NCBI GenBank assembly: GCA_018060985.1 | Contig: JAGOUZ010000001.1 | Coordinates: 21,057-85,056 of the forward strand | Source: Minisyncoccota bacterium | GTDB lineage: Bacteria > Patescibacteriota > Minisyncoccia > Phycocordibacterales > SBAW01 | DNA length: 64,000 nucleotides | Direction: 5' to 3' | Part shown: one piece after another, positions 1 to 64,000 of the stretch | How positions within the stretch are numbered: the stretch's first letter is position 1 | Layout: each line of letters starts with the position of its first letter | Made by a program: the position numbers and the translations under genes | Notes under the pieces: generated by a model | Databases searched by the model: none | The model's input: the letters and a program-made list of their open reading frames with translations, nothing else | Told to the model about the DNA's origin: nothing

Positions 1-201
1 GGAATTGCTGCACTGATTCTGTGCCTCTTCCGACCGCACAATTACCCTGATGTCTTCAACTCCAGCCTCGCCCTCCTGCTTCTGGAGTCGAGCGATGTCC
101 AAGCTCAGTTCCTCATATTCGGGCTCATGATGTTTGCGGAGGGGTTCGTTGGTGGAGCAGTCTATTTCTACTGCTCTGCCATGCCGGTAGAACGCCAATG
201 A
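1..201 (+). CDS. 3' end of an upstream membrane-protein gene (partial, open from window start)
   Basis: 66 codons with no stop in frame 1, hydrophobic translation (GIAALILCLF...), stop at 199-201 overlapping next ATG (ATGA coupling). Confidence 0.3.
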   Translation, partial: GIAALILCLFRPHNYPDVFNSSLALLLLESSDVQAQFLIFGLMMFAEGFVGGAVYFYCSAMPVERQ

Positions 202-380
202 AGCTCTGCAAACGATGCAAAGGGGCAGGCTCGCTCACCCGCCCCAAGAAAGGCATACCCGTGCGCAATTGGTTCAAAAATTGTACCAACTGCGCGGGCA
301 CAGGAATGCGCCCCGCTCTACGCTACCTGCGGATAGCCGACCGCAAGCCCTACGAATACCTCCAGCCGCCGATGATCTAA
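198..380 (+). CDS. small zinc-ribbon-like protein (CxxC...CxxC), 60 aa
   Basis: ORF track; two CxxC pairs (CKRC, CTNC); start overlaps upstream stop. Confidence 0.35.
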   Translation: MKLCKRCKGAGSLTRPKKGIPVRNWFKNCTNCAGTGMRPALRYLRIADRKPYEYLQPPMI

Positions 381-399
381 CCAATCACCGGCGGTTTTC

Positions 400-1539
400 T
401 TATTTCAAATACTTCTTCCCTTTTAGTTTGTCGGGCAAAAAACTTTCGTTGTCATATGCTTTGTAGCCTTTGCCATATTTTAAGTCCTTCATCAGTTTGG
501 TGGGCGCGTTGCGGATTTTTAAGGGTATTGGCAGGTTGCCGAACTTTTTTACATCATCTACCGCGTCAAAGTAGCCTTCATACGAGCTCCTGTCCTTTTT
601 GCACTGCGCCAAGTACGCCACACCGTGCGCCAGGTTTACCGCCGCCTCCGGGTAGCCGATTTTATTGCATGCATCAAATACCGCGTTTGCTACCACGAGC
701 GCCGTTGGTACTGCCAAGCCAATATCCTCGCTCGCAAAGATGACCATCCTGCGCGCGATAAACAGCGGGTCTTCGCCAGCATCTACCATACGCGCGAGGT
801 AGTACAGTGCCGCGTCGGGCTGGCTTGCACGCATGCTTTTTATAAACGCACTTATGGTGTTGTAGTGCTCCTCGCCTTTTTTGTCGTAGCGCAGGTGCGT
901 GCTCTGGATAGACTCTTTAAGCGTCTCAACCGTAATTTTATTGTAGAAACGCTGCGTGTTCTCGAGCACGGTTATAGCAGCGCGCGCATCGCCATGGGCC
1001 ATTTCTATCAGCCACTCTTTAGCATCTTTAGGCACTTTAAACTTGGTGCGTTTTAAGATTGCGTCCATTTCTGTCTCATTAAACTCATTCAGCACAAAAA
1101 CCCGGCAGCGCGAAAGTAAGGCCGGGATTACTTCAAAGCTTGGGTTCTCAGTCGTAGCACCGATCAAAGTTAATTCACCGCGCTCAACAAACGGCAGCAA
1201 AAAGTCCTGCTGGGCTTTATTAAACCGGTGGATCTCGTCAATAAAAAGCACTTTGGGCTTTAGGCTAAACTGCATCGCGCCCTTCTCCCCCACAATTCTT
1301 TTTATATCGTCTTTGCCGGCATCAACTGCGGAGATTTCGTGAAATTCGGCATCAAGCGCGTTTGCATATATACGCGCCAGTGTTGTCTTACCACTTCCCG
1401 GCGGACCCCACAACAAAAAAGAAAAGAGGTGTCCCTCTTCTATCGCCACGCGCAAAGGCTTTCCTGGCCCTACCAAATGCTCCTGGCCGACATACTCCTC
1501 AAGTGTCTCTGGGCGGATCTTGTTTGCAAGCGGCTCCAT
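400..1539 (-). CDS. rarA: recombination factor RarA/MgsA AAA+ ATPase
   Basis: Walker A GPPGSGKTT, RarA-type N-terminus KIRPETLEEYVGQEHL, 379 aa. Confidence 0.9.
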   Translation of the reverse strand: MEPLANKIRPETLEEYVGQEHLVGPGKPLRVAIEEGHLFSFLLWGPPGSGKTTLARIYANALDAEFHEISAVDAGKDDIKRIVGEKGAMQFSLKPKVLFIDEIHRFNKAQQDFLLPFVERGELTLIGATTENPSFEVIPALLSRCRVFVLNEFNETEMDAILKRTKFKVPKDAKEWLIEMAHGDARAAITVLENTQRFYNKITVETLKESIQSTHLRYDKKGEEHYNTISAFIKSMRASQPDAALYYLARMVDAGEDPLFIARRMVIFASEDIGLAVPTALVVANAVFDACNKIGYPEAAVNLAHGVAYLAQCKKDRSSYEGYFDAVDDVKKFGNLPIPLKIRNAPTKLMKDLKYGKGYKAYDNESFLPDKLKGKKYLK

Positions 1540-1627
1540 GTATCTATTGTACTCTTTCTTAAAACTTGCTTTTTACTGTATTTGTTGTATAAATATAGCA
1601 GACGAATATCAACGCACGGAGGAAGTA

Positions 1628-2116
1628 ATGCTGCACATCCGGAATGACATGCAGGAAGTGGAGAACGCTGCGCAACTACTGGCGCGGCGACTTCTCGTGG
1701 TGGCCTACTTAGCTCAGCAGGAAGGGTTGAGTGTTGAGTTCATTCCCTATAGCCCTGCAAACTTGAGCGAAGGACTCCATTTTACGCGCCTCCTGATTAA
1801 CAAGAAGCTGACCGAGATCCAACTCATTCAGAATGCGCAACGTCGACCAGGTCGAGAACAGGCTCAGGCTAACAACGGCATCTGGCTACACACTCTACTT
1901 GAGGCCAGTGTCGTGTGCATGATGGTATGTCCTCCTGGGTATGCCATGCGGATTCTGCACATACCGGCAGCCCACCTCCTCCGCACCTACTTCGACGATC
2001 AGATCAACGAATCGGAAAACGTTCGGCAGACGTTCGGGATCCCGTTGGTCTATCGGCCAGAGAACCCGCGCTTCGACTTCCTCAAGTACGAGGACGACTG
2101 GAGCGTTTACGCGTAG
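1628..2116 (+). CDS. hypothetical protein (GC-elevated orphan gene, about 162 aa)
   Basis: ORF 1520-2116; likely start ATG 1628 preceded by GGAGG; divergent from rarA; followed by intrinsic terminator; GC visibly higher than neighbours. Confidence 0.5.
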   Translation: MLHIRNDMQEVENAAQLLARRLLVVAYLAQQEGLSVEFIPYSPANLSEGLHFTRLLINKKLTEIQLIQNAQRRPGREQAQANNGIWLHTLLEASVVCMMVCPPGYAMRILHIPAAHLLRTYFDDQINESENVRQTFGIPLVYRPENPRFDFLKYEDDWSVYA

Positions 2117-2128
2117 TTCGACTTCCCT

Positions 2129-2165
2129 GCGGCGCCATTGGCGCCGCTTTTCTTTTTTATTTTTT
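2129..2165 (+). terminator. rho-independent terminator (hairpin gcggcgccattggcgccgc + T-run)
   Basis: perfect GC hairpin followed by ttttcttttttatttttt. Confidence 0.5.
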
Positions 2166-3824
2166 TACTACTTTAGGCAAATCCAAATGCCCGAGCGAAT
2201 CGCTAAACGTAGAACCTACTTTTTTGCCAGGGTTAAATATGTTTAGGGGGTCAAAGATATTTTTTACTTCATGAAAGAGCGCGTACATCGCAGGGCCAAA
2301 CATCTTTTCTACATAGGGCGTCCTTATAAACCCGTCATTGTGCTCCCCGCTTATCGAGCCCTTATACTCCACCACCAGGTCGTACACCTTATGACTTAGC
2401 TCATCTATGGTTTTGGCTGTTGTGGGGTCGTTAGGGTCAACCAGCGGAATGATGTGGAAGTTACCGTCGCCTACATGGCCCGCAATCGTGTAGGTCAGTT
2501 TGTAGGTGCTCATGATGGCTTCGAGCTTAGGTAAGAATTCCGAAAATTTAAGCGGGTTAACCACAAAGTCGTCTATAAACGGCGCCGTTCGTTTGCCGCG
2601 CACCTTCTTGCGCAACAAGTTAAAGCTCTCCCGACGGATTGTCCAATACTTGCGCGCCTTGGCCTCGTTTTTGGCAACACGTACGCCGATTTTCTTATTA
2701 CTTTTTTTGATCACCTGTGCCAACGCCTCTGCTTTTTTTAAAGCTTCGGCCTGACTGTGTTCACGGAATTCGGCCATTAAGACGAGCTTAGGCACGCCTC
2801 CGGTTAACACCATAAACACTTCGGGCAAGAATGAGAAACCTAGCTTAATAATGCCCGCCTTCATCTGCGCGGCAAACTCGGGGAAATATTTTACTGCTAA
2901 TTGGAAGGTATGGTCGTCGTACGACTCAAAGCTGTCGGGACTGTACTTCAACACTTGGGTGATGACGTCGCCCAACCCATCGAGCGAGCTAAGAAACATC
3001 ACCGTCATAGCTGCATAGGGCTTAGGATGTACGAGCTTGAACTTAATCTTGGTGGTAATTCCTAGAGTTCCTTGAGCCCCCACCATCAGCCGCGCCAGGT
3101 TAAGTGAGTTCTTGCCATCTCCAATGTCCCAAATAGCATAGCCGGAAGAATTTTTTTCTACTTGTGGCTTGCTCGCCTCTATAATTTTCTTATGCTCGGG
3201 CGTTCCGACCAATGCGGACATTTTGCGGTAGATTTCGCCCTCAAAACTCTGTTCTGCCAGCTTGCGCTGAAGAGCCTCCCCTTCCAGATTCATAAGAGTG
3301 TGTACCTGCCCGTCGCTTAACACCACTTCAAGCTCCTCTACATAGCGCGCGGTTTTGCCGTATTTAAGGTTTTTCTCACCGCCAGAATTGTTACCCACCA
3401 TCCCGCCTACGGCACACAACTCGCGACTTGCGGTGTAGCTCGGCAATTCTAGATTCTGTTTTTTTGTTTCTTTATCAAAATCTCTAAAGTACATTCCTGG
3501 CTCTACGCGCGCAGACATACCTTCCATACCCAAAAACTTGTTTAGATATTTAGTCGTATCAAGCACAATAGAATCCGTTAGCGGCCCGCCCGACATGCAG
3601 GTGCCTGCAGCGCGCGCCGTTACAGAGATATGGGTTTTAGAAGCCTCCTTCTTTTTTTGTGATACCAACTGCACTACCTTTGCAATATCTTCATTGTTCT
3701 TAGGGTATACCGCTACCTCAGGCTTGAGCACAAAAAGGCTCGCATCGCGCGAGAGCTTCTCAAGCACCTCTGCAGTGTCAGATGTTTCAACCCCGAGGCT
3801 TTTGAGCTCGTCTAACAGTGCCAT
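2157..3824 (-). CDS. FAD-linked oxidase (GlcD/D-lactate dehydrogenase-like)
   Basis: FAD-binding PCMH-type motifs (GGMVGNNSGGEKNLKYGKTARYV), 555 aa. Confidence 0.8.
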   Translation of the reverse strand: MALLDELKSLGVETSDTAEVLEKLSRDASLFVLKPEVAVYPKNNEDIAKVVQLVSQKKKEASKTHISVTARAAGTCMSGGPLTDSIVLDTTKYLNKFLGMEGMSARVEPGMYFRDFDKETKKQNLELPSYTASRELCAVGGMVGNNSGGEKNLKYGKTARYVEELEVVLSDGQVHTLMNLEGEALQRKLAEQSFEGEIYRKMSALVGTPEHKKIIEASKPQVEKNSSGYAIWDIGDGKNSLNLARLMVGAQGTLGITTKIKFKLVHPKPYAAMTVMFLSSLDGLGDVITQVLKYSPDSFESYDDHTFQLAVKYFPEFAAQMKAGIIKLGFSFLPEVFMVLTGGVPKLVLMAEFREHSQAEALKKAEALAQVIKKSNKKIGVRVAKNEAKARKYWTIRRESFNLLRKKVRGKRTAPFIDDFVVNPLKFSEFLPKLEAIMSTYKLTYTIAGHVGDGNFHIIPLVDPNDPTTAKTIDELSHKVYDLVVEYKGSISGEHNDGFIRTPYVEKMFGPAMYALFHEVKNIFDPLNIFNPGKKVGSTFSDSLGHLDLPKVVKK

Positions 3825-4347
3825 TTACCTCAGATTTTATCACGAAGCGCCACGGCTTAAGTGCGTACTCCCCAGCATAGCCAATTCCAATACGCGGTGT
3901 GCGGGCAATCTGCCGAGGCGAAATCTTTACTCCCCTGTCTTCAATCCACAACCCTGCCTTCTCGCCAAGGACTTTATGGTTGAGAGATTTATCTATTGAA
4001 AGTGCTTTAGTTAAGCGCGCAGGACCAACCACATCTCCCGCCCCTCTAATCAAAATAGCCGCCGGGTACCCCTTCTTGCCGCAGACCACATTGAGCATCC
4101 AGTGTATGCCGTAGGTAAAGTACACGTAGATAGTGCCTGCAGTATCAAACATGGGCGTATTACGCGGCGTTTGCCCCCGGTGTGCATGATTAGCTTGGTC
4201 CTTAGGGCCATCATACGCCTCAACTTCTGTAATCATCAGCGCGATTTCTTTGCGCCCAACTTTCCGCACCAAATACTTCCCCAACAGCTCTTTTGCCACA
4301 GTCAGAGCCGGCCTATCAAAAAACTCCGAACCTAAAACTTTGTTCAT
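3787..4347 (-). CDS. mpg: DNA-3-methyladenine glycosylase (Mpg/AAG family)
   Basis: Mpg-family motifs EVEAYDG, DQANHAHRG, YVYFTYGIH. Confidence 0.8.
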   Translation of the reverse strand: MNKVLGSEFFDRPALTVAKELLGKYLVRKVGRKEIALMITEVEAYDGPKDQANHAHRGQTPRNTPMFDTAGTIYVYFTYGIHWMLNVVCGKKGYPAAILIRGAGDVVGPARLTKALSIDKSLNHKVLGEKAGLWIEDRGVKISPRQIARTPRIGIGYAGEYALKPWRFVIKSEVNGTVRRAQKPRG

Positions 4348-4350
4348 TAG

Positions 4351-4422
4351 TGACCCTACGGGGATTCGAACCCCGATTTGCGCCGTGAGAGGGCGCCGTC
4401 CTAACCATTAGACGATAGGGCC
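4351..4422 (-). tRNA. tRNA-Glu (anticodon CTC by manual folding)
   Basis: minus-strand cloverleaf: acceptor GGCCCTA/TAGGGTC, T-arm GGGGTTCGAATCCCC, anticodon stem GCGCC/GGCGC with loop CTCTCAC. Confidence 0.75.
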
Positions 4423-4604
4423 AAACTGCGTTTGGCCATGTAATCTTCGCTCGTTCGGAAAAGAAAACAAGCTTTCTTTTCTCTCACTCACTCGATTATA
4501 GGGCCTTAGTTCAACACAATAAAACAAAAACTGGTAAAAAGAAAGACCTGCCACTGCTTAGTTTTCAAAGCATTTCAGTCGGGATACTATGGGGCTATCA
4601 ATAG

Positions 4605-5612
4605 TTGCATTGTATGTATATAGCTATGCAAAATTTCTGGCACCAGTATCGAATCCACGCCCTGCTCGTTATGGGTGCTTTTGCTCTCGGATTTCTTGCT
4701 GCCATGACCACGTCGGTACAGACGCGCGACACAGATGATCAAGCAATACGCGAGTACGACACCCGCTATCAGTTTATCCATCCCCTACTTATCTGTCAGG
4801 TAGACGAAAATGAGGAGGCAGGAGAGCTTACTTCGCTTGACCAAAAAGTGGGCCGTTTAATCAATGCCTCACAAGATGATGGAAAAATTATTTCTGCCTC
4901 GGTCTATTATCGCGACCTCAACTCAAACCGCTGGATGGGAGTCAATGAGTTAGAGTTATACGAGCCCGCAAGCCTGCTAAAAGTTCCCATCATGATGACC
5001 TATTTAAAACAAGTAGGGACTGATCCAGACATACTCGAAACAGTGTACCCCTATGAACTGCGTGAGGAAGCAAAAGACAAGTTAGTACAAAAGCCCATAC
5101 TGGTTCCGAACAAGTCATATACCGTACTCGACCTTATCCGCGGCATGATTATCCAATCTGACAACAGTGCGAAAGATATTTTGGAAGAGCACGCCGACCA
5201 GAAATCTCTTGACCAGACCTATCACATCCTTGGACTTAAGGACCCATACGAGAGCGAGAGCGGGCTGTACCAGCTTTCTACAAAAAGCTACGCACTCTTC
5301 TTCCGCGTACTTTATAACGGCACCTATCTCGGCCGCCGCATGTCTAACACCGCTCTGCAAATACTTTCTGAATCTGAATTCGTTTTGGGGCTGCGAGCTG
5401 GTACTCCGGAAAATATTGCAGTGGCCCACAAGTATGGTGTGCGCGGACTTACAGAAAGCAATGGAACAGAAGGTGTAGAACTGAGCGACTGCGGCATTGT
5501 GTATCACCCCGATTCACCCTACCTGTTGTGTGTGATGACTCATGGCACCGACCCGTACGTGTTGGCAGGTGTTATTAAAGACGTTGCTGAGACAGTGTAT
5601 AAAGAAATCTAG
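4605..5612 (+). CDS. class A beta-lactamase-like serine hydrolase with N-terminal TM
   Basis: SxxK (SLLK), SDN loop (QSDNSA) about 60 aa later, KxG (KYG) motif. Confidence 0.6.
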   Translation: MHCMYIAMQNFWHQYRIHALLVMGAFALGFLAAMTTSVQTRDTDDQAIREYDTRYQFIHPLLICQVDENEEAGELTSLDQKVGRLINASQDDGKIISASVYYRDLNSNRWMGVNELELYEPASLLKVPIMMTYLKQVGTDPDILETVYPYELREEAKDKLVQKPILVPNKSYTVLDLIRGMIIQSDNSAKDILEEHADQKSLDQTYHILGLKDPYESESGLYQLSTKSYALFFRVLYNGTYLGRRMSNTALQILSESEFVLGLRAGTPENIAVAHKYGVRGLTESNGTEGVELSDCGIVYHPDSPYLLCVMTHGTDPYVLAGVIKDVAETVYKEI

Positions 5613-5634
5613 AGGGCCATTATAAAAAGAAAGA

Positions 5635-5662
5635 GGCCGTCGCGGATGCATCCGCGACGGCC
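5635..5662. terminator. perfect 28-bp palindrome, likely terminator ending the murF-distal end of the minus-strand cluster
   Basis: ggccgtcgcggatgcatccgcgacggcc preceded by A-rich tract (T-run on minus strand). Confidence 0.5.
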
Positions 5663-5950
5663 ATGGTTGAGACCAGAGATTGGCACTTAAGGTGGCTAAG
5701 TAAGGCCTGTGCCCCGGGGGGAATATCAGGACTATCAGCAAGCCTGTTTGCACAGACACGAGACGGTCAACAACAACTCCCACGGTCAGGGCTCCTTAAG
5801 GAACCAAACCGCCTGTGCCCTTTCATGGAACTCAACCGGAACTATTGTATCACTTTTTATTAATCCGTCAATATTACCACTTTGCCTCCTCTCGCCTATA
5901 TCGCTTCGCGCCAAAACGTCTGCTAGTAGGAAGGAAGAAAAGATGTGCGG

Positions 5951-7258
5951 TTATCTTTTCTTCCACTCAGCATCCTGCCGCACCAGTACATCTCCTGCCT
6001 TTTCGGGCTCTGCCATCACTTCCTCAACAACTTTCTCCATTCGCATACTCTGTGAGCCTTTAACCAACACGACGTCATGTTCAAGCATCATAGCCTGGAG
6101 CTCTTTACCTGCACTCTCTGCACTTTCAAATTGCAAAATAGCTGAGTCAGGCATACCCGCATCAAGTGCGCCTTGGGCCATGTCGCGCGCACGTAGGCCG
6201 ACCGTCAACAGTAAACTGCAGGTCTTAGCCGCATGAGCGCCAACTTTTTTATGCTCAGTCGCCGAGTGTTTGCCGAGCTCGAGCATGTCGCTCAATACTG
6301 CCACCTTGCGTCCAAGCGCATGCGTACCCACCATCGTAAGGGCATCTAGGGCTGCGACAACGGCCGCAGGAGAGGAGTTGTAGGTGTCGTCGATAATAAG
6401 GGTGTTTTTAATACCACGTATCAAATGCATGCGGCCAAGCGGTGGTTCGTATCCCTCGAGTCCTTTTACAATCTGCTCAATAGGCAGGTTGAGCGCCTTC
6501 CCTACTGCTGCTCCCGCAAGTGCGGGTAGGAGCGCGTGCGCGCCAATAGCGCCCACCACCTGCACATGCACGGAAATTCCATCCACAAACATTTCTGCGC
6601 CCATACCAATCGGCCAGGACTCATCGCCTTTTGTGTAGACCAGTTTCGACTCATCAATACGCACATTGGCGTGCGGCACCAGGCCATAGGTAATTACCGG
6701 ATGATTTCCAGCGCGTGGTTTAAGCGTCTCGGCCTCAATATCGCCGGCATACAGCACCAAGGTGCCGCCCGGCTTCAACGCTTTTATAAGCGACGCCTTT
6801 TCTTCAATCACTTCTTCTGGCGAGTCAAAATATTCCACATGCACCGGCACCTCAGGCAATCGCGTAATGACTGCCACATCAACCGGGAGCCACTTGGCGA
6901 GGCTCTTAATATCGCCAGGGCGGTCTGCGCCCACTTCCAAGACCAGCCACTCCGGATATTTAGCGGGCGTGATAAGCAAAAAAAGTCCGTCTAAAAAGTT
7001 CTGGAGCCACTTAAGCGGGTTACTCCACGCGTTCGGAACGCCCAAAATAGTAAGTGGCAAGCCGATCTCGCTATTAAAGCTTTTCTGACTTTTACGTACA
7101 TGAGCATTCCCTGCAAGCACGCTAAATATGGCGTCTTTGGCAGAGGTTTTACCCACACTGCCCGTTACGGCAACAATCTTGGGCTTATATTTTTTTAATA
7201 CCGCTCGCGCCTCAAGTAAGAGGATTTTTACAATTAGTTTTTTGAAAAAGTGTCTCAT
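5951..7258 (-). CDS. murF: UDP-MurNAc-tripeptide--D-Ala-D-Ala ligase (Mur ligase family)
   Basis: Mur ligase P-loop VAVTGSVGKTS, 435 aa, position after ftsI in dcw order. Confidence 0.8.
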   Translation of the reverse strand: MRHFFKKLIVKILLLEARAVLKKYKPKIVAVTGSVGKTSAKDAIFSVLAGNAHVRKSQKSFNSEIGLPLTILGVPNAWSNPLKWLQNFLDGLFLLITPAKYPEWLVLEVGADRPGDIKSLAKWLPVDVAVITRLPEVPVHVEYFDSPEEVIEEKASLIKALKPGGTLVLYAGDIEAETLKPRAGNHPVITYGLVPHANVRIDESKLVYTKGDESWPIGMGAEMFVDGISVHVQVVGAIGAHALLPALAGAAVGKALNLPIEQIVKGLEGYEPPLGRMHLIRGIKNTLIIDDTYNSSPAAVVAALDALTMVGTHALGRKVAVLSDMLELGKHSATEHKKVGAHAAKTCSLLLTVGLRARDMAQGALDAGMPDSAILQFESAESAGKELQAMMLEHDVVLVKGSQSMRMEKVVEEVMAEPEKAGDVLVRQDAEWKKR

Positions 7259-7265
7259 CGTCGGT

Positions 7266-8783
7266 TTATCGGTCGGGCGGAATGTCGTAATAGCTTATCA
7301 GAAACTGGGTGAGCGCATTAAACGGCCGGGCGAGCGTTTGCGAAGCATACGGAGCCCCCACCGGTTCAACAGCAAACAAAAAGACAATAAACCGAGCGTC
7401 AAATGATGGGAAGTAGCCAAAGAAACTGTGGAGGAATCTATCGGCATAGTACCCGCCGCCGTTGGGGTTCGCTATTTGTGCTGTACCGGTTTTTGCCGCA
7501 ACGCTGTAGCGATCAAGCTTAATCTTACCCTCAAGAAGCGCCTTGTCCACGACCTCGGTCAACATGCGGCTTATTTGTGTAGAAGTCTGAGGTTGCAGCA
7601 CTTGCTCGTCCATAGGCCACGAAAGTTCGTGCGTGTAGCCAGTATCATAGCGGATCGCTTTAGCAAGGTGGGGCGTCACCAGCTTGCCGCCGTTTGCGAG
7701 CGTTGCAAGAGCGCGCACGGTTTCAATAGGTGTCATTGCAATGCCCTGGCCGAACGATGCGGTCGAGTACTCAACGCGGCGCGGACTCTGAAGGCCGCTC
7801 ATAAGGCCGTGCACTTCGCCAGGCAGATCTATACCCGACTCAACACCCAGTTTATATTTATCCAAAAAGTATTCGCGCATTTTTTCTGGCCCCATTTTTT
7901 GCGCTATAAACGATACGCCAAGGTTGAGCGATTGGCTGAGGATCTGCTGCATATCTACAACACCCCTCGCCCTGCCATCGAAGTTGCGAATCGTTTTTTG
8001 GTCAAGAGTAATCTCCCCCGTGTCGTTGTAGGTTGTCTGCGGCGTAATAACGCCACTATCAAGGCCCGCCGCTACCGTAAGTGGCTTAATGATGGAGCCC
8101 ATTTCATATACGTTTTCTACAAGCGCGTTAGCAAAAATGCTTGTAGTCTTTTCTTTATTAAAGGCGTTGAGGTCAAACGTAGGGTGCATAGCCATACCCA
8201 CCACCTCGCCGGTCTTGGGATCCATTATGATGCCGCCCGAGAGCCGCGGGTTCCACTCTTTATCGTAGTCCTCGAGCGTACGCTCAAGCTCGGCCTGTAC
8301 CGTAGGCTCAAGAGTAGTAATCACATCGCCCGTCGTCGGTTCGCCGCCAAGTACGGCCCGTGCTGCACCAAAGAGTTCAACAAAAAAGTTTGAGTACAGT
8401 TCCTCCTGTTCGCGTGCGAGAGTTTGCTCGTAATACCGCTCAAGACCATACCGGCCTTCAAGTTTGTTTTCGTTATACGCGACAAAACCTATTTCCTGCG
8501 CTGCAAGGGAGCCTCCGGGGTAGTAGCGTTGGCGTACCGAACTGGTAGCACCCGCCTCAAGCGTGGCCGCAAGCACCAAATTGCCCTCCTTGTCGCTCAA
8601 GTAAATAGAGTCACGCAAAAGGAGTGTGTTAACCGGCTTGGTTAACTGCGAGTCGGCGCGAGCCGCATAAAGATGACCCTGAATAATTTGCAGATAATAG
8701 AGCCGCCCGATAATAAACAGGGCGACTAGTACGCAAAGGGCAACCGTGACGCGTACGCGAGTGACAAACCGCTGCTTCTGCAT
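7266..8783 (-). CDS. ftsI: penicillin-binding protein / transpeptidase (FtsI-like)
   Basis: SxxK (SIIK), SxN (SQSLN), KTG (AKTGTAQ); N-terminal TM; dcw position. Confidence 0.85.
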   Translation of the reverse strand: MQKQRFVTRVRVTVALCVLVALFIIGRLYYLQIIQGHLYAARADSQLTKPVNTLLLRDSIYLSDKEGNLVLAATLEAGATSSVRQRYYPGGSLAAQEIGFVAYNENKLEGRYGLERYYEQTLAREQEELYSNFFVELFGAARAVLGGEPTTGDVITTLEPTVQAELERTLEDYDKEWNPRLSGGIIMDPKTGEVVGMAMHPTFDLNAFNKEKTTSIFANALVENVYEMGSIIKPLTVAAGLDSGVITPQTTYNDTGEITLDQKTIRNFDGRARGVVDMQQILSQSLNLGVSFIAQKMGPEKMREYFLDKYKLGVESGIDLPGEVHGLMSGLQSPRRVEYSTASFGQGIAMTPIETVRALATLANGGKLVTPHLAKAIRYDTGYTHELSWPMDEQVLQPQTSTQISRMLTEVVDKALLEGKIKLDRYSVAAKTGTAQIANPNGGGYYADRFLHSFFGYFPSFDARFIVFLFAVEPVGAPYASQTLARPFNALTQFLISYYDIPPDR

Positions 8784-8786
8784 CTC

Positions 8787-9104
8787 TTAAAAACTACCAC
8801 GAGAAAGGCCGCGACTAGCCTCTGTGGCAAAGACTGTGGAGACATCGTTTGGCGCAATAAAACCAAGTTCCCCTGCATGCTCAGGGGTAAGCTGCCTGGT
8901 GAGCGCGAGCGATTGTGCCTGGAGCATACCAATTTTAGACGTGAGTTCACGTACTTCGCGCCCAACGTTGGTGCGCTTAGCCGTATGAGCAACCGCCTCA
9001 AGAAGAAATACGCCGTAGAGCAGGGCCGAAATGGCGATAACCACGGCACAGACTGCACCGACGCGGGTCAAGTAAGGATTGTATTTGATAGCTATTGATT
9101 TCAT
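8787..9104 (-). CDS. FtsL/DivIC-like cell division protein (single TM + coiled coil)
   Basis: position between rsmH and ftsI; TM helix then coiled-coil; start trimmed to internal Met to avoid rsmH overlap. Confidence 0.5.
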   Translation of the reverse strand: MKSIAIKYNPYLTRVGAVCAVVIAISALLYGVFLLEAVAHTAKRTNVGREVRELTSKIGMLQAQSLALTRQLTPEHAGELGFIAPNDVSTVFATEASRGLSRGSF

Positions 9105-9111
9105 AAATTTG

Positions 9112-10089
9112 TTATTGGTCCTTCTGAATTCCGCGGAGCTTCGCACTGCGGCTAGATGGGTTATGAGTAAGTTCTTCTTTTGTGGCGACGATGGGCTTTT
9201 TTGTTAATAGTGTTCCGTTTTCTTTTGCTAAGGCCTGGAATAACCGCTTTACTACTCTGTCTTCCGTACTGTGGAAGGAGATCACGGCTATCCTGCCGCC
9301 GGGGGCTAAGTGTTTCCACGCTCCCCTCACGCCTTTGTCTATAACACTGAGCTCGTCGTTAACGGCAATGCGGAGGGCCTGGAATGAGCGTGTAGCGAAG
9401 TGTAGTTTGCCATGGCGATAATGAGACGGGACTGAATCGCGGATTATCTCAACAAATTCAACGGTTGTTTCTATTGGTTTAACCTCGCGTCGCTCAACAA
9501 TGGCTTTAGCAATGCGGCGAGCGTAGCGTTCCTCCCCGTATCCAAACAAGACGTCCGCGAGAGCCTTTTCTGACCACTGATTAAGCGCCTCTGCAGCCGT
9601 AAAGCCAGAAGCCGGGATGTCGCCATAGCTCATGATGAGCGGTTCATCCTGCTGGAAGGAAAACCCGCGACCTTGTGCGAGCTGCTCCTGCCTCCAACCA
9701 AGGTCAAACAACACGGCATCTACTTCCTGAACGCCAGAGTCGGTAAGCACGTCAGCGATCTTAGAGAAGTTGCTGTTAATGACCTCTACACGCTCTCCAA
9801 AGCGCTTCAGGCGGGTCTGTACTGCTTCTACCGCAGTCGGGTCGGCATCGAGTGCTATAAGACGCACCTGAGCCTCTTTTAGGAGTGCTTCGCTGTGTCC
9901 ACCCTGCCCCGCTGTCGCATCAACTACCACTTCCCCCTTTTTAGGGGCAAGCATGCGCACAACTTCTTGCACGAGCACGCTTTGGTGCTCTCTTTTTTTG
10001 GTATGCCCTGAATTCCACTCGCGTTGAGTAACATCCTCCTCTCGACGGGGATGATGCTTAACACGAATGGAAGTCAAAGCATGCGTCAT
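9112..10089 (-). CDS. rsmH: 16S rRNA (cytosine1402-N4)-methyltransferase
   Basis: RsmH motifs (VLVQEV, DATAGQGGHS, DLGWRQ-like), dcw position after mraZ. Confidence 0.85.
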   Translation of the reverse strand: MTHALTSIRVKHHPRREEDVTQREWNSGHTKKREHQSVLVQEVVRMLAPKKGEVVVDATAGQGGHSEALLKEAQVRLIALDADPTAVEAVQTRLKRFGERVEVINSNFSKIADVLTDSGVQEVDAVLFDLGWRQEQLAQGRGFSFQQDEPLIMSYGDIPASGFTAAEALNQWSEKALADVLFGYGEERYARRIAKAIVERREVKPIETTVEFVEIIRDSVPSHYRHGKLHFATRSFQALRIAVNDELSVIDKGVRGAWKHLAPGGRIAVISFHSTEDRVVKRLFQALAKENGTLLTKKPIVATKEELTHNPSSRSAKLRGIQKDQ

Positions 10090-10129
10090 ACGGTTAAAAA
10101 GTGATTAGTTAGAAAGAACAAACAATCTA

Positions 10130-10564
10130 CTACAGAATCCTTAGGTCTCCCAGGGTCTGGGCCATCTGCTCGGCATTTGCCTCTATCTGGCGTGTGTACT
10201 CTGACCAAGCACTTTCGCTCCAGAGTTCTACCCGATCGGACACTCCTGCAAGGACTACTGTCGAACCTAACTTAGCGAATTCTTTAAGAAAGTCTGGGAT
10301 GAGGACGCGGCCTGCTCCGTCCACCTCAACCTCAACGGCGCCAGCGAGCAAAAACCTGCTCATGCCTCGCGCGGTTGCTTCGCCGAACGGCAGCTTCTCA
10401 AGTTTTGCCGCTATCTCGTTCCATGTCCGTACGGGAAACAGAAAGAGACATTGGTCTAGCCCTCGAGTAATGACAACCTGTTCGCCGATTTCCTTTCGGA
10501 ATTTCGCCGGGAGAGAGAGGCGTTTTTTGGAGTCTAATGTGTGTTTGTATTCTCCAATCAACAT
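10130..10564 (-). CDS. mraZ: transcriptional regulator MraZ
   Basis: MLIGEYKHTLDSKKRLSLP typical MraZ N-terminus; start trimmed to that Met. Confidence 0.8.
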   Translation of the reverse strand: MLIGEYKHTLDSKKRLSLPAKFRKEIGEQVVITRGLDQCLFLFPVRTWNEIAAKLEKLPFGEATARGMSRFLLAGAVEVEVDGAGRVLIPDFLKEFAKLGSTVVLAGVSDRVELWSESAWSEYTRQIEANAEQMAQTLGDLRIL

Positions 10565-10632
10565 AATCCCACTCTGTCCCACTAGACTAGAGTATACAAC
10601 CACTCTACCCCACCTAGGGCACTTATACACAA

Positions 10633-10661
10633 CTTGACAGAATGTTTTCTATATGCTATAC
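10633..10661 (+). promoter_or_regulatory. sigma70-like promoter TTGACA-N17-TATACT
   Basis: near-consensus -35/-10 with 17-bp spacer. Confidence 0.4.
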
Positions 10662-10719
10662 TCTTTAATGGAAGTACAGGGAGGCGTTCAGCATTCACCC
10701 CCTAGTAGGAGTAGATGAC

Positions 10720-10851
10720 ATGAACGTCCAAACAAAACAATTTCTTATCATGTGCGGCATCGCTTTCTTTCTCTGCTTTTCAGTCACCGTAATCGCCTCT
10801 GACGCGATGGAACGGGTCGGACTTGAGATGCAGGAGATGCTTTGCCACTAA
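10720..10851 (+). CDS. small hydrophobic protein, 43 aa (not in ORF track)
   Basis: ATG preceded by AGGAG at -8, consensus promoter upstream, TM-like N-terminus MNVQTKQFLIMCGIAFFLCF. Confidence 0.4.
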   Translation: MNVQTKQFLIMCGIAFFLCFSVTVIASDAMERVGLEMQEMLCH

Positions 10852-10892
10852 CGAAGAGGGCGCCTCGGAGAAATCCAGGCGCCCTTTAACTT

Positions 10893-12437
10893 TTATTGAG
10901 TTACGTCTTTGAGTCTTTGCACTACAAACTCTTTTTTGAGTGACGAAAGGAACCATCCTGCCTGTGGACCCGATGTTTTATCTAAAAACGAACGGTAAAT
11001 TGCACCAAACAGCTCTGCTGGCGTAATTTTTTGAGTTTCTTTTATATCGTGAAGCTTTTTATGCAACTCTTCTCCACCTGGCATTGCCGGAGCAATTTCA
11101 ATAAAGCTTAAGAGCTCTCGCAGGGCTGCTTTTTGAGTGTCGTTAAGCGAGCGCGCTGCTTCAGGAGTAGATTCCTGCAGCTTAAAGACAAACTTCTCTG
11201 GTGCGTACTGCTCTAACCAGCGCTTTGCATACATTGCGCGCTCATCAAGCTCGGCTTTTTCGGCATCAGGAAACGACGTATAGAGGTCCATATGCGGCAT
11301 CTGCACCATAAATGCCACTTGGCTAAAGCGTGGCAGTACTGATTGCGCGGGAATCTTCCGGTCAGGATGTATCAGCTCAAACAGCCGTGCATAATCGTCT
11401 TTTGTGTCAGTCCAATACCCTGCCGCCAACTTGTCATATTGATCGTAGAGCACGGGTATAGTGTCGCCTTCTGGATCAAAGTTAAATGCTTGGTTAATTT
11501 CTTTCCCCATGAGCGCAAGACGGAAGATCTTTGCCGGCACGAGTTCAGAAATTTCTTTGGCGCTGCTTCCCCGCCCCTTGCTAGACGACATCTTCTTGCC
11601 GCCAACCAAAAAGAACTCATACGGCGCATCCATCGGTGCATCGTACTCAAATATTTCTTTAGCAATATGTGCAGCCACATCTCTCGCGCCGCCCTTGGTC
11701 GAGTGGTCTTTACCGGCGCCTTCTACCATAACGCCCACCACTTTCCATTTTGCCGGCCACTCAACTTTGAACGGGAACTTTGCCTTGCCGCCAAACGGAG
11801 AGACTTTGCCTTCGTGTGAGCAACCTTGCGCCCACTTCACCATCGTGGGTTCGCATTTGTACGACACCTCGCTGCCATCCCATGCAAACACGCGGGTTGT
11901 GCCTACTTTGCCGCACTGCTCACAAATAACCGCAAGTGGAAACCAATCTTCTGGCTTTTGTGAGCCAGAAACTTCTTTATAGATCCGGCGAATATCAGCA
12001 GCATGGTCGAGCGCTATGCGAATCACTTCATCCATCTTCCCCGCAAAGTAGAGCTCGCTCACGTTGTAGAACGTAGGAGTAAAACCTGTTTTTGTGATTA
12101 CCTCTTTAAACTCTTCTGCAAAATATTCTGCGAAGTTTTTTGCCTTGCCATCTGGCGATGGGATATTCCGAAGTGGCTGACCCATATACTGCCGAAAATC
12201 TTCAGGCAAGTATTCTGGAAACCCGTCCATCGGGTCCATGTCGTTAAACTCATAGTTAAAAGTGTTGCCTACACCCTGTTCGGTAAGCGCCTCGGCTATT
12301 GCTCCGTGTATGGCCACGCCGCGCATAGAGCCGACGTGCACACGGCCAGAAGGCGTCTTTTCGTCACGAATAAGGATTTCCTTTCCCTTTCCGTAGCGTT
12401 CAGTAATTTCGCCGGCAAGCCGGTCTGCCCAAAACAT
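10893..12437 (-). CDS. lysK: class I lysyl-tRNA synthetase
   Basis: class I LysRS architecture, HIGH-like (HVGSMRG) and KMSKS-like (KMSSSKG) motifs, 514 aa. Confidence 0.85.
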   Translation of the reverse strand: MFWADRLAGEITERYGKGKEILIRDEKTPSGRVHVGSMRGVAIHGAIAEALTEQGVGNTFNYEFNDMDPMDGFPEYLPEDFRQYMGQPLRNIPSPDGKAKNFAEYFAEEFKEVITKTGFTPTFYNVSELYFAGKMDEVIRIALDHAADIRRIYKEVSGSQKPEDWFPLAVICEQCGKVGTTRVFAWDGSEVSYKCEPTMVKWAQGCSHEGKVSPFGGKAKFPFKVEWPAKWKVVGVMVEGAGKDHSTKGGARDVAAHIAKEIFEYDAPMDAPYEFFLVGGKKMSSSKGRGSSAKEISELVPAKIFRLALMGKEINQAFNFDPEGDTIPVLYDQYDKLAAGYWTDTKDDYARLFELIHPDRKIPAQSVLPRFSQVAFMVQMPHMDLYTSFPDAEKAELDERAMYAKRWLEQYAPEKFVFKLQESTPEAARSLNDTQKAALRELLSFIEIAPAMPGGEELHKKLHDIKETQKITPAELFGAIYRSFLDKTSGPQAGWFLSSLKKEFVVQRLKDVTQ

Positions 12438-12455
12438 AGGCTAATGGTAGCCTAT

Positions 12456-12920
12456 TTATTCAACCTTGAGAATCTTGTACTTCTGAGCGCCTTTAGGAGT
12501 GTGGAATGAGAACTCATCCCCTTTCTTTTTGTTTAGGAGTGCACTGCCAAGCGGTGAGTGGTAGGAAATTTTGCCGGCAAACATGTCGGACTCTTCGGCG
12601 CCTACAATGGTGTAGCTTTTCTTTTCATCAGCACCGAGCTTCTGCACGGTAACGGTAGAACCCATACCGATGTTCTCAGATTTCTTACCCTCTACAACAA
12701 TTTTAGCGTTTTTGAGTACGTGTTCAATTTTGCCTATGCGCTCTTCTACTGCAGCCTGCATCTCGCGAGCCTCCTGGTATTCTGCATTTTCTGAAAGGTC
12801 ACCAAGCGAGCGGGCATACTCAAGCTGCTCCGCAACTTCTTTGCGACGCACCGTACGCAGCTCATCGAGCTCGCGGGTTAGTTCCTCGAATTTTTCACGG
12901 GACATTAGTTCTTCTGCCAT
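12456..12920 (-). CDS. greA: transcription elongation factor GreA
   Basis: GreA N-terminal coiled coil and C-terminal FKBP-like domain pattern, 154 aa. Confidence 0.85.
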   Translation of the reverse strand: MAEELMSREKFEELTRELDELRTVRRKEVAEQLEYARSLGDLSENAEYQEAREMQAAVEERIGKIEHVLKNAKIVVEGKKSENIGMGSTVTVQKLGADEKKSYTIVGAEESDMFAGKISYHSPLGSALLNKKKGDEFSFHTPKGAQKYKILKVE

Positions 12921-12962
12921 ATAAAAAGTGTTTGAGAAAGTGTACAGGAACTGGGGTCAAAG

Positions 12963-14642
12963 TCAATCAACATACTGCGGTGCATGCTGATTTAACCACC
13001 ACAAAAACTCGTTCATGGCGGCCGGGGCACCGGTTGCTGTATGTGCTGGAGCGCGCTCAAGGACCACCGCAAAGGCATAGCGTGGTGCTTCGTAAGGGAA
13101 AAATCCTACCACCCAAGAATTCATAAATTCATTTTTAACGCCTACCTGCGCTGTGCCGGTTTTCCCCGCCACATGGACAAACGGCATGTTAACCGCAACG
13201 GCAGTGCCTTCCGTCGCAGCAAGACGCATGCCTTCTCGTGCCACCTCAAACGCATGTGCAGTAAGTGGCAATCGCGTGCTTTTGGGAGTAGTACTTGCAA
13301 TCAACGTTGGAGTGAGCAAGGTGCCTCCGTTCGCTACCGTGGCCACCATGCGCGCCATCTGAAGCGGTGTTACCTGGACACCATACTGCCCTATTGCAGT
13401 GTTGTACGTGTCGCCTAGGCGCCAAGGATCGCCATTAAAGGTCTCTTCCTTCCACTCGGGCGTAGGTATAGTTCCAGCCGGCTCATTAAAGCCCGCAAGA
13501 CCAGTTGCGTTGCCGAGGCCAAAAAGCTGCAGGTAGCGATCGATAGTGGCAATGCCCAAACCTTTTTGATCCTTATACCCTCCGCCAACGGCATAAAAGT
13601 ACACGTCAGAAGAAACTGCTATAGCATGGCGCATGTCTACCAGCCCGTGTGCCTTCCAGTCTTTAAATACCGATGGTTTATCTGGGAAGTACGGGTTTGG
13701 AATGCTAATCGAGCCGGTGCTCAGAATTTGTTTATTCTCGCTGATGATACCTTCTGAGAGTGCGGCGATCGCCACAACTGGCTTAACAATAGACCCAGGC
13801 GAATAGAGGCCTGAGATCGCACGATTAATAAACGGCTGGCGCGTATCAGCAAGAAGTCCCGCGAGTGTTTCCTCATGACCGCCCAGCATATCTTGAGGCG
13901 AATATTCGGGATAACTGGTTATAGCGAGTAACTCTCCCGTCTGCACATCGATAATAACTCCTGACCCTCCCTGATACTTAGACTCTTGTGCACGTTTCGC
14001 TATCGAGTCGTGCAGAGCCTGGGTTACCTCTGCATCTAATGAAAGTGCGAGCGTAGTGCCGGTTACCGGAGTACGCTGAGCACTTTCTGAAATTATGTTT
14101 CCTTTTGCATCAGTTTCAGTAAGGCGGGTACCGTTTTTGCCCGCGAGCATTTCATCATAGATTTTCTCCACACCCTCTATGCCCGAAAACGAGAAGCGGT
14201 AGTAGTGGCCCGACGTGTCTTTGGTCGGAGCTTTGGCGTAGCCGAGAATATGCGCGATGCCGCGGTACGGCGCATATACCCGTTCGGCAAAGTCGTCGTC
14301 GGCATTTGCGCGGACATTAAACGCAAGTTCCGCGCCGGTGCGGTCGGTGATAAGCCCGCGGTCGGCAAACACAATCGCTTCCTCTAGTTTGTTTTCTGCC
14401 GCTTGTTTGGCGTAGGTAGCGCCGTTGACTATCTGTAAATTGAGTGCCTGTACTCCGTAGATACTAAACAACACCGCGATAAGTCCGCCAGCAAGAATAT
14501 GTGAACGATAGGACAACGGCCGCTCCATCCTGCCCTCAAACTGGTCGGTATCAAATTCGGCCGGATTCGATGCATCAATGAGAATTTCGTCTGGATGGAT
14601 CTCGTTCGCGCGGCTCTTTTTTCTCCATCGCCGTAGAATCAT
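12963..14642 (-). CDS. mrdA: penicillin-binding protein 2 (elongasome transpeptidase)
   Basis: SxxK (SIVK), SxD/N (SSD), KTG (AGKTGTA); immediately downstream of mreBCD. Confidence 0.85.
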   Translation of the reverse strand: MILRRWRKKSRANEIHPDEILIDASNPAEFDTDQFEGRMERPLSYRSHILAGGLIAVLFSIYGVQALNLQIVNGATYAKQAAENKLEEAIVFADRGLITDRTGAELAFNVRANADDDFAERVYAPYRGIAHILGYAKAPTKDTSGHYYRFSFSGIEGVEKIYDEMLAGKNGTRLTETDAKGNIISESAQRTPVTGTTLALSLDAEVTQALHDSIAKRAQESKYQGGSGVIIDVQTGELLAITSYPEYSPQDMLGGHEETLAGLLADTRQPFINRAISGLYSPGSIVKPVVAIAALSEGIISENKQILSTGSISIPNPYFPDKPSVFKDWKAHGLVDMRHAIAVSSDVYFYAVGGGYKDQKGLGIATIDRYLQLFGLGNATGLAGFNEPAGTIPTPEWKEETFNGDPWRLGDTYNTAIGQYGVQVTPLQMARMVATVANGGTLLTPTLIASTTPKSTRLPLTAHAFEVAREGMRLAATEGTAVAVNMPFVHVAGKTGTAQVGVKNEFMNSWVVGFFPYEAPRYAFAVVLERAPAHTATGAPAAMNEFLWWLNQHAPQYVD

Positions 14643-14657
14643 GGGATCCTATTGTAG

Positions 14658-14948
14658 CTAATCGAGTCTCTCTTGAGAAGTTTTGTCCAACAAATATCGC
14701 ATAGTCCAGAATCGAACGACAATGACTCCAAGCGCCACTATAGTAAATGGAAATACCAGTACATACAGGGTGCCGGTCGGTGCTCCGTAGGCAAGGTCGA
14801 GTAAAAATCCAACCGGTATGGCATACCAGCCTCTACCGACACAGCCCATAGCGATAATGCCAAGGAGAGCCAGGGGCCAGAACTGCAGCAAGAATCCTGC
14901 CGACGTAAGCAGGAACGTGAGCGCTAAAAGCATGCGAGTAGTCGTCAT
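14658..14948 (-). CDS. mreD: rod shape-determining protein MreD
   Basis: small polytopic membrane protein after mreC. Confidence 0.6.
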   Translation of the reverse strand: MTTTRMLLALTFLLTSAGFLLQFWPLALLGIIAMGCVGRGWYAIPVGFLLDLAYGAPTGTLYVLVFPFTIVALGVIVVRFWTMRYLLDKTSQERLD

Positions 14949-14952
14949 ACGA

Positions 14953-15663
14953 TTATGGTTTACGTACTTCAACAAACCTAAGGGTAAAAGGATTAGTTGG
15001 CATGTGCATGTATACCGTTTGGAACGACTCGCCCGGCAGGGCTTCTACATATGATACACTCGCCGCAAACACCGGGACAATATTTGAGAAGATAACGGTC
15101 TGGCCTACCTCAACGGGTGTACCTTGTGGAATTTTACCAACAAAAGAGCCTGCGCCCTGGCCTTCAAGCGAAATAGGTACTGACCCGCCTTCAGAAAATA
15201 TAAGTGCATCGTGCGTTTGGCCAGGTGCAGAAAAAAGAGTAGCTCGTGCCGTGCTGCCATAGACTTCTGTAATGGCACCGATAACAACCGTTCCACCGGC
15301 AAAGACAAGATCTCCGACCGCCACGTCGTTACGCCTTCCCACATCGAGAATCAGCGTATCGTAGGGCGTGCCAGGCGGGCGCAACAGTATTGCAGCAAGG
15401 AGCGAGCGCTCACCTTCCGGTACGCGGCCTAGACGCGCTTTGAGGCGCAGATTTTCTTCGTACAAGAGATTGCGATCGAGCAAAAGTACTGACGATGAAG
15501 CCACTTCCTCGCGCAGGCGCTCAAGCTCGCTCTGAGACGACTCTCTTCCGATATGCAGCACTGGTTCGGCAAAAAACCAAAACGCTTGGGTTAAGGGCTG
15601 GCGCCAAACAGCCAATATCGCTATCACCAACAGACAGAGCAGCACCAAAAGGAACATCCGCAT
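14953..15663 (-). CDS. mreC: rod shape-determining protein MreC
   Basis: N-terminal TM, coiled coil, beta-rich C-terminus; position after mreB; start trimmed to internal Met. Confidence 0.75.
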   Translation of the reverse strand: MRMFLLVLLCLLVIAILAVWRQPLTQAFWFFAEPVLHIGRESSQSELERLREEVASSSVLLLDRNLLYEENLRLKARLGRVPEGERSLLAAILLRPPGTPYDTLILDVGRRNDVAVGDLVFAGGTVVIGAITEVYGSTARATLFSAPGQTHDALIFSEGGSVPISLEGQGAGSFVGKIPQGTPVEVGQTVIFSNIVPVFAASVSYVEALPGESFQTVYMHMPTNPFTLRFVEVRKP

Positions 15664-15685
15664 GCCCTCTCCTCTGCGCCGACGT

Positions 15686-16741
15686 TTAGGAGATATCGTC
15701 GTCATGTTCTAAAAATACGTCGCGGTGCGCCTCTGGATTCTCCAAAATAACTCCGGTGCCGCGAGCGACAGCGGTCAACGGGTCGTCAGCAACCATAACC
15801 GGCACCTTGAGCCATTGTGTTAAAAGCGAGTCGAGACCTTTTAGCTGGGCCCCTCCACCCACCAAAATAATACCGTTGCGCATAATGTCAGAAAGAATTT
15901 CAGGCGGCGTAGTTTCGAGGACCTCACGCACGCTTTCAATCAATGTGTCTACAGACGTAGAAATAGCTTCGCGAATATCAGAGTCCGTAATAATAACCTC
16001 GCGCGGCAGGCCGGTAATGAGGTCACGTCCTCGTATAACCGCCTCAAGATGACTTTGTTCTTCGATAACGGATCCGATGGCCATCTTAACGGACTCGGCC
16101 GTCTTTTCGCCGATCAGCATTTTAAACTCGCTACGCACGTGGGAAATAATGTCCTGGTCGAGCTTGTCGCCGGCAACGCGCAAGTTCTTCGCCCGGACAA
16201 TGCCTCCGAGCGAAATAACCGCAATGTCGGTGGTGCCGCCCCCAATGTCGACAATCATGCTGCCGAGCGCTTCTTTAACTGGCAAGCGGATACCGAGCGC
16301 GGCGAGCATCGGCTCCTCGACAATATGCACCTCGCGGGCGCCGGCGTTTTGTGCAGCGTCTTTTACCGCGCGGATCTCCACGTTCGTAATCCCCGACGGT
16401 ACGCCAATGACCGCGCGAGGCCCAAGCAGCTTTTTAGACACGCCTTGTGCGCGGTTTATGAGGTACGCGAGCATTTCTTCGGTTGCCTCAAAGTCAGAGA
16501 CCACGCCATCAACGAGCGGCTTAACGGCAATTAAGTGCCCGGGTGTACGGCCAAGCATTTGTTTGGCACTGGTACCCACCGCCACTACCTGTCCGGTTTT
16601 CTGGTTAAGGGCTACCACTGACGGCTCTGCGACGACAATCCCCTTGCCGCGCAAATACACAAGCGTGTTAGCCGTACCGAGATCAATCCCTACGTCATTC
16701 GAAAGCCAAGGCCGAAATTTATCTTTGAGTGCATCAAACAT
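15686..16741 (-). CDS. mreB: rod shape-determining actin homolog MreB
   Basis: actin-fold motifs DLGTANTLV, DIGGGTTD, LVGGGAQL. Confidence 0.9.
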   Translation of the reverse strand: MFDALKDKFRPWLSNDVGIDLGTANTLVYLRGKGIVVAEPSVVALNQKTGQVVAVGTSAKQMLGRTPGHLIAVKPLVDGVVSDFEATEEMLAYLINRAQGVSKKLLGPRAVIGVPSGITNVEIRAVKDAAQNAGAREVHIVEEPMLAALGIRLPVKEALGSMIVDIGGGTTDIAVISLGGIVRAKNLRVAGDKLDQDIISHVRSEFKMLIGEKTAESVKMAIGSVIEEQSHLEAVIRGRDLITGLPREVIITDSDIREAISTSVDTLIESVREVLETTPPEILSDIMRNGIILVGGGAQLKGLDSLLTQWLKVPVMVADDPLTAVARGTGVILENPEAHRDVFLEHDDDIS

Positions 16742-17993
16742 GTGTGGTTAGCCCGCTGATAAGCTCCGAAGCACTCTTGTGTTCCGTCTTGCCAGTCGCG
16801 CGGTGTACGCACTCGAACTTCCCTGCAGTTAAGGTTTTTTCTGACACAACAACGCGCAGCGGCAGACCAAGGAGGTCGCTGTCTGCAAACTTTTCGCCAG
16901 CACGCGCCTCGCGATCGTCCCACAGTACTTCTATACCCGCCTCTGTTAGCTCGCGATAGAGTTCTTTCGCCTCGCTTGATACTTCCGTATTGCCATTTGA
17001 AAGTTCAATGAGATGCACGCGGTACGGTGCAACACTTTCTGGCCAGACAATGCCTTTGTCATCAGAAAGTACTTCGACAATCGTACCCATGAGCCTCCCC
17101 GGGCCAATACCATACGATCCCATCGTGACTGGCTGTGGTTCGCCCTGCTCATCTTTGTAGGTCAGGCCCAGCGCATCAGAAAAGCGCTTTCCAAGCGGGA
17201 AAATATTCCCCACTTCAATTGCCTTCATCTCTTTAAGATCAGACTTAGCTATGCCCAAGTCGGCCATTACTTCGTCGGTGTATACCTCTTTATTAACTGC
17301 AATGTTTTTGCCTTCATGGACATAAATAATATCTTCGCCCGCATCAGAAACTGTCTGGAATTCATCGCTGTACTTCGAGAACGAGCCGCCAGAAGCGAAG
17401 GTACGATACGTTTTGTCGCCAAGCCCCACACGCTTAAATATTTTTAGATACGCTTCTGCGCACGACTCATAAAATGTTCTGAACTCCTCATCGTTACGAC
17501 TAAAGGAGTAGAGGTCTTTCATTATAAATTCGCGGGAACGCATGATGCCAGACTTGGCACGGAGCTCATTGCGGAACTTTGTCTGAAACTGGTACGCGTA
17601 GCGAGGCAGGTCACGATACGAAGATATATGTTCGCGCATTAAGTTCGTAAGAGGCTCTTCGTGAGTAGGTGCAAGGCCAAGCACCCCTCCGCTTTTGAGC
17701 TCGGTCTTAAACCACACATCAACCTGTTCATCGCTCCAGCGGCCACTCGCCTCCCAATGTTTTGGCTCTTGCAATGTGGTGAGCAACATTTCCTGCCCGC
17801 CTATCTTGTTCATCTCTTCGCGGATCACCCCAATAACTTTTTGGAGCACTCGATACCCGAGCGGCAAATATGTATAAGCACCCGCCATTTCTTTATGTAT
17901 ATATCCGCCTCTTATTAAAAGCTGCGCGTTCTTTGAAACCTCGTCTTTGGGAGCCTCGCGACGAGTCTTAGTAAAAAGCTCTGACTGTCTCAT
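16734..17993 (-). CDS. proS: prolyl-tRNA synthetase (short form without insertion domain)
   Basis: class II aaRS core with ProRS anticodon-binding region, 419 aa. Confidence 0.85.
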   Translation of the reverse strand: MRQSELFTKTRREAPKDEVSKNAQLLIRGGYIHKEMAGAYTYLPLGYRVLQKVIGVIREEMNKIGGQEMLLTTLQEPKHWEASGRWSDEQVDVWFKTELKSGGVLGLAPTHEEPLTNLMREHISSYRDLPRYAYQFQTKFRNELRAKSGIMRSREFIMKDLYSFSRNDEEFRTFYESCAEAYLKIFKRVGLGDKTYRTFASGGSFSKYSDEFQTVSDAGEDIIYVHEGKNIAVNKEVYTDEVMADLGIAKSDLKEMKAIEVGNIFPLGKRFSDALGLTYKDEQGEPQPVTMGSYGIGPGRLMGTIVEVLSDDKGIVWPESVAPYRVHLIELSNGNTEVSSEAKELYRELTEAGIEVLWDDREARAGEKFADSDLLGLPLRVVVSEKTLTAGKFECVHRATGKTEHKSASELISGLTTHV

Positions 17994-18049
17994 ATACGCG
18001 CCATTGTACGGCTAATTATGCAGGGAGGCAAAAGCCACAGGCCAGATAG

Positions 18050-18078
18050 TTGACAATATGTCTAATAGGTGGTATACT
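18050..18078 (+). promoter_or_regulatory. sigma70-like promoter TTGACA-N17-TATACT
   Basis: consensus hexamers in AT-rich host-like DNA just upstream of the GC-rich CDS. Confidence 0.45.
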
Positions 18079-18124
18079 CTTTCTGCCTCAATTCAGGGGT
18101 GGACAATATAGCGAGATCATCGAC

Positions 18125-18652
18125 ATGGGCAAGCAGTTCGGGAAGAAGAAGCGTCCGGAACATCCCCCGCTCGACAAGGCGGTGGAGATCATCGGCATCG
18201 TCACCCTCTGGAACGGGGGCAAGGGCTATGGATTCGTCCAGGCCAATGCCGACCAGCCGTACACCGGCCAGGCGTTCCTGCATGTGACCAAGCTCGGCGA
18301 CCGGGACATCGACATCGGCGTCGGCTCCCCGATCACGTGCAAGGTCGAGCCGGCCAAGAAGATCGGCGATGCGCCGAGTGTCGTCCATGTCCGCGAGATC
18401 GGATCGAGGAGGGCGACCCACAAGATCAAGTTCTTCGACAAGACCAAGGGCTTCGGCTTCATCGAGAATCTCGGCGGCGGCAAGGACATGTTCCTCCACA
18501 TCAATGCGGTCGAGCGGTCCAATCTCGATCCGAGCGACCTCCAGGAAGGAACCCCGGTGATCATCCTCCGCACGGAGGATCAGCCCAAGGGGCCGGCTGC
18601 CTACATCATCGAACTCGCCGCGGTCGGTGCCGACATGGTCGGCGCCAGTTAG
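18125..18652 (+). CDS. tandem cold-shock-domain protein (2x CSD), GC-rich foreign-looking gene
   Basis: two CSD cores (GIVTLWNGGKGYGFVQ; KIKFFDKTKGFGFIE); GC3 near 90% versus genome about 48% GC; mirror ORFs on the opposite strand are artefacts of high GC. Confidence 0.8.
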   Translation: MGKQFGKKKRPEHPPLDKAVEIIGIVTLWNGGKGYGFVQANADQPYTGQAFLHVTKLGDRDIDIGVGSPITCKVEPAKKIGDAPSVVHVREIGSRRATHKIKFFDKTKGFGFIENLGGGKDMFLHINAVERSNLDPSDLQEGTPVIILRTEDQPKGPAAYIIELAAVGADMVGAS

Positions 18653-18676
18653 CCAGTACACCAACCGTGCAGTGCA

Positions 18677-18705
18677 GGGAGTCGCGAATGCGACTCCCTT
18701 TTTTA
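18677..18705 (+). terminator. rho-independent terminator
   Basis: gggagtcgcgaatgcgactccc + ttttttattt. Confidence 0.6.
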
Positions 18706-18706
18706 T

Positions 18707-19792
18707 TTATCCAACCAAACGCACGATGTCGTGATATGACACGACCAGCATCAAGGTAATAAGGAGCCCAAAGCCAGCAAGCGTCAGCGCCATCGTAATC
18801 TTTTTGGAAACTGGACGGCGCAACACGCTTTCGACAGCAATAATAAGCAGTCTGCCACCATCAAGGCCAGGTATCGGAAGCAGGTTAATGATAGCGAGGT
18901 TAATGGAAATAACTGCAGTAAGCACCACCGCCGCTGCAAAGCCGTCGGTTACAGCGCCTGCGCCAATATTTACAATACCGATTGGCCCGGCAACAGTAGT
19001 AAAGTCGGCAACACCGCGTGCAATCTGGACAAAGAACGATGCGAGACCCTGTGCGGTGCCTACCGTCATTTCATATGTAAGCTTTGCACCCTGCACAAGC
19101 GCGAGGTGGACCGGGAGTTTAAGTACGCCGACATCGCCTAGCTGTACGCCGAGCGCTTTGCGGCCCTCTACAAAACCTTCTACTGGGCGCGCAATAAATG
19201 TCTTTTCTTCGTCATCGCGAAGTACTGTGAGTATGATGCTCTCTTCTCCATGTGCGGCGATAAATGACTGCACGTCGTCTGCTGTCTCAAACGTTTGAGG
19301 TGCAATCATGCCGGTGCCCACCGTTTTAACAACATCTTCTGCTAATATCCCTGCCTTTGCTGCGGGCGAGTCTGGCAAGACTGCAGTGATCATTGTTTTA
19401 ACGTCACTCACCTGCCCTGCGTCTGCGCGATCTGCAGCTGAGGGCAGACCCACCATGTAGCCCAGACTGAGGACCAGCCAGGCAAAAAGGATGTTCATCA
19501 CAATGCCTGCAACTACTACTGCCGCCTGTGTGTAGCGCGGCTTTGAGGCAAAACTTCTTGGATCAGAAGCGTTTTCGTTATGATTCTCGCCAAAAATACG
19601 CACAAAGCCACCAAACGGCAGCCAGTTAAAGGAGTACTCGGTCTCCCCTTTTTTAATGGCAAAGAGGCGCGGTGGGAAAAAGATCCCGAACTCCTCTACT
19701 TTAATCTTAGAGAGCTTGGCGACAATAAAGTGGCCGAACTCGTGCACCAAAATAAGTGCAACGAGGATGAGGATGAATATAATAAAAGTCAT
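18707..19792 (-). CDS. rseP: site-2 protease RseP (M50) with PDZ domain
   Basis: HExxH (HEFGHF), multi-TM, PDZ-like middle region, LDGG motif. Confidence 0.8.
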   Translation of the reverse strand: MTFIIFILILVALILVHEFGHFIVAKLSKIKVEEFGIFFPPRLFAIKKGETEYSFNWLPFGGFVRIFGENHNENASDPRSFASKPRYTQAAVVVAGIVMNILFAWLVLSLGYMVGLPSAADRADAGQVSDVKTMITAVLPDSPAAKAGILAEDVVKTVGTGMIAPQTFETADDVQSFIAAHGEESIILTVLRDDEEKTFIARPVEGFVEGRKALGVQLGDVGVLKLPVHLALVQGAKLTYEMTVGTAQGLASFFVQIARGVADFTTVAGPIGIVNIGAGAVTDGFAAAVVLTAVISINLAIINLLPIPGLDGGRLLIIAVESVLRRPVSKKITMALTLAGFGLLITLMLVVSYHDIVRLVG

Positions 19793-19795
19793 GAA

Positions 19796-20344
19796 TTAGT
19801 TTGTGATTTCCTTTTCTTTACGGGCAAAGGCGTCGTCAAACGCTTTATTGGCGGCCTGCACGCGCTTTTCCATCTCGTCTTTAGCGCGAAACTTGTCGTC
19901 CTCGCTCATCTTTTTATCCTTTTCCTGCTTTTGGATATCGTTCCACACTTCGTCGCGGCCTTGGCGCAAGCTGGCACGAGCCTCTTCTACCTTTTCTTTA
20001 CCCAGTTTAAGTAGCTGAGTGCGGCGCTCGGCGGTAAGGTCAGGAAAAAAGACGCGTACGCCTTTTTCATCCACACCAACCGAAAGGCCGAGATTAGCAA
20101 CGGTAATCGCCTTTTCAATTTCCTTCCCCATTGAGGCATCCCATGGTGCTATACGTAAAGAGCGTGCGTCTTCTATAGAAACAGTGGCAACGCTCGAGAT
20201 AGGCATGCGCGTACCAAATTGTTCTACCTGTATACCGTCGAGTATTGCGGGCGTTGCGCGGCCGGTACGCACCCCTGCCAGGTCTTTACCAAGTCTTTCT
20301 GTAATCTCCTTAATTTTGGCCTCAAACGGCTTAAAGTTGTATGC
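19796..20344 (-). CDS. frr: ribosome recycling factor
   Basis: RRF-type sequence from MAYNFKPFEAKIKE onward; start trimmed to that Met. Confidence 0.85.
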   Translation of the reverse strand, partial: AYNFKPFEAKIKEITERLGKDLAGVRTGRATPAILDGIQVEQFGTRMPISSVATVSIEDARSLRIAPWDASMGKEIEKAITVANLGLSVGVDEKGVRVFFPDLTAERRTQLLKLGKEKVEEARASLRQGRDEVWNDIQKQEKDKKMSEDDKFRAKDEMEKRVQAANKAFDDAFARKEKEITN

Positions 20345-20461
20345 CATAACGAAAGTATAGCAAAAACAAACTTGAAGGACAGTGCGAGGCACGACGGTGC
20401 CGAGCCTAGGGAATTTATCAGCAGGAAATTCCCGCTGTCCTGAAAGTTTGGTTTTGCGAAA

Positions 20462-21124
20462 CTAAACTCGGAATCGTTTAGCAGCTTTTGGATAAATCTT
20501 AATTAACGGGTCTTTGGTGGTGTCGTACTTGCGGGCCGGGGCAAGGTACCGGCCATAAAAGACAACCCGGTGGCTAAAGTACGGCCATTCTTTTTTTGGG
20601 AGCAACTGCATTAAATCTTTTTCTATCTTTACAGCGTCTCTATAGTCGGAGAGATCAAACCGCTGTGCAAAGCGGATCACGTGTGTGTCCACGGTTATAC
20701 CGTCTGCAATTGCATATAAGTCGCTCAAGATAACATTGGCTGTCTTGCGCCCCACGCCAGGTATCGCAACCATCTCGTTAATATTCTTCGGCAGCTTGCC
20801 TTTGTATTTTTCTTTAACTACTTTCGCGGCCGCTAAAATATTGCGTGTTTTGTTGAAAGAAAAAGTTACCGAGTGAATCGCCTTTTCAAACTCTGCTGGG
20901 TCTACCGCAACATAGTCCTCGAGCTTTTTGTACTTCTTAAATAACTCTTTCGTGACTATGTTTACCCGCTTGTCGGTGCACTGGGCAGAAAGTTGCACGG
21001 CAACCATAAATTGCCAAGGCGTCTTGAACTTAAGCTCTGTCCCCGCCTTTGGAAACAATTTCTTAAGCTCGCGGTCTAGCTTAAGTAATCTTTCTTTTCG
21101 CTCTTTAAGCTTTTTAGGGGTCAC
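20462..21124 (-). CDS. nth: endonuclease III (HhH-GPD base-excision glycosylase)
   Basis: HhH-GPD motif (LPGVGRKTANVIL...D). Confidence 0.85.
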   Translation of the reverse strand: MTPKKLKERKERLLKLDRELKKLFPKAGTELKFKTPWQFMVAVQLSAQCTDKRVNIVTKELFKKYKKLEDYVAVDPAEFEKAIHSVTFSFNKTRNILAAAKVVKEKYKGKLPKNINEMVAIPGVGRKTANVILSDLYAIADGITVDTHVIRFAQRFDLSDYRDAVKIEKDLMQLLPKKEWPYFSHRVVFYGRYLAPARKYDTTKDPLIKIYPKAAKRFRV

Positions 21125-21783
21125 AGTGTCGGGAGGGATACAGCCAAATGTTCGAGCAACATCTTAAACGAGGGAGAGCGGTCGCCCGCATAGCTACGCA
21201 CTTTGGCAATATCATCGAGACCCTCTAAAAAAGCCTTGTCTCCCTTGGCCTTTTGGAGTTGTGTATAGAGCTCTGCTTCAAGCCCCTGCAACAGTTCGCG
21301 CACCGGCTCGCGCACATCGTCGTCTTTGAGTAGCTTTGTTATAAAAGCACTGCGATCTTTTTGATTGCTCTTTAGGAACGTAGTAGCAGATTGTTCCGAA
21401 AAAGAGTCTGGCCCGAGAGCGGCTTTGCGCGATACGGGAGACCCGAGGACTTTTTTCGGGGCAATCTGCTGCGGAGGATACGGCAACATGCGCGATCGGA
21501 GTGTCGGGATTATGGTGCCGTACGGCACCAAGAGTACAAACATAGTTCCCGGTTGAGGCTCTTCAAAAAGTTTTAGGAGTGCCTGCTGCGCTTCGGTCGG
21601 GAGCGAACCAGTGGCAATAAAAAAAGTTGCACTGCCAAAGTTCTTAAGCTGGGCTTGCTCTATCAGCGCCCGTGCCTCGTCTATGCCAAAGCGCTCAAAC
21701 TGCTCTGCCCAAAAGGGCTTGAGATGCTCTTTATAGGGCTCAAAGAGCGACAGCGGCCCTTCTATATAGTAGGCGTGGTGCAT
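21121..21783 (-). CDS. holB: DNA polymerase III delta-prime-like clamp-loader subunit
   Basis: HolB-like pattern from MHHAYYIEGP; listed ORF extends further 5' (to 21963) but the extension overlaps the divergent gene and looks non-native. Confidence 0.6.
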   Translation of the reverse strand: MHHAYYIEGPLSLFEPYKEHLKPFWAEQFERFGIDEARALIEQAQLKNFGSATFFIATGSLPTEAQQALLKLFEEPQPGTMFVLLVPYGTIIPTLRSRMLPYPPQQIAPKKVLGSPVSRKAALGPDSFSEQSATTFLKSNQKDRSAFITKLLKDDDVREPVRELLQGLEAELYTQLQKAKGDKAFLEGLDDIAKVRSYAGDRSPSFKMLLEHLAVSLPTL

Positions 21784-21819
21784 AGCCGCATCATAGCAAA
21801 AGTGATATAAGAGAACGAG

Positions 21820-22389
21820 TTGAACAACAAGGGAGTATACAACGTGAGCAAGATTCGCCTCCTTATCGCCTACTTCCATGCAGGCTTTATGGACCTTGCG
21901 GTGGGCGTCCTTCTGATAAACGCCCTTACTGCAGCATTCGGGATCCCGTTTGAATGGTGGCACCTACCCCTTGGTGCAGCCCTCACCGTGCTTCCGGACT
22001 TCGATATCTTCTGGCCGCTCCTGCGAACTGTGTTTGGCGGGACCGCACGCACCGAAGACCATCATAAGACATGGCTCCATTTCCCGATCGTGATGCTTCC
22101 TGCGATTGGACTCGTAGGCTATGCGCTCGGCGGATGGGAGTGGGCTACCATTACTGTGGTCGGCGTGCTCGCGCACTATATCCACGACGCTGCCACGATC
22201 AAAAACGGTGGCGTGTACTGGTTCTTCCGCATAGAACGTACGAGGTGGACAAACTCTGAAATACCGACAGGAACCGGAGAAGAATGGACAAGAAAAAACT
22301 GGCTGCAATGGAGCCAGTTGTCGGTGATCGAAACAACGATTGGAATATGCGCACTCTTAGGCGCCCTGGCCATCATCGCTTTGCGATGA
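21820..22389 (+). CDS. YdjM-like membrane-bound metal-dependent hydrolase (DUF457-like)
   Basis: polytopic membrane protein with His-rich motifs (HYIHD). Confidence 0.5.
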   Translation: MNNKGVYNVSKIRLLIAYFHAGFMDLAVGVLLINALTAAFGIPFEWWHLPLGAALTVLPDFDIFWPLLRTVFGGTARTEDHHKTWLHFPIVMLPAIGLVGYALGGWEWATITVVGVLAHYIHDAATIKNGGVYWFFRIERTRWTNSEIPTGTGEEWTRKNWLQWSQLSVIETTIGICALLGALAIIALR

Positions 22390-23386
22390 TGGCCTTTTTG
22401 TACGTATCTAGGTGTTCGAGCGCTATACCGGTGCCGCGTGCCACGCAAAACAGCGGGTCAGCAGCAACCGTCGCCTTAACACCCGTGCGGCGCAGCACCA
22501 GTTCTGGGAAGTTTCGAAGTTGAGACGTGCCACCGGTCATAATAATGCCGCGGTCAATAATATCAGCTGCAAGTTCAGGCGGTGTCTCTTGGAGCACGTC
22601 GCGAATGGCTTTGATTATCTCGCGCAGCTCTTTCCCCATACTTTTAACAATGTCGTTCGTTTTGAGCTCCATCGAGCGCGGCAGGCCGGTAATAAAGTCG
22701 CGGCCGCGCACGCTCATCACAATATCTTCCTCGACAGGCACGGCGGAGCCGATACCTATTTTTATATTCTCCGCCGTCTTGTCGCCTATCGCTAAGTTAA
22801 AAGATTTCTTCATATAGTCGGCAATCGCGTGGTCGAGCTTGTCTCCCGCACACTTAACCGACGTACTTGCCACAATGCCGCCAAGCGAAATAACCGCAAC
22901 GTCAGTCGTGCCGCCGCCAATGTCGACAACCATGTTGCCACGCGCCTCGTTAATCGGCACGCCCGCGCCAATTGCTGCGAGCACCGACTCTTTAACCACA
23001 TACGCGCTCCTAGCGCCGGCGCGCATTGCAGCCTCCACGACTGCGCGGCGCTCGGTCGAGGTAACGCCTGTTGGTACCGAGACCATTACTTCTGGTTTAA
23101 AAAGGCCGTACTTTGGCATCGCCTTGCGGATAAAGTAGCGAAGCATTGCTTCGGTTACGCGGTAGTCGGCTATAACACCGTCGCGCATTGGGCGGTAGGC
23201 CACGATCTCGTCTGGTGTGCGGCCGATCATCTCTTTAGCCTCCATCCCCACTGCCAAGATCGTTCTATCAAATTGAGATACGGCTACTACCGAAGGCTCA
23301 TTTAAAACCACGCCTCTCCCTGGCATAAAAACAAGAGTGTTTGCGGTGCCGAGGTCTATGCCGAGCTTTGGAGTAAAGAATGACAT
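22373..23386 (-). CDS. mreB: second MreB/actin-like paralog
   Basis: DLGTANTLVF, DIGGGTTDVAVI, MTGGTSQL; start trimmed to MSFFTPKLGIDLG. Confidence 0.85.
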   Translation of the reverse strand: MSFFTPKLGIDLGTANTLVFMPGRGVVLNEPSVVAVSQFDRTILAVGMEAKEMIGRTPDEIVAYRPMRDGVIADYRVTEAMLRYFIRKAMPKYGLFKPEVMVSVPTGVTSTERRAVVEAAMRAGARSAYVVKESVLAAIGAGVPINEARGNMVVDIGGGTTDVAVISLGGIVASTSVKCAGDKLDHAIADYMKKSFNLAIGDKTAENIKIGIGSAVPVEEDIVMSVRGRDFITGLPRSMELKTNDIVKSMGKELREIIKAIRDVLQETPPELAADIIDRGIIMTGGTSQLRNFPELVLRRTGVKATVAADPLFCVARGTGIALEHLDTYKKAIIAKR

Positions 23387-23485
23387 CGGAGCAATAATAC
23401 GTGAGAAGTGGTAACGAAACAATTATTTGACAATTTCAGACTTCGACGTATTCTGCATATTAGCAGTTCACCCTGGAGGAACGTT

Positions 23486-23698
23486 ATGGACACTCTCGTG
23501 AATGCAGTTATCACGATTGCCCTACTTTATGCCCTTGGTGCACAGATCGCGTTTGTGACCGTCTGCCGGTGGGGCGTAGGGGAAATTGATCGTATGCCCT
23601 GGCTCGCCCGTTTTCAGAGGCGCGAGTATCTCTACACCGCCATCTTTGCTGCCTTACTTTGGCCAATGGTCTTCCTGGTAACCCGCCGCGCTGAATAA
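23486..23698 (+). CDS. small two-TM membrane protein
   Basis: ATG preceded by GGAGG; hydrophobic helices. Confidence 0.35.
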   Translation: MDTLVNAVITIALLYALGAQIAFVTVCRWGVGEIDRMPWLARFQRREYLYTAIFAALLWPMVFLVTRRAE

Positions 23699-23714
23699 GC
23701 GCGGCGGATCTGTT

Positions 23715-24953
23715 TTATATTTCCTCTCTTTTTATATTGAGACCGAGTGCTTTAAGGCGCTCTTCAATCTTTTCGTATCCACGGTCAACCACATACGCAT
23801 TGCTAATTGTAGAAGTGCCGGTAGCAACCGTCGCTGCAAGAATGTACGCAAGGCCAGCGCGGAGGTCAGGGCCCTCGAGCTCTTTGCGGGTAAGCGCGCG
23901 CGGACCGCGCACCAAAATTTTATGCGGGTTCATAACCGTCATTTTTGCTCCCATGCGGGTCAGATCGTCCACATAGCGGAAGCGTCCGTCAAATATAGTC
24001 TCGAGCAGCGTCCCCTCGCCAGTGCACTGGCTCATAAACACAGCCATGGGCGCCTGTAGGTCGGTTGGGAAGCCTGGATACTCGTGCGTACGCACGGAGG
24101 TAAGTTTATATTCGCTGTTTGGCTTAGAGCCTCGGATGGTCACCGAGTCCGGCCCTACTTCAATATCAACACCGGCGCGTTTAAGTATTGAGATAAGTGC
24201 GCCTATATGCTCCGGCACACAGTTAGTAACCTTTACTTCTTTAGCAGCAAGTGCGGCAAATATCACAAAGCTACCCGCCTCGATACGATCTGGTACAACC
24301 GTATATGCCTTGCCTTCTGCTTTTAACAAACTACCTCCGGTGATTTTTATCGTTGAAGTGCCAGCGCCTTCAATTTTAGCGCCGCAGGCATTTAGGTAGG
24401 CTGCTAGATGCGGGATCTCCGGCTCCATCGCGGCGTTGTGCATTTCTGTCACACCCTCTGCCAAGACTGCGGCGAGCATCATCGTCTCGGTAGCCGTAAC
24501 AGAAACAAACGGGAAAAAAATCTGCGCCCCCTTTAATTTTTTAGCTTTAATCTTAAAGTAGCTCTCCTCTTCTTCTACCTCGGCGCCCATGGCCTTAAAG
24601 CTGTGTAAAAAGAGGTCAATCGAACGCTCTCCAAGCACACAGCCACCCGGGAACGGGAACTCCACCGAGCCCATCTTGGCCAAGACTGGCCCAGTCAAAA
24701 TTATTGACGCTCTAAAGCGCTCGGCAATATCTTTACGCAATGCAGTATTCCCCTGCTTGATATCAACGAGGAGCTCCTGCATGCGCTTAACGTCCTCTAT
24801 ACCCGGCAGGTTTTCATATTGCACCTCGTCTTCAAAGAGTACGCTTGCGGCAAGAGCAGGCAGAGCGCCGTTTTTAGCACCCTTAATCTGCACCTCGCCC
24901 TGAAGTGTCTTCTTGCCTGCCAGACCTTCGACAATAAATTTACTGTTTGCCAT
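23715..24953 (-). CDS. murA: UDP-N-acetylglucosamine 1-carboxyvinyltransferase
   Basis: EPSP-synthase fold MurA motifs, 412 aa. Confidence 0.9.
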   Translation of the reverse strand: MANSKFIVEGLAGKKTLQGEVQIKGAKNGALPALAASVLFEDEVQYENLPGIEDVKRMQELLVDIKQGNTALRKDIAERFRASIILTGPVLAKMGSVEFPFPGGCVLGERSIDLFLHSFKAMGAEVEEEESYFKIKAKKLKGAQIFFPFVSVTATETMMLAAVLAEGVTEMHNAAMEPEIPHLAAYLNACGAKIEGAGTSTIKITGGSLLKAEGKAYTVVPDRIEAGSFVIFAALAAKEVKVTNCVPEHIGALISILKRAGVDIEVGPDSVTIRGSKPNSEYKLTSVRTHEYPGFPTDLQAPMAVFMSQCTGEGTLLETIFDGRFRYVDDLTRMGAKMTVMNPHKILVRGPRALTRKELEGPDLRAGLAYILAATVATGTSTISNAYVVDRGYEKIEERLKALGLNIKREEI

Positions 24954-25293
24954 ACGATTTGTAGTTTTTGAATGGTTTTTTAGTATCGAGCGCAGCGAAC
25001 TTCTTTTTCTGCTCTTCTTTTGCTTCTTTAGTATGATTCTTTGGATTGACCTCCCACCAGAATTTTTTAGAAAAGTCGGGTGCCTGGTTGCATACGCTCT
25101 GTAAATAGTAGAGATCCTTGGTCGGTATAAGCTGGAGGACCTTTGCCATCCGCGCCAAGCTGAGTGCCGTGTAGCCGTCGCGCACGCGGGTGCTGTTTAA
25201 CTTATCACGAAAATATTGCATAAGCTCGCCACGCTCAGTCACCTTTTCCTTCTTGCTCAAGGTCTTGGTTATGTGCATTTTTATGTGCTCCAT
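24940..25293 (-). CDS. hypothetical protein with lysine-rich C-terminal tail
   Basis: ORF overlaps murA start by 14 bp (coupled); tail KEAKEEQKKKFAALDTKKPFKNYKSYGKQ. Confidence 0.45.
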   Translation of the reverse strand: MEHIKMHITKTLSKKEKVTERGELMQYFRDKLNSTRVRDGYTALSLARMAKVLQLIPTKDLYYLQSVCNQAPDFSKKFWWEVNPKNHTKEAKEEQKKKFAALDTKKPFKNYKSYGKQ

Positions 25294-25358
25294 TCCTCCT
25301 ATTGTACCTGTCCCGATACGCTGTTGACAAAAGACTATACCGGCAGTATTGTGTTTGG

Positions 25359-25575
25359 TAGTTAGTTTCGAACGCAGAAATGCAGATGGGTCCTCTGGCT
25401 AACCCCCCACCCCGACCTCCAGCCATGACCCTAGGTCGGTTCCGTGCGCCCCCACGGGACCGACCACCCCATTCCAATCTGCGTGTTGCCGCGTTTTCCC
25501 GCCCCCCTCGAACGCGCCGCATGCGCAGATACTAGGCCGGCTCCCACCGAGAGCCGGCCTTTTCTTTTACCCAAA
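25359..25575 (+). ncRNA. candidate structured GC-rich ncRNA or cis-regulatory leader upstream of def (identity unknown)
   Basis: promoter TTGACA(25324)-N17-TATTGT(25347); about 215 nt GC-rich non-coding; intrinsic terminator ggccggctcccaccgagagccggcc+ttttctttt at 25538-25575; only low-complexity spurious ORF on minus strand. Confidence 0.35.
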
Positions 25576-25594
25576 AAGTCGTTATCGTAAATCA

Positions 25595-26140
25595 GTGAAT
25601 GACTCTATAGTCCAAATCGGCGACCCGGTCCTTAAGGCTGTGGCTAAGCCTGTCCTTAAAAAGGACATTGCCTCCCGCAAAATACAGACCCTTCTTTCTA
25701 AAATGAGCAAAGTGCTCGCGAAGGAGGGTTTTGGTGTTGCCTTAGCGGCACCGCAGGTTGGCGAGTCGCTCCGTATTTTTGTTATTGCCGGCAAGGTCTT
25801 CCAGCCAGAAGAAATGGCCGATGATAAGCCCACTCCCCCCGATCGCGTATTTATTAACCCGGAGTTTGTCCGCGTGTCTAAGGCTACGGTAGAAATGACC
25901 GAGGGCTGCCTGTCGGTGCGACACAAATACGGCAGCGTGGTCAGACACGAGAAGGCAAGCGTCAAAGCTCTTAACGAAAAGGGCGCTCCGTTTATCTACC
26001 ACGGGAGCGGCCTCGTGGCACAGATCTTCCAGCACGAGATAGATCACCTTGATGGCATTCTATATATAGACAAAGCCGAGAGCGTTACTGACGACGAAAA
26101 TTGGCAGAGCCTTAAAGAAAAGAGAGAAACACGTGACTAG
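25595..26140 (+). CDS. def: peptide deformylase
   Basis: GVALAAPQVG, EGCLS, HEIDHLDG motifs. Confidence 0.9.
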   Translation: MNDSIVQIGDPVLKAVAKPVLKKDIASRKIQTLLSKMSKVLAKEGFGVALAAPQVGESLRIFVIAGKVFQPEEMADDKPTPPDRVFINPEFVRVSKATVEMTEGCLSVRHKYGSVVRHEKASVKALNEKGAPFIYHGSGLVAQIFQHEIDHLDGILYIDKAESVTDDENWQSLKEKRETRD

Positions 26141-26990
26141 CACCAACCCCTTATTCGCATTTTTTGGTACACCGCGCTTTGCTGTGCGAGTTTTGGATGC
26201 ACTTGAAGCGAAGGGCCTGCTTCCTGCATTGGTGATTACTGCGCCAGATAAACCCGCAGGGCGCGGACTCGAGGTTAAGCAATCGCCTGTTAAAGAATGG
26301 GCGCTCGCCCGAGGCATAGATGTGCTTACGCCTACAACGCTAAAAGACGAAACTTTGGTGGCAGAACTTCAGAACACCGATTGGGACGTATTTTTAGTTG
26401 CCGCCTATAACAAGCTAATCCCCAACGCCATTTTGAATATTCCACAGAAGGGTTCGCTTAACGTGCACCCGTCTCTCTTACCCAAATTCCGCGGCCCTTC
26501 CCCCGCCCTTTCTGCCGTTCTAGCCGACGAACGCACCACCGGCGTAAGCGTTATGCAAATGTCAGACAAAATGGATGCCGGCCCCGTGGTGGCACAAGCA
26601 CGCATTGAACTTGAAGAAAGTGAGTGGCCTCCGAAAGGTTCTTTGTTTGAAGACCTACTTGCGACCGAGGGCGGCACCCTGCTTGCAGAGACTTTGCCCG
26701 AGTGGCTTAAGGGCACCATTACTCCCGAGGTGCAGGACGAAACTATGGCGACGTTTACAAAAAAGTTTAGCTCTAATGATGCACTCATTGACCTTAGCGG
26801 CAACGCACGCGAGCAGCTGCTTAAAATCCGCGCATTCGACAAAAACCCACGCGCTTTTTATATAGATCAAAACGGTAAGCGCATCATCATTACCGAAGCA
26901 GACATAGTTGACGGCAAACTAGAAATCCTTAAAGTCATACCCGAGGGCAAAAAGGAGATGGAATATAAGGAGTTTTTGAAGGGGGCCTAA
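26133..26990 (+). CDS. fmt: methionyl-tRNA formyltransferase
   Basis: formyltransferase N-domain (NVHPSLLPKFRG) plus C-terminal domain; overlaps def stop. Confidence 0.9.
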   Translation: MTSTNPLFAFFGTPRFAVRVLDALEAKGLLPALVITAPDKPAGRGLEVKQSPVKEWALARGIDVLTPTTLKDETLVAELQNTDWDVFLVAAYNKLIPNAILNIPQKGSLNVHPSLLPKFRGPSPALSAVLADERTTGVSVMQMSDKMDAGPVVAQARIELEESEWPPKGSLFEDLLATEGGTLLAETLPEWLKGTITPEVQDETMATFTKKFSSNDALIDLSGNAREQLLKIRAFDKNPRAFYIDQNGKRIIITEADIVDGKLEILKVIPEGKKEMEYKEFLKGA

Positions 26991-27349
26991 AACCTATCAC
27001 GCAGGCCACGAACCATATCTTTAATGGCACCGGCGCCACGGCGCACTAGGTGTTGGTGCTTCTTTTTTGTTTTACGTAATTCGTTCTCTAGCACCGCAAT
27101 CGCTAGATCGATTGCCTCGTGCATAGAGTGGCCCCACTGCTCCGCACGGTACAACCCGCCACCCAGAGCTAGATTGAACTCGGCACGATACTTACCACCA
27201 TCGCGCACCTGTGCAAATTCGAGCTCTACATCCGCATGCGCCGTAGAGTCCTTCCCCACAAATTTATCGGCAACCAAGAGTCTTTTTTCTACATAGCCGC
27301 GCAACTCGTCGGTTATCTGCAGACCGGTGCCTTTTATATTGTGGTTCAT
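26987..27349 (-). CDS. hpf: ribosome hibernation promoting factor / RaiA family
   Basis: MNHNIKGTGLQITDELRGYVEKRL typical HPF start. Confidence 0.8.
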   Translation of the reverse strand: MNHNIKGTGLQITDELRGYVEKRLLVADKFVGKDSTAHADVELEFAQVRDGGKYRAEFNLALGGGLYRAEQWGHSMHEAIDLAIAVLENELRKTKKKHQHLVRRGAGAIKDMVRGLRDRF

Positions 27350-27444
27350 ATACACGTAGTATAACAAACGCGCTCAACACACAGTTTCAATTACACCACA
27401 TTGGTTGACAACCTGTACACAAGATATCAAAAATTTTAAACCTT

Positions 27445-28416
27445 TTGGCATTTGCAGCGCTTTGTGCTATTACGAACGCGTATATTTACCAGTTGACTAC
27501 ATGGCTTATGATGTTTTTTACCGCGTTCAGCAACTCTGTGTTGATTAAAAATGTAGGGGCAGTAGTGACCGCACTCGCGCTTATCGCTGGGGCGTATACG
27601 GTTTCCTTGCCAGCCGCATCGGCGGAGGTAAATCCGACCGCAGGCGCTATGTGCTCATTCTTGGGCGGTATACTAACAGAAGATGGTTGTCAGATTGCAG
27701 GTACGGCTATTTGTATCCTGCTCGAGACTCACTCAGCAGAGTCAGTAGAAGCAGCACTTAACCTCTTCGGTATGACCGTGGATGATTTTGACTGCGCCGA
27801 AGAAGAAACTACGCCTCAGGACCACTGCTCAACCGTAGCCGGTGTTCAGACTGAAGAAGACACCTGTCCATCGCAAGCAGAATTAGACTGCACTACCAGG
27901 GGCGGCACCTGGAATTCTGAAACTGCCGTATGTACGCCTGCAAACAATGATGAAGGCGAAGGAAACGGAGACGGTGAAGGTTCCGGTGGTTCAGATACCA
28001 GTGGTACTACTACCCAAGGTGGTGGCTTAACTGGCGGCGGTTCTATGGGCGGAGGCGGCGGTTCTGGCGGCCAGGTCTTGGGTGCAAGCACCGACGATGT
28101 CTGCTCGACACCTCTTATCACCAGCTACCTGCGTTTTGGCCAGAAGAACGACTTTGTTCAAATGGTATTGCTGCAGGTCTTCCTAAGGAACGAGCTCGGA
28201 AGCAAACTCCTTATTACCGGTGAGTTTGATGCCGACACGAAGGCAGCGGTAGATCAGTTCCAAGTTAAATACTCAGGCGAGGTGTTGGCTCCGTGGGTGC
28301 CCTTTGGCCTCGAGTCCACAAGCACTCCAACGAGTTATGTGTACAAAACAACGAAGCGCATGATCAACAAGATCCACTGCGCAGCGCTCGATATTCCGAT
28401 GCCACAGCTTCCCTAA
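27445..28416 (+). CDS. secreted Gly/Thr-rich protein with C-terminal peptidoglycan-binding (PGBD-like) domain
   Basis: signal/TM, Cys-containing acidic region, poly-Gly linker, PG_binding_1-like C-terminus (LxxGxxGxxV...DGxFDADTKAAVxxFQ). Confidence 0.6.
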   Translation: MAFAALCAITNAYIYQLTTWLMMFFTAFSNSVLIKNVGAVVTALALIAGAYTVSLPAASAEVNPTAGAMCSFLGGILTEDGCQIAGTAICILLETHSAESVEAALNLFGMTVDDFDCAEEETTPQDHCSTVAGVQTEEDTCPSQAELDCTTRGGTWNSETAVCTPANNDEGEGNGDGEGSGGSDTSGTTTQGGGLTGGGSMGGGGGSGGQVLGASTDDVCSTPLITSYLRFGQKNDFVQMVLLQVFLRNELGSKLLITGEFDADTKAAVDQFQVKYSGEVLAPWVPFGLESTSTPTSYVYKTTKRMINKIHCAALDIPMPQLP

Positions 28417-28440
28417 GCTCACCTCTTATCTCCTGATAGC

Positions 28441-28470
28441 AAAACCCCGCGCATCATTGCGCGGGGTTTT
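28441..28470. terminator. bidirectional rho-independent terminator
   Basis: aaaaccccgcgcatcattgcgcggggtttt between convergent genes. Confidence 0.6.
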
Positions 28471-28494
28471 GTATGTGCACTAATGCAATCAGAT

Positions 28495-29910
28495 TTACGG
28501 AAGTGCGGAAACAAATGTCGAGAGTGAGGCTGCGTCAGAGTTAACGCGCCAATCGCGTTCTTTGTTCTGGTTGAACCAGAGCCAACCCTTCACTTCTGGA
28601 TACTTGTAGAGCTGCACCGTAAGGAAGTCTTTAATCCAAGCTGCCTTGCCAGTACCAGCGGCCGTGGCCATAGAGAACAAGTAGATTGGCTTCTTGTACG
28701 TCTTAAGCTTGGCAAGAGGACCATCGAGTAATTGCGAGGGTGACCGCTCTTCCGTGCCGCCACCGAAGTTAAAGGCATCAATCCCAACATAATCCACCAC
28801 GTCATCTCCCGGGTAAGCCAGTTCAAACTGGTTAGCTGGCGTGTTTGGTACCGAGCCCGCATTTGGTGCCCATCCAAACTTTACATTCGGCACATCCTTG
28901 AAGAAGTTATGGATGTAGCGATACGCAGCTTTATGTTTTTCTGCTGTATTGGTGCCAATAGTAATGCCCCATGGATACCAGTTGCCATTAAACTCTGAGT
29001 ACGGAATAAGAATGACCGGACCACCGTATGCCTTAGCCCCCTCGGCAAACGTCTTAAAGTAACTATCGAGTTTACCGGCAAGCACCGAGTCATACGAGTA
29101 TTCTGGCTGAGAGAATGCATCGCGCTTAAAGTCGCTAGCCTCCCAGAACAGCACCATCGTTCTCCCCTGGTCGCGGATGCGCCCTGCATAGTACGAAGGG
29201 AACGTGGTTTCATTGCCCCAGTGTACGAACACCATTTCCATCTCAGGCTTCTTTTTTGTAAGGGCCTCAAACTCGGTCATAGACGAGGCGTGCCAACCTG
29301 TATACGCGCCCCACTTCACTCCTGCCGGCATCTTGCCTGTACTGCTTGCCACTGATGTGGAAGTAGTTGCAACGGGCGTTACTGGCGGCTTAACCGGTGT
29401 CGTCGTAGCGGTTGAGGTTGCTACAGGCGGCTTCGGTGATACGACAGGCGTTGTCGTAGCCGGTTTAGTTGAAGGCGTGGTTGTTGCAACAGGAGCCGGC
29501 GCTGTTGGTGCTGGTGCAGGTTTTGTTCTGCATTCAGGAACGGCAACAGAGACCTCGGTCGAGTACACGAGACTTCCTTCTTTCTGCGCAATAATTCGAT
29601 ACTGAAACTTCATCGCGCCGTAGTCGCTCTTGAAGCGCTTATCTACATGCGATGTTGTTTTGATCTGACTATCAAGAATGCCGGACCACGGCGCGCTCGC
29701 TACATTCTTTCGTTGAATTTTATAATAGAGGGCTTTATCTACCGAACCCCAAGACAAACTAACTTGTGGTAAACCATTTACACATTGCACTGTTGCTTGA
29801 TTCTGCGTGAACGTCTGCGGTGTTTCGACTCCCAGGGCTTTATCTGCGTTACTGAATAATCCGAAAACAATACCAATAAATCCTACCGTAATCAGTAATT
29901 TCTGTATCAC
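28495..29910 (-). CDS. secreted clan GH-A glycoside hydrolase (GH26/GH5-like) with Thr/Pro-rich linker and N-terminal beta-sandwich
   Basis: signal peptide; (beta/alpha)8-type motifs incl. VHWGNE; long PT-rich linker. Confidence 0.5.
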   Translation of the reverse strand: MIQKLLITVGFIGIVFGLFSNADKALGVETPQTFTQNQATVQCVNGLPQVSLSWGSVDKALYYKIQRKNVASAPWSGILDSQIKTTSHVDKRFKSDYGAMKFQYRIIAQKEGSLVYSTEVSVAVPECRTKPAPAPTAPAPVATTTPSTKPATTTPVVSPKPPVATSTATTTPVKPPVTPVATTSTSVASSTGKMPAGVKWGAYTGWHASSMTEFEALTKKKPEMEMVFVHWGNETTFPSYYAGRIRDQGRTMVLFWEASDFKRDAFSQPEYSYDSVLAGKLDSYFKTFAEGAKAYGGPVILIPYSEFNGNWYPWGITIGTNTAEKHKAAYRYIHNFFKDVPNVKFGWAPNAGSVPNTPANQFELAYPGDDVVDYVGIDAFNFGGGTEERSPSQLLDGPLAKLKTYKKPIYLFSMATAAGTGKAAWIKDFLTVQLYKYPEVKGWLWFNQNKERDWRVNSDAASLSTFVSALP

Positions 29911-29959
29911 CTATAGATAATCCCCTATTGCCGAACGCCTGACAACCCTAGACAATGAA

Positions 29960-32900
29960 CTAATTCATTGATGCAACACCCTCTTGCACTGTAATAACGT
30001 TAATTGGCACGGTTTTTATATAATTCACAGTTGTCTGAAGAAAGGCCGGTGTAGCAGTAAGTGGATCTGTAGACAAATCTGTATCTATCTGGTGGAACAT
30101 GAGGATGAGCCATGTCTTATCTGCCATTGCCTGCTCTACCCATCCCTGCACATCTTCGAGGGTCGTAGTGGTATTTATCTGCTGAATTTTAAGCGCGTAC
30201 TTGTCGGTCGTCTTAGTGTTGTATCCACGCTCAACGCCGCGTGCAGCGATATAGCCACCATTGCGAGTTACGTTTTGAACATCTTGATCGTACTCTCCGT
30301 ACGGATATGCGATTGTCGTTACTGAGTCAACGCCCATGGCAAGAATGTCTGTGCGAGAATTTACGATTTCATCAATTTTCTCTTCCTGTGTAAGAAGCGG
30401 CAAGTGTGCGTGGGTCTTAGTGTGACCGCCTATCTCATGACCATTCGCTTCCATCTCAAGAACTTGCGACTGGCTCATAAAGGTCTGCTCGGTCTTGAGC
30501 GAGTAGTTATCAACCGTGAGCGAGCCGACAGCTGCAAGTGAGTGGAACATGGTCATTGAGATTGCTCCTACAGGCGGTGTAACTGTGCGGGTAAGGGTTT
30601 GCCAAGTACCATCCGTTGATGGCAACCATGCCAAGAATACGTATTGAGTCGTGCCGTCACTCATGGTGTAGCGCATCAAGGTCTCTGACGGCGCAGTTGT
30701 TTTATATTGATCAGAAATGGTGTAAACATGGCCCTCTACTATCGGCACATCAGCAAAGAACCACTTAGCGTCGCCGTTCGTATAGCTAGACATTTCGATC
30801 TGCGCAGCACTTACACCATTTACGCCTTCTGCTGGGTAGGTAAACACGGTGGTGTTAGTGCCCCAGTTACCACGAGACCAATTGAGTGGATTGCTACCGG
30901 TGCCAAAAGTCTCAAGTGATGGGTTCTGTATAAGTTCGTCTGAAGCTCCCTGCAAGACTTCATTGCTGGTGATATAAAAGACGCCCTTAAGGTTGCCTGA
31001 GTTTAGGATCGGGTATGCCTGGCTGTAATGTGAGTACCAACCGTCATCGAACGTAAATGAGATCATGCCCGAATTGAATGTTCCTTCAAGACCCGCTGTA
31101 AGCGCGTAGTCATCGACTTCAAGCCAACCGACTTTGTTCATGCTGTGGAATAGTGTCATGGACACAACGCCAGTTGGGATAACGAGTACATGTGCATCTG
31201 CCACCCACTCTGCAGAAGCAGCCGGATCGCCGAGACCGATGTATACAACGCTGCCATCAGTCTTGGTATAACGGACCGTAAGATTGGTCGATACGCTTGA
31301 TTTATATTTGTGTCTAAGGGTATACGTCTTTCCGGCGGTTACTGGAGCGTCCGTAAAGTACCACTTAGCATCGCCGTTGGTGTAGCTGGTGAGCTCGATG
31401 CGAGCACCCTTAGCTCCATCTACGCCCGCTACCGGATAGGTAAAAACAGGAGTGTTAGTACCCCAGGCGCTGCGTGCCCAGTTTTGAGGATTGCCGCCGG
31501 TTCCTGCTGTCTCCAGCGATGCGTTTGGTATAAGGTTTGAGACAGAAACCTGGTTATTTACTTCGACATTCACCGTGGCAGATGGGGTGATATTTCCTGC
31601 ATGGTCTTCTGCGCGGGCACTCAAGGCATGAGAGCCGTTGGCAACTGTTTTAGTGTCCCACGTAAAGTCATAGGGAGCCGCCGTATCTACGACGCCTATT
31701 GGAGTACCGTCGAGGAGCAGAGTTACACCGGTCACACCGACATTGTCTGCTGCAGTTACTGAAACCGTAGTAGTACCCACGAGCGTGGCGCCTTCTGCCG
31801 GAGATGCGATAGAAACGGTCGGCGCTTCGGTATCGGCAGTAGCGGTTGGATCAGCAAGTACAAAGTCATCAACTTCAAGGAAGCCAACTGAGTGCACCAC
31901 ATGAAAGACCGTGAGTGACACCGCGTTAAGAGGAGCAGTTATGGAGTATGCATTTTGAGACCATGTAGCAGATGCGGGAGCATTACCCAAAAACTGATAT
32001 TGTGTTGCGCCACCCGTGAGCGTGTAGCGCGCAAGCACCTCTGTGGTCGTATTGCTTCTATAGACGTGATCAAACGAGTAGGTCTTGCCGCCAGTTACCG
32101 GAACTTCAGCAAAGTACCACTTTGCATCGCCGTTGGTATAGCTCGTAATTTCTACACGTGCTGACTTAGCAGACGTTGGACCAGCTACTGGGTAGGTAAA
32201 GGCGCGGTTGTTGGTGCCCCATCCGCCGCGGAGCCATGAAGTCGGGTCGCCGGAAACAGCTGCGGATTCAAGTGACGGGTTAACGATGAGGTTTGAGTTC
32301 GTTGGAGGGGTTACTGAGTTGTCTACGTTAACCGTTATGGTGTGTGTTGAATTGTTGCCTGACGGATCGTGCGTCGTTGCCTTAATAGTGTGAGAACCAT
32401 TTCCAACGGTAGTCGTATCAAAATTATAGAGATATGGTGCATCGTGGATCTGTCCAGTTACTGGAATGCCGTCTACCGCATAGAAGATATACGTAACGGC
32501 TGTGTCGTCAGTAGAAGACGCCGTAATGCCAACGGTGCCATGAATGGTCTGGCCAGCGAGCGGATTAGTGATCTCTACAATCGGCGTATTGGTTTCTGAC
32601 GGAGTGCCGGAACCAGAGACGTACATTTGAGCATCATCGATTTCGATATAGCCAACTGCACTGATGAGGTGGAAGAACGTAACGTGAGTTGCGTTAGCTG
32701 GCGGCGTAAAGGTATGCGAAACGGTATTCCAAGTCGTTGATGGCTGAATTTCTTTTACGAGTCCAAAGTAGTGGAAGCTACCGTCGGCAAGAGTGTACTG
32801 ACCGATGATGTCGGAAATGGTGTTTGAGCGGTAGTGGTCAGAATAGGTGTACTGCGTACCTGGAGTTACAGCAATTTTAGTAAAGGCCCATTTTGCATCG

Positions 32901-35674
32901 CCGGTGCCAGTCGGAGGGGTCGGATATGCCGTGATGTTAGTGCGAAGTGCCTTGCCGCCGTTGTAGCCAGTAATTGGGTACTCATATGAGCGAGTATGAT
33001 TACCCCAACCACCCTGAGTCCAGCCTTGTGGTGCAGTACCCACTTGGGTCTCCATGTCCCCGTTTTGAATAAGATTTGTTGGAGTAGCTTGATTAGACAC
33101 AGTAACGGTAATTTGCGGAGCAGTACCAGTGTTGCCTGCAATGTCGCGTGCGCGTGCAGAAATAGTGTGGGTACCATTTGTAAGAGTCGTGGTATTCCAC
33201 GCAAATTCATACGGAGCCACGGTGTCTTCGGCGCCTACATCTGTACCATCAACAACAAGCGTGACACCAGCAACGCCGCCAGAGTCCCCTGCAGTAACGG
33301 CAACGGTCGTCGTGGTGCTTACAGTGCTTCCGTTAACTGGAGAATCAATAACAAGAAGAGGCGCCGTAGTATCTACGCTATTGTCGATATGTGTAATTGA
33401 AAAGTTGTCGGTGGTGAGTGAGCCAACTGCGTAGATTTCATGCCAAACGGTGAGAGATTCTACCCCAGCTGGAATAGTGACCGTTCTTTCAATTTTGGTT
33501 GGCGTGCCAACCGCAGGAACAGCACCGAGGTCGAGGTACTGGTACGTACCATTAGAGAGGCCGAGCTGCGCGTAAATCGACGTAACCACCGTTGCGGTGT
33601 AGTACTCGGTGTACACATATTGCGCTCCCGGAATAACGCTTATGGGGCTGAAGTACCACTTAGCGTTTCCGTCCACGTGATAATCCATGCTGAGTTGGAG
33701 GCCCTTAGAGCCTTCAAAGCCGGTGACCGGATACGTAAAGGTAGGATTGTTGAGACCAAAGTTTCCGCGAAGCCAGTTGAGTGGGTTGCCGCCAGGACCG
33801 TCTGCAGGAATTTCAACTGACGGGTTCTGAATAAGATTTCCCTGAACACCTGAACCGTTGTCGAGGTACAGGTTGGTGCTTGCAGTGCTAATGAGGCCTG
33901 CTGAGTCGGTTACCGTGAGAATAATTTCTGTGTATACGTCTGCTGAGCTGTGGTCAGGCGCAATAAACCAAGGATTTTTTGTATTAGTAAAATCCTGCTC
34001 AATGTGAGTATGGGTGTTGTGATGGAGAATTACCTGCCAATGAAATGCTGACGCTGGAAGAGTGCCGTCTTCACTGTCTACACCTGTACCCGTAAGCTGG
34101 ATAACATCGTTCGGCGTGTAAAGTGAGCCTGATGCCGGGCTTGTAATAGATGCGGTCGGCGCCTGATTACCGGCTGTAATCGTGATCGTCTTTGATGCCG
34201 ATGCGCCATGCGCATCAGTGAGCTTCATCACAACATTGTAGGTGCCGTTGGTAGCAAATGTATGGGATGGATTTGCCGTGTTCGAGAATGATCCGTCGTC
34301 AAAATTCCACTCGTAAGTAAGCGCATCGTTGTCCGGGTCGTATGAACCGAAGCTCGTAAATGACACCTGGAGCGGCGTAAGACCAGAAGTCGGATTACCG
34401 GAGATCTCAACAATCGGACGACGGTTACCAGTCGTGTGGGTGATGCGGTTCAACTCGCCCGTGTAAATAGAAAGGTAGTACACATTACCATCGGGACCAG
34501 TCGTTATATCCACCGGACCATCAGGGTTGTCCATAAAGTCATGCACGGAAACAAAGTTGCCGTTTTGGTCGAGCACTATGCGCTTGATCCAGTTCTGAGC
34601 GTAGTCACCAAAAAACAGGCTTGTGTCGTATGTGTCTGGATACGCATCGTTGCTTGGGAATGCACCTGCAGTTACTGAGCCCGCGCCAAACTGGTTGTGC
34701 GGATAGTCGTAGAGCGGAGTCGTGTTAGACGAGGTACAGCCGTGAGAGGTAAGACCGGTACCTTCCCAACATGGCCAGCCGTAGTTTGCACCAGCAACTA
34801 CTTTATTTATTTCCTCACGATTGCTCCAGCCCACATCGCCAGCAAACAAGGTGCCTGTAGTAGGATTAAAGTTAAAGCGGAATGAGTTACGTACGCCAAG
34901 GGCAAATACTTTAGAGCGGTTTGAGTTCGTACCATCATAAAATGGGTTTGCATCTTCTGCAGGACCATTTGTTGGTGCAGTGCCGTCACGGTCAATGCGG
35001 AGCACCTTGCCTGCAAGTGAATTTAGATCCTGTGCGCGGAGCGAACGTGGGTCCGCATAGTCAAAGTTTGCGCCGTCGCCCAAGGTTGCGTAGAGCATGC
35101 CATCTGGTCCAAAGCGAAGACCTCCAACACTGTGACTTGGAGAGTCCGAAGGAATGCAGTCTGCAGTAACTGGATAGTCCTCGCAAGACGGTGTTGCTGC
35201 ATTACCGCCAACGGTACCAACAAGGATCACCTTGCTTGACTCAAGGGCTGTATCTCCTACTACGGTAACGCGCACGATGCGGCCTGTCTTTTCGCCGCCG
35301 ACGTCAGTACCTGGGGTGTTTTCAAATGTGTATGACAAATAGAGATACCCTGTTTCAGAAAAGTTCGGATCAGCAGCAATGCCAAGAAGGCCGCGGTCGC
35401 CGAAGGTGTTGATGTCAGAAAGCCCTATAACTGGCGTCGGAAGCAGTACGCCGTTTTTAACTACCCGAACGGTGCCGCCTTTTTCTGCAATAAAGATGCG
35501 GCCGTCGTTGGCAAAGGTCATCGCGGTAGGAATAGTCAAACCCCCTACGACGGTCTCTGTCTCAAAGCCCGGCTCACTTATAGCAGCCTGTGCTACGTTA
35601 GAAGGCAAAAGGCCCGTTATGATAACGAGTGAGAAGAACGTTCCGGTGACGAATTTTTGAATAGAAGTGTTCAT
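29960..35674 (-). CDS. giant multidomain surface protein (1904 aa): signal peptide, PQQ-dependent sugar dehydrogenase-like beta-propeller, PKD, 5x CBM4_9-like modules alternating with 4x Ig-like domains, C-terminal polysaccharide deacetylase (NodB) domain split by a CBM insertion
   Basis: uninterrupted 5.7-kb ORF; propeller motifs; PKD (TYEWNFDDGS); recurring CBM starts such as NLIQNGDMETQVGTAPQGWTQGGWG, each with a GDAKWYF-type motif; NodB motifs TFDDG ... HTKTH ... YPYG ... LxH with about 170 aa inserted between MT1 and MT2. Confidence 0.85.
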   Translation of the reverse strand: MNTSIQKFVTGTFFSLVIITGLLPSNVAQAAISEPGFETETVVGGLTIPTAMTFANDGRIFIAEKGGTVRVVKNGVLLPTPVIGLSDINTFGDRGLLGIAADPNFSETGYLYLSYTFENTPGTDVGGEKTGRIVRVTVVGDTALESSKVILVGTVGGNAATPSCEDYPVTADCIPSDSPSHSVGGLRFGPDGMLYATLGDGANFDYADPRSLRAQDLNSLAGKVLRIDRDGTAPTNGPAEDANPFYDGTNSNRSKVFALGVRNSFRFNFNPTTGTLFAGDVGWSNREEINKVVAGANYGWPCWEGTGLTSHGCTSSNTTPLYDYPHNQFGAGSVTAGAFPSNDAYPDTYDTSLFFGDYAQNWIKRIVLDQNGNFVSVHDFMDNPDGPVDITTGPDGNVYYLSIYTGELNRITHTTGNRRPIVEISGNPTSGLTPLQVSFTSFGSYDPDNDALTYEWNFDDGSFSNTANPSHTFATNGTYNVVMKLTDAHGASASKTITITAGNQAPTASITSPASGSLYTPNDVIQLTGTGVDSEDGTLPASAFHWQVILHHNTHTHIEQDFTNTKNPWFIAPDHSSADVYTEIILTVTDSAGLISTASTNLYLDNGSGVQGNLIQNPSVEIPADGPGGNPLNWLRGNFGLNNPTFTYPVTGFEGSKGLQLSMDYHVDGNAKWYFSPISVIPGAQYVYTEYYTATVVTSIYAQLGLSNGTYQYLDLGAVPAVGTPTKIERTVTIPAGVESLTVWHEIYAVGSLTTDNFSITHIDNSVDTTAPLLVIDSPVNGSTVSTTTTVAVTAGDSGGVAGVTLVVDGTDVGAEDTVAPYEFAWNTTTLTNGTHTISARARDIAGNTGTAPQITVTVSNQATPTNLIQNGDMETQVGTAPQGWTQGGWGNHTRSYEYPITGYNGGKALRTNITAYPTPPTGTGDAKWAFTKIAVTPGTQYTYSDHYRSNTISDIIGQYTLADGSFHYFGLVKEIQPSTTWNTVSHTFTPPANATHVTFFHLISAVGYIEIDDAQMYVSGSGTPSETNTPIVEITNPLAGQTIHGTVGITASSTDDTAVTYIFYAVDGIPVTGQIHDAPYLYNFDTTTVGNGSHTIKATTHDPSGNNSTHTITVNVDNSVTPPTNSNLIVNPSLESAAVSGDPTSWLRGGWGTNNRAFTYPVAGPTSAKSARVEITSYTNGDAKWYFAEVPVTGGKTYSFDHVYRSNTTTEVLARYTLTGGATQYQFLGNAPASATWSQNAYSITAPLNAVSLTVFHVVHSVGFLEVDDFVLADPTATADTEAPTVSIASPAEGATLVGTTTVSVTAADNVGVTGVTLLLDGTPIGVVDTAAPYDFTWDTKTVANGSHALSARAEDHAGNITPSATVNVEVNNQVSVSNLIPNASLETAGTGGNPQNWARSAWGTNTPVFTYPVAGVDGAKGARIELTSYTNGDAKWYFTDAPVTAGKTYTLRHKYKSSVSTNLTVRYTKTDGSVVYIGLGDPAASAEWVADAHVLVIPTGVVSMTLFHSMNKVGWLEVDDYALTAGLEGTFNSGMISFTFDDGWYSHYSQAYPILNSGNLKGVFYITSNEVLQGASDELIQNPSLETFGTGSNPLNWSRGNWGTNTTVFTYPAEGVNGVSAAQIEMSSYTNGDAKWFFADVPIVEGHVYTISDQYKTTAPSETLMRYTMSDGTTQYVFLAWLPSTDGTWQTLTRTVTPPVGAISMTMFHSLAAVGSLTVDNYSLKTEQTFMSQSQVLEMEANGHEIGGHTKTHAHLPLLTQEEKIDEIVNSRTDILAMGVDSVTTIAYPYGEYDQDVQNVTRNGGYIAARGVERGYNTKTTDKYALKIQQINTTTTLEDVQGWVEQAMADKTWLILMFHQIDTDLSTDPLTATPAFLQTTVNYIKTVPINVITVQEGVASMN
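30424..33817 (-). repeat. five diverged tandem module repeats (about 600-770 bp period) inside the giant gene
   Basis: nucleotide motif ccactt(a/t)gc(g/a)tcgccgtt recurs at about 30761, 31361, 32117, 32887, 33656 (encodes GDAKW(Y/A)F). Confidence 0.6.
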
Positions 35675-35680
35675 ACTGTA

Positions 35681-36007
35681 TTAGTGGCCGACGTATACAA
35701 TCTCAGTGCTGCTAATCAAGTCCTCCACTGCCTGACCGATATATGAGTACGAATGCGTGATGTAGTCGGCGTTTGAGGTGTCGTTCACTGCTTCCTGGAC
35801 GATGTAGATAGCGGTTGATGCGGTAAAGATAAAAAAGCCGCCGATCATAGTGAAGGCGAAGATAGCAGAAAGAGACTCATTAAACGTAAGAATCTTTGTG
35901 AAGAATGAGCGAACCGGTGTCGTATATACGGGGTTTATAAGGGAAAGAACCGACCCAACAAGGACGATACTGACGCTTATAAGAAATGAGATTCCTGAAA
36001 ATGGCAT
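35681..36007 (-). CDS. small polytopic membrane protein, candidate IcaD/PgaD-like synthase partner
   Basis: 108 aa, 2-3 TM helices, stop-start abutting the GT2 gene (36007/36009). Confidence 0.5.
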   Translation of the reverse strand: MPFSGISFLISVSIVLVGSVLSLINPVYTTPVRSFFTKILTFNESLSAIFAFTMIGGFFIFTASTAIYIVQEAVNDTSNADYITHSYSYIGQAVEDLISSTEIVYVGH

Positions 36008-36008
36008 A

Positions 36009-37049
36009 TTATGAAAGTATCTTGCGACGCTCTGGGTGGAACCAAACCATGTTCTTCTTGCGTAGCACTACCTCTTTAACGAACTGCTCGAGAAACACGT
36101 AAGCGTTTACGAAGAGAAGGACGATATAGGTCGGAGAGTACAGAAGTAGATCCCAACGTTTGCGGGCAATAGCGCCATACACGCCAAGCGTAAGGAGGAA
36201 GGCGAAGTACGGAACAACAAAGTAGAAAAAGAGAACGATGTTAAGGAACGGCATAAGGAAGAGGAGGCCTGCAAAGAAAAAGCCTTCAATATAGATAAGG
36301 GCAAAGGTAAAAGCGTTTGCCGGGTTCTGGAGCACGCGGAAGTGCTTGCGGAGGTTCTGCCAACCGCCGCAGTACCAGCGACGCATCTGGTTAATGTATG
36401 AAGAAAGAGTAGCGGGGTCCTGGGTATATACAATCGCCTTGCGATCATAAATAATCTTCTGCTCCTGAGCATGCAGCTTGTAGGTAAGGTCGAGATCTTC
36501 TGTAAGGGTGTCGTGATCGAAAGTAATCACAGAGCGGAAAAGTTCGGTGCGGAATGCACCGGCGCAACCTGGGATCACGAAGATAGCGTGGAGAAACGCT
36601 TGAGCTTGTTTGTAGAGGTCCTGACCAAGAAGATAGTCGAGCTCGCGACATGCAGTAAGCCAGTTGTGAGAGAGACTCTTTACATAGCCGCCCATTGCGG
36701 CAACTTCAGGATCTTGGAAGTCGATTTCAACGCGCTCAATAAAGTGACGGTCAATAATAGTATCGCCATCGGTTGCAACAACCACTTCGCTAGAAATGTG
36801 CTGTAAGCCGATCTGCTGCGCATGACTTTTGTTGCCGGTTGCAACCGGAATAGTGACAACTTTAATTTTATTACCAAAAGTTTTAAGCACGTCAGCCGTC
36901 TTGTCGGTTGATCCGTCGTTAATGACAACGACCTCATCAGCAGGACGAGTCTGATCGAGACATGACTGAACACAAGCCGCAACAGATTTTTCCTCGTTGT
37001 GGCAAGGGATAAGTATCGAAATAGTTATATTTTTAGGGCTTTTTACCAT
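36009..37049 (-). CDS. processive family-2 glycosyltransferase (IcaA/PgaC/NodC/cellulose-synthase-like)
   Basis: D (DGSTD), DxD (DGD), GxxxFR, TED and Q(R)xRW (QMRRW) motifs; C-terminal TM helices. Confidence 0.85.
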   Translation of the reverse strand: MVKSPKNITISILIPCHNEEKSVAACVQSCLDQTRPADEVVVINDGSTDKTADVLKTFGNKIKVVTIPVATGNKSHAQQIGLQHISSEVVVATDGDTIIDRHFIERVEIDFQDPEVAAMGGYVKSLSHNWLTACRELDYLLGQDLYKQAQAFLHAIFVIPGCAGAFRTELFRSVITFDHDTLTEDLDLTYKLHAQEQKIIYDRKAIVYTQDPATLSSYINQMRRWYCGGWQNLRKHFRVLQNPANAFTFALIYIEGFFFAGLLFLMPFLNIVLFFYFVVPYFAFLLTLGVYGAIARKRWDLLLYSPTYIVLLFVNAYVFLEQFVKEVVLRKKNMVWFHPERRKILS

Positions 37050-37208
37050 AGAAACGAGCTCACGCGATTAGTGAGCTCTGGGGTATATATAACATGCTAT
37101 GTATTGCATGTCAATATTGCGTGTTCCTTAATCAAATGTTGTTGACATATATAGATATTTTGTGTGATTACCTTCAATTTAAAAAACATGCATCGAGTGC
37201 GGATTTTA

Positions 37209-37236
37209 TTGACACAAAACACTCGAAGCATATAGT
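37209..37236 (+). promoter_or_regulatory. sigma70-like promoter TTGACA-N16-TATAGT
   Basis: in AT-rich divergent intergenic region, followed by GAGGAG RBS and ATG 37279. Confidence 0.35.
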
Positions 37237-37278
37237 ACCGAGAGGAGTACTGAGCTAACCCAACTGAGGAGACGGACC

Positions 37279-38085
37279 ATGCGTGCAATTCTCGCTGCGC
37301 TTTTTTTCTGCCTCGCAACTTCTGCAAAGGCCTTCGGCCCCGAGTGCGCGACAGACCCCCTGCCCCACCTGCTGCGCACGACCGTGATGCTCGAGCGCAT
37401 GTTCGACGAAGACGAGCGATACTTCGATCAAAAAGAATTTAAGTGGGTCGAAGGCATCCAGGGCACGGCGTGGTTTGTCGACAAGCAGACCATCGCTACG
37501 ATCGGCCATGTTGCCACGAGCGCAAAGCTGGATGGCAGCTGGAAGGAAGTGACACTTGCCTGGAGTGACGGCAAGGACGAGGAGACCTCGCTTGCACTGC
37601 AGGTTCACGTGCAGCTCAAGGACATCATCGTCGGCCCCGAAAACTTGGAGCCGATCATGACACTGGAACTTGAAATCCCCATCGACGACGCCTTTGTGGC
37701 CCCCATTCGCTACACACCACTCCAGAACAAAGAGGCGGTGGTGGGGCTAGGGTATCGAGATGGAGCACTCCGGTTCGCCCACGGGTACCTTAACTATCCG
37801 AAGCCGAGCAGCGAACCTTCTGACAGCGATCCACCGCCCAAGCCCTACCTGCCGTTCGAGCTCTTTGATGCAGACGAAAGCAAGAACGACCGGTACGTGT
37901 TTGACCACGGCGCGTCGGGGTCTCCGCTCTTTGACTGCGATGGCAATGTGGTGGCAGTTGTGCAGGCCATGATGGAGTGGCCCTTCCCTGCCGGAAAGGT
38001 TTTTGGCAGAACCACTACCACGTCCGCATGGGGCGACGCCAACATGACCGGCGTCTCAACCGCAAACATGGGCAAGCAGAAGTAA
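37279..38085 (+). CDS. secreted trypsin-like (S1/PA clan) peptidase-domain protein, GC-rich
   Basis: signal peptide MRAILAALFFCLATSAKAF; His region TIGHVAT; GDSGGP-equivalent GASGSPLFDC; GC about 58% with GC-rich third positions. Confidence 0.55.
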   Translation: MRAILAALFFCLATSAKAFGPECATDPLPHLLRTTVMLERMFDEDERYFDQKEFKWVEGIQGTAWFVDKQTIATIGHVATSAKLDGSWKEVTLAWSDGKDEETSLALQVHVQLKDIIVGPENLEPIMTLELEIPIDDAFVAPIRYTPLQNKEAVVGLGYRDGALRFAHGYLNYPKPSSEPSDSDPPPKPYLPFELFDADESKNDRYVFDHGASGSPLFDCDGNVVAVVQAMMEWPFPAGKVFGRTTTTSAWGDANMTGVSTANMGKQK

Positions 38086-38100
38086 TCGTGCCAATACGAA

Positions 38101-38131
38101 AGGCCGCCCGAGGATACGGGCGGCCTTTTTC
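38101..38131 (+). terminator. rho-independent terminator
   Basis: aaggccgcccgaggatacgggcggcctt + tttctatt. Confidence 0.6.
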
Positions 38132-38148
38132 TATTCTTTATATATGTA

Positions 38149-38955
38149 TTAATTCGGATACCACTCTGCTAAAACAACTTCAATAGTCGGGTCGCCCCTA
38201 TGTACTCGCTGTGTAAACTGGCTCAGGTTTTGGGCATCGTTGTCACCATGATAATGATACGGAAAGACCTTGCGGGGTTTAAACGCAATCACCGCGTCGG
38301 CCGCATCTTCAAAGTTCATAGTGTACGGCATGTTCATTGGTATCAGTGCCACATCGATGTCCGTTAGCGCACGCATCTCTGGCGTGCCTGCGGTGTCGCC
38401 CGCAATGTAGAGCCGTGCCCCATTTCCTTCTACTAGATATCCATTGCCGCGCCCACGTGGGTGGAATCCCTCATTTACAGCGCCGGGCAGATTGTACATA
38501 GGCACCGCCGTAATCTTGAGCCCCTGCTCAGTCAGAGAGCTGTCGTTATCTAGCGCAGTCGCTTTCTCGGCAAGCTCGGGCGGCAGCAGGTCTTTAACGG
38601 CGCGCGGCACGACAAGCGCTGCGCTACCCAGAACCGCCGCCAGCGTTGAGGTACTAAAGTGGTCGCCATGAATATCGGTCACCAAGACTATGTCGGCAGG
38701 CGGCTGACCAACAAACGCTTCTACCCCGCCGGTCGGGTCGGTATATATAGTCTTGCCTGCAATACGGATCACCGCCGTTGCGTGTTTAATTGGTGTTACT
38801 TGTATGTCATCATGTTGCATAGATTGTTCGAGGCCAGCATTCTCCTCGTTTTTATTAGTACTAGTAATCCCGTTGCTATACGCAAACCAGCCAAGCGCTC
38901 CGAACACTACTACGCCTCCAAGCAGGTATATAACTTTCATGACTCTAGTATACAA
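38149..38955 (-). CDS. membrane-anchored MBL-fold metallo-hydrolase
   Basis: N-terminal TM; metal-binding pattern (DIHGDH..., later D/H residues). Confidence 0.7.
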   Translation of the reverse strand: MYTRVMKVIYLLGGVVVFGALGWFAYSNGITSTNKNEENAGLEQSMQHDDIQVTPIKHATAVIRIAGKTIYTDPTGGVEAFVGQPPADIVLVTDIHGDHFSTSTLAAVLGSAALVVPRAVKDLLPPELAEKATALDNDSSLTEQGLKITAVPMYNLPGAVNEGFHPRGRGNGYLVEGNGARLYIAGDTAGTPEMRALTDIDVALIPMNMPYTMNFEDAADAVIAFKPRKVFPYHYHGDNDAQNLSQFTQRVHRGDPTIEVVLAEWYPN

Positions 38956-39101
38956 AATCGGCTTTTTGCGCGCGTGCGTAGGGTGATTAGGGTTATCTAA
39001 AGAAGTGTGTCATAAAACAATTTATGTTGTGCTTTGTCAAAAAGGACGACATACTGACTCGGTCGTACTTCTTATTAGAGAATCGTAACATCTTGAATAT
39101 C

Positions 39102-39209
39102 ATGACTGACGAAGTAAAGCCCGAGGCAACAGTGCCTGCTGAGGCACCAGCACCAACTTCTACTCCAGAAGTAAAGCCAGAACCTGCAGCTGAAACAAAG
39201 ACTGCATAA
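39102..39209 (+). CDS. possible small acidic Pro/Ala/Glu-rich peptide (35 aa)
   Basis: short ORF followed by a clean intrinsic terminator (39209-39245); no clear RBS. Confidence 0.25.
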   Translation: MTDEVKPEATVPAEAPAPTSTPEVKPEPAAETKTA

Positions 39210-39251
39210 ATAAAACCACCGGCCCTACTGGCCGGTATTTTTATACCCAAA

Positions 39252-39572
39252 CTACAGTGTTGTGGTGGGTGGTACCTGCGTTGGTTCTGCGGCAGTGTCC
39301 TGTACGGTATGTTTTGTCTCTGCAAGCTCTTCTTCGAGCTTTCTCTTTTGTCTGCGCAAAGAAGAAATAGAAAACACGTCTTTAATAAAACTCGGGAGCA
39401 GCACCAGCAATATAATGAGAGCGCCCGAGATAATTGCGAGAAAGAGTATCAATGCCAACGATCCCTCCAGCTGCCACGTTAAGAACGACACCGTAACAAC
39501 GTCTGTATTTTGCGCAACAAATATAACCGAAATAATGCCAAGAAACACACCTAACAGAAGGAAGAGTATCAT
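39252..39572 (-). CDS. LapA/DUF1049-like small inner-membrane protein
   Basis: two TM helices followed by a charged coiled tail. Confidence 0.5.
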   Translation of the reverse strand: MILFLLLGVFLGIISVIFVAQNTDVVTVSFLTWQLEGSLALILFLAIISGALIILLVLLPSFIKDVFSISSLRRQKRKLEEELAETKHTVQDTAAEPTQVPPTTTL

Positions 39573-39599
39573 GCGGCAACTATAGCACGTTTGGGTGTA

Positions 39600-40001
39600 C
39601 TACATGCCCTTTGGCTGCAGCATCCCCACTTTGTTTCCCTCGCTGTCTTCTATCGTTATATACAAACCTATACCAGGTATATCATCCGGTTCGCCGGGCT
39701 TCTGAGCACCAATTATCTTGCCCCCCAACTCTTCAATCTTTTTCATCGATGCCTGTATATCCTTAACTGCAATCACTACCGAGGTGTTTTGCGAGTCCCG
39801 ACTCTTCTTAAAAAATCCGCCGTTTATATGACCTGGGGTTTGCACCATGTTGTGCGAATCAGTTTCGGTGGTGTGCATCATGACATACTCGCCCATTTCT
39901 GCACCAAGCATATTGGCCTTCCAACCAAAGGCGTTGGTATAAAAGCTGGCCATGCGAGCTTTGTCTTGGTACGGCATTTCAAAATGTACTACGGGATCCA
40001 T
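39600..40001 (-). CDS. VOC/glyoxalase-family protein (PhnB-like)
   Basis: paired beta-alpha-beta-beta-beta modules, 133 aa. Confidence 0.75.
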   Translation of the reverse strand: MDPVVHFEMPYQDKARMASFYTNAFGWKANMLGAEMGEYVMMHTTETDSHNMVQTPGHINGGFFKKSRDSQNTSVVIAVKDIQASMKKIEELGGKIIGAQKPGEPDDIPGIGLYITIEDSEGNKVGMLQPKGM

Positions 40002-40066
40002 AGAGGTATTCGTTAGTGGTTATGCAGCCAGTATAGCACCGTGGGTGTTCATGCAGGTCGCATAAG

Positions 40067-40096
40067 AAAAACCCCCGCAATTAAGCGGGGGTTTGT
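40067..40096. terminator. bidirectional intrinsic terminator
   Basis: aaaacccccgcaattaagcgggggttt with flanking A/T runs. Confidence 0.55.
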
Positions 40097-40102
40097 TCTT
40101 TA

Positions 40103-40216
40103 GACAGAAGTATGTTTTGCGTCTGCCTGCTTTTTAGCCTCGGCTTCTGCGCGTTCTTTTTGCTCTTTAGCCTGCTTTTCTTTTTCTATCATGTCTTTAT
40201 TGTCAAATGTCATAGT
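40103..40216 (-). CDS. possible small K/E-rich protein (37 aa, not in ORF track)
   Basis: minus-strand ORF MTFDNKDMIEKEKQAKEQKERAEAEAKKQADAKHTSV ending just before the terminator. Confidence 0.25.
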
Positions 40217-40372
40217 AGTTCAATCGTGTTTAGGCTCGTAATACCCTCGACCACATAGCAAACTCTACACTAGTACCACTGTGGTTTGCGTGAACGCCCT
40301 ACACGGCTTCCACTCTCAGGAGATACTCGAAAAACCTCAAAAACTATGTATAATCGGGATGTTCGCTCACAT

Positions 40373-40447
40373 TCCGCGGTAGCTCAATGGTAGAGCAGCT
40401 CCCTGTTAAGGAGTTGGTTGTAGGTTCGAGTCCTACCCGCGGAGCCA
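40373..40447 (+). tRNA. tRNA-Asn (GTT), CCA encoded
   Basis: acceptor TCCGCGG/CCGCGGA, D-arm AGCTCAATGGTAGAGC, anticodon loop CTGTTAA, T-arm GTAGGTTCGAGTCCTAC; TATAAT at about 40350. Confidence 0.9.
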
Positions 40448-42016
40448 GTTGGGATTAGCGTCGCCAAAAGCGACGCTTTCCCGTTTAGGAGAGCCACCTT
40501 TAGGAGGTTCGAACCGGTCGTTTTTTCGTCTTACCGAATTTGAGACGAGAATCATCGGCAAAAGCGCAATATCGGTGTCAATGCTGATTATTTTGTCTTT
40601 CAGGAGGAGGTTCGAACCGAGGGCGGATAAAAAGACCTTTCGGGCATGCTGGCCCCGTTCGGTGAAGGCTTCTCTGGCGTCGCTTGCGAACGTGAGCACC
40701 TTGTCGGCCGTCTGCAGCCAACTGTCCACCCGGGCGTCGGTGTCATTCAAAAGTTCGTGGAGTTTTGCTTTCTCCTGATTTATCTCCGACTTCTTTCGTG
40801 CAAATTCTTCTTCGCTTATTTCTCCCGAAGCTCGCATGTCGATGAGCGCGTCGAGCTTCTTTACGCATGCCTCGTAGTTCTGTTGCTGGTTGGCAAGAAT
40901 CGCATTGCGGTCAGCGGCCTCCCGACCATTCTCGTTCTGCAGCCACTTCATTGCCCACTCGTGGAAATCCTCTGGTGGCTTGACCCGGCCAAGAGTATCC
41001 TCGATCTGTTTGTCCAGCTCCTTCACCTCGATGCATTTCTGCTTGCAGGGACCTTTGCGTTTCGTGCAGTGGTAATAAATATATCGGTGGATGTTGCCGT
41101 TCTTATTCCTCTTGGTCTTGTGCTCGGCCGTGACCATGCATCCGCACTCTCCACAGCGGATCATGCCCGTGTAGGCAAAGCTGTGCTCCTCGGGCTTTGG
41201 CTTGCTGCCACGGCCTAGAAGCGCCTGCATGCGGTCGTACTCCTCGCGTGTGATCATTGGCTCGTGCTTGCCCTTGTGCCAGTTGCCCGAGCCTTGCGGC
41301 CACTCGAACCAGCCGTAGTAGAAGGGATTGTAGAGCACGCGGTAGAAACCGCTTCGCGCGAGCTTCTTTAAGCCCCACTGGTTTACTGCGATCTCATGCA
41401 CCCTCGGCGTTGTGTATGTGCCGCTGAGGAGCATGTCGAACATTTTTCGGATGATCGGAAACATCTTCGGGTCTTTGCGTATCGTCTTGAATCCTTTCAT
41501 TTTGTCCGGCGTGTTCATGTAACCGATTGGAGCCGGGCCTGGATGCCAGCCCATCTCTACTTTGCGCCGGAGGCCGCGCTTTACGTCGACGCCTTTGTTG
41601 TCGTTCTCCAATTTCGCCTGGCTGCAGAGGAGGTTGAGAAGGAATTTGTCGTTCGGCGTATTTTTGTAAGCCTGTCCGGGCGTGCGAATGTCCTGAAGCC
41701 TGTTCTGGTCCATGAGATAGACCAGATAGCCGGTGTCGACGGAATTGCGCGAGAGGCGGTTCGGGTGCCAGGCGATGATGCCTTCGGCTTCGCCCTTTTC
41801 GATGCGCTTAATCATCGCGTTGAAGATCTCGCGCCCGGGCGCTTTGGCCGAGTACGATTCTTCGAGGCGCTCCACCACATGGAGCTTCTCTCTTTTTGCG
41901 AGTGCTTCCAATTCGCTCTTTTGCGAGTCTATCGAAAGTACCTGTCTATCTTCTTGTTCGGACGATTTGCGAGCGTAGAGGAAGTACTTGTGCTTTTGCT
42001 GTACTTCCTGGTTCAT
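40433..42016 (-). CDS. large serine recombinase (resolvase/invertase N-domain + recombinase domain + zinc ribbon)
   Basis: catalytic region YARKSSEQEDRQVLSIDSQ, recombinase domain, zinc ribbon CGECGC...YYHC...C, 527 aa; 3' end overlaps tRNA-Asn 3' end. Confidence 0.85.
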   Translation of the reverse strand: MNQEVQQKHKYFLYARKSSEQEDRQVLSIDSQKSELEALAKREKLHVVERLEESYSAKAPGREIFNAMIKRIEKGEAEGIIAWHPNRLSRNSVDTGYLVYLMDQNRLQDIRTPGQAYKNTPNDKFLLNLLCSQAKLENDNKGVDVKRGLRRKVEMGWHPGPAPIGYMNTPDKMKGFKTIRKDPKMFPIIRKMFDMLLSGTYTTPRVHEIAVNQWGLKKLARSGFYRVLYNPFYYGWFEWPQGSGNWHKGKHEPMITREEYDRMQALLGRGSKPKPEEHSFAYTGMIRCGECGCMVTAEHKTKRNKNGNIHRYIYYHCTKRKGPCKQKCIEVKELDKQIEDTLGRVKPPEDFHEWAMKWLQNENGREAADRNAILANQQQNYEACVKKLDALIDMRASGEISEEEFARKKSEINQEKAKLHELLNDTDARVDSWLQTADKVLTFASDAREAFTERGQHARKVFLSALGSNLLLKDKIISIDTDIALLPMILVSNSVRRKNDRFEPPKGGSPKRESVAFGDANPNWLRG

Positions 42017-42018
42017 GG

Positions 42019-42732
42019 CTATTGTGTGAGGTTAAATTCCTTCAGCGCGTTCCTGTATAAATCGATCGTGTTGTTGTAGCTGAAGATGTATCCGTTTGAG
42101 GCGATGCCGACTTGGATGAATGGGGCGCGTTCTGCTTCTGCGCCGTTCGGCAATTCGCTTGCGTAGCCCATGTCATTCCAGGTGAAGAAGAGGTTGCTGC
42201 CCTCCGGTCGGCCGGTCTTGCTGTTGTTCTCGAAGGTAAGCGTCGACTCTACCTGTGCGAAGTTCGGATATACCTTTGCGAGGAATGCGCGGACCTGCTG
42301 CTCAAGTTCTGCGGATGTTTTTGCGTTGCCGGTGTAATCCACCTCCCGGTGGAATGCGACGACCTGGTTTGTCTTGGGGTCTACCTCGGCGTACTCGTTA
42401 TCGGTCGCGCCTCTGAATTTGAGTGCCATTTCGTCGACGAGTCCGACGCTCTTTACTTCGTTGACCTGCTGCACGATGCCGAAGTTTGCGTAGCCTCCGT
42501 AGGTCGGCTGGGCGCTAAAGTCGTATTGTGCGCCTCCGGCTGCCTCTACCGCGCTCTTAAGAGATTTCGTGGCCTGGCTTAGGTCTGTCTGGCTCACAGC
42601 CCCCTCTCTTGGGGCCATATCGCCTGAATTCGGGACCTTATGCCCGAAGAGGTAGTAACTGCCGACCGCGAGTACTGCGATGGCGACGAGTGCTATTACG
42701 CCGTTTGTTGCTGTTTTTGTCATTGTGTTCAC
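42019..42732 (-). CDS. membrane-anchored/secreted hypothetical protein (237 aa), GC-elevated
   Basis: N-terminal TM, no recognisable domain; stop abuts recombinase start. Confidence 0.5.
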   Translation of the reverse strand: MNTMTKTATNGVIALVAIAVLAVGSYYLFGHKVPNSGDMAPREGAVSQTDLSQATKSLKSAVEAAGGAQYDFSAQPTYGGYANFGIVQQVNEVKSVGLVDEMALKFRGATDNEYAEVDPKTNQVVAFHREVDYTGNAKTSAELEQQVRAFLAKVYPNFAQVESTLTFENNSKTGRPEGSNLFFTWNDMGYASELPNGAEAERAPFIQVGIASNGYIFSYNNTIDLYRNALKEFNLTQ

Positions 42733-42931
42733 TAATTTAATTGATAATCTCTACCAACCTAACACTGGTCCTACTGGTGGAAGAAGTCAAACGATCATAG
42801 TGGTTTTTCTGGTCGCCTTTTGGTCGCCTGTTGTATAACCCTTTTCCGAGGGAGAGGGCCAAATATACCCGTCGCGTCCCCGATGGCACACCGCAAACCT
42901 GTACCGATGCTGTTCGCCTCTTGTCCGGGTC

Positions 42932-43065
42932 ATTTTCCGCCCAAGTTTTACCCAAGGTTTGCCCAAGCTCTTTAGGCGATTTTCCACCCCCATTTCACCC
43001 ACACTTTGCCCACATCTGCCTGTCGATTTCCACCCCAGTTTTACCCCAATGTTACCCCAGATACC
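42932..43065. repeat. iteron-like array: about 10 degenerate direct repeats TTT(T)NCCCA(A/C) at 12-13 bp spacing, followed by an AT-rich tract (43085-43210)
   Basis: attttccgcccaag / ttttacccaagg / tttgcccaagc / ttttccaccccca / atttcacccacac / tttgcccacatc / atttccaccccag / ttttaccccaa / gttaccccag. Confidence 0.55.
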
Positions 43066-43211
43066 CGTCGTCTCCCCGAAGCCGTACCGAACCTGCTTTT
43101 TAGCCCCTTTTGAGACTTTTAACGTTGTTAATGCTGATAATTTCATAGTTATACACAGATGGTTAGAGGGTCTTAATAATTCTTTTTATTTCTAAAGTCT
43201 TAATAAGGGGT

Positions 43212-43649
43212 TCATGGTGGTCTCGGGCGAGGGACCATAGTGGTCCCTGACCGGAGACCACTATGGTCTCCGGTGCTCATAAGGTGGGGATAAATGCGGT
43301 ACTGCGTTCCGGGCCAATGGCCATGCTCCGGTGAATCCTGTTTTGTTTCGATAAGCCCGAGTGCTACAAGTCGCTTTCGGACGCGTTTGCATGTCGAGGT
43401 ACCAAAACCATACGCCTCGAATCCGCGCTCCTTGCCTTTGCGTGTATTGAAAGATTTATCTGTGTGCCAGAACCAACCGTCCCTATCCGCGAAGCGGTTG
43501 GAGAGATGACAGAGAACTATGAAAAAGTCGCGCTCTGCGTGCGATAGCGTACCGCGCAGATGGTCACTGTCGAACGCGACGTGAGGAGCAAGGAAAAAGT
43601 TCGAGTGCTTATCGCTCGATTTCCGGTTCGGCTGGTCCATACTGTTCAC
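43212..43649 (-). CDS. hypothetical protein with winged-HTH-like segment; candidate replication initiator for the adjacent iterons
   Basis: ORF next to iterons plus AT-rich region; wHTH-like STCKRVRKRLVALGLIE; 3' end carries 13-bp perfect inverted repeat. Confidence 0.4.
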   Translation of the reverse strand: MNSMDQPNRKSSDKHSNFFLAPHVAFDSDHLRGTLSHAERDFFIVLCHLSNRFADRDGWFWHTDKSFNTRKGKERGFEAYGFGTSTCKRVRKRLVALGLIETKQDSPEHGHWPGTQYRIYPHLMSTGDHSGLRSGTTMVPRPRPP

Positions 43650-43911
43650 TAAATATTTCGGCTACTTTTTCACTAACGGCTTGCTCGACCTGCAAGCCGA
43701 CCTCTGGGTTTATTGGATGAAAGATATTGATGTTCTGCCCGGCCACTTTGCGCGTCGGGTACACGAGCCGGTATCCGCCATCCTTCCTGCTGAATACGGC
43801 CACCGATCCCATCCAGAATTTTCCATCGAGCACAAACGAAACGAACCCCACCATGCCGTCCTGGGGTTTAACCGCGTAGAACTGTATTTCGCTAATGGTT
43901 GTTGAGGTCAT
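43609..43911 (-). CDS. SpoVG-family protein
   Basis: VSFVLDGKF..GSVAVFSRK..G..YRLVYPTRKV...INIFHPINPEVGLQVEQAV matches SpoVG core. Confidence 0.6.
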   Translation of the reverse strand: MTSTTISEIQFYAVKPQDGMVGFVSFVLDGKFWMGSVAVFSRKDGGYRLVYPTRKVAGQNINIFHPINPEVGLQVEQAVSEKVAEIFSEQYGPAEPEIER

Positions 43912-44086
43912 GGCTTTTCACTACTTTTTCTTTGAAGTCGTCGATGTTTGGTTCGCCCATGTAGGTGATCTTGTAGAGCTTGAAAAGATTGTTCGCACGC
44001 AAAGACGCCTCCTCGTCGGAGAGCTTCACGCCGTAGCGCTTTTCGTAGAGGTTTTTAAATTCTTGGATTGCTTCTTGGGGCAACAT
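43892..44086 (-). CDS. small hypothetical protein (64 aa)
   Basis: ORF overlapping SpoVG-like start; co-directional. Confidence 0.35.
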   Translation of the reverse strand: MLPQEAIQEFKNLYEKRYGVKLSDEEASLRANNLFKLYKITYMGEPNIDDFKEKVVKSHDLNNH

Positions 44087-44451
44087 AAAAGGCTGGCCCC
44101 TGCGCGGAGTCAGCCTTAGTTGGTCGTATCAAATGGTCGGTTCGAATCTGGGCTTAGGCCACAGAGGGATTATGGAAATGCAAAACGGGACCGCTTGCAG
44201 TGCTGTCCCGTCATTCGTACCTATCAGCTTTGGAGTTTCACTCGGACAAATCTAGTACCTATAGCGTAGCTGATTTGCCAGCATCCCGTCAAGGACTGGC
44301 TGTGGGTATGTGGCTAAACTGCCACAGGGACTGCGTTTTCAACTAATTCAAAGAATTGATTTGAATTCAAGATTTCTGTCCGGGTACTGCAATGAGATCA
44401 GGTATTCCAGCTCGTTCGTGTGCCCGGATTTGATATGGCATCCGTAGGGCG

Positions 44452-45798
44452 TTAGTGACCACTATGGTCAACGCTCGCGTTGCCGTAAAAGATATCAGGT
44501 CGCTCCTCTCCTTCAACCTCAATAATCGCCCAAGCTCCTTTGTTCATGCGAGCGAGGGCGTGGTCAACTAGCACGATGTTGCCGGGCACCTCTGGGGTAA
44601 ATTCAACAATAGTTGCGCCACCTGGTAAAACCGCAGTTGTTTGGATATTTTCATGCGGCTCAGCATCGATACCACCCTCAGCATAAACTGTGTCCCATAT
44701 CTCGCCGATCGGGTGGAATGACGAAATGAGATTCACACCACCATTTCCAACGAAAATGCGCACCCTCTCACCTGTTTTTACTTTCATGCGTGGGTGTCCG
44801 TCGGTCTCGATACGTCCGTTGAAGGTCACATAATTTGGCAAACCATCAAGGAGTGCGTTGCCGTCGAAAATAGTAAGTCCCTTCTTTCCAATCTCACCTT
44901 TGGTATAAAGCTCACCTTGCACAAGATAAAACTCTTTATCGACGGGGGGCAACCCTTCTTTTGGTTCGACTAGGATAAGTCCGTACTGTCCGTGTGAGTT
45001 ATGTGTACTCACGTTTGGTGTCGCACAGTGATAAATGTAAAGGCCCGGTTGAAGCGCCTTCCATGTAAACACTTTTGTCTCACCGGGCTCGACGCGCGAA
45101 AGCGTTGAACCACCCCCCGGGCCAGTTACTGCGTGAAGGTCAATGTTGTGTGCATGGAGGCTCGACGGATGATTGGTAATTGTCATTTCGACCATGTCTC
45201 CTTCGAGCACGCGCAGCATCGGTCCGGGCACTTGCTTATTGAACGTCCAGTAGTTGAAATAGATACCTTTGGCCACTTCGGCGATCACCTCCTGTGCTGT
45301 AAGAGATATCCTAACGGTTTCGTTTGTGTCTCGGCTGATGGGCGGCGGAACATTGTTAGGGTCGGCACCTATGTCCTCGACATACTCAAAGTTTTTAAAG
45401 TTCTTTATGAACACAAGTACGTTCTTGAATGGGAGGTCGGGAAGCGCTCCACCTGGGTGATAGACATGCATGAACGCGGGCATTGCAAAATGTGGCGAGT
45501 AGGTTTTATCTGCCCACATGTATAAAAGTCCTGCAGCCATAATTACGCCAAATGTGACCGCAAGAATCTTTGAATGCACACGATATAGAAGGCGGAGTAT
45601 GAAGAAGGAGAGCGCCAAGACCACAATCGTAATGGCCCCACCCTGCATCACCGAGTAATGAATGAATGGATAGAAAGTGATCAGATTTCCAAAGCCAAAG
45701 TATGAAAACATGCTAATGAAGCCCAGGAGCACAAGGATACCGATACCAATGCCGATCTTAGTCATTGGACGACTCATCTTTCTGTATTTGAACTCCAT
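44452..45798 (-). CDS. nirK: copper-containing nitrite reductase (NirK)-family two-cupredoxin-domain protein with about 130-aa N-terminal multi-TM extension
   Basis: HNIDLHAVTGPGGG (T1/T2 Cu His motif), IYHCATPNVSTHNSHGQ (Cys/His T1 ligands; Gln at the usual axial Met position by manual alignment), 448 aa. Confidence 0.7.
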   Translation of the reverse strand: MEFKYRKMSRPMTKIGIGIGILVLLGFISMFSYFGFGNLITFYPFIHYSVMQGGAITIVVLALSFFILRLLYRVHSKILAVTFGVIMAAGLLYMWADKTYSPHFAMPAFMHVYHPGGALPDLPFKNVLVFIKNFKNFEYVEDIGADPNNVPPPISRDTNETVRISLTAQEVIAEVAKGIYFNYWTFNKQVPGPMLRVLEGDMVEMTITNHPSSLHAHNIDLHAVTGPGGGSTLSRVEPGETKVFTWKALQPGLYIYHCATPNVSTHNSHGQYGLILVEPKEGLPPVDKEFYLVQGELYTKGEIGKKGLTIFDGNALLDGLPNYVTFNGRIETDGHPRMKVKTGERVRIFVGNGGVNLISSFHPIGEIWDTVYAEGGIDAEPHENIQTTAVLPGGATIVEFTPEVPGNIVLVDHALARMNKGAWAIIEVEGEERPDIFYGNASVDHSGH

Positions 45799-45809
45799 AG
45801 TATCAATCG

Positions 45810-46172
45810 CTAATATGGGATTTTACAATCCTCAAAGCAATGTGCGCTGCGGTTAAGTGTATAAATGCGCTCCCTACCACGATCTTCGCTTTTCACCGCA
45901 TCAACTGATCGAAGGACGTTGAGGTGGTGTGTCACGGTCGGCTGCTTCAGTTTTACTTGCTCGGTAAGTTCTCCAACCGTCATGCCTTCCTTAGCTTTAC
46001 CAAGCATGCACACAAGGTTGTAGCGACTCCTGTCGCCGACTACCTTAAAGCAATCGGGGCACAGTTCCTCTTCACCGCTCGTAACCCATTCGGGGCGCGG
46101 ATATGTTTTTTCTTCTTTACCATGAACCGGTTTCGTGTTGCGACGCTTTATCCCCAACGATTTCTTATTCAT
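45810..46172 (-). CDS. ArsR/SmtB-family metalloregulator
   Basis: HTH region YNLVCMLGKAKEGMTVGELTEQVKLKQPTVTHHLNVL; Cys pairs CPDC and CFEDC; directly upstream of nirK. Confidence 0.7.
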   Translation of the reverse strand: MNKKSLGIKRRNTKPVHGKEEKTYPRPEWVTSGEEELCPDCFKVVGDRSRYNLVCMLGKAKEGMTVGELTEQVKLKQPTVTHHLNVLRSVDAVKSEDRGRERIYTLNRSAHCFEDCKIPY

Positions 46173-46232
46173 AGATGAACATCTATATGTATTATGTATA
46201 GACACTTATCAATATAACAATACCAAACCCCT

Positions 46233-47525
46233 ATGTCCAAGACACAATCCCCAGGTCTCACCGAGATAATTAAGCGCGACGGCTCAAGAGTTCCTTTTGA
46301 TAAGAAGAAGATCGTTATTGCTGTCGAGAAGGCCATGCGGGCTGCTGGGGAGTACGCGGAACATGCACCGGATATTGTCGCGGACGCGGTTGTGAAAACG
46401 CTTGCCGAAAAAAAGAAAGCGGACGACAGCTTCATTCCTTCAGTGGAGGGCGTACAAGATGAGGTCGAGCGAGTGTTGATGCTTGAAGAATTTCCTACTA
46501 CAGCAAAATCGTACATACTCTATCGCCAAGAACATGCGCTCCTACGGAAACGAGATATTTTCAAAAAGCGCATTAACCTTAAGCCGTACGAATATCCGGA
46601 ACTTTTAGAGTATGTCGATGCGATTCGTCATTCCTATTGGATACACACCGAGTTCAACTTCACGAGTGATATTCAGGACTTCAAGGTACACGTGACGCCT
46701 GCCGAGCGCACCGCAATCAAGAACGCGATGCTCGCAATCGCACAAATCGAGGTCTCGGTGAAAACATTCTGGGGGAATATCTATCATAAGCTACCGAAGC
46801 CGGAGATCGGCAATGTGGGCTACACGTTCGCGGAGAGTGAGGTACGACACCAAGATGCGTATGCCCATCTTCTTGAGATACTTGGGTTGAATCACGAGTT
46901 TGAAAAAATAAAGGAGATGCCAGCCATTCTGAAGCGTGTGAACTATCTTGAGAAGTCAATACAGCATGCGAAGAGCGACGACAATCGCGACTATGCGCAG
47001 TCCATTCTCCTTTTCTCACTCTTCGTCGAACATGTGTCGCTATTTTCGCAGTTCCTTATCATCATGGCGTTTAACAAGCATAAGAACATCTTCAAAGGAA
47101 TCTCGAATGTGATCGAGGCAACTTCAAAAGAGGAGCAAATACATGGTCTCTTCGGTATCGACATCATCAACATCATCAAACAGGAGCACCCCGAATGGTT
47201 TGACGACGCGTATAACGAAGCCATTATTGAATCGTGTCGTGAGGCGTACGAGGCGGAGAGTGCGATTGTTGATTGGATTTTCGAGGATGGCGAGCTTGAA
47301 CATATTCCCTCTGCGGTTGTGAAGGAGTTCATTAAAAACCGCTTTAACAACTCACTCTCTTCCATTGGTCTGCCGCGCATCTTTCCGACCGATGCAAAAC
47401 TGCTCGATAAAACCGAATGGTTCGACGATGAAGTTATCGCAACCAAGCATGGCGATTTCTTCGTGAAGCGCTCCATCAACTACAACAAACGCAGCAAGAG
47501 TATTACTGAGGATGATCTTTTTTAA
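46233..47525 (+). CDS. nrdB: class I ribonucleotide reductase beta subunit with N-terminal ATP-cone
   Basis: ATP-cone (IIKRDGSRVPFDKKKI...AKSYILYRQEHA) fused to ferritin-like R2 (AESEVRHQDAY, EEQIHG) with C-terminal EDDLF tail. Confidence 0.8.
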   Translation: MSKTQSPGLTEIIKRDGSRVPFDKKKIVIAVEKAMRAAGEYAEHAPDIVADAVVKTLAEKKKADDSFIPSVEGVQDEVERVLMLEEFPTTAKSYILYRQEHALLRKRDIFKKRINLKPYEYPELLEYVDAIRHSYWIHTEFNFTSDIQDFKVHVTPAERTAIKNAMLAIAQIEVSVKTFWGNIYHKLPKPEIGNVGYTFAESEVRHQDAYAHLLEILGLNHEFEKIKEMPAILKRVNYLEKSIQHAKSDDNRDYAQSILLFSLFVEHVSLFSQFLIIMAFNKHKNIFKGISNVIEATSKEEQIHGLFGIDIINIIKQEHPEWFDDAYNEAIIESCREAYEAESAIVDWIFEDGELEHIPSAVVKEFIKNRFNNSLSSIGLPRIFPTDAKLLDKTEWFDDEVIATKHGDFFVKRSINYNKRSKSITEDDLF

Positions 47526-47533
47526 TTCAACAT

Positions 47534-49204
47534 ATGTACTGGCTCAATGAAAACAGTAGGACGTTTCTCGCTAAAGGATACCTTCGTACCGGAGACAGCC
47601 CCGAAGCTCGCATCAGATTTATCGCTAACCGAGCCCAAGAAATACTTGGCATCGAAGGATTCGCCGACAAGTTTTACGAGTACATGTCACGCGGCTACTA
47701 CTCGCTTGCAACACCGGTGTGGGCGAACTTTGGTCTGCGCAAAGGTCTCCCGATCAGTTGCTTCGGCTCTTACATCGGCGACACCATGGGAGACATACTC
47801 TTTACACAAGCCGAGGCGGGAATGATGAGTAAGTTTGGTGGCGGCACATCCGGCTATTTTGGTGCTCTGCGTGGACGCGGCGCACCAATTACTGACAATG
47901 GTGTTTCGTCTGGCTCCGTGCATTTCATGCGTCTCTTTGAGAGCGTCGTGAATGTCGTATCACAAGGAGCAACACGGCGTGGGCACTTCTCCCCCTATCT
48001 TCCCATTGATCACCTGGATATCGAAGAGTTCCTCGAGATTGGCACCGAAGGAAATCCTATTCAAGAACTCACGCACGCAGTATGTGTAAGCGATGAATGG
48101 ATGAAGCAGATGATCGCAGGTGATGCGGCGAAGCGTGCAGTCTGGGCTAAGGTGCTGCAACGCCGTTCGCAGATGGGCTACCCGTACATATTCTTTACCG
48201 ATACCGTAAATAACAACACGGTCGATGTGTACAAAGATAAAGGGCTTCGCATCCACGCGAGCAATCTATGCAGCGAAATCGCCCTGCCCGCAGGTGCGGA
48301 ATGGTCATTCGTGTGCGATCTCTCGTCGCTCAACCTCCTTCACTTCGAGTTGTGGAAGGACACGGATGCGGTTGAGACGCTCGTGTATTTCCTTGATGCG
48401 GTCATGACCGACTTTATCGGTAAGCTCGAAGAAATGCGCGACTCGGAGTCGAGAGAACACAGACTGGCGTTTCAGTTTATGGAGCGAGCATACAACTTTG
48501 CCGTGGCGAACCGCGCACTTGGCGTTGGCGTACTCGGTTGGCACTCGCTCTTGCAGAGCAAGATGCTTTCGTTTGAGAGCATGGAAGCAGCAAAGCTCAA
48601 TGTTCAAATCTTCAAGACGATCAAAGAGCGCGCCTATGCGGCATCCGCAGAGCTCGCAAACCTGTACGGCGAGCCAGAGGTTCTTAAAGGATATGGTCGC
48701 CGCAATACCACGCTCATGGCGATTGCTCCGACGACATCGTCAGCGTTCATTCTCGGGCAAGTTTCGCAGAGCATCGAGCCGGTATGGTCCAACTGCTACG
48801 TGAAAGACATCGACAAAATGAAAGTGACGATCAAAAATCCATTTCTTGAAAAGCTGCTCGAAGAGAAAGGAAAAAATGACAAAGAGACATGGCACAGTGT
48901 CCGCGATAATGACGGCTCGGTACAGCATCTTCCGTTCCTGACGCAAGAAGAAAAGGATGTTTTTAAGACGTTCGCTGAGATCGACCAGTACGCTGTCGTC
49001 GGACAGGCAGCGGTACGGCAGCTGTATATCGACCAGAGTCAGTCACTCAACCTCATGATCAATCCCAAGACTCCAACCAAAGATGTGAACGCGCTATACA
49101 TCGAAGCATGGAAGCAGGGCGTGAAGTCGCTTTATTATCAACACAGCATGAACGCAGCACAGACTCTCAACAGGAAGAAGCTCTGCGTTAATTGCGAAGC
49201 CTAA
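47534..49204 (+). CDS. nrdA: class I ribonucleotide reductase alpha subunit lacking ATP-cone
   Basis: active-site NLCSEI, C-terminal Cys pair (CVNCEA), 556 aa, no N-terminal cone. Confidence 0.85.
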   Translation: MYWLNENSRTFLAKGYLRTGDSPEARIRFIANRAQEILGIEGFADKFYEYMSRGYYSLATPVWANFGLRKGLPISCFGSYIGDTMGDILFTQAEAGMMSKFGGGTSGYFGALRGRGAPITDNGVSSGSVHFMRLFESVVNVVSQGATRRGHFSPYLPIDHLDIEEFLEIGTEGNPIQELTHAVCVSDEWMKQMIAGDAAKRAVWAKVLQRRSQMGYPYIFFTDTVNNNTVDVYKDKGLRIHASNLCSEIALPAGAEWSFVCDLSSLNLLHFELWKDTDAVETLVYFLDAVMTDFIGKLEEMRDSESREHRLAFQFMERAYNFAVANRALGVGVLGWHSLLQSKMLSFESMEAAKLNVQIFKTIKERAYAASAELANLYGEPEVLKGYGRRNTTLMAIAPTTSSAFILGQVSQSIEPVWSNCYVKDIDKMKVTIKNPFLEKLLEEKGKNDKETWHSVRDNDGSVQHLPFLTQEEKDVFKTFAEIDQYAVVGQAAVRQLYIDQSQSLNLMINPKTPTKDVNALYIEAWKQGVKSLYYQHSMNAAQTLNRKKLCVNCEA

Positions 49205-49217
49205 TTGAAAAAGTACT

Positions 49218-49589
49218 ATGGAACTCTCAAACGAAGTTATCGATCTCCTGCTCAACGCTGACAGCAAAGCACTTGCCACGACGGGTCCAAACGGTCTCAA
49301 CGTCGTACCGGTTTCAACGATCCGCGTCGTTGATGGAAAGATTTTGCTTATGAACTACTTCTTTAGGAAAACTATCGAAAATATCGCTGTTCAACCCCAA
49401 GTGTCGCTCGTAGGATGGAAGGGTTTCGATGGGTACCAAGTAAAAGGTAACGTCTTGTATGTGACTGAAGGTCCTCAGTTTGACGAAGCAAAGGCGTGGG
49501 TAGCACAAAACCTGCGTGATCGAATCGTCAAAGGACTCCTTATCCTCACGCCCGAAGCCATATACAACATTTCGCCGACCACAACATAA
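49218..49589 (+). CDS. PNPOx-like FMN-binding split-barrel protein
   Basis: 123 aa, pyridoxamine-5'-phosphate-oxidase-like pattern. Confidence 0.5.
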   Translation: MELSNEVIDLLLNADSKALATTGPNGLNVVPVSTIRVVDGKILLMNYFFRKTIENIAVQPQVSLVGWKGFDGYQVKGNVLYVTEGPQFDEAKAWVAQNLRDRIVKGLLILTPEAIYNISPTTT

Positions 49590-49595
49590 AAATTC

Positions 49596-50291
49596 ATGTT
49601 TGTCGATGTTTCCGAATATATTGTACTGGCACGGAAGCAGGAAACATGCACCACGACCACGCTTACACTCGCGAAATCGGACGGCTCTATTCCTCAGTAC
49701 CGTCCAGGGCAGTGCCTCACGGTATATTTCACCGATTTTAGTCCCACGCTCGGTAAGCAGTACAGCATATCGAGCGCGCCATGTGAACAAATGTGCGCCA
49801 TAACAGTGAAGGCGATAGGAAGATTCTCCAATCGATTGTGTTCACTAGTTCCAGGAAATCGGATACTCGCTTCCGACCCACAGGGCAACTTTTGTCCTAC
49901 ATGGGAACGTAGTATGGTTCTCCTCGCTGGCGGCATGGGTATCACTCCTTTTCGAAGCGTTATTGTCGAGGCAATGTTGCTATCTCTCAATCCACAAATA
50001 AAGCTCTTTTATAGCAACAAGCTTTCAACAGATATGCCTTTTGGAAATGAACTATATTTACTTTCCCAGCAATACTCTCCGTTTAGTATCGAGCGGTTTG
50101 TTACTAAAGAGCCAACTTCGTCTACGGAGTTAAGGTATCGTCGAATGCGTCCAGATGACATTCTCAGCATACGCGACCCTCAAATCGAATACTTAATCAG
50201 TGGCTCGCTCAACTTTGTCCTCGGACTCAAGAACGCGCTCGTAGTAGCGGGTGTGGATCGGGCAAACATATTAACCGAGTCATATTTTTGA
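49596..50291 (+). CDS. ferredoxin-NADP reductase-like oxidoreductase (FAD + NAD(P) domains)
   Basis: RxYS-type FAD motif (KQYSIS), GGMGITP NAD(P) motif. Confidence 0.6.
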   Translation: MFVDVSEYIVLARKQETCTTTTLTLAKSDGSIPQYRPGQCLTVYFTDFSPTLGKQYSISSAPCEQMCAITVKAIGRFSNRLCSLVPGNRILASDPQGNFCPTWERSMVLLAGGMGITPFRSVIVEAMLLSLNPQIKLFYSNKLSTDMPFGNELYLLSQQYSPFSIERFVTKEPTSSTELRYRRMRPDDILSIRDPQIEYLISGSLNFVLGLKNALVVAGVDRANILTESYF

Positions 50292-50603
50292 CAGCACGAA
50301 TACGTATGTATTTATTTGCTAGCGAGCGCGAAGGAAGATAATTAAAATAGTGGCGGAGTATCCTGACGGCAGCATTCATCTCTTAGGAGGATCATCCCCG
50401 CTGCGGATGTACTTTCTCCATCCACCGCATGGTTTCCTCGTCGAACGGCTCCTCGTTCCGGAGGACTTTGACGGCTGCGTCCATTTCGTAGGAGTGCCAA
50501 CCGTTCTGAATGACGGTTCGAAGTTCTCGCGCTGCTCGGAGCATGATAACGACAGACCCTGCCTTGTGCAGGGTTTCGTCGTATCACGAGCACTCGCGAG
50601 CGT

Positions 50604-50697
50604 AGGGCTCGAACCGCAGGCACCCAAAAATAAGGAATCCTATGACTATATTTTTGGGGTGTTCCGACCGAAGGGAGGGGCGAGCCCTACCCGCGGA
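50604..50697. repeat. nested imperfect palindrome at the island boundary, containing the attR-like copy of the tRNA-Asn 3' end
   Basis: outer arms gcgtagggctcg / cgagccctac; inner arms cacccaaaaata / tatttttggggtg; right arm equals tRNA 3'-end repeat 50679-50697. Confidence 0.45.
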
Positions 50698-50773
50698 GCA
50701 AATTTTGACGGATATAATATATTGTGTTATATTCTTTTTGAGTAGTTCCCGCCCAATGTAAAGGAGAACGGCA

Positions 50774-51004
50774 ATGCCGCCAGAATATTCCATTCCGCTC
50801 ATCGTCTTGGGAATTTGGCTGTGGTGCCTCGGTGCGGCAGCCAGCATGTGGTTTGAACCCACCTTCATCAAGAAGGATCGGTTCATGTGGTTTCTGTCAT
50901 TTTTCGTTTGGTGGCTCGTTCTGCCCTATCAGTTATGGGGCATGCGCCACTTCGACATCTACCGTTACCTTTGGAACGAATCATGGATAAAGGATAACGG
51001 TTGA
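50774..51004 (+). CDS. small membrane protein (76 aa, Trp-rich)
   Basis: AAGGAG RBS before ATG; two TM helices; terminator downstream (51039-51073). Confidence 0.45.
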   Translation: MPPEYSIPLIVLGIWLWCLGAAASMWFEPTFIKKDRFMWFLSFFVWWLVLPYQLWGMRHFDIYRYLWNESWIKDNG

Positions 51005-51038
51005 TTCCTCAACTATCGTTCAGTCTACCGCCCACAGA

Positions 51039-51073
51039 AAGCCGCTTGGCTTCGATCGGGCGGCTTTTCTTTT
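51039..51073 (+). terminator. rho-independent terminator
   Basis: aagccgcttggcttcgatcgggcggctt + ttcttttt. Confidence 0.55.
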
Positions 51074-51183
51074 TAAAATATGGGAACGTAGATTAACTCG
51101 TTCTGAAGACTTATCCACGTTCGAACAAACCCAACGGTTTGGAGCCCCGGTAACTAAACCCTCTAATTTGCTACACTGGAACT

Positions 51184-51366
51184 ATGGAAACGAGAACTAA
51201 AGTAAAAGTAGTTACAGCAGTAATTCTTTTTGCGGCACTGATATTCCTCGGAGCAACCTGGTGGGTAAATGGCCAAAATGACACGTGGCTGTACGTATCA
51301 TCTGCACTGATCGTCGTGACGTCATTCTTTTATATATCCTCTCCTAAAAAGAACAAAGATAAGTAG
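51184..51366 (+). CDS. small two-TM protein (60 aa)
   Basis: ORF with hydrophobic helices. Confidence 0.3.
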   Translation: METRTKVKVVTAVILFAALIFLGATWWVNGQNDTWLYVSSALIVVTSFFYISSPKKNKDK

Positions 51367-51451
51367 GCGGCTTGCTCGGACTATACGAAAAGCTATACGA
51401 AAAGCGCCCCAGAGGGGGCGCTTTTCTGTTTCCTGCAACTGGAACCGAACC

Positions 51452-51790
51452 TTAGATACTCTTCTTTCTCCAATTAGTAATGGTGAGGAAGATACCTGCC
51501 GCAAGAATGACCGGGAGCGACCATAGGAGCGCTGTCGTAAATGCATTCGTTCCTTGGCCACCGTCGATACCATTCACCACGGTGCCACTGAGCGCCTGCT
51601 CCCCCTTCACGTTCATGATTGTTGCTTCTTCACCTCCGAGTAGTGATCCACTGCCACTTTGGTCGGTAGAGCCGTCCGAGGACAGAGAACCCGTTACTTC
51701 AGAAGCGAAGGCGATCGGGGCGCTGCCCGCTAACACGAGAAGTGATAGAAGAGCAGTTTGGGCAATGATGCGTGAGATGTTACGAGTCAT
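51452..51790 (-). CDS. small secreted Gly/Ser-rich protein with C-terminal membrane anchor
   Basis: signal peptide, C-terminal hydrophobic segment + RKK. Confidence 0.5.
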   Translation of the reverse strand: MTRNISRIIAQTALLSLLVLAGSAPIAFASEVTGSLSSDGSTDQSGSGSLLGGEEATIMNVKGEQALSGTVVNGIDGGQGTNAFTTALLWSLPVILAAGIFLTITNWRKKSI

Positions 51791-51801
51791 AAGCGTTGTT
51801 G

Positions 51802-52833
51802 TTATTCGAGTGTCCTAACACCGTAGTTGGTGCTGTAGTTGCCGTTGAAGGTGCTCGTAGGGATGGCAACTTCGACAAGAACCTTAACCTGCAAACCTTC
51901 CTCGGTCGGGTCGAGGTCGCCTGTCATATGGAGGTCAGGCGAAGAGTAGGTGTTTGCTGCAGTAAGGAGTACAGTGCTGCTTGCACTTGCCTGCGCAGAA
52001 GAGATGCGCATATTGTTTGCAACCGGGATAGTGTGGGCTGCGTTGTTTTCATCTACCCAGTTGGCAAACTTCATTGCCAAGTTCGGCTCATCGGTTGGTA
52101 CCGTGATGTTGAAGACATACTGCCAGCCGTCGGTAAACTGCCCATTTGCAGTTGCGGTAGTTTTCTTTGCTTCAACCGAGGTCACTTCAAGGTCACCCGG
52201 GTCTTCAGTAGTCTGGCCACCAGTTACGGTACCAGTAATTTCTCCTGATGATCCACCTGGAGTGGTGGTTGCGTTGTCATCACAGCTCTTGTTCCACACA
52301 ATGACGTACTTGTCTTGCTGGAGGTCAGTAAAGGACGGAGATGTCGTGCTGACAGCTGCTGCCTTTGCTTGTGCAAGGGTTGAGCCCACGCTGTAGCCAA
52401 CGAGCGCAAAAGGTTTGCTGCTCTCGACAGTACATGCAGCGCTTACATTTGCGCCGTCGAGTACTTCATTAGTGCTGTAGGATGAACCCTTATTGAGTTC
52501 AGCTGTTTTAGCTTGATAGGCCGGAGAGGTGTCTGACGAAAGTGCGTAGTTACCACTTCCCTCGCCTACGCCCTCTTCGTCATTCCAAGAGGCCATCATA
52601 GGGAACGACACGCTGTCAGCAGTTGCTACGGTTGCCGCTTCACCATCGATGTATTTCTTTATCGTAACCGTTACCATGTCATCGCCCTCTTCGGCATGCG
52701 CATGGTTAGGCCACCACCAAAAGGCTTGTGCCGGGGTGGCTTGCACAAATCCTGCTCCGAGTATTGCAACTCCGAGAGAAAGTGCGACTGTAGCCTTACC
52801 TACTGTTTTTATTTGTTCAGTAATTGATTTCAT
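51802..52833 (-). CDS. secreted hypothetical surface protein (about 344 aa)
   Basis: signal peptide MKSITEQIKTVGKATVALSLGVAILGAGFVQATPAQA; start trimmed from the listed ORF; co-operonic with 51452-51790. Confidence 0.5.
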   Translation of the reverse strand: MKSITEQIKTVGKATVALSLGVAILGAGFVQATPAQAFWWWPNHAHAEEGDDMVTVTIKKYIDGEAATVATADSVSFPMMASWNDEEGVGEGSGNYALSSDTSPAYQAKTAELNKGSSYSTNEVLDGANVSAACTVESSKPFALVGYSVGSTLAQAKAAAVSTTSPSFTDLQQDKYVIVWNKSCDDNATTTPGGSSGEITGTVTGGQTTEDPGDLEVTSVEAKKTTATANGQFTDGWQYVFNITVPTDEPNLAMKFANWVDENNAAHTIPVANNMRISSAQASASSTVLLTAANTYSSPDLHMTGDLDPTEEGLQVKVLVEVAIPTSTFNGNYSTNYGVRTLE

Positions 52834-53020
52834 AGTGTGTTTAATTATTGTTACTAATAAGAAGCTTTTAATAGTGCGCCCCTGAAAGCTGTACATTGAT
52901 GACGGATGACACGCACCAGTCTCAGCCATATCTGGGATGCACTACTTACCCTACATAAAGGCTACTTAAGTTTGGATGAACTAGGCCGCCATAAGAAAAA
53001 AGCCGCTGTGAGGCGGCTTG

Positions 53021-53323
53021 TTATTTTATAGATTGTTTACTCAGGGCCCACCGCACTGATGGGCTTACTTTCTTATCGGTACGGTGTATACAGCCTATCC
53101 AGCAGCACGGGCACCGCTTCCCGTCTTTTAGTTCGCTAACCATGCGGGTGGTATGCTCTTTTCGCGTCTCTACCCTTTTGACAGTGACAACCCAGCAGAT
53201 CCACTCGTTGCGTGCGAGCGGCGAAATGTCTTCCCACGCGGCAAGCGCTTTTGGCGAGGCAGCGAGTGCTTTTTGCATATCGGCAGGCAGCTTGTGCACA
53301 GTGCCGCTTGAGATCTTAGCCAT
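53021..53323 (-). CDS. YdeI/OmpD-associated (OmdA) family protein with Cys-rich tail
   Basis: pattern LPADMQKALAASPKALAAWEDISPLARNEWICWVVTVKRVETR. Confidence 0.5.
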   Translation of the reverse strand: MAKISSGTVHKLPADMQKALAASPKALAAWEDISPLARNEWICWVVTVKRVETRKEHTTRMVSELKDGKRCPCCWIGCIHRTDKKVSPSVRWALSKQSIK

Positions 53324-54095
53324 GCTTCAGTTTATCCCGATAAATGATAGTAACAAGCGCAAAACTCAAAATAAGCAGCAAGAACCATGAACCCATTTTG
53401 CTAAATGATACGAGGTGCCAATACTCGAGTTGATTTGGGTAGAGCCAAATACTCGTAAATGTACCAATGTTTTCTGCAATCCACACAAACAGCGACGTTA
53501 AAAACGAGGTAAGCAAAAAAGGCATGTTACGAACTTTTTTATATACCTGGAAGCGCACATTGGTCCTCCAAAAAATAATAATTGTATAGGCGAACAAGAC
53601 GTACCGGATGTCGTAAATATAGTGGTGTGTAAAGAAGTTCACATAAATAAGCGTCGCGAGTATCCAAAGATGATAATAGGCAGGAAAACGCTCAAAGGTA
53701 AGGTGTAGAAAGATAAAAGCACGCGAGATGTAGCTCCCTATCGCCGAGTAGAGAAAGCCAGTAAACAATGGCACGGTGCTGAGCATAAACACCACCCCTT
53801 CCCTCCCTGGATACATCCACGAGCCAATCGCCGGACTGGTCTTAAAGAGCTCCATTCCAGTTGCAAGCAGGTGGAAGATAATAATGACAAAAAACTCTCT
53901 TTTACTTTCAAACTTACACAGCAGTGCGCAGAGCTGGAAGCCAACTGCAGAAAGAAAGATAAAGTCGTAGCGACTTATAAACGGGATAGGAACCAGTTCG
54001 GTAAGCAAAAATAACGAAAGTAGGTACGCACCAAAAATGCTTGCTCTTAGGTTGGCAATAAAAAAGCACCATAGCTCTATGATGAAATTCCGCAT
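53316..54095 (-). CDS. polytopic integral membrane protein (unknown family)
   Basis: 7-8 predicted TM helices, 259 aa. Confidence 0.5.
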   Translation of the reverse strand: MRNFIIELWCFFIANLRASIFGAYLLSLFLLTELVPIPFISRYDFIFLSAVGFQLCALLCKFESKREFFVIIIFHLLATGMELFKTSPAIGSWMYPGREGVVFMLSTVPLFTGFLYSAIGSYISRAFIFLHLTFERFPAYYHLWILATLIYVNFFTHHYIYDIRYVLFAYTIIIFWRTNVRFQVYKKVRNMPFLLTSFLTSLFVWIAENIGTFTSIWLYPNQLEYWHLVSFSKMGSWFLLLILSFALVTIIYRDKLKHG

Positions 54096-54240
54096 GTGTA
54101 TCTAGTATGTATCACCCTCTTATAACCTCTCCTAATGCCCCAAAAGTTCTTAAAAGTAATTTGACAAATCAACATATGCAAGGCATTTTATATCTAACTA
54201 GTTCCTATATAAGTGTCTGACGAGCCCACGGAGGAACGAC

Positions 54241-54447
54241 ATGTTCTGGATTGGAATCGGCCTTATCGTTTTGGGAGTAATCTTAGTGTATTACTCTTCA
54301 GTGCGCTTAGCTGGCACATTTGGATCGAAAAAACCTGTGCTTGTCCATCCAACCTCAACCAGAATCTGGAGCAACGTGCAGTCTTTTGCAATACTAGGCG
54401 CGGCAGTCGGCGTAGCGTTCGTGGCTATAGACCTGCTCGTGCTCTAG
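54241..54447 (+). CDS. small two-TM membrane protein
   Basis: 68-aa hydrophobic ORF. Confidence 0.3.
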   Translation: MFWIGIGLIVLGVILVYYSSVRLAGTFGSKKPVLVHPTSTRIWSNVQSFAILGAAVGVAFVAIDLLVL

Positions 54448-54552
54448 ATTGCCGCGCCCGATCGAGATTGTCTCGACATCCAAGCCGCCCCTTCCACCGG
54501 GCGGCTTCTTCTTTTGCCACAGACTCTTTGCATGGTATGCTCTTTACTTATG

Positions 54553-54984
54553 TCAAAACGCGGGTCGAAATATCAGGTGGGCGATTTTAAGCTCCAGGTT
54601 AAGCGGTCAAAGACCGGCAAAGGCCTTTTTGCTAATACCGCTATACCCAGGGGCGCCTGTATCATCGAGTACACCGGCCGTGTCGTGAGCGAAGCGAAGC
54701 AGGCACGCATGTCGGGTAAATATCTTTTCGAGGTAAGTAAAAAAGTCACTATCGACGGCAACATCCCCTCCAACAAAGCGCGTTATATAAACCACTCCTG
54801 CGCCCCCAACTGCGAGGCCGATGGACCTAGCGGCAAAGTATTTATTCTTGCATTGCGGAACATCAAACCTGGCGAAGAACTGACCTACGACTACGGCGAA
54901 GAATATTTTGACGAGCACATTAAGCCAAAAGGCTGCCGCTGCCCCAAGTGCACGGCTAAGCGCTCCGCTAAAAACCGAACCTAA
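54553..54984 (+). CDS. SET-domain protein (putative lysine methyltransferase) with post-SET Cys cluster
   Basis: GKGLFA...IIEYTGRVV, RYINHSCAPN, ELTYDYG, CRCPKC. Confidence 0.8.
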   Translation, partial: SKRGSKYQVGDFKLQVKRSKTGKGLFANTAIPRGACIIEYTGRVVSEAKQARMSGKYLFEVSKKVTIDGNIPSNKARYINHSCAPNCEADGPSGKVFILALRNIKPGEELTYDYGEEYFDEHIKPKGCRCPKCTAKRSAKNRT

Positions 54985-55008
54985 GTATTTTATTGCTATA
55001 CTTTCTAC

Positions 55009-55734
55009 ATGACCGAAGCATCAGAGCCAGCAATGCATCCTGAGGAGCCACATACGGGTGGAGAGGGTTCTAAACTTAACTGGCTGCGAGCAGCCGTGCT
55101 GGGCGCCAACGACGGCATTGTATCTGTTGCTGCACTGGTGGTTGGCGTAGCAGGTGCCACCGACTCGGCAAGCTTTATTTTTACTGCCGGCATTGCCGGT
55201 GTTATCGCAGGCGCCCTCTCAATGGCCGTTGGTGAGTATGTCTCGGTCTCAAGCCAAAGCGACACCGAAAAGGCGCTTATTGAAAAAGAGCGTCGCGAGC
55301 TTGCCGAGGAGCCAGACATAGAACTTGAGGAGCTTACAAAAATATACGAAAACAAGGGTCTTTCCCGCTCTACCGCCGAAACTGTGGCAAAAGAGCTGAC
55401 TGCACACGATGCCCTTACGGCTCACCTTGAGGCCGAGCTGAACATCCGCCAGGAGCACCTAACTAACCCCTGGCAGGCTGCAGTAGCATCGGCGGCATCG
55501 TTTTTTGCCGGCGCGGCACTACCTATGATTGCCATCACGGTGCCGCCGCCCGAGTGGCGCATCCAGGTCACTTTTGTGTCGGTCGCTCTAGCTCTAGCCA
55601 TTACCGGCTCTCTCAGCGCGTATGTGGGTGATGCAAGCAAAAAGCGCGCCACCATGCGTGTGGTGATGGGGGGCGCGCTTGCGATGGCAATAACCTTCGG
55701 TATTGGCAAGATATTTGGCGTTACAGGGATATAG
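55009..55734 (+). CDS. VIT1/CCC1-family iron/manganese transporter
   Basis: NWLRAAVLGANDGIVSVAALVVGVAGA, GEYVSVSSQ, cytoplasmic helical insert, C-terminal TMs. Confidence 0.8.
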   Translation: MTEASEPAMHPEEPHTGGEGSKLNWLRAAVLGANDGIVSVAALVVGVAGATDSASFIFTAGIAGVIAGALSMAVGEYVSVSSQSDTEKALIEKERRELAEEPDIELEELTKIYENKGLSRSTAETVAKELTAHDALTAHLEAELNIRQEHLTNPWQAAVASAASFFAGAALPMIAITVPPPEWRIQVTFVSVALALAITGSLSAYVGDASKKRATMRVVMGGALAMAITFGIGKIFGVTGI

Positions 55735-55792
55735 GTTTGGGGGTCCTGTAGTTGTAGCTTTTATATTTATTTTGTGAGATTGTAGCTAGCCC

Positions 55793-56428
55793 ATGTTACA
55801 CCCTGAGCCACTCCCCATTCTCTGGCAGAAACGCCTTTTTGACGTTGTTGCAGCAACCTTTTTAATTGCGCTCACCTCGCCACTATTTGTACTGTTTACA
55901 GTGCTTATAGTGCTGGAGCACATCCTGCGTGGCCGTCCGTTTGACCCGCTATTTTATTGCGACACGCGCATATCGCGCGGAAAAAAGTTCCGTCTGTGTA
56001 AATTTAATATCTTCGACCAGCGTGTCATAGATAAATTCCGCAAGGACGGAGTATTTATTCATACCAAACACCTTGAGTGGCAGGGCCAACTTCTTTGGGT
56101 TGGTAAAGTCTTACGACAAATCTATCTCGATGAGCTACCTCAGCTGTTTAATGTCCTCAAGGGAGATATGTCGGTAGTAGGTCCCCGCCCGGTTAACCTA
56201 GAGGTATTTGCCAAGATGTGCGAACAGGGTGTCCCGCCGGTTGCTCTTATTTTAGGAGGCACCACGGGTAACTATCAGTCACGCAAAGATACGAAAGGGG
56301 TCAGCGCCGCTGCTCTCGAGGCAGAATATTTGGCTCAATATAAAAAAGGCGGATGGCAGATTGTGTTCACGGATATACGCACGATACTGCGAACCCTAAA
56401 GGTATTGTTACGTGCAGAGGGAGTGTAA
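55793..56428 (+). CDS. undecaprenyl-phosphate sugar phosphotransferase (Bac_transf family)
   Basis: KRLFD start, DELPQLFNVLKGDMSVVGPRP. Confidence 0.8.
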   Translation: MLHPEPLPILWQKRLFDVVAATFLIALTSPLFVLFTVLIVLEHILRGRPFDPLFYCDTRISRGKKFRLCKFNIFDQRVIDKFRKDGVFIHTKHLEWQGQLLWVGKVLRQIYLDELPQLFNVLKGDMSVVGPRPVNLEVFAKMCEQGVPPVALILGGTTGNYQSRKDTKGVSAAALEAEYLAQYKKGGWQIVFTDIRTILRTLKVLLRAEGV

Positions 56429-56455
56429 ACGGGCAATACGGTACACTAATCACTT

Positions 56456-57751
56456 ATGGTTAAAACGTTTTACTACATCGCTGCCAACACTCTGCTTGTA
56501 ACCCTTACAAACTTTATTGTCTGGTTTGCGCTCACCTTCTGGCTCTATCTAGAGACCCAATCGGTCTTAGCGACCGGCATTATCGGAGGCTCCTTTATGG
56601 CCATCACTGCCGTACTGGGCATGTGGCTTGGCTCTATTGTCGACCATAATAAAAAGAAGACGGTACTGATGTGGTCAAGTTTGATTACGCTCGCCTTCTT
56701 TAGTCTAGCGCTGGTGTTGTTCGTGAGCGCACCTGAAACAGAGTTTATACAGCTGACAAACCCAGGGCTGTGGTTCTTTGTGTTTGCGCTTCTCGCCGGA
56801 GTGCTTGCGGGCAACCTGCGCGGCATTGCGCTCCCGACACTGGTGACCCTTCTGGTGCCAGATGACCGCCGCGACAAAGCCAATGGCATGACTGGCATGA
56901 TTATGGGCCTCTCGTCCTCCGGCGCAGGCATTGTGAGCGGTTTTGCGCTCGCCTACCTTGGCATGTTTTGGATATTGGTTGGCGGCGTTGTGTTTACCGC
57001 GCTTTCCATCGTGCACCTATTTTTTATTTCAATTCCTGAGGCCGCGATAGTACACACCGAAGAAAAACCTAAAAAGATAGACATTAAGGGCACGATAGCG
57101 GTTATTGCGGGAATTAACGGCCTGTTTGCACTCATATTCTTTACGACCTTCAACAATTTCCTCGGTGGCGTATTTATGGCGCTGATGGACCCTTACGGCC
57201 TGTCGCTTATGTCGGTGCAGGCGTGGGGCACGGCATGGGGCTTCCTGAGCCTTGGGTTTATCGCTGGCGGCATGTATATAGCAAAATACGGCCTCGGTAA
57301 AAATCCGCTGAGAAGCCTCTTCGTGGTCAACATTCTCATGTGGGTGGCATGTATTATCTTCCCGCTGCAGGCTTCTATCCCGCTGCTACTTGCAGGCATT
57401 CTCGTGTGGACATTGCTTATGCCGTTTATCGAAGCAACCGAACATACGATTGTGCAGAAAATTGTTCCCTTTGAGCGTCAGGGGCGCGTCTTTGGTTTTG
57501 CACAGAGTGTTGAGACCGCTGCCTCTCCGGTGACATCATTTATGATCGGCCCGATAGCACAATTTATCTTTATTCCGTTTATGACTACCGGCGCAGGCGT
57601 AACGCTCATAGGCGACTGGTTTGGCGTTGGCCCCGGCCGCGGTATGGCGCTTGTGTTTATAATTGCCGCTGTGATTGGCCTTATCGTCACGCTTGTCGCT
57701 ATGCGCTCACGACCCTACAAACTCCTCGCCGCTCGCTACCAGGCAGAGTAG
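56456..57751 (+). CDS. MFS transporter
   Basis: 12 TM helices, 431 aa. Confidence 0.75.
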   Translation: MVKTFYYIAANTLLVTLTNFIVWFALTFWLYLETQSVLATGIIGGSFMAITAVLGMWLGSIVDHNKKKTVLMWSSLITLAFFSLALVLFVSAPETEFIQLTNPGLWFFVFALLAGVLAGNLRGIALPTLVTLLVPDDRRDKANGMTGMIMGLSSSGAGIVSGFALAYLGMFWILVGGVVFTALSIVHLFFISIPEAAIVHTEEKPKKIDIKGTIAVIAGINGLFALIFFTTFNNFLGGVFMALMDPYGLSLMSVQAWGTAWGFLSLGFIAGGMYIAKYGLGKNPLRSLFVVNILMWVACIIFPLQASIPLLLAGILVWTLLMPFIEATEHTIVQKIVPFERQGRVFGFAQSVETAASPVTSFMIGPIAQFIFIPFMTTGAGVTLIGDWFGVGPGRGMALVFIIAAVIGLIVTLVAMRSRPYKLLAARYQAE

Positions 57752-57799
57752 TCAATTTATTGGCATCTTGTTTTAGGGCGGTATACTAGAGAGGTACTT

Positions 57800-58681
57800 A
57801 TGCAAAAGCTTCCACCACTCGTATGGGGTCTGTTTGGCGTGTTGCTTGCTGCCCTTCTTGGCCTAGGCGGCTATAGCTATGTCCAAATCACCGAGCTTAC
57901 AACTCGTCTCGAAAACCTTTCTGTTGAGTTTGTAGCGACCACTAACGTTCTCAAAGACCAGATAGCGACCACCAGTCTAGCTTTTGAAAGCGCCATTGCG
58001 ACTGAGCGTCAAAATATAGAATCAAAGCTCGGCACGGTAGAGAACCGTGTTGGCTCTATCTCTGGCACCGTGGGCACCCTTGAAAAACTTTCGAAAACCG
58101 ACCCGGAGCTCTTGCAGAAATATTCTAAAGTGTTTTTCCTCAATGAACACTATGCGCCAGAACGCGTTTCAACCATTGATACTAAGTACCTCTATCGCGA
58201 ACAAAACCCTGAAGTCATTCAGGCAAGCGTATGGCCACGGCTCCGCAGCCTGTTAGAAGCGGCGGAAGATGATGACATAGCACTGTATGTTTCTTCAGCC
58301 TATCGATCATTCGACGAACAGAAAGCGCTTAAGGGTGCCTATTCGGTAACCTACGGTGCAGGCACAGCTAACACCTTTTCTGCTGACCAGGGGTACAGCG
58401 AACACCAGCTCGGTACTACATTGGACTTTATTACCACCGGTCTCGGTGGCCAGCTTGAAGGCTTTGACACAACCGCTGCGTATAAATGGCTCCTTAAAAA
58501 TGCTCATAAATACGGCTTTACACTTTCGTATCCACAGGGCAACAAAAGCTATATCTTTGAGCCCTGGCACTGGCGCTACGTAGGAGTAGAGCTAGCTACC
58601 TATCTCTATACCAACGATCTACATTTTTATGACCTCGAACAACGCAAAATCGACGAGTATCTGGTAAATATCTTCGACTAG
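57800..58681 (+). CDS. membrane-anchored D-Ala-D-Ala carboxypeptidase (VanY/M15B)
   Basis: SAYRSFDEQ, SEHQLGTTLD, EPWHWRY motifs. Confidence 0.75.
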   Translation: MQKLPPLVWGLFGVLLAALLGLGGYSYVQITELTTRLENLSVEFVATTNVLKDQIATTSLAFESAIATERQNIESKLGTVENRVGSISGTVGTLEKLSKTDPELLQKYSKVFFLNEHYAPERVSTIDTKYLYREQNPEVIQASVWPRLRSLLEAAEDDDIALYVSSAYRSFDEQKALKGAYSVTYGAGTANTFSADQGYSEHQLGTTLDFITTGLGGQLEGFDTTAAYKWLLKNAHKYGFTLSYPQGNKSYIFEPWHWRYVGVELATYLYTNDLHFYDLEQRKIDEYLVNIFD

Positions 58682-58700
58682 TCTGCATGCTCTAAACACA

Positions 58701-58738
58701 AAGCCGCGCCCCCTTTGGAGCGCGGCTTTTCTTTTTTC
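58701..58738. terminator. bidirectional intrinsic terminator
   Basis: aagccgcgccccctttggagcgcggctt + ttcttttttc between convergent genes. Confidence 0.6.
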
Positions 58739-58752
58739 TTACGTACTTCCTT

Positions 58753-60360
58753 TTACTGTCCTGGGTTCGGAACATTCTGTTCCTGCCAGTCGGCTGCAGT
58801 GTTGGTATCCACTGTCGCGTCTATGCGCGCAATAGAGTGCCCAGCATTAACGTCGATATTAGGAACCGAGGGTGAGAAGGCGGTGGTGTTGGTACCCCAG
58901 CTTACCGCATCAACTGTAGTCGTGCCGACAACAAGCACTAGGGATACCATATCTCCAGAATTGCCTAAGCCGTTGCCCAGCGTAGTGTTAGCGATTTGAG
59001 CTATCACTGCGTCAGCTGGGATGGTGTAGAAAGACGCTGTGGTAGAAGATGCGACAATTACGGCATATTTCCCTGCTGGGACGACCACATTTGGTAGCGC
59101 GTCGGTTGAAGACGCATCGCTTATTGAATAATCGGACAACGTTATTGAGCTATTAGTCCCATTAAATAACTCTATCCATTCGTTTGCAGTTTCGCTGCCC
59201 TGTGGAGTAGTGGTCGAGGTAGTAAGGTCATACATCACCTCTGTAATAAGGAGCTTTCCTGTTGGTGTGGGATCTTCTGCATCCAGGATTACATTAACTG
59301 TGATCGTGTCTGCGATAGTGCCGCCATCTCCTGTGCAGGTGAGCGTATAGGTAGTTGTCGCTGTTGGGCCCACCACTTCACTGCCATCCACTGCCTTGCC
59401 GCCGTTCCAGCCATTTGAGGCAGTGCAGGACGTTGCATTTGAGGAGTTCCACGTAAGCGTGGTCGTGGCACCTTCGTTAATAGTATTTTGTGCTGCCGTA
59501 AAGGTAAGCGTTGGATCTTCAGGTTCTGGAGCAACGGACGTTACGCTAACCACAACACTCTGCGTTGTGGTGCCACCTGCACCTGAACACTCGAGCTGAT
59601 ACGTCGTCGTTGCTGTTGGGGACACACTCTGTGACCCATCTACCGTCTTAGACCCTGACCAGCCATTTGTTGCTGTGCAGGCTGTAGCGTTCGTTGAGTC
59701 CCAGGTAAGAACTGAAGAGGAACCAGTTTGTATAGAGGTCGGATTAGCGCTAAAGCTAAGCGTTGGCTGTGTGGGTGTTGGGAAGTTACAGGAGTCTCCG
59801 TCCCAAGTTCCCCCATTCGCTACGCACTGTGCATCAGCACAGGGACCGCTTGATTGATTACCGGGCACATTTGGGCACGCGTCAGTAGGTTGCGGCACTT
59901 CGCACGAGTCGCCATCCCACGTACCCCCATTGTCCTCACAGACATCGTCTGCACACGGACGGGAAGTCTGATCACCTGGCACATTTGGGCATTTATCAAC
60001 CGGCGGAGGCGGAGGAGTATCTTTTTTACATGGCAAGAACACCGGCACCGAGAGCCAGCCCGCTTTAATAGTTGAAGGGCACAGTTTACCCGGGAAATTA
60101 TTAAAGTTACCAAAAAAGTTGGAAGAATTTCCCTTCCTTGAGGAATTTTCTTCACTTGCCTCTTCACTTACATCTATATCATCTAACCTCTCATCTGCAG
60201 CAATGCGCATTTGTATACGCTCTTGTGCACTCTGCCGTATGCTATCTCGGTCAAGAGAAAGCCCGCCCTGTGCAGCACTAACTGCAAATGGCGTAACAAC
60301 GAATAACGAGACCCCGATCAGTAACCCAACAGTCTTCCCCAAACAACGCAGTCGGTCCAT
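58753..60360 (-). CDS. secreted surface protein: Cys-knot repeats, two Ig-like repeats, C-terminal lamin-tail domain
   Basis: signal peptide; repeated CPNVPG...C..GGTWDGDSC; duplicated about 95-aa Ig-like units; LTD pattern LLITEVMYD...EWIELFN. Confidence 0.7.
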   Translation of the reverse strand: MDRLRCLGKTVGLLIGVSLFVVTPFAVSAAQGGLSLDRDSIRQSAQERIQMRIAADERLDDIDVSEEASEENSSRKGNSSNFFGNFNNFPGKLCPSTIKAGWLSVPVFLPCKKDTPPPPPVDKCPNVPGDQTSRPCADDVCEDNGGTWDGDSCEVPQPTDACPNVPGNQSSGPCADAQCVANGGTWDGDSCNFPTPTQPTLSFSANPTSIQTGSSSVLTWDSTNATACTATNGWSGSKTVDGSQSVSPTATTTYQLECSGAGGTTTQSVVVSVTSVAPEPEDPTLTFTAAQNTINEGATTTLTWNSSNATSCTASNGWNGGKAVDGSEVVGPTATTTYTLTCTGDGGTIADTITVNVILDAEDPTPTGKLLITEVMYDLTTSTTTPQGSETANEWIELFNGTNSSITLSDYSISDASSTDALPNVVVPAGKYAVIVASSTTASFYTIPADAVIAQIANTTLGNGLGNSGDMVSLVLVVGTTTVDAVSWGTNTTAFSPSVPNIDVNAGHSIARIDATVDTNTAADWQEQNVPNPGQ

Positions 60361-60460
60361 AGGTATATGCGAATGTTATTCAAATAATTGAAAGTACTAC
60401 CTTGATACTACTCTCAATACTCTCGCTTCAAAGGTGCGGGATGTGAATAACTGGGGACAG

Positions 60461-61666
60461 CTAGCGCATTCGCACTACCACCCACCACGCCAAGACGATA
60501 AGAAATCCGCCGATAACAAACGGCGCACTGATGCCTAAAAATCCAGAGCCAACGCCTGCAAGTACAGGTCCCACACCGTTTGAAAGCGCAAGAATAGAGC
60601 CATTTATACCGAGTGCTACACCCTGCTTCTGTTCTGACACTCCTTTACTTATAAGCCCTGTAATCGTAGCGATGGCCAACCCCTGCCCTATAGCCACAAA
60701 CGGCATAACCGCGTAGAGCCAGAGGACGTTCGGCAAAAATGCATATGATGCTGAAGAGAGTGCGAGCATAACTAAACCCCACTTAAGTATGGCGCGGTCG
60801 CGGAAGCGGTCGAGCACGATACGCAAGATAACTGCCTGAGTAATAGCGACCCAAATGCCAACTACGGCAAAGAATGCCCCCACCATACCCGGACTAAATT
60901 TAAACTTAACGACAAGAAGTATGCCGATGAATGTCGTAAAGAATGCAAACCCTGCCTGTGACAGGAAGTTTGTCAGATACACAGGTCTAGCATCCTTGTC
61001 TAAGACTGCGGAACGGATGTTATGAAGCCCTCGCCAAATGTCGAAATGATGCTTTTCTTCTGCTGATACTTTGCGAGTTTCAGGAAGAAACAAGCTAATA
61101 AAGACCAAGTTTACGATACCAAGGGCCCCCGCTACCCAAAACGGTGCTGTGGCCGAAGCAGAAAAGTCAGAGATTAGACCGCCGAGGAGCGGCCCCAGAA
61201 TAAAGCCTATACCGAAGGCGGCACCTACGAGACCAAAGTTCTTAGCACGATCCTGGGGTGGCGTAACATCTGCTATCGCAGCCTGCGCGATAGAAAAGTT
61301 TGCGGCTCCAAGACCGCTGATTGCGCGACTAATAAACAGAAGTGGTAGAGACATAACTGCAATTGCAAAGCCGAAGACGAGCTGAGAAATAGCAAATACC
61401 GCAATACCTACGGTAAGGAGCTTCTTGCGGCCGTATACGTCAGAGAGTTCGCCCAAAATGGGTGCGACGATAAACTGCACGACACTAAAGAGCGCTGTGA
61501 GCACCCCCGCCATAACGTAGCGCATATCTACCGAGTAGCCCTGAAGCATAAAGTAGGGCGAAAGAGAGTCGGTAAATATGGCCGGCAGAATTGGGAAAAT
61601 CATTCCCACGCCGATCATGTCTAACAGAAGAGTACCGAATAGCACGGCTAAAACGCGTTTTTGCAT
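60461..61666 (-). CDS. MFS transporter (TetA/TCR-like)
   Basis: 12 TM, N-terminal MFS motif region. Confidence 0.8.
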   Translation of the reverse strand: MQKRVLAVLFGTLLLDMIGVGMIFPILPAIFTDSLSPYFMLQGYSVDMRYVMAGVLTALFSVVQFIVAPILGELSDVYGRKKLLTVGIAVFAISQLVFGFAIAVMSLPLLFISRAISGLGAANFSIAQAAIADVTPPQDRAKNFGLVGAAFGIGFILGPLLGGLISDFSASATAPFWVAGALGIVNLVFISLFLPETRKVSAEEKHHFDIWRGLHNIRSAVLDKDARPVYLTNFLSQAGFAFFTTFIGILLVVKFKFSPGMVGAFFAVVGIWVAITQAVILRIVLDRFRDRAILKWGLVMLALSSASYAFLPNVLWLYAVMPFVAIGQGLAIATITGLISKGVSEQKQGVALGINGSILALSNGVGPVLAGVGSGFLGISAPFVIGGFLIVLAWWVVVRMR

Positions 61667-61720
61667 ATCGGATTACTCTATCATGATACTCACTAGTGCC
61701 AATACGTACTATTTAGACAC

Positions 61721-62860
61721 TTATCTCCACTCTTTAAGCAGTTGCCACTTGTGGTTGAGTACCGTGCCCAGCGTAAGGAGCATCAGTGCAAACTGTATCA
61801 GCCACCCAACGAACGGTAGCGCGCTTAATATCACGTACGCAAACACGCCAATGAGAATAGACTTCCAGTTAACAACAAACTCTCCCTTCGTAAACCATTG
61901 GTAGACAAAGCTACCAAGTAGCACTGGCGCCATAAGCCAGGTAAAGATCATCAGTGCTACGAACCCGATAAGGCCGAGTATACCGAGGGGTAGACCAATT
62001 ACCGTGATCATGAGCAGTACCGAGAGCACAGGAAGCACGATAAGCGCTATAAGTCCGCGAGCCATTTCTGGCCAAGGGCGGCGCAAGGCGCTATGTACCA
62101 AGTGTGTGCTGTAACGTTTAAATACCAAGCCAATCACCAAGGCACCGGTCAGAAGCATAAGAATCTTCACAAACAGCCCGAAGGAGATAAACGCTGCGAG
62201 AGCCGCCCCGCTTGCATGTTTGCCTGGAGTTGGGGTGTAGGTAGTCTGACCACGCACCTGCGCCCCTTGCTCTATAATCGCTGCATTTGGTGACTTGTAG
62301 GTAAAATTGCCGGAAATAATAGCGTTGCTCCCAAGAGTAATTTTATCTGCCTCAATTTCTACATTGCCTGCAACCGGTCCATTTATATACACCTCTCCGC
62401 CACCTGCTTTAACATCCTGCCCTACTGGTGACTCAATGCGCACCGTGCCGCCGCCCGCGAGCACGTCACCGCCAATCTGACCCCCCGCTAACTGTATCTG
62501 ACCTCCGCCCACAACCACATCACCTCCCACAGGGCCCTGCACGACAATCGTGCCTCCGCCAATACGTAAGTCATCGCCTACCGAACCGGTAACCGTAACG
62601 GTACCGCCGCCAATGACTGCATCTGCCAGTACTGAACCGGTAATAAGCACCGTACCGCCACCCGCATATAAATCGCCCCCTATAGATCCGGCAGAAGTTA
62701 CCGTGCCTCCTGCAGCATATACATCGTCAGCAATATTCTCTCCTGCATTCGCATGAATGCTAACGGTATCCCCCGAATGAAAGGTTGCTGCTAACACTAC
62801 AGCCGGTACCAAAAAAGCAATACCGACAGCGCCCATGACCCGAAAAGTCGTTTTAGTCAT
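61721..62860 (-). CDS. membrane protein with extracytoplasmic beta-helical GG-rich repeats (DUF4097/bactofilin-like) and C-terminal TM helices
   Basis: tandem units like GGGTVxVxGxVGGDV; N-terminal signal; 4 C-terminal TMs. Confidence 0.5.
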   Translation of the reverse strand: MTKTTFRVMGAVGIAFLVPAVVLAATFHSGDTVSIHANAGENIADDVYAAGGTVTSAGSIGGDLYAGGGTVLITGSVLADAVIGGGTVTVTGSVGDDLRIGGGTIVVQGPVGGDVVVGGGQIQLAGGQIGGDVLAGGGTVRIESPVGQDVKAGGGEVYINGPVAGNVEIEADKITLGSNAIISGNFTYKSPNAAIIEQGAQVRGQTTYTPTPGKHASGAALAAFISFGLFVKILMLLTGALVIGLVFKRYSTHLVHSALRRPWPEMARGLIALIVLPVLSVLLMITVIGLPLGILGLIGFVALMIFTWLMAPVLLGSFVYQWFTKGEFVVNWKSILIGVFAYVILSALPFVGWLIQFALMLLTLGTVLNHKWQLLKEWR

Positions 62861-62898
62861 AAAAATATACTAGCGATTAGTAGCGTAAGCATAACACA

Positions 62899-62928
62899 CG
62901 GCCGCCCCGCGATGATGCGGGGCGGCCG
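62899..62928. other. GC-rich perfect hairpin (12-bp stem) downstream of the SWIB gene
   Basis: cggccgccccgcgatgatgcggggcggccg. Confidence 0.35.
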
Positions 62929-62952
62929 ATAGGTGTTAAATCGCAACCGAAA

Positions 62953-63207
62953 TTATTTGAGGTGTCCGGAAACCAGTTTAGTCATCTCGAACATCGTTAC
63001 CTCGTTTTTGCCGAAAATCTTCTTCAGCTTGTCGTCTGCTAAGATATTGCGCTTGTTCTTTGGGTTCTGAAGGTCGTGCTTCTTGATGTACACCCAGATC
63101 TTTTTAACGACTTCAGAGCGCGGCATAGGACCCTTCCCTATTACGTCTTCAAGGTCAGACGAAAGGTTCATAGGCTTCGTTAGAGCCGCATTTGCAGTTC
63201 TCACCAT
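62953..63207 (-). CDS. SWIB/MDM2-domain protein (84 aa)
   Basis: GPMPRSEVVKKIWVYIKKHDLQNPKNKRNILADDKLKKIFG...MFEMTKLVSGHLK, near-canonical standalone SWIB. Confidence 0.8.
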   Translation of the reverse strand: MVRTANAALTKPMNLSSDLEDVIGKGPMPRSEVVKKIWVYIKKHDLQNPKNKRNILADDKLKKIFGKNEVTMFEMTKLVSGHLK

Positions 63208-63284
63208 AGATTTAATTCCAACTATCTACTAATTAAATAATAATTACTTTCCCGAAATCTATTATACTGTAGATATTATGCGCA

Positions 63285-64000
63285 AGGAGCTAATGGTACT
63301 CATCGGTGGATTGCTAGTTTTGGGCCTTTTAATAGTGCTGTTTAAACCAAATGCGGAGCAAAACGTACCACAAGAAGAGGGGGCAAATATCCAAAAAACC
63401 CTTAGTTTTAGCCTTCCCACGGGATTTGAGGCCACGCTGTATAGCGGAGATGTGCCTGGAGTACGCGTTATTACCCGCGATTCTAAGACAACGATCGTAG
63501 CCTCCCTGACCTCTGAAGGAAAGGTGGTTGCCCTCCCAAACAGCGACTTTGACCAAATTGCAGACAGGGTCGTAACCGTGCTCGAAGGGCTAAATCATCC
63601 CCATGGAGTCGCCTTTATAGGTGACACACTCTACGTTGCAGAGGAGGGAGCGGTAAAATCTTATACGTACAATCCGGATACCTTTACTGCGACATATATA
63701 GAAACACTGACTACCCTACCGACCGGAGACGGACACTCAACACGTTCGCTCATGGTGTGGCCCGATAATTCAAAGTTATTGGTATCTGCCGGATCGTCCT
63801 GCAATGTTTGTCATGAGGAAGATCCACGACGCGCAGCTATACTCTCGATTAATTTAGCTACAAAAGAAGTTACACCATTTGCCAAAGGTCTCCGTAATAC
63901 GGTCTTCATGGCCCTTCACCCAGTTACCGGCGACATTTGGGGCACCGAGATGGGCCGGGACTGGCTGGGCGACGACCTGCCCCCGGAAGAAATCAATATT
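63285..64000 (+). CDS. PQQ-dependent sugar (glucose/sorbosone) dehydrogenase, 5' part (runs off window)
   Basis: AAGGAG RBS; N-terminal TM; LNHPHGVAFIGDTLYVAE propeller motif; not in ORF track because no stop within window. Confidence 0.7.

Follow-up and report, generated by a model that had tools for sequence, protein, structure and literature searches.

We analysed a 64-kb stretch of DNA (the window) from a Paceibacteria (CPR) genome, in which a gene for a protein with two tandem cold-shock domains (CSDs) lies between proS and an rseP-like gene. The features of the locus, in order of position, are as follows.

16734 to 17993, minus strand: proS (prolyl-tRNA synthetase; Pfam tRNA-synt_2b and HGTP_anticodon), the conserved left flank
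18003 to 18031, minus strand: promoter of proS, TTGCCT-17-TACAAT, found by promoter scan and ending 9 nt before the proS ATG
18034 to 18696, plus strand: the variable slot (cassette) of 663 bp, comprising promoter, 5′UTR, CDS and terminator stem
18050 to 18078, plus strand: sigma-70-type promoter TTGACA-17-TATACT, found by promoter scan, with an extended −10 (TG at 18070-18071)
18062 to 18664, minus strand: antisense ORF of 200 aa without a Pfam match, an artefact and not a gene
18083 to 18102, plus strand: predicted 5′-proximal mRNA stem-loop (MFE fold), CTGCCTC / AATTCA / GGGGTGG, then GGACA
18113 to 18116, plus strand: weak Shine-Dalgarno-like GAGA, read from the sequence, 8 nt before the ATG
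18125 to 18652, plus strand: tandem-CSD CDS of 175 aa, product identical to NCBI MBP9710687.1
18676 to 18705, plus strand: intrinsic terminator (10-bp stem with 7 GC pairs, loop of 4, T-run)
18707 to 19792, minus strand: rseP-like site-2 protease (Peptidase_M50 and PDZ), the conserved right flank

The neighbours in the window (proS, mreB, mreC, rseP, frr and nth) are all housekeeping genes, and the tandem-CSD gene is the lone plus-strand gene inside a run of minus-strand genes.

The protein consists of a basic N-terminal tail (aa 1-21), CSD1 (aa ~22-91) and CSD2 (aa ~99-165). The aromatic motifs RNP1 (K/R-G-F/Y-G-F-I/V) and RNP2 (hydrophobic-F-hydrophobic-H) are present in both domains, as KGYGFV and AFLHV in CSD1, which also carries Cys72, and as KGFGFI and MFLHI in CSD2. 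The two tandem domains proposed in an initial annotation of this DNA were recovered as two stretches matching Pfam CSD (PF00313; 53.8 bits, cut-off 27), a family that the alleles of the related genomes L083 and L004 also match. The AF2 model (pLDDT 81.7) has two five-stranded barrels of the OB fold, with strands at residues 20-30, 35-40, 49-53, 69-75 and 85-91 in CSD1 and 99-105, 110-115, 122-125, 144-153 and 156-164 in CSD2. Foldseek returned Unr CSD1-2 as the top match and CspA at a target-normalised TM of 0.81-0.84, and phmmer against the PDB matched cold-shock proteins (CSPs) over CSD2. The fold is shared with the single-domain CspA family (E. coli CspA/CspE, B. subtilis CspB), and single-stranded nucleic-acid binding is probable here too. 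That family differs in length (about 67-70 aa against 175 aa) and in having one domain instead of two, and the window protein fell short of the NCBIfam CspA/CspE/CspC/CspD models (38-49 bits, cut-offs 115-152). Judged by its domains, the most likely function of the protein is to bind RNA or DNA in single-stranded form, either as an RNA chaperone or as a regulator of the stress type, in the manner of the alphaproteobacterial two-CSD proteins.

We measured a GC content of 62.7% for the CDS (GC1/GC2/GC3 = 0.61/0.40/0.87), very close to the overall ~62% and GC3 near 90% first described; the GC content of the window was 50.2%, not the ~48% given for the host. Among the remaining window ORFs of 150 aa or more (n = 45), GC3 averaged 0.543 (sd 0.056, maximum 0.72), which places the tandem-CSD gene 5.9 sd out. 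Redrawing the codons of the fixed protein from window codon usage (20000 draws) gave an expected GC3 of 0.529 ± 0.037 and a maximum of 0.663 (observed z = 9.3). The gene is thus an outlier by window-wide codon statistics, and its composition deviates from the core in the way expected of an exchanged accessory gene. The reported compositional jump was also apparent in successive 60-nt intervals, where GC was 0.38-0.48 over the promoter and 5′UTR, 0.58-0.70 inside the CDS and 0.43-0.50 after position 18680.

The plus-strand promoter scored 11/12, and its boxes, spacing and preceding TG agree with the earlier reading. The architecture TTGAC(A/T)-17-TGn-TAnnnT was also found in front of the L083, L002 and L163 alleles. 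Upstream regions were homologous across allele classes (window-L083 identity 65%, z 5.9) and better conserved than the four-fold sites of the flanks (about 50%), which argues against local hypermutation. The promoter and 5′UTR share homology with their counterparts in the sister genome L083, which the CDS does not, and for this reason they look resident, as the description of the promoter as native-looking had anticipated; six sequences underlie the finding that the UTR groups with the host clade. The 5′ stem-loop occurred at the same place in MFE folds of the window UTR and of four of the five other alleles, and in manual register three pairs were changed on both sides between the window/L083/L004 and L002/L163/L164 sequences. 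RNAalifold on MAFFT-aligned UTRs gave no consensus structure because the alignment placed the hairpins out of register, and UTR structure was then assessed by single folds and manual register. Conservation of this predicted stem-loop among alleles is suggestive only, with energy z-scores that were not significant. Rfam gave no match in the window slot or at five related loci, and no cspA-type long 5′UTR or thermosensor in the former. The Shine-Dalgarno sequences of the other alleles are AAGGAG or ACGGAG at an equal distance. At the 3′ end, the clean terminator noted earlier was evident, with a T-run that abuts the rseP stop codon; an equivalent hairpin and T-run followed all five alleles with downstream sequence. 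The long antisense frame stays open because the sense CDS has no TTA, CTA or TCA codons. Both this frame and a second antisense ORF, at 18226-18573, are present in the sequence, and their initial dismissal as GC artefacts was supported.

We compared the slot with that of related genomes. L083 is the closest host (ProRS 95% aa identity), and its flanks are 82-83% identical to those of the window at the nucleotide level up to 18033 and from 18697 on, with nothing between at blastn level. Homology to L083, L163, L004, L002 and L003 ends at 18031-18033 and restarts at 18697-18700. The boxes of the proS promoter are common to these five genomes and are kept in all filled-slot relatives. In many Paceibacteria the slot is empty (rseP-proS gap 8-75 bp), whereas a different tandem-CSD gene fills it in five independent assemblies, the named carriers being L083, L002, L004 and L163. 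Relatives therefore differ by replacement or presence/absence at fixed junctions, as expected of an exchanged gene. This recurrent synteny excludes misassembly, and the suspicion of a contaminant or chimeric contig was not supported.

The slot resembles replacement islets in its fixed junctions between housekeeping genes, in being empty in many relatives and differently filled in others, in a cargo composition unlike the core, and in an allele tree incongruent with the host tree. It differs from them in holding a single gene in only about 0.66 kb, with no integrase, tRNA or flanking repeats; flanking direct or inverted repeats did not exceed chance, and no mobility gene or mobile-element signature was found at the slot. 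Moreover, what the nearest relatives carry there is in every case a tandem-CSD gene that is homologous but hyperdivergent and is preceded by a promoter and UTR that are themselves homologous. The other cargos found in relatives had no Pfam assignment, and ARAGORN detected nothing in the L003 slot.

CSD proteins normally rank among the most conserved bacterial proteins. The slot alleles were only 27-48% identical to each other, compared to 75-95% for ProRS, and dN was 0.55-0.84 for the CSD genes and 0.04-0.25 for the flanks. Even between the two most similar genomes, the flanks approached saturation at synonymous sites (dS 0.9-1.3). In the NJ tree, L083 and L004 grouped with 93% support and the alleles of class A with 74%; the window and L083 alleles were never sisters (0/300 bootstraps). 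The class A features, a basic tail and a Cys motif, were present in the window, L002, L163, L164, L001 and P0093 and absent from L083. The gene tree is thus incongruent with the host tree, at identities of only 30-40% where long-branch artefacts are possible. It is this incongruence only that points to exchange, since the sampled sequences include neither a donor nor a near relative for any of the alleles: no near-identical copy of any allele was found, no relative exceeded about 48% identity, and the four alleles that were looked up (P0001, P0003, P0005 and P0096) each formed a singleton cluster among 15 billion proteins. The flanks of the window near the slot showed no likeness to class A donors and remained most similar to L083 as far as each junction.

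The same divergence might have arisen by vertical descent, with extreme change in situ and no exchange of alleles, possibly helped by strong transcription in a head-on orientation, or by GC-biased gene conversion at a hot spot of recombination. The homology of promoter architecture, 5′ hairpin and terminator across all alleles is consistent with such descent, as are the isolated plus-strand position of the gene and the flank dS of about 1 or more, at which a near-neutral gene could reach about 32% identity. Nevertheless, the placement of L083 with L004 and the lack of the class A tail and motif in this sister genome both argue against it, and so does the conservation of the upstream region, which gives no sign of hypermutation. 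If biased gene conversion had acted on a protein under weak constraint, GC1 and GC2 should also have risen, and neither is raised. We consider descent without exchange doubtful.

The initial annotation had proposed a recent acquisition from a high-GC donor, expected among Actinobacteria or high-GC Proteobacteria, with promoter capture, or else an unusually constrained gene. A compositional outlier, a replaceable segment and a resident-looking promoter were all found; a high-GC-phylum donor and a single, simple recent event were not supported. An exhaustive search of 1.8 billion representatives gave no relative of the window protein above about 40% identity, so that no actinobacterial or proteobacterial donor is indicated. 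Word-index protein searches likewise returned nothing above about 40%, and one of them only the protein itself. Looking up contigs by exact match to the window protein gave no entry. Actinobacterial matches of ~312 aa with strong profile E-values were rejected as specific relatives, since these are 4xCSD proteins whose scores come from generic domains in several copies.

Among annotated relatives, those nearest in fold and architecture were the alphaproteobacterial two-CSD proteins (Caulobacter crescentus CspD/CspC and proteins of Azospirillum, Rhizobium and Sphingomonadales, 160-260 aa), which like the window protein have tandem CSDs with RNP1 and RNP2 in both. CspD of Caulobacter, which has two CSDs, is induced in stationary phase (PMC4830024). 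The motif KFFxxxKGFGFI...FxHIxAVERS of the alphaproteobacterial type is present in CSD2 here, and a Cys in strand 4 of CSD1 (GxxIxCxV) is common to the window protein, Azospirillum, P0057 and P0139. These proteins are collinear with it over both domains at about 30-36% identity, none closer than about 36%; P0057 matched at 36% over 146 aa with both domains collinear, and Azospirillum and similar proteins at 30-35% over 73-90% of the query. Unlike them, the class A alleles of the CPR bacteria form their own group, begin with an N-terminal tail rich in Lys, have a CSD1 that is degenerate, and sit in a variable slot where they evolve far faster than the flanks. Monophyly of the proteobacterial set had 25% support in the NJ tree.

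Composition also distinguishes the alleles from a high-GC source. All were GC3-rich (0.69-0.87), with an excess of z 4.5-9.3 in six, and GC1 was 0.53-0.64, GC2 0.35-0.43 and Lys more frequent than Arg in six of seven, a host-like amino-acid composition. The high-GC homologue of Azospirillum had GC1/GC2 of 0.72/0.51 and fewer Lys than Arg. The G/C excess is limited to silent sites and is rich in C-ending codons (CTC, GTC, ATC, TTC and GGC, plus AAG). Seven alleles, diverged to saturation, share one codon style and the same GC3 excess, which speaks against a single, simple, recent event. Since the very different versions of the slot in relatives are all GC3-rich, the gene does not look like a one-off import from Actinobacteria or Proteobacteria. 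A GC3 of 0.87 does resemble genomes of 65-70% GC, and the nearest annotated relatives are alphaproteobacterial, but the actinobacterial matches are generic, the amino-acid composition and preference for CTC over CTG are unlike the Azospirillum homologue examined, and a chimera is contradicted by the recurrence of the arrangement and the continuity of the flanks with those of the sister genome. One-step transfer from such a donor, or contamination, is largely refuted and very improbable.

The codon style of the window gene (CTC over CTG, GTC, AAG) matches core genes of GC-rich Paceibacteria. In two of these, L019 and L021, proS had GC1 0.58, GC2 0.37 and GC3 0.81, with CTC far above CTG. High GC3 was also found in a serine-recombinase island (0.68-0.70) and in the slot cargo of L003, L005, L007 and L008 (0.73-0.77). 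The force that keeps GC3 high may be continued exchange with GC-rich relatives, codon-level selection or biased gene conversion.

CSPs are usually very highly expressed. The gene could be native and subject to expression-linked codon selection, in which translation or mRNA stability keeps G/C-ending and especially C-ending codons in every allele, whatever the origin of the alleles. Several observations fit: the excess is only synonymous, with GC1, GC2 and K/R host-like despite fast protein evolution; the preferences are held in seven saturation-diverged alleles; the promoter is near consensus with an extended −10; and an ordinary 65-aa CSP of a 40%-GC relative had a GC3 of 0.51 compared to 0.29-0.43 for its neighbours. 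However, an Akashi-type test of translational accuracy was negative, as G/C-ending codons were not associated with conserved residues (0.79 vs 0.78; Mantel-Haenszel OR 0.92). In addition, Asn and His of the window gene favour T-ending codons, and the unrelated accessory genes of the recombinase island and the ORFan slot cargo are GC3-rich too. The 64-kb window contains no ribosomal-protein, elongation-factor (EF-Tu included) or chaperonin gene for comparison. We regard selection of this kind as a possible but unlikely explanation.

Overall, we favour, with a probability of roughly 0.55, an accessory gene for a nucleic-acid-binding protein, in which the promoter is resident, the coding part behind it is exchanged among Paceibacteria, and the codon style is that of GC-rich Paceibacteria. 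The gene would form a self-contained monocistronic unit with a strong extended −10 promoter, a short 5′UTR with a stem-loop, a 175-aa ORF and an intrinsic terminator. Its recombination-prone slot was probably empty ancestrally, which would have left rseP and proS adjacent and co-directional, and would now carry variable cargo in one clade. The promoter and 5′UTR would follow the host lineage, while the coding part would move between lineages, as indicated by allele classes A and B, which depart from the host tree. The silent-site excess of C-ending codons in all alleles, together with the GC-rich-CPR codon style, suggests a GC3-rich pool of Paceibacteria genes that circulates horizontally. The gene would then be a member of this pool rather than a new arrival from Actinobacteria or Proteobacteria. 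A reservoir in GC-rich relatives fits poorly with the fact that none of the allele-carrying hosts is itself GC-rich, and the GC-rich relatives examined (L019 and L021) had no CSD gene in the slot. These data suggest that, in this CPR lineage, a two-domain CSD protein behaves as the product of an accessory gene that is hypervariable. Sister genomes hold non-sister alleles in one 0.66-kb slot, all with extreme silent-site G/C bias, which warns that a GC3 outlier need not mean fresh import from a high-GC phylum. The locus offers a compact setting for the study of gene exchange and codon-composition forces in uncultured episymbiotic bacteria.

A bolder and improbable reading is that the rseP-proS slot is a dedicated cassette-exchange locus, in which a conserved regulatory shell (promoter, 5′ hairpin and terminator) would drive interchangeable and hyperdiverse tandem-CSD coding cassettes. 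Their diversity would be kept by frequency-dependent selection in phage/host conflict, and the G/C-only silent sites would be adaptive, guarding the mRNA, for example from A/U-directed RNases or from binding by its own product. If so, CPR bacteria would have in their CSD proteins a factor of conflict or symbiosis that evolves rapidly.

Conflict could also account for the gene directly, through diversifying or frequency-dependent selection on a sensor, a decoy or an effector comparable to those with a CSD in type V retrons, a role that we judge improbable. The hyperdiverse alleles at a fixed locus, the singleton status of those looked up and the incongruence with the host tree are consistent with this role. 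The nucleic-acid-binding motifs are kept across alleles while the remainder varies, and there were matches to CSD_V of PADLOC and to the NCBIfam model of the retron Se72 effector. These defence-model matches reflect generic CSD similarity, however: the Se72 model scored 41.9 bits against a cut-off of 82, which places the protein outside that family. No reverse transcriptase, msr/msd, nuclease or other defence gene lies nearby among the housekeeping neighbours, and saturation prevents an estimate of dN/dS. The weak profile similarity to the type V and Se72 effectors runs through the CSD, of which they have one and the window protein two.

The tandem cold-shock-domain (CSD) gene stands out in composition, as the initial annotation had proposed. 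Its coding sequence is 62.7% GC (GC1/GC2/GC3, 0.61/0.40/0.87) in a window measured at 50.2% GC, rather than the ~48% first given for the genome. The 45 other window ORFs of at least 150 aa have a mean GC3 of 0.543 (sd 0.056, range 0.46-0.72). When the codons of the CSD protein were redrawn from the window's own codon usage, GC3 was 0.529 ± 0.037, and the actual gene (z = 9.3) lay outside all 20,000 draws, the largest of which was 0.663. Third positions are 53% C, 34% G, 9% T and 3% A, with strong codon choice (ATC 15/15, TTC 8/8, AAG 16/16, CTC 9/10, GTC 10/13, GGC 15/22). In 60-nt steps, GC is 0.38-0.48 in the promoter and 5′ UTR and 0.58-0.70 in the coding sequence, and drops back past 18680. 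The features are as follows.

Within 17991-18031, - strand: proS promoter, TTGCCT-17-TACAAT, ending 9 nt before the proS ATG
18050-18078, + strand: promoter of the CSD gene, TTGACA-17-TATACT (scan score 11/12), with TG before the -10 box
18125-18652, + strand: tandem-CSD coding sequence, ATG to stop, 175 aa
18676-18699, + strand: terminator hairpin found by scan, 10 bp with 7 GC pairs, plus T-run

The two tandem domains were confirmed by two Pfam CSD stretches and by an AlphaFold2 model (pLDDT 81.7) with two five-stranded barrels. The best Foldseek match to this model was Drosophila Unr (tandem CSD1-2), followed by CspA. In every allele (the tandem-CSD genes found at this place among relatives), the RNP1/RNP2 aromatic residues are retained in both domains, and other positions vary. 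The protein most likely acts by binding single-stranded nucleic acid, RNA or DNA, in the manner of an RNA chaperone or a regulator of the stress type; Caulobacter CspD, a stationary-phase-induced protein with two CSDs (PMC4830024), would be comparable. Both antisense ORFs are present and match no family, and the earlier view of them as artefacts is correct; they are open solely because the sense gene lacks TTA, CTA and TCA codons.

The protein is identical to NCBI MBP9710687.1, which comes from a 155-kb contig of a Candidatus Pacebacteria/Paceibacterota MAG. Its gene is the lone + strand gene amid a run of - strand housekeeping genes, flanked by PBP2, mreC, mreB and proS to the left and by rseP, frr, nth and a holB-like gene to the right. 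Contigs encoding family members are syntenic with the window. The relatives with a tandem-CSD gene in this slot are listed below, with identities to the window.

L083, from a ProRS search of metagenomes: ProRS 95%, the closest host; tandem-CSD gene in the same place
L002, the contig of protein P0003: ProRS N-terminus 87%; tandem-CSD gene divergent from proS
L163, the contig of P0005 (NCBI JAUPWW010102282): ProRS 83%; mreC-mreB-proS-[CSD]-rseP-frr
L004, from a ProRS search of GTDB genomes: ProRS 75%, MreB 94-95%; tandem-CSD gene in the same place

Across ~160 Paceibacteria loci, rseP usually lies directly upstream of proS (gap 8-75 bp); in a subset the two genes are 0.4-3.7 kb apart, with unrelated cargo in between. 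By blastn, the window and L083 are 82-83% identical without a break to 18033 and again from 18697, with nothing similar between, so the variable unit is 18034-18696. The same two junctions were observed against L163, L004, L002 and L003, the last with different cargo. This unit holds the promoter, 5′ UTR, coding sequence and terminator stem, almost exactly the feature first annotated. The rseP-proS locus is a replacement islet, and a small one. A contaminant or a chimeric assembly, raised earlier as a possible artefact, is excluded because the arrangement recurs in five independent assemblies. The proS promoter element is kept in every relative with a filled slot, and seems to have taken over once the slot split the ancestral rseP-proS pair. 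As it ends just 9 nt before the ATG, the proS transcript probably has no leader, or almost none.

Other cargo was found at this place. In L003 (ProRS 81%), the slot (4139-5000) contains an ORF of 55 aa (MTDRTETCGNCGREV...), rich in Cys and in GC3, which has a promoter-like region and a terminator hairpin of its own; a further ~450 nt gave no convincing ORF, Rfam family, tRNA or tmRNA. Three more distant relatives carry ORFans of 363-440 aa, without a Pfam family, divergent from proS:

L005 3606-4928, - strand: ORFan
L007 3722-4828, - strand: ORFan
L008 3739-4830, - strand: ORFan

Their GC3 is 0.73-0.77, versus 0.53-0.66 in the adjoining proS. Between the proS ATG and promoter, L002 has a ~90-nt insertion (639-735) that looks MITE-like, with inverted repeats (cccgttagagac ... 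gtctctaacggg) and a duplicated ACGCAT at its borders; at this position L004 carries a palindromic insert of its own (~2110-2195).

The donor expected earlier, in Actinobacteria or high-GC Proteobacteria, did not emerge. A word-index protein search returned only the CSD protein itself, and exhaustive phmmer against 1.84 billion cluster representatives gave nothing better than E = 1e-22 at 30-40% identity. The best collinear matches (P0003, P0005, P0022, P0093 and P0096) have a distinctive common architecture: the N-tail is basic, CSD1 is degenerate and carries GSxIxCxV followed by a (D/E)KGP motif, and CSD2 is of the KFFNxxKGFGF...FVHxSALER type. Of the alleles, four were looked up (P0001, P0003, P0005, P0096), and each forms a singleton cluster among 15 billion proteins; the alleles of L083 and L004 are orphans too. 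The nearest annotated relatives are alphaproteobacterial two-CSD proteins (30-36% identity), and among solved structures a Rickettsia CSP is the closest in sequence. Actinobacterial ~312-aa proteins with strong profile E-values were rejected as specific relatives, being generic four-CSD proteins. The CSD protein is a new, CPR-restricted subfamily within known two-CSD proteins. A distantly related two-CSD protein that shares the Cys motif, P0139, is encoded on a 7.8-kb contig (JGI 3300059473) beside an HNH protein and a Rep_3 plasmid replication initiator; plasmid-like elements therefore also carry tandem-CSD genes.

Alleles were far more divergent than their hosts (pairwise identity 27-48%, versus 75-95% for ProRS). 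Between the window and L083, dN is 0.04-0.07 in the flanks versus 0.80 in the CSD gene. Flank dS is already 0.9-1.3, with four-fold sites ~50% identical, so the two genomes are not very close at silent sites; on rate alone, fast divergence in situ is conceivable. However, the window and L083 alleles were never sisters (0/300 bootstraps, NJ). L083 grouped with L004 at 93% (class B), and the window, L002, L163, L164, L001 and P0093 at 74% (class A). The basic tail and Cys motif are common to class A and absent from class B. Upstream regions are homologous across the classes (window-L083 65% identity, z = 5.9; L083-L004 z = 7.7), and the window flanks are closest to L083 all the way to both junctions. 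From these few sequences, the simplest reading is that the coding part would have been exchanged behind a resident promoter and UTR. The early description of a foreign-looking gene under a native-looking promoter holds, together with the compositional outlier; the high-GC donor and the contamination do not. L004 is mosaic relative to the window (mreB 94-95%, rseP 81%, proS only 75% at the protein level). Nucleotide identity in its proS (2197-3456) is 0.54-0.70 in the 5′ two-thirds beside the slot versus 0.79-0.86 at the 3′ end, which suggests a recombination tract extending into proS.

The regulatory sequences around the coding part are conserved. The window, L083, L002 and L163 alleles have TTGAC(A/T)-17-TGn-TAnnnT 45-56 nt 5′ of the ATG, and a strong hairpin with a T-run abuts the rseP stop codon in all five alleles with downstream sequence. 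Single-sequence folds of six alleles placed a stem-loop just 3′ of the -10 box in five. Its type tracks host clade, not coding class (GCCTC in window/L083/L004; GCTCGG in L002/L163/L164), and in a manual register three stem pairs differ on both sides between the types. Folding-energy z-scores were not significant and RNAalifold on a MAFFT alignment of the UTRs failed to give a consensus structure, so this predicted hairpin is suggestive at most. A 5′-terminal stem-loop is expected to stabilise mRNA; if real, the hairpin would be expected to do so for the CSD transcript.

The GC3 excess runs through the whole family. In the six alleles with flanks, GC3 is 0.69-0.87 versus 0.45-0.63 in flanking genes (z = 4.5-9.3), and a single codon style is common to all seven (CTC over CTG, GGC, AAG, ATC, TTC; GTC at least as frequent as GTG in 6/7). 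The excess is purely synonymous: GC1 is 0.53-0.64, GC2 is 0.35-0.43, and K exceeds R in 6/7, as in the window genome (K/(K+R) = 0.57). A truly high-GC homologue, from Azospirillum, has GC1 0.72, GC2 0.51 and K < R. The excess matches core genes of GC-rich Paceibacteria, where proS (L019, L021) has GC1 0.58-0.59, GC2 0.36-0.39, GC3 0.81-0.82, C3 0.42-0.51 and 25 CTC versus 3-5 CTG. Unrelated accessory genes in these genomes are GC3-rich as well, including the slot cargo in L003, L005, L007 and L008 (0.73-0.77) and the following window genes (the tRNA is listed for its position).

198-380, + strand: 60-aa zinc-ribbon ORF oriented against its neighbour, with a pair of CxxCxGxG-like motifs and a weak match to the DnaJ central domain (E 5e-4), GC3 0.73
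37279-38085, + strand: lone trypsin-like peptidase gene (Trypsin_2) between - strand genes, GC3 0.72, second-highest among large window ORFs
40373-40447: tRNA-Asn, adjoining the recombinase
40433-42016: large serine recombinase (Resolvase, Recombinase, Zn_ribbon_recom), GC3 0.68-0.70
42019-42732: further ORF, GC3 0.68-0.70

Region 40373-42732 probably represents a mobile element that has integrated (41-43 kb has a strong AT skew, -0.3), and its ORFs show accessory DNA GC3-richer than core in this genome.

Because the trait is family-wide and synonymous only, matches GC-rich Paceibacteria and recurs in accessory genes, we think it more likely that the gene belongs to a GC3-rich pool of genes circulating horizontally within the clade than that the cause is specific to CSDs. 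A pure reservoir, with alleles drawn from GC-rich relatives, is at odds with the lack of any allele seen in a GC-rich host. Under a two-state relaxation model, a single old import (flank dS at least 1) should moreover have decayed toward ~0.53 GC3, so something would keep GC3 high. Codon selection is possible, as one ordinary CSP of a 40%-GC relative is mildly GC3-enriched, although an Akashi-type test was negative (OR 0.92) and the window contains no strongly expressed genes to serve as a reference. Biased gene conversion is less likely, given that neither GC1 nor GC2 is elevated in this weakly constrained protein.

It is unusual that a normally conserved protein family is hypervariable at one fixed slot, and that extreme silent-site bias persists across all alleles. 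A role in conflict is conceivable at most and would explain the hyperdiversity. Matches to PADLOC CSD_V and the NCBIfam retron Se72 effector were generic and below cut-off; no reverse transcriptase was found among the neighbouring genes in the window. The window also encodes two mreB paralogues 7 kb or less apart (15686-16741 and 22373-23422, - strand) and a class I, archaeal-type lysyl-tRNA synthetase (tRNA-synt_1f; 10893-12437, - strand).

Follow-up and report, generated by a model that had tools for sequence, protein, structure and literature searches.

The 64,000-nucleotide stretch of DNA analyzed in this study (hereafter, the window) contains a GC-rich segment located between a promoter and a terminator directly upstream of def and fmt, and this locus raises the question of whether the segment encodes an independent small RNA or a leader that controls def-fmt as an attenuator or riboswitch. 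The preliminary description offered both readings; our analysis favors the small RNA and speaks against the switch. We propose that the segment encodes an independent trans-acting small RNA of approximately 210 nt that would act by base pairing through C-rich loops and belongs to an undescribed RNA family, and we assign this reading a probability of roughly 55%. The segment is a structured RNA, is probably transcribed independently, and would constitute a new family within the small RNAs carrying C-rich loops. Its structure and its status as a separate transcription unit are well supported, and we infer trans action and base pairing. The window belongs to a Patescibacteria (CPR) genome of the Paceibacteria/Parcubacteria type, and contigs identical to it were present in two public runs (SRR11088367 and SRR12762304). 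The gene order at the locus is mreB, murA, and a 117-aa gene on the minus strand, the RNA element, def and fmt on the plus strand, and a convergent hibernation-factor gene; the coordinates of the features are listed in Table 1.

Table 1. Features of the RNA element and its neighbors, in positions of the window
Feature	Position	Strand	Basis	Details
-35 hexamer TTGACA	25324-25329	+	promoter scan	GTTGACAAA kept in L083, L084, L086, L087, and L088
-10 hexamer TATTGT	25347-25352	+	promoter scan	spacer 17 nt
Predicted RNA, approximately 210 nt, predicted ends	25359-25568	+	promoter and terminator positions	fold z = -7.35
Hairpin A	25388-25431	+		outer stem GGGUC/GACCC; inner stem UGGCU/AGCCA
Hairpin A loop	25401-25420	+	predicted fold	20 nt, AACCCCCCACCCCGACCUCC
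Hairpin B	25434-25465	+		13-bp stem; 6-nt loop CGCCCC at 25447-25452
C-rich single-stranded linker	25466-25476	+	unpaired in MFE and centroid structures	ACCCCAUUCCA
Hairpin C	25477-25530	+		long interrupted stem; loop with CCCGCCCCCCUCG; second CGCCCC at 25500-25505
Hairpin D, intrinsic terminator	25534-25568	+		loop CCACCGA; U-tract UUUUCUUUU
-10-like box TATCGT	25583-25588	+		6 nt before the def GTG
def, peptide deformylase	25595-26140	+	Pfam PF01327	downstream neighbor; start codon GTG at 25595
fmt, methionyl-tRNA formyltransferase	26133-26990	+	Pfam PF00551	overlaps the 3' end of def
117-aa gene	24940-25293	-	ORF list	divergent upstream neighbor
Promoter of the 117-aa gene	25330-25301	-	promoter scan	TTGTCA-18-TACAAT

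The near-consensus promoter TTGACA-N17-TATTGT claimed for the segment was confirmed at 25324-25352 of the plus strand, where 10 of the 12 positions match the consensus, and from its position transcription is predicted to start at approximately 25359. Four promoter-like sites were identified in the region 24500-26500, compared with 1.4 ± 1.3 in shuffled sequences. In the homologues described below, the spacing is unchanged and the -10 hexamer is TACTGT, CATTAT, TACTCT, or TATTGT. At the 3' end, a GC-rich hairpin directly precedes a U-tract, which is the configuration of an intrinsic terminator: the stem (25534-25560) comprises 10 bp, of which 8 are G-C, with a 7-nt loop, followed by TTTTCTTTT up to 25568. 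The hairpin alone folds at -20.2 kcal/mol, and the string CUCCCACCG (25541-25549) extends across its loop. Equivalent terminators are found in the homologues; their stem sequences vary, the hairpin is present in every case, and CUUUUCUUU follows. The promoter and the terminator are both kept in all full-length CPR homologues. A strong terminator just before def had been proposed and was found; its distance to the GTG is 26 nt when counted from the U-tract, and the 20 nt given previously applies to the end coordinate of the segment as first delimited.

The stretch of approximately 215 nt between these signals is as GC- and C-rich as had been described, with a GC content of 0.687 and a GC skew of -0.36 at 25400-25549. 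The plus strand from 25355 to 25575 folded at -89.5 kcal/mol, compared with -59.7 ± 4.1 kcal/mol for shuffled sequences (z = -7.35; 0 of 200 shuffles as good), whereas the minus strand of the same region reached a z of only -3.05. The predicted fold consists of four GC-rich hairpins in series, namely A (25388-25431), B (25434-25465), C (25477-25530), and D (25534-25560), and the 101 bases predicted to be unpaired include 48 C and 8 G. CGCCCC is displayed in the loops of both B and C, and CGCCCC-type loops occur two to three times in the homologues. The homologues on contigs L087 and L088 likewise carry C-rich linkers 3' of hairpin B, and hairpin C has an alignable counterpart in L083. The sequence strings quoted in the preliminary description were all found, and the presumed palindrome cgccgcatgcgcag is fully accounted for by the 3' arm of hairpin C (25477-25530).

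The segment had been said to match no recognizable family, and the Rfam covariance search proposed beforehand agreed with this statement. Across the 64-kb window, no Rfam 15 family reached its gathering score. A scan of 25200-25700 at E ≤ 10 returned only weak matches driven by the terminator, including Thr_leader (19.9 bits; gathering score, 55). A search of ten homologous loci at E ≤ 1 identified no family, the sole near-match being sX13 (RF02232; L086 positions 397-521, 25.7 bits, E = 0.65, gathering score 50), which gave no match at the locus itself (25200-25700, E ≤ 10). 6C (RF01066) was found neither in the window at gathering scores, nor in 25200-25700 at E ≤ 10, nor in the ten homologous loci at E ≤ 1, and the RsaE/RoxS covariance model matched nothing in the window, the locus, or the homologous loci.

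The conservation of the element was examined at increasing distance from the window. A search with blastn and nhmmer against the 80 nearest Paceibacteria def loci (GTDB species representatives) revealed no match, and a covariance model detected nothing in the same 80 loci except a local hairpin-A-like match in L010. In the nearest GTDB def loci (Def 55-69% identical), the 117-aa gene and def are still divergent and lie approximately 50-100 nt apart. We also compared the contigs encoding the closest Def proteins, which are labeled Candidatus Pacebacteria, Adlerbacteria, or Paceibacterota. An RNA homologue occupies a 270-330-nt spacer upstream of def in every contig with a Def protein 75-88% identical, and in L091 as well (Def 73%); the RNA-bearing contigs are L083/L084, L085, L086, L087, L088, and the partial L091. 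The RNA is absent from L089, L090, and L092 (Def 70-72% identical), whose spacers measure 27-109 nt, and relatives with a Def identity of 72% or less lack it at this intergenic site. Whether or not the RNA is present, the 117-aa gene adjoins def in the relatives.

Among the RNA-bearing contigs, the hairpins between the promoter and the terminator vary in number and in stem sequence, and the core common to all members is the pair of adjacent hairpins A and B. The stem of hairpin A measures 10-15 bp and its loop 17-24 nt; the loop core CCCCACCCCGACCUCC does not vary among four CPR species and the alphaproteobacterial copies described below, and variant forms containing ...CCCACC...CCCCGUCCC are present in L085 and L086. 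In hairpin B, the sequence of the 10-13-bp stem varies, but the closing pair and the loop CGCCCC are constant. Each homologue, folded singly, adopted the A+B architecture.

Comparative alignment for covariation had been named beforehand as a check on the element, and a conserved structure with compensatory pairs was found in the relatives. RNAalifold applied to an unfitted MAFFT alignment recovered hairpin B with compensatory changes in 5 of 13 pairs. The main test used a structural alignment fitted by hand, with an effective sequence number of 3.29, in which the alphaproteobacterial copies are nearly identical to each other and for which the shuffle control ignores phylogeny. In this alignment, 97.9% of the cells were standard pairs, compared with 76% in shuffles, and two-sided (compensatory) changes were present in 18 of 30 pairs; for the helices of hairpin A, the proportions were 6 of 6 and 7 of 11. 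None of 500 shuffles reached the observed value on four of five measures, and 7 of 500 did so for further pair types. When the partners were slid by 1-3 columns, pairing fell to 28-45%. Compensatory changes of this type indicate selection on RNA pairing. The C-rich motifs, exposed in loops and single strands, are more conserved than the stems; because the stems vary by compensation and the loops are frozen, the loops appear to be the functional surface of the RNA.

The same core was also identified outside the CPR group. Scanning JGI metagenome contigs for both loop sequences at the correct spacing yielded six contigs with a GC content of approximately 65%, in which the layout is GAUCACUG-(hairpin A)-(hairpin B)-GCCUUUU, the loops are near-identical, and the junction residues resemble those of L083. 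With a covariance model built from the alignment, the alphaproteobacterial copies scored 71-77 bits and the CPR copies 48-67 bits. The JGI contigs were assigned to Alphaproteobacteria, Hyphomicrobiales, from the LeuC protein of one of them, which shares 83-87% identity with Bauldia sp. proteins. A seventh contig, L200, was found through the upstream ORF; its protein is only 68% identical, and its RNA is nearly identical. In these Bauldia-like contigs, the RNA is approximately 92 nt long, lies downstream of a 71-100-aa ORF, and is terminated by hairpin B; its neighborhood includes leuC/leuD, a GNAT gene, and an MFS transporter gene but not def-fmt. In a Pfam search, neither the 117-aa protein next to the element in the window nor the 99-aa protein next to it on the alphaproteobacterial contigs was assigned to a family. 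The presence of the core in Bauldia-like Alphaproteobacteria points to an unannotated small-RNA family, and its separation from def-fmt means that the core function is not specific to these two genes. Bauldia, the nearest named genus, has cultured species; the function would be experimentally testable if one of them carries the RNA.

The remainder of the window RNA appears to be derived from the same unit. Hairpins C and D (25477-25564) scored 18.3 bits (E = 0.12) against the A+B model, and their counterpart in L083 scored 24.2 bits (E = 0.005). On the basis of these scores, the window RNA seems to have arisen by tandem duplication and to comprise at least two diverged copies of the two-hairpin unit, the last of which terminates transcription; such a duplication would lead the RNA to display four or five single-stranded C-rich patches. 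The back-to-back -10 boxes that flank the element lie next to each other in relatives; the element also exceeds the genome mean in GC content by 19 points, and its closest counterparts outside CPR come from a high-GC phylum. These three observations are compatible with an origin by horizontal acquisition and later duplication. Ancient presence with losses is a possible alternative origin, and a C-rich unit in L010, described below, hints in that direction. For small RNAs, the near-identity of the loops across phyla is unusual; it points either to a recent horizontal transfer or to a partner that is itself highly conserved. CPR is a group known for episymbiosis, and, more speculatively, the sharing of the core between CPR and Hyphomicrobiales may reflect horizontal transfer between partners or an RNA used against a host.

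For the trans-acting small RNA that we favor, the following mechanism can be proposed. The RNA would have a strong promoter and an intrinsic terminator of its own, and two of its GC-rich hairpins would present G-poor, C-rich apical loops, CCCCACCCCGACCUCC in A and CGCCCC in B. These exposed loops would pair in trans with G-rich stretches of target RNAs, and by analogy with 6C, sX13, RsaE/RoxS, and AbnZ, the pairing may alter the translation or stability of the targets with no need for a chaperone. To our knowledge, CPR genomes lack Hfq and the usual small-RNA chaperones; seed pairing rich in G-C works without Hfq and would therefore suit these genomes. A duplex scan for targets across the 64-kb window revealed no outstanding site. 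General masking of Shine-Dalgarno (SD) sequences was considered and is a weak candidate here, since no more than 6 of the 65 ORFs in the window have an SD-like motif upstream and a mechanism that blocks such motifs has few obvious substrates.

Several known regulatory RNAs resemble the predicted RNA in part. 6C, which is found in Actinobacteria and corresponds to B11 in mycobacteria, occurs in organisms without Hfq, and RsaE typically masks SD sequences. Like 6C, the window RNA is short and combines stable hairpins with conserved cytosine runs in the apical loops, and hairpins A and B reproduce the two hairpins with conserved C-rich loops that characterize that family. The resemblance is architectural only: the loop sequences differ, those of the new family being a 17-24-nt A loop (CCCCACCCCGACCUCC) and the 6-nt CGCCCC, the phyla are different, and the window RNA contains four hairpins. 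6C needs no chaperone to pair its C-rich loops with G-rich sites in mRNAs (PMC6486639). sX13 of Xanthomonadaceae likewise has several stem-loops with C-rich loops, which bind G-rich mRNA motifs (PMC3771888), but its loop motifs and its taxa differ from those of the window RNA. AbnZ of Caulobacter is very GC-rich, folds into three hairpins, and depends on its C-rich loops for activity, independently of Hfq (PMC11724286). AbnZ and the RsaE/RoxS RNAs of Firmicutes share with the window RNA the use of unpaired C-rich motifs as a regulatory surface; however, neither is similar to it in sequence or by covariance model. The loops of AbnZ are homopolymeric C runs, whereas those of the window RNA are specific mixed sequences conserved base by base, and SD sequences, the typical target of RsaE, are rare in the window genome. 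We know of no characterized regulatory RNA in Patescibacteria/CPR, and a literature search on CPR small RNAs found no paper. The element would represent a covariation-supported small-RNA family in Paceibacteria in which the C-rich loops form a functional surface that can be mutated.

The loop of hairpin A is near-identical over 16-17 nt across two phyla, which exceeds the need of a short seed and hints at a more constrained partner, either a protein or a conserved RNA. On this basis, the RNA might instead act as a decoy or sponge, with repeated C-rich loops that titrate a protein binding C-rich RNA or that mimic or occupy a conserved cellular RNA surface; we regard this explanation as somewhat unlikely. 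CsrB and RsmZ sponges are multi-hairpin arrays with one motif, GGA, repeated in the loops. The architecture of the window RNA is similar: one motif is repeated in the hairpin loops, and hairpin number varies between relatives. The repeated motif differs, being CGCCCC or CCCCACC in the window RNA. By this analogy, a multi-hairpin array with a repeated loop motif could function as a sponge, and the persistence of the motifs despite the changing number of hairpins, as well as a loop that is near-invariant across two phyla, would suit a conserved partner. The A loop also contains ACCUCC, the core of the 16S 3' tail (E. coli 16S ends in ...GAUCACCUCCUUA). Against the sponge, no candidate binding protein was identified, nothing in the window indicates a partner, and we know of no bacterial protein sponge with a C-rich motif.

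We further considered whether the element is a cis-acting leader of def-fmt, in which the terminator would stop transcripts from 25324 and a protein, a tRNA, or a metabolite would permit read-through. The RNA lies on the def strand directly upstream of the gene, and its location before def is retained in all CPR homologues. It shares with terminator-based leaders and riboswitches the succession of a promoter, a structured RNA, and an intrinsic terminator on the same strand upstream of genes. In addition, L010, a distant member of Paceibacteria (Def 55% identical), has a different 120-nt C-rich unit extending from promoter to terminator directly upstream of def; this unit folds with a z of -5.8, and its terminator loop UCCAUCUCCCACCCCCCUCCG is the local match to the hairpin A model (12.7 bits, E = 0.002 in a 501-nt search). 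The position kept upstream of def in the CPR clade, together with the L010 unit, leaves room for a def-related role, and some read-through into def or a factor-dependent effect on def is possible.

Nevertheless, the properties of a switch were not found, and we consider the leader unlikely. Folding with the 3' arm of the terminator blocked or untranscribed produced no antiterminator: the 5' arm remained essentially unpaired and hairpins A-C were unchanged, and the mutually exclusive terminator and antiterminator structures of a riboswitch or attenuator were not observed. The conserved nucleotides are located in apical loops rather than in a multi-helix junction, the hairpin count differs between close relatives, and Rfam gives no riboswitch or leader family. 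The genomic linkage is also inconsistent, with def adjacent in CPR and leuC/leuD in Alphaproteobacteria, where the core has no link to def-fmt. Relatives with 69-72% Def identity lack the element and run def from a short intergenic region.

Moreover, def has its own -10-like box, TATCGT, 3' of the terminator, and every CPR homologue that covers the stretch just 5' of def retains the TCGTTATCGTA block. Of 64 ORFs in the window, 18 have a TAnnnT hexamer at a distance of 5-9 nt from the start codon, on its 5' side; approximately 4 would be expected, and control offsets gave 2-8. Taken with the 6 of 65 ORFs preceded by SD-like motifs, this frequency suggests that leaderless-type starts are common, and def fits the pattern. 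Judged by its sequence and position, TATCGT is the probable promoter of a leaderless def mRNA, and def-fmt is probably transcribed separately from this leaderless-type promoter between the terminator and the start codon.

A third alternative is that loop A is directed at the ribosome, acting in the assembly or hibernation of 30S subunits or by mimicking the anti-SD, a proposal that is based on sequence complementarity and that we consider very unlikely. Such a target would explain a loop frozen across two phyla. The blocks CCCCACC...CCUCC of loop A have two-block complementarity to the 16S segment GGAGGAAGGUGGGG, which was confirmed in E. coli 16S; the loop also contains the anti-SD core ACCUCC. 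No 16S rRNA was found in the window or the fetched loci, and complementarity was scored on E. coli 16S. On this molecule, GGAGGAAGGUGGGG ranks first among the predicted sites for the loops of the window RNA and of the alphaproteobacterial copies (-22.8 kcal/mol, approximately 3 sd below the mean), as it does for the independently diverged L010 loop (-28.4 kcal/mol). Pairing with the initiator tRNA was considered as well because fmt adjoins the element: the loop CCACCCCG is complementary to CGGGGUGG, which we take to be the 5' part of E. coli tRNA-fMet. The alphaproteobacterial copies are not near fmt. A tRNA search of the window identified tRNA-Glu and tRNA-Asn only, with no initiator tRNA.

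A further explanation is that the segment acts at the DNA level or is an evolutionary remnant (acquired high-GC DNA, a mobile-element scar, protein-binding or i-motif/G-quadruplex DNA, or a gene for a Pro/Arg-rich peptide); it would account for the GC content of 0.69 against a mean of 0.50 for the window and genome, the restriction to a sub-clade with insertion between divergent -10 boxes, and the homologous sequence in a high-GC phylum, but it is made very unlikely by the compensatory stem changes, which indicate selection on RNA pairing, by the promoter and terminator kept in relatives, by a single-copy element without terminal repeats or matches in phage and plasmid collections, and by homologues that share no reading frame or peptide.

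The searches behind these statements covered coding potential, repeats, and mobile elements. An ORF at 25235-25522 on the minus strand had been described as the only one in the segment; it exists, but shorter ORFs of 47-51 aa are present on both strands, and no frame is conserved. No reading frame or peptide common to the homologues was found, and we rejected a coding function, regarding the open frames as a by-product of the GC-rich composition. Neither a lack of conservation and covariation in relatives nor a conserved reading frame, either of which would have counted against the RNA, was encountered. The element is single-copy in the window and has no inverted or direct terminal repeats; the sole other strongly C-rich stretch (approximately 62448), examined as a possible repeat or mobile-element copy, lies inside a minus-strand ORF (61721-62860) and was dismissed. 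Searching IMG/VR with the 15-mer CCCACCCCGACCTCC returned 101 matches, which we attribute to chance in high-GC phages and to one unrelated phage hairpin family; the specific A+B pattern had no match in IMG/VR, and blastn against INPHARED phages and PLSDB plasmids found none.

The locus also bears on the annotation of CPR genomes, in which compact bidirectional promoters, leaderless-type starts, and scarce SD sequences should be taken into account. The TTGACAA 7-mer in the promoter of the RNA doubles on the minus strand as TTGTCA, the -35 hexamer of the divergent 117-aa gene, and a compact bidirectional promoter lies between this gene and the RNA.

The predicted C-rich small RNA upstream of def-fmt (the RNA) and a 117-aa protein gene on the opposite strand share a compact bidirectional promoter, in which a single 7-mer, TTGACAA (25324-25330), serves as the -35 element on both strands, that is, for the RNA on the plus strand and for the 117-aa gene on the minus strand. 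The promoter of the 117-aa gene reads TTGTCA-18-TACAAT, and the bidirectional arrangement is kept in the CPR homologues. In this part of Paceibacteria, the 117-aa gene is always divergent from def, with or without the RNA; its product matched no Pfam family.

In Paceibacteria, ncRNA genes may have settled repeatedly at the site upstream of def. At L010, a distant Paceibacteria def locus, the unit directly 5' of def differs from the RNA of the window; it folded with z = -5.8, and its terminator loop resembles the loop of hairpin A, one of the two hairpins (A and B) forming the core of the RNA. At a second def locus, L075, the upstream region, which closes with a terminator-like hairpin, had a folding energy of -98 kcal/mol (z = -5.9). 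Neither the L010 unit nor the L075 region matched Rfam.

Features in the window and in Paceibacteria def loci
Feature	Location	Strand	Remarks
Compact bidirectional promoter	window 25301-25352	both	shared -35 7-mer
117-aa protein gene	window 24940-25293	-	lysine-rich; conserved FWWEVNPKN-like motif
C-rich 120-nt promoter-to-terminator unit	L010 2846-2968		directly 5' of def
Unannotated structured region, not C-rich	L075 2690-2935		5' of def; Kaiserbacteria-labelled MAG
Motif AAACGCCCCCACTTGCGTGG(A/C)G(A/G)CG(T/C)TTACGAGTA	L007 about 5017-5090 and 5131-5200		two copies close together
ORF starts, leaderless-type pattern (examples)	window 1539(-), 14642(-), 17993(-), 25293(-), 55009(+)
379-aa ORF	window 61721-62860	-	contains second most C-rich plus-strand stretch

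We further analyzed the surroundings of the RNA in the seven Bauldia-like alphaproteobacterial contigs (L093-L098 and L200). The spacer 3' of the RNA was patchily conserved (e.g., L200 6325-6600), with GTTAAC, present in six of the seven contigs, preceding ...CTGAAC...ATAAACG..., and was followed by an ORF of approximately 44 aa ending in ...RRxRWRGSDGRWxW.... An ORF of 71-100 aa, with the end ...PRKLIPGQTYH*, lies 5' of the RNA; it matched no Pfam family, and none of its 29 homologues is named.

The 15-mer of the hairpin A loop also occurs in the hairpin CAGGAGGTGGGCGCCACCCCACCCCGACCTCCCTTCAGGAGGTTTCGG, which is common to approximately 40 IMG/VR contigs of one high-GC phage group (among L099-L199; e.g., L099 3754). 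In these contigs, the 15-mer belongs to a stem or terminator-like element, and hairpin B is absent; this hairpin was judged unrelated to the RNA.

At L007, another Paceibacteria def locus, the two motif copies located approximately 2 kb 3' of def may be repeats of one hairpin element whose loop reads CGCCCCC.

Judging from the motifs ahead of start codons, leaderless-type starts appear to be common among the window genes: a TAnnnT box lies 5-9 nt 5' of the start codon in 18 of 64 ORFs (approximately 4 expected), and SD-like motifs precede the start in only 6 of 65. The second most C-rich plus-strand stretch of the window falls within a minus-strand ORF.

Follow-up and report, generated by a model that had tools for sequence, protein, structure and literature searches.

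In the staphylococcal icaADBC system (PNAG/PIA), a GT2 synthase is accompanied by a small two-helix membrane protein, IcaD, of about 100 residues and by an extracellular CE4 deacetylase. E. coli pgaABCD combines a synthase, a small inner-membrane partner and a deacetylase with hydrolase activity, whereas the Streptomyces CslA-GlxA-CslZ system consists of a synthase, an extracellular copper oxidase and an endoglucanase. Streptomyces MatB, which makes PNAG, carries a GT2, a TM helix and an extracellular CE4 domain in one chain, and the same paper also mentions CslA-GlxA-CslZ (PMC5972031).

We analysed a 64,000-nucleotide stretch of DNA from a Minisyncoccota bacterium (the window) and found a locus that shares parts of its logic with each of these systems. 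Four co-directional genes on the minus strand encode a processive GT2 synthase of 346 residues (36009..37049), a small membrane protein of 108 residues (35681..36007), a giant secreted protein of 1904 residues (29960..35674) and a GH26-like protein of 471 residues (28495..29910). A sequence-only reading of the window had called these four genes, and all four ORFs are present exactly where it placed them. The spacers are short: 1 nt between the GT2 and small ORFs (reading TAA-T-ATG), 6 nt before the giant ORF and 49 nt before the GH gene. A promoter and terminator scan of the locus returned fewer sites than shuffled sequence and is uninformative. That reading also proposed an ica/pga-like surface polysaccharide system, and this holds as a working logic, with the class of the GT2 and the co-occurrence of the genes both favourable. 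We think it rather probable that the four genes act as a single cassette, conserved among CPR bacteria of the Paceibacteria type, that makes a surface or extracellular polysaccharide by a synthase-dependent route; judged from the genes, its product is probably an uncharacterised surface polysaccharide from which part of the acetyl groups has been removed. Every component falls short of the NCBIfam equivalog cut-offs for Pga, Ica and Nod proteins, and we found no paper describing the cassette.

The small protein opens with a conserved helix (MPFSGISFLIS...), which a basic loop connects to a second TM helix, and it ends in an acidic tail. It abuts the GT2 gene as had been described, but its two hydrophobic helices make it a hairpin and not the broadly polytopic protein that had been proposed. 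We consider the ORF a real gene because it is 82% identical in one related locus and 44% identical in another, and because its N-terminal motif is found in all related loci. The protein matches no Pfam or NCBIfam family, the IcaD and PgaD models included, and shows no similarity to E. coli PgaD by BLASTP (E 0.39); its likeness to PgaD and IcaD is limited to size and two-helix layout.

The first helix, TM1, carries the motif M-x-P-[FP]-x-G-[LIV]-[ST]-[FL]-x-[IV]-[HNS], located by anchored alignment to codons 1-24 of the small protein (35936..36007, minus strand). In 41 of 41 related loci the ORF after the GT2 opens with such a helix (M-x-P-x-x-G-[LIV]-[ST]-[FL]-x-[IV]-[HNS]), and the motif also follows the GT2 in L081, L083, L086 and L088; across an alignment of sequences from 40 loci, the Gly is present in 38 and the Ser/Thr in all 40. 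The helix takes three forms: a stand-alone micro-ORF of 27-41 residues (four loci), a small hairpin protein, or the N-terminus of a deacetylase, either CE4 or DUF2334. Physical fusions to deacetylases occur in at least 14 loci, with TM1 joined to a GSDH-CBM-CE4 giant in five, to a CBM-CE4 protein in two and to a DUF2334 deacetylase in seven, and the fusions seen are never with the GT2. As the same anchor is found on CE4 and DUF2334 proteins, two unrelated deacetylase families fill one slot, and the alternation of TM1 between micro-ORF, hairpin and deacetylase N-terminus suggests docking of the deacetylase to the synthase as the most plausible role of the small partner.

The giant protein consists of a signal peptide (residues 1-30, minus strand, cleaved between AQA and A), an sGDH-type propeller, a PKD domain, five CBM4/16/22-like modules, three Ig domains and a split CE4 domain. 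The propeller, of the six-bladed sGDH/Asd type (PQQ-dependent sugar dehydrogenase family; residues 31-415, 34430..35584, minus strand), belongs to Pfam GSDH (PF07995, 2.4e-49, 168.9 bits) and has PDB sequence matches to 2ISM, 3A9G and sGDH. Its catalytic-His motif SHSVGGLRFGPDG is kept, and H181 in SHSVGG aligns with the His of 2ISM 'LHSGG'. The sequence-only account of this protein did not include the propeller. The PKD domain follows (residues 417-500, 34175..34426; PKD_4, 4.6e-19), and beyond it, all likewise on the minus strand, CBM-like modules alternate with Big_7 Ig-like domains: module 1 (residues 612-762, 33389..33841), Ig (764-852, 33119..33385), module 2 (866-1019, 32618..33079), Ig (1022-1111, 32342..32611), module 3 (1127-1275, 31850..32296), Ig (1276-1365, 31580..31849) and module 4 (1379-1527, 31094..31540), with module 5 (1579-1728, 30491..30940) lying further on, between CE4 motifs 1 and 2. 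The Ig domains were found with Pfam and repeat search and the CBM-like modules by internal repeat search, apart from module 4, which is the one CBM-like module modelled and was assigned from its AF2 model and Foldseek. That model (pLDDT 97.4) has a β-jelly-roll CBM fold matching CBM70, CBM16, CBM4, CBM11 and CBM22 (E 1e-8 to 1e-6) as well as CBM-like domains of phage tailspikes; the Pfam CBM_4_9 match in the window is weak (0.0033).

The NodB-type deacetylase that had been assigned to the giant protein is confirmed by Pfam (Polysacc_deac_1, PF01522, 7e-22; 78.2 bits against a gathering score of 23.1, in two stretches) and by motifs 1, 2 and 5. The first part of the CE4 domain (residues 1528-1578, 30941..31093, minus strand) carries motif 1 (T1541-FDDG), and the second (residues 1729-1904, 29963..30490, minus strand) carries motif 2 (H1751-TKTH), motif 3 (AYPYG) and motif 5 (LMFH1861). 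The interruption by CBM module 5, which the earlier account left unmentioned, is evident from comparison with the uninterrupted CE4 domain of a related locus (L021). In CE4 enzymes TFDD supplies the base and metal Asp, H-S/T-x-x-H the metal His pair and L-x-H the acid His, and these metal and catalytic residues are conserved in 24 orthologues. The canonical Arg of motif 3 (R-x-P-Y) is absent, a point against the scheme favoured below: the window protein has AYPYG and its orthologues have [AVI]-Y-P-[YN]-G, and a different conserved Arg is found ~25 residues downstream. The best solved relatives are chitin deacetylases. The domain scores below the NCBIfam cut-offs of PgaB (24.8 against 321.9 bits), IcaB (22.2 against 248.35) and NodB (21.9 against 240).

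The GH26-like protein is built from an N-terminal signal/anchor, an Ig-like domain (~35-128), a Pro/Thr linker (~129-190) and a (β/α)8 catalytic domain (191-471; 28498..29340, minus strand) that belongs to Pfam GH26 (PF02156, 5e-14, 52.8 bits against a gathering score of 20.2). Its closest solved relative is CtLic26A, a β-1,3-1,4-glucanase (34% identity, E 3e-33). E306 (nt 28993-28995, minus strand) aligns with the strand 4 acid/base of CtLic26A, E109, and is kept in 120 of 120 database homologues. The residue aligned with CtLic26A E222, which we take to be the catalytic nucleophile, is S413 on strand 7 (nt 28672-28674, minus strand), and Ser occupies this position in all 120 homologues; the same residue pattern is found in the related loci (23/23). 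The position of CtLic26A His257 is an invariant Asn in the GH26-like family. PDB entry 2cip has Gln at the nucleophile position, and the other CelH entries have Glu. The secreted GH-A hydrolase that had been proposed is a GH26-like protein with a signal/anchor and the acid/base Glu; that it lacks the nucleophile Glu had gone unmentioned there. Because the acid/base Glu is kept and the nucleophile is universally Ser, we read the family as using neighbouring-group catalysis by the 2-acetamido group of the substrate, and the exchange would fit such catalysis on an N-acetyl-hexosamine polymer.

The assignment of polymer sugar and linkage, GlcNAc or otherwise, draws on homology far below every equivalog cut-off. 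The closest solved hydrolase relative is a glucanase and the CBM fold is broad, matching binders of β-glucan, xylan and mannan and a hyaluronan binder, so that these two components speak for a glucan no less than for a HexNAc polymer. A neutral β-glucan, cellulose-like or mixed-linkage, could thus be the product, with the GH26-like protein and the CBMs acting on glucan and the deacetylases acting elsewhere, for example on peptidoglycan or O-acetyl groups, in parallel with CslA-GlxA-CslZ. Besides the lichenase homology and the CBM4, 11, 16 and 22 glucan/xylan binders among the fold matches, the oxidoreductase-type propeller speaks for it, as does a protein with a PG_binding_1-like domain that recurs near related loci, one DUF2334 protein itself carrying PG_binding_1. 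We nevertheless judge a glucan unlikely. The GT2 scores about four times higher with the NCBIfam PgaC_IcaA model than with CelA, a scan of the cassette genes and immediate neighbours detected no acetyltransferase, the same synthase-adjacent helix anchors two different deacetylase families, and a glucanase would need the nucleophile Glu, for which all 120 homologues have Ser.

Co-occurrence in related genomes, which the sequence-only reading had made a test of its proposal, is preserved. Of the related CPR loci, 33 extend at least 3 kb past the GT2 on its downstream side. A deacetylase lies there in 28 and the contig ends inside the giant gene in four more, so that the next gene is a deacetylase, or a giant gene cut off by the contig end, in 32 of these 33 informative loci; the GH26-like gene is present in 22 of the 33. 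The gap from the GT2 to the next ORF is -4 to +33 nt (median about 4) in the 32 related loci whose next-ORF start came straight from the motif scan. It is improbable, in our estimation, that this adjacency is no pathway at all, with the CBM-CE4 giant and the GH26-like protein attacking foreign polysaccharides (host cell wall, chitin, glucans) for episymbiosis while the GT2 and its micro-partner have an unrelated envelope job. Homologous giant/CE4 and GH26-like genes are indeed also present in L082, L085 and L087, where no GT2 lies within 7-8 kb, the CBM-CE4 family is large (at least 949 matches) and only generically annotated, and in L082 a GH46 gene directly follows the CBM-CE4 homologue (33% identity). 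The forward link, however, is near-absolute, with TM1 within a few nt of every GT2 orthologue, and the fusions of TM1 to deacetylases are physical. GH46 is the chitosanase family, and a GH18 gene lies ~4 kb past the GH26-like gene in L088; these neighbours may hint at a GlcN-containing substrate.

The motifs of a processive synthase that had been reported for the GT2 are all present, namely D45 (INDGSTD), D94-G-D96, T183-E-D185 and Q221-M-R-R-W225, and are invariant across 69 homologues. The protein has a cytoplasmic GT-A domain, a QxRW interface helix and three C-terminal hydrophobic helices (243-269, 271-296 and 299-328); the AF2 model and the alignment with PgaC show that the N-terminal TM pair is absent. 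Its Pfam match is Glyco_tranf_2_3 (9e-29). NCBIfam ranks PgaC_IcaA first (138.2 bits, nearly full length), followed by MftF (78), NodC (70.7) and CelA (34), although the top score lies below the PgaC_IcaA equivalog cut-off (TIGR03937, 422.3 bits). With hhalign, E. coli PgaC is matched over residues 1-245 (probability 99.85, E 6.6e-31, 31% identity). Foldseek with the AF2 model (pLDDT 93) returned XlHAS1 and CvHAS over the whole length (TMq 0.77-0.83, E 3e-18), then BcsA (E 3e-14) and Chs1 (E 1e-13), and the arrangement of GT domain, interface helices and membrane helices is that of the solved synthases. By sequence the GT2 is thus PgaC/IcaA-like, and by predicted fold it is like hyaluronan, cellulose and chitin synthases. 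A Ca. Pacebacteria MAG encodes a protein with 100% identity to it, by which we assign the organism to Ca. Pacebacteria, and the database contains more than 1000 GT2 homologues. Non-CPR relatives likewise score best with PgaC_IcaA; one adjoins a diguanylate cyclase and another WecB.

That the GT2 is instead a lipid-directed glycosyltransferase, making a glycolipid or a polyprenyl-phosphate sugar, is very unlikely: a weak Glyco_transf_21 match (1.6e-6), the presence of PcManGT in the fold list (TMq 0.65) and the reduced set of helices would allow it, but TED and QxRW are invariant, the fold match to HAS, BcsA and Chs spans the whole length and the Und-P/Dol-P transferase models cover just residues ~5-105. 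Sequence models and fold alike thus group the GT2 with processive membrane synthases and not with polyprenyl-phosphate sugar synthases. The NodC/NodB logic also suggested by the sequence-only reading, in which chito-oligosaccharides of short length would be produced and deacetylated to act as diffusible signals, has the NodB fold of CE4 and the third-best rank of NodC on its side but is highly improbable, since both models miss their cut-offs by far (NodC 71 against 550 bits, NodB 22 against 240), NodB of the Nod pathway is cytoplasmic whereas this deacetylase has a signal peptide and CBMs and is predicted to be secreted or membrane-anchored outside the cell, and a hydrolase with five CBMs makes little sense for oligomer signals.

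For the deacetylated polysaccharide that we favour, the components suggest the following scheme. The GT2, a membrane protein with a cytoplasmic catalytic domain, would build a chain from a UDP-sugar, for which UDP-GlcNAc or a different UDP-HexNAc is most probable, and thread this chain outward like PgaC/IcaA and the hyaluronan, chitin and cellulose synthases. The small protein is predicted to lie N-out, basic loop inside and C-out. We propose that TM1 packs against the reduced helix bundle of the synthase, although its fusions, all to deacetylases and none to the GT2, count against such a contact. Since it is the deacetylase N-terminus in relatives, it can be read as positioning the modifying enzyme at the channel exit. 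There the CE4 domain, given its domain class and catalytic motifs, would remove part of the acetyl groups, the five CBM modules with their Ig spacers may hold the polymer chain, the propeller may oxidise or bind sugar ends, and the GH26-like enzyme, from its residues, could trim or release polymer. The likely role would be adhesion of an episymbiotic cell by way of a surface glycan that is cationic and sticky. A bolder reading, which we hold to be rather doubtful, would be a new CPR-wide glycan machine in which a ~30-residue signature helix completes a minimal HexNAc synthase and also tethers interchangeable deacetylases at the channel exit, together with a first GH26 (clan GH-A) lineage to trade its nucleophile, Glu to Ser, for substrate-assisted catalysis, and a product that serves as the adhesive attaching Paceibacteria to hosts or particles.

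CPR/Patescibacteria form a large share of bacterial diversity. Their genomes are tiny and a life in attachment to other cells is generally assumed for them, yet to our knowledge their surface molecules are almost unknown. Across many Paceibacteria lineages the cassette retains about 55-65% identity; it therefore ranks as a strong candidate for a core pathway of surface glycans and offers defined genes for work on them. Three enzymology leads emerge: a very small processive synthase (346 residues) that could be a tractable model for channel-forming GT2s and helper helices, the conserved signature helix linking synthase and modifying enzyme, and the large GH26-like family with an invariant Ser at the expected nucleophile position.

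Compared with the solved synthases, which are its best structural matches in both the GT domain and the membrane helices, the GT2 is 13-19% identical to HAS, BcsA and fungal Chs1, and these are about 150-450 residues longer (TMt 0.27-0.59), so that the CPR enzyme lacks a portion of their helix bundle. The GH26-like protein resembles the GH26 lichenase domain of Clostridium thermocellum CelH, CtLic26A, over the whole catalytic domain, including Glu109 and many active-site residues, and differs in Glu222 (Ser), His257 (Asn) and its genomic partners, which are a HexNAc-type synthase and deacetylases and not cellulases. With CslA-GlxA-CslZ the cassette shares a processive GT2, an extracellular oxidoreductase-type domain and a glycoside hydrolase, but its putative redox module is an sGDH/PQQ-type propeller fused to a deacetylase and not a galactose-oxidase-like copper enzyme.

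Gene order, best GT2 family model and a small partner of about 100 residues are shared with icaADBC. The CPR GT2 is, however, far from the PgaC_IcaA cut-off (138 against 422 bits) and has no N-terminal TM segment, its CE4 domain is CBM-split within a 1904-residue multidomain protein (IcaB model, 22 against 248 bits), and the cassette has no IcaC but includes a GH26-like gene and an sGDH propeller beyond the ica set. The synthase core is homologous to that of pgaABCD, and the logic of synthase, small partner and deacetylase with hydrolase activity recurs, but PgaC has 67 extra N-terminal residues, the small protein is unrelated to PgaD, the PgaB model scores 25 against 322 bits and the hydrolase is a separate GH26-like protein, whereas PgaB has a GH153 domain. 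The PgaA porin is also absent, as expected for a cell without an outer membrane. In the described architecture of MatB, and by our reading here too, an IcaA-like synthase is coupled to CE4 by way of a membrane helix. In the CPR loci the synthase always forms a polypeptide of its own, the anchor has a distinct conserved motif and DUF2334 can replace CE4; the cassette resembles a MatB split after the GT2, with the TM element and the deacetylase forming one protein in several relatives.

Four minus-strand genes occupy window positions 28495-37049: a GT2 glycosyltransferase gene (36009-37049), a small ORF encoding 108 aa (35681-36007), a giant ORF encoding 1904 aa (29960-35674) and a GH26-like hydrolase gene (28495-29910). 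An ORF check bears out their placing in the sequence-only reading of this DNA. We consider it somewhat probable that this cassette encodes a synthase-dependent, partly deacetylated surface polysaccharide or exopolysaccharide system, most likely HexNAc-based, whose product may serve in attachment. The GT2 and small ORFs meet at the junction TAA-T-ATG (read from the sequence), spacers of 6 nt and 49 nt separate the small ORF from the giant ORF and the giant ORF from the GH gene, a 229-nt gap on the 5' side leads to a divergent trypsin-like peptidase gene, and a convergent gene on the 3' side ends 78 nt from the GH gene. With such tight spacers and with flanking genes that diverge and converge, the block has, as judged from its sequence, the layout of a single transcription unit. 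A consensus scan for promoters and terminators returned fewer matches than in shuffled sequence and was uninformative. The GC content of the cassette (~0.50) is that of the remainder of the window and it is flanked by genes for housekeeping and the cell wall (def-fmt, hpf, MurA, two MreB, MreC, PBPs, a Mur ligase and aminoacyl-tRNA synthetases), so that it is not an obvious island; no cassette paralogues were found in the rest of the window. In a database search the GT2 was 100% identical to a protein from a 'Candidatus Pacebacteria bacterium' MAG, which confirms the earlier guess of a small-genome organism.

The gene convergent with the GH26-like gene (27445-28416, plus strand) encodes a secreted 323-aa protein that has a Cys-rich stretch, a linker rich in Gly and, at its C-terminus, a domain of ~130 aa with a weak PG_binding_1 match (E 0.01). 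Twelve of the 41 related loci also have this domain no further than 10 kb from the GT2, and the protein may be a loosely associated cell-wall-binding accessory. Elsewhere in the window lie two MreB paralogues and MreC (14953-16741 and 22373-23422, minus strand), two PBP transpeptidases (7266-8783 and 12963-14642), MurA and a Mur ligase; the rod-shape and peptidoglycan toolkit is complete in this CPR genome. The lysyl-tRNA synthetase (10893-12437, minus strand) is class I (PF01921, 2e-87), not the usual bacterial class II, and the ribonucleotide reductase (46233-49204, plus strand) has the uncommon arrangement of an N-terminal ATP-cone on the small subunit (residues 11-102) and an adjoining 556-aa large subunit with no ATP-cone match. 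The 3' end of a tRNA-Asn gene (40373-40447, plus strand) is overlapped by the gene for a 527-aa large serine recombinase (40433-42016, minus strand), and AT skew drops to -0.25 and -0.20 over 40-44 kb, a segment that probably represents an integrated mobile element or the remains of a prophage.

The giant protein consists of a signal peptide, an sGDH/Asd-type propeller, a PKD domain, a region of repeats and Big_7 domains, and a CE4 deacetylase domain. The propeller (34430-35584, minus strand; residues 31-415) is of the sGDH/PQQ-type sugar dehydrogenase kind (Pfam GSDH, 2e-49), has 2ISM, 3A9G and sGDH as its PDB relatives and keeps the catalytic-His motif. It is fused here to a polysaccharide deacetylase, and 14 of the 33 related loci encode such a propeller; it may bind or oxidise the ends of sugars. 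Five repeats of ~150 aa are interleaved with three Big_7 domains. When modelled singly, a repeat folds as a beta-jelly-roll (pLDDT 97) whose top fold matches are CBM70 (hyaluronan), CBM16, CBM4, CBM11, CBM22 and phage tailspike CBM-like domains, and on these matches the earlier claim of multiple CBMs holds, but the modelled fold does not disclose their ligand. The fifth CBM interrupts the CE4 domain, separating motif 1 (TFDDG) from motif 2 (HTKTH); the same CE4 is uninterrupted in L021 (handles in L or P denote related loci, mostly CPR, used for comparison). Across 24 orthologues CE4 motifs 1, 2 and 5 are retained, motif 3 is without its usual Arg (AYPYG), and the best solved relatives, at weak E-values, are chitin deacetylases. 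At least 949 database entries belong to the CBM-CE4 family, every one of them generically named.

The GH26-like protein begins with a signal or anchor, after which come an Ig-like domain, a Pro/Thr linker and a GH26 domain that is 34% identical to the Clostridium thermocellum lichenase CtLic26A (E 3e-33). We take E109 and E222 to be the catalytic pair of CtLic26A. The acid/base Glu (E306, equivalent to E109) is found in all 120 database homologues and all 23 sequences from the loci, and where CtLic26A has the nucleophile Glu222 the same 120/120 and 23/23 have Ser (S413); in the PDB this position is Gln in 2cip and Glu in the other CelH entries. Many further active-site positions are invariant and the Ser-variant family spans at least 182 sequence clusters. 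At the level of sequence, the Glu-to-Ser replacement is a fixed change and not decay; a literature search on nucleophile-less GH26 returned no description. We favour a mechanism in which catalysis would be assisted by the 2-acetamido group of the substrate, which would fit a HexNAc polymer; the protein may possibly be a binder or a transglycosylase instead. The main rival for the product is a neutral beta-glucan, to which the lichenase-like hydrolase and the glucan-type CBM folds point. In L082 (7001-10988) a gene for GH46, a chitosanase family, comes 40 nt after a CBM-CE4 homologue (33% identity), with no GT2 within 7 kb, and in L088 a GH18 gene lies ~4 kb beyond the GH26-like gene. These neighbours hint that the CBM-CE4 family may act on GlcNAc/GlcN polymers, and they show that these secreted enzymes also occur outside the cassette. 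In L084 two CE4 proteins precede a GH16 gene and a GT2 of another kind; a search of all loci and the window found no GH46 or GH16 partners beyond these two distant loci.

A second main rival holds that the genes are adjacent without sharing a pathway. Conservation in relatives, as the sequence-only reading expected, argues for the shared pathway that we prefer. Among 33 loci with at least 3 kb of sequence 3' of the GT2, 28 encode a deacetylase there (CE4 in 22, DUF2334 in 8, both in 2). In four of the other five the contig breaks off within the giant gene; the fifth, L029, has no deacetylase. In 22 of the 33 a GH26-like gene is no more than 10 kb away, with no fixed side or strand. In the opposite direction the association is weaker, as adjacency without a common pathway would allow: of seven CBM-CE4 homologues looked up, four are behind a GT2 of the cassette family, one is near a different GT2, with GH16, and two or three lack any GT2 within 7-8 kb. 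Sortase genes adjoin the cassette in L086 and L088, and large CLIPPER/SdrD_B/SpaA-like repeat proteins do so in L083 and L086, which suggests a common cell-surface neighbourhood.

The small protein has two hydrophobic helices with a basic loop between them and matches no family; homology to PgaD was sought and none was found. Our comparison set comprised 79 loci from species-representative genomes, of which 41 have a GT2 orthologue at 50-96% identity. In all 41 the gene after the GT2 opens with M-x(1-3)-P-[FP]-x-G-[LIV]-[ST]-[FL]-x-[IV]-[HNS]-x-x-I, the start of a conserved helix that we call TM1; in the sequences that could be anchored the Gly is present in 38/40 and the Ser/Thr in 40/40, and the element is also found in four loci identified later. 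The gap between the GT2 and the next ORF is -4 to +33 nt (32 loci with the start taken directly from the motif scan) and the relative reading frame is not fixed among loci, which favours translational coupling over read-through. Joining of the GT2 to TM1 by read-through or frameshift was thus rejected, as both spacer length and frame differ between loci. G-[LIV]-[ST]-[FL] looks like a prepilin-peptidase site, but this reading was likewise rejected: the leader has no basic residues and Glu+5 is missing, the basic residues cluster beyond the helix, and another TM or signal-like stretch comes after it.

TM1 is found in several settings. It is a stand-alone micro-ORF of 27-41 aa in L036, L038 and L040, where it directly follows the GT2, and in L086 (MSLVPFIGISMTVHLVIIAVQQSRKALAFLTTARVKKEVIA, 7369-7494); ordinary gene callers will often miss such an ORF. 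It opens a hairpin protein of 96-271 aa in most loci, the window among them, and forms the N-terminus of a giant GSDH-CBM-CE4 protein in L015, L016, L017, L031 and L088, of a CBM-CE4 protein in L021 and P0296, and of a DUF2334-type deacetylase (Pfam matches of 2e-8 to 8e-17) in L009, L014, L018, L019, L023, L027 and L083. From the presence of two unrelated deacetylase families in one slot behind the same helix, we infer that TM1 would dock the modifying enzyme onto the synthase. Basic residues cluster after TM1 and the catalytic domains are necessarily extracellular, so the positive-inside rule predicts an N-out, loop-in, C-out topology.

The GT2 (346 aa) has the motifs D45, D94-x-D96, T183-E-D185 and Q221-x-x-R-W225, all invariant in an alignment of 69 homologues. 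In its AlphaFold model (pLDDT 93, pTM 0.90) a GT-A domain and the QxRW helix are joined by three long C-terminal helices, and a Foldseek search of the PDB places the model closest to hyaluronan synthases (E ~3e-18, TM-score 0.77-0.83 across the whole query), followed by BcsA and yeast Chs1. Undecaprenyl- and dolichyl-phosphate transferase models match only its first ~100 residues and it does not cluster with the non-processive dolichyl-phosphate sugar synthases, the outcome that would have told against the sequence-only reading; lipid-directed transfer by the GT2 is unlikely. Among NCBIfam models PgaC_IcaA ranks top (138 bits, over positions 43-371 of its 407), ahead of MftF (78), NodC (71), an XrtG-associated GT (68) and CelA (34), and Nod-like oligomer signalling, to which the NodC match might point, is also unlikely. 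Alignment of the family profile to PgaC of E. coli has a probability of 99.85% (E 6.6e-31) and 31% identity, GT2 residues 1-245 pairing with PgaC 68-316, and the CPR enzyme is thus without the N-terminal 67 residues of PgaC. Since its score falls far under every equivalog cut-off, the GT2 is not a PgaC orthologue and represents a separate family inside the PgaC/IcaA/NodC-like branch. The family has 1068 database matches, the best 120 of which are 56-100% identical and mostly 336-370 aa long. Long homologues (393-473 aa) were considered as GT2-small-protein fusions and rejected, their extra length being a soluble N-terminal extension. The nearest relatives outside the CPR (28-34% identity; Agrobacterium, Gemmatimonadaceae and others) again have PgaC_IcaA as top model and adjoin a diguanylate cyclase or a UDP-GlcNAc 2-epimerase.

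A literature search on CPR/Patescibacteria with PgaC, chitin synthase, polysaccharide deacetylase, GH26 or exopolysaccharide did not find this cluster described. The ica/pga-like assignment of the sequence-only reading stands as to working logic, which the cassette shares with icaADB, pgaCDB and MatAB, and fails as to family, no component being an equivalog of theirs. New here are a minimal synthase without the N-terminal TM pair, a signature helix common to interchangeable deacetylases, a CBM inserted into a CE4 domain, an sGDH propeller in the cassette and the invariant Glu-to-Ser change at the GH26 nucleophile. The nearest precedent is Streptomyces MatB, which makes PNAG and carries, all on a single chain, an IcaA-like GT2, a TM helix and an extracellular CE4 (PMC5972031); the CPR arrangement resembles MatB cut after the GT2.
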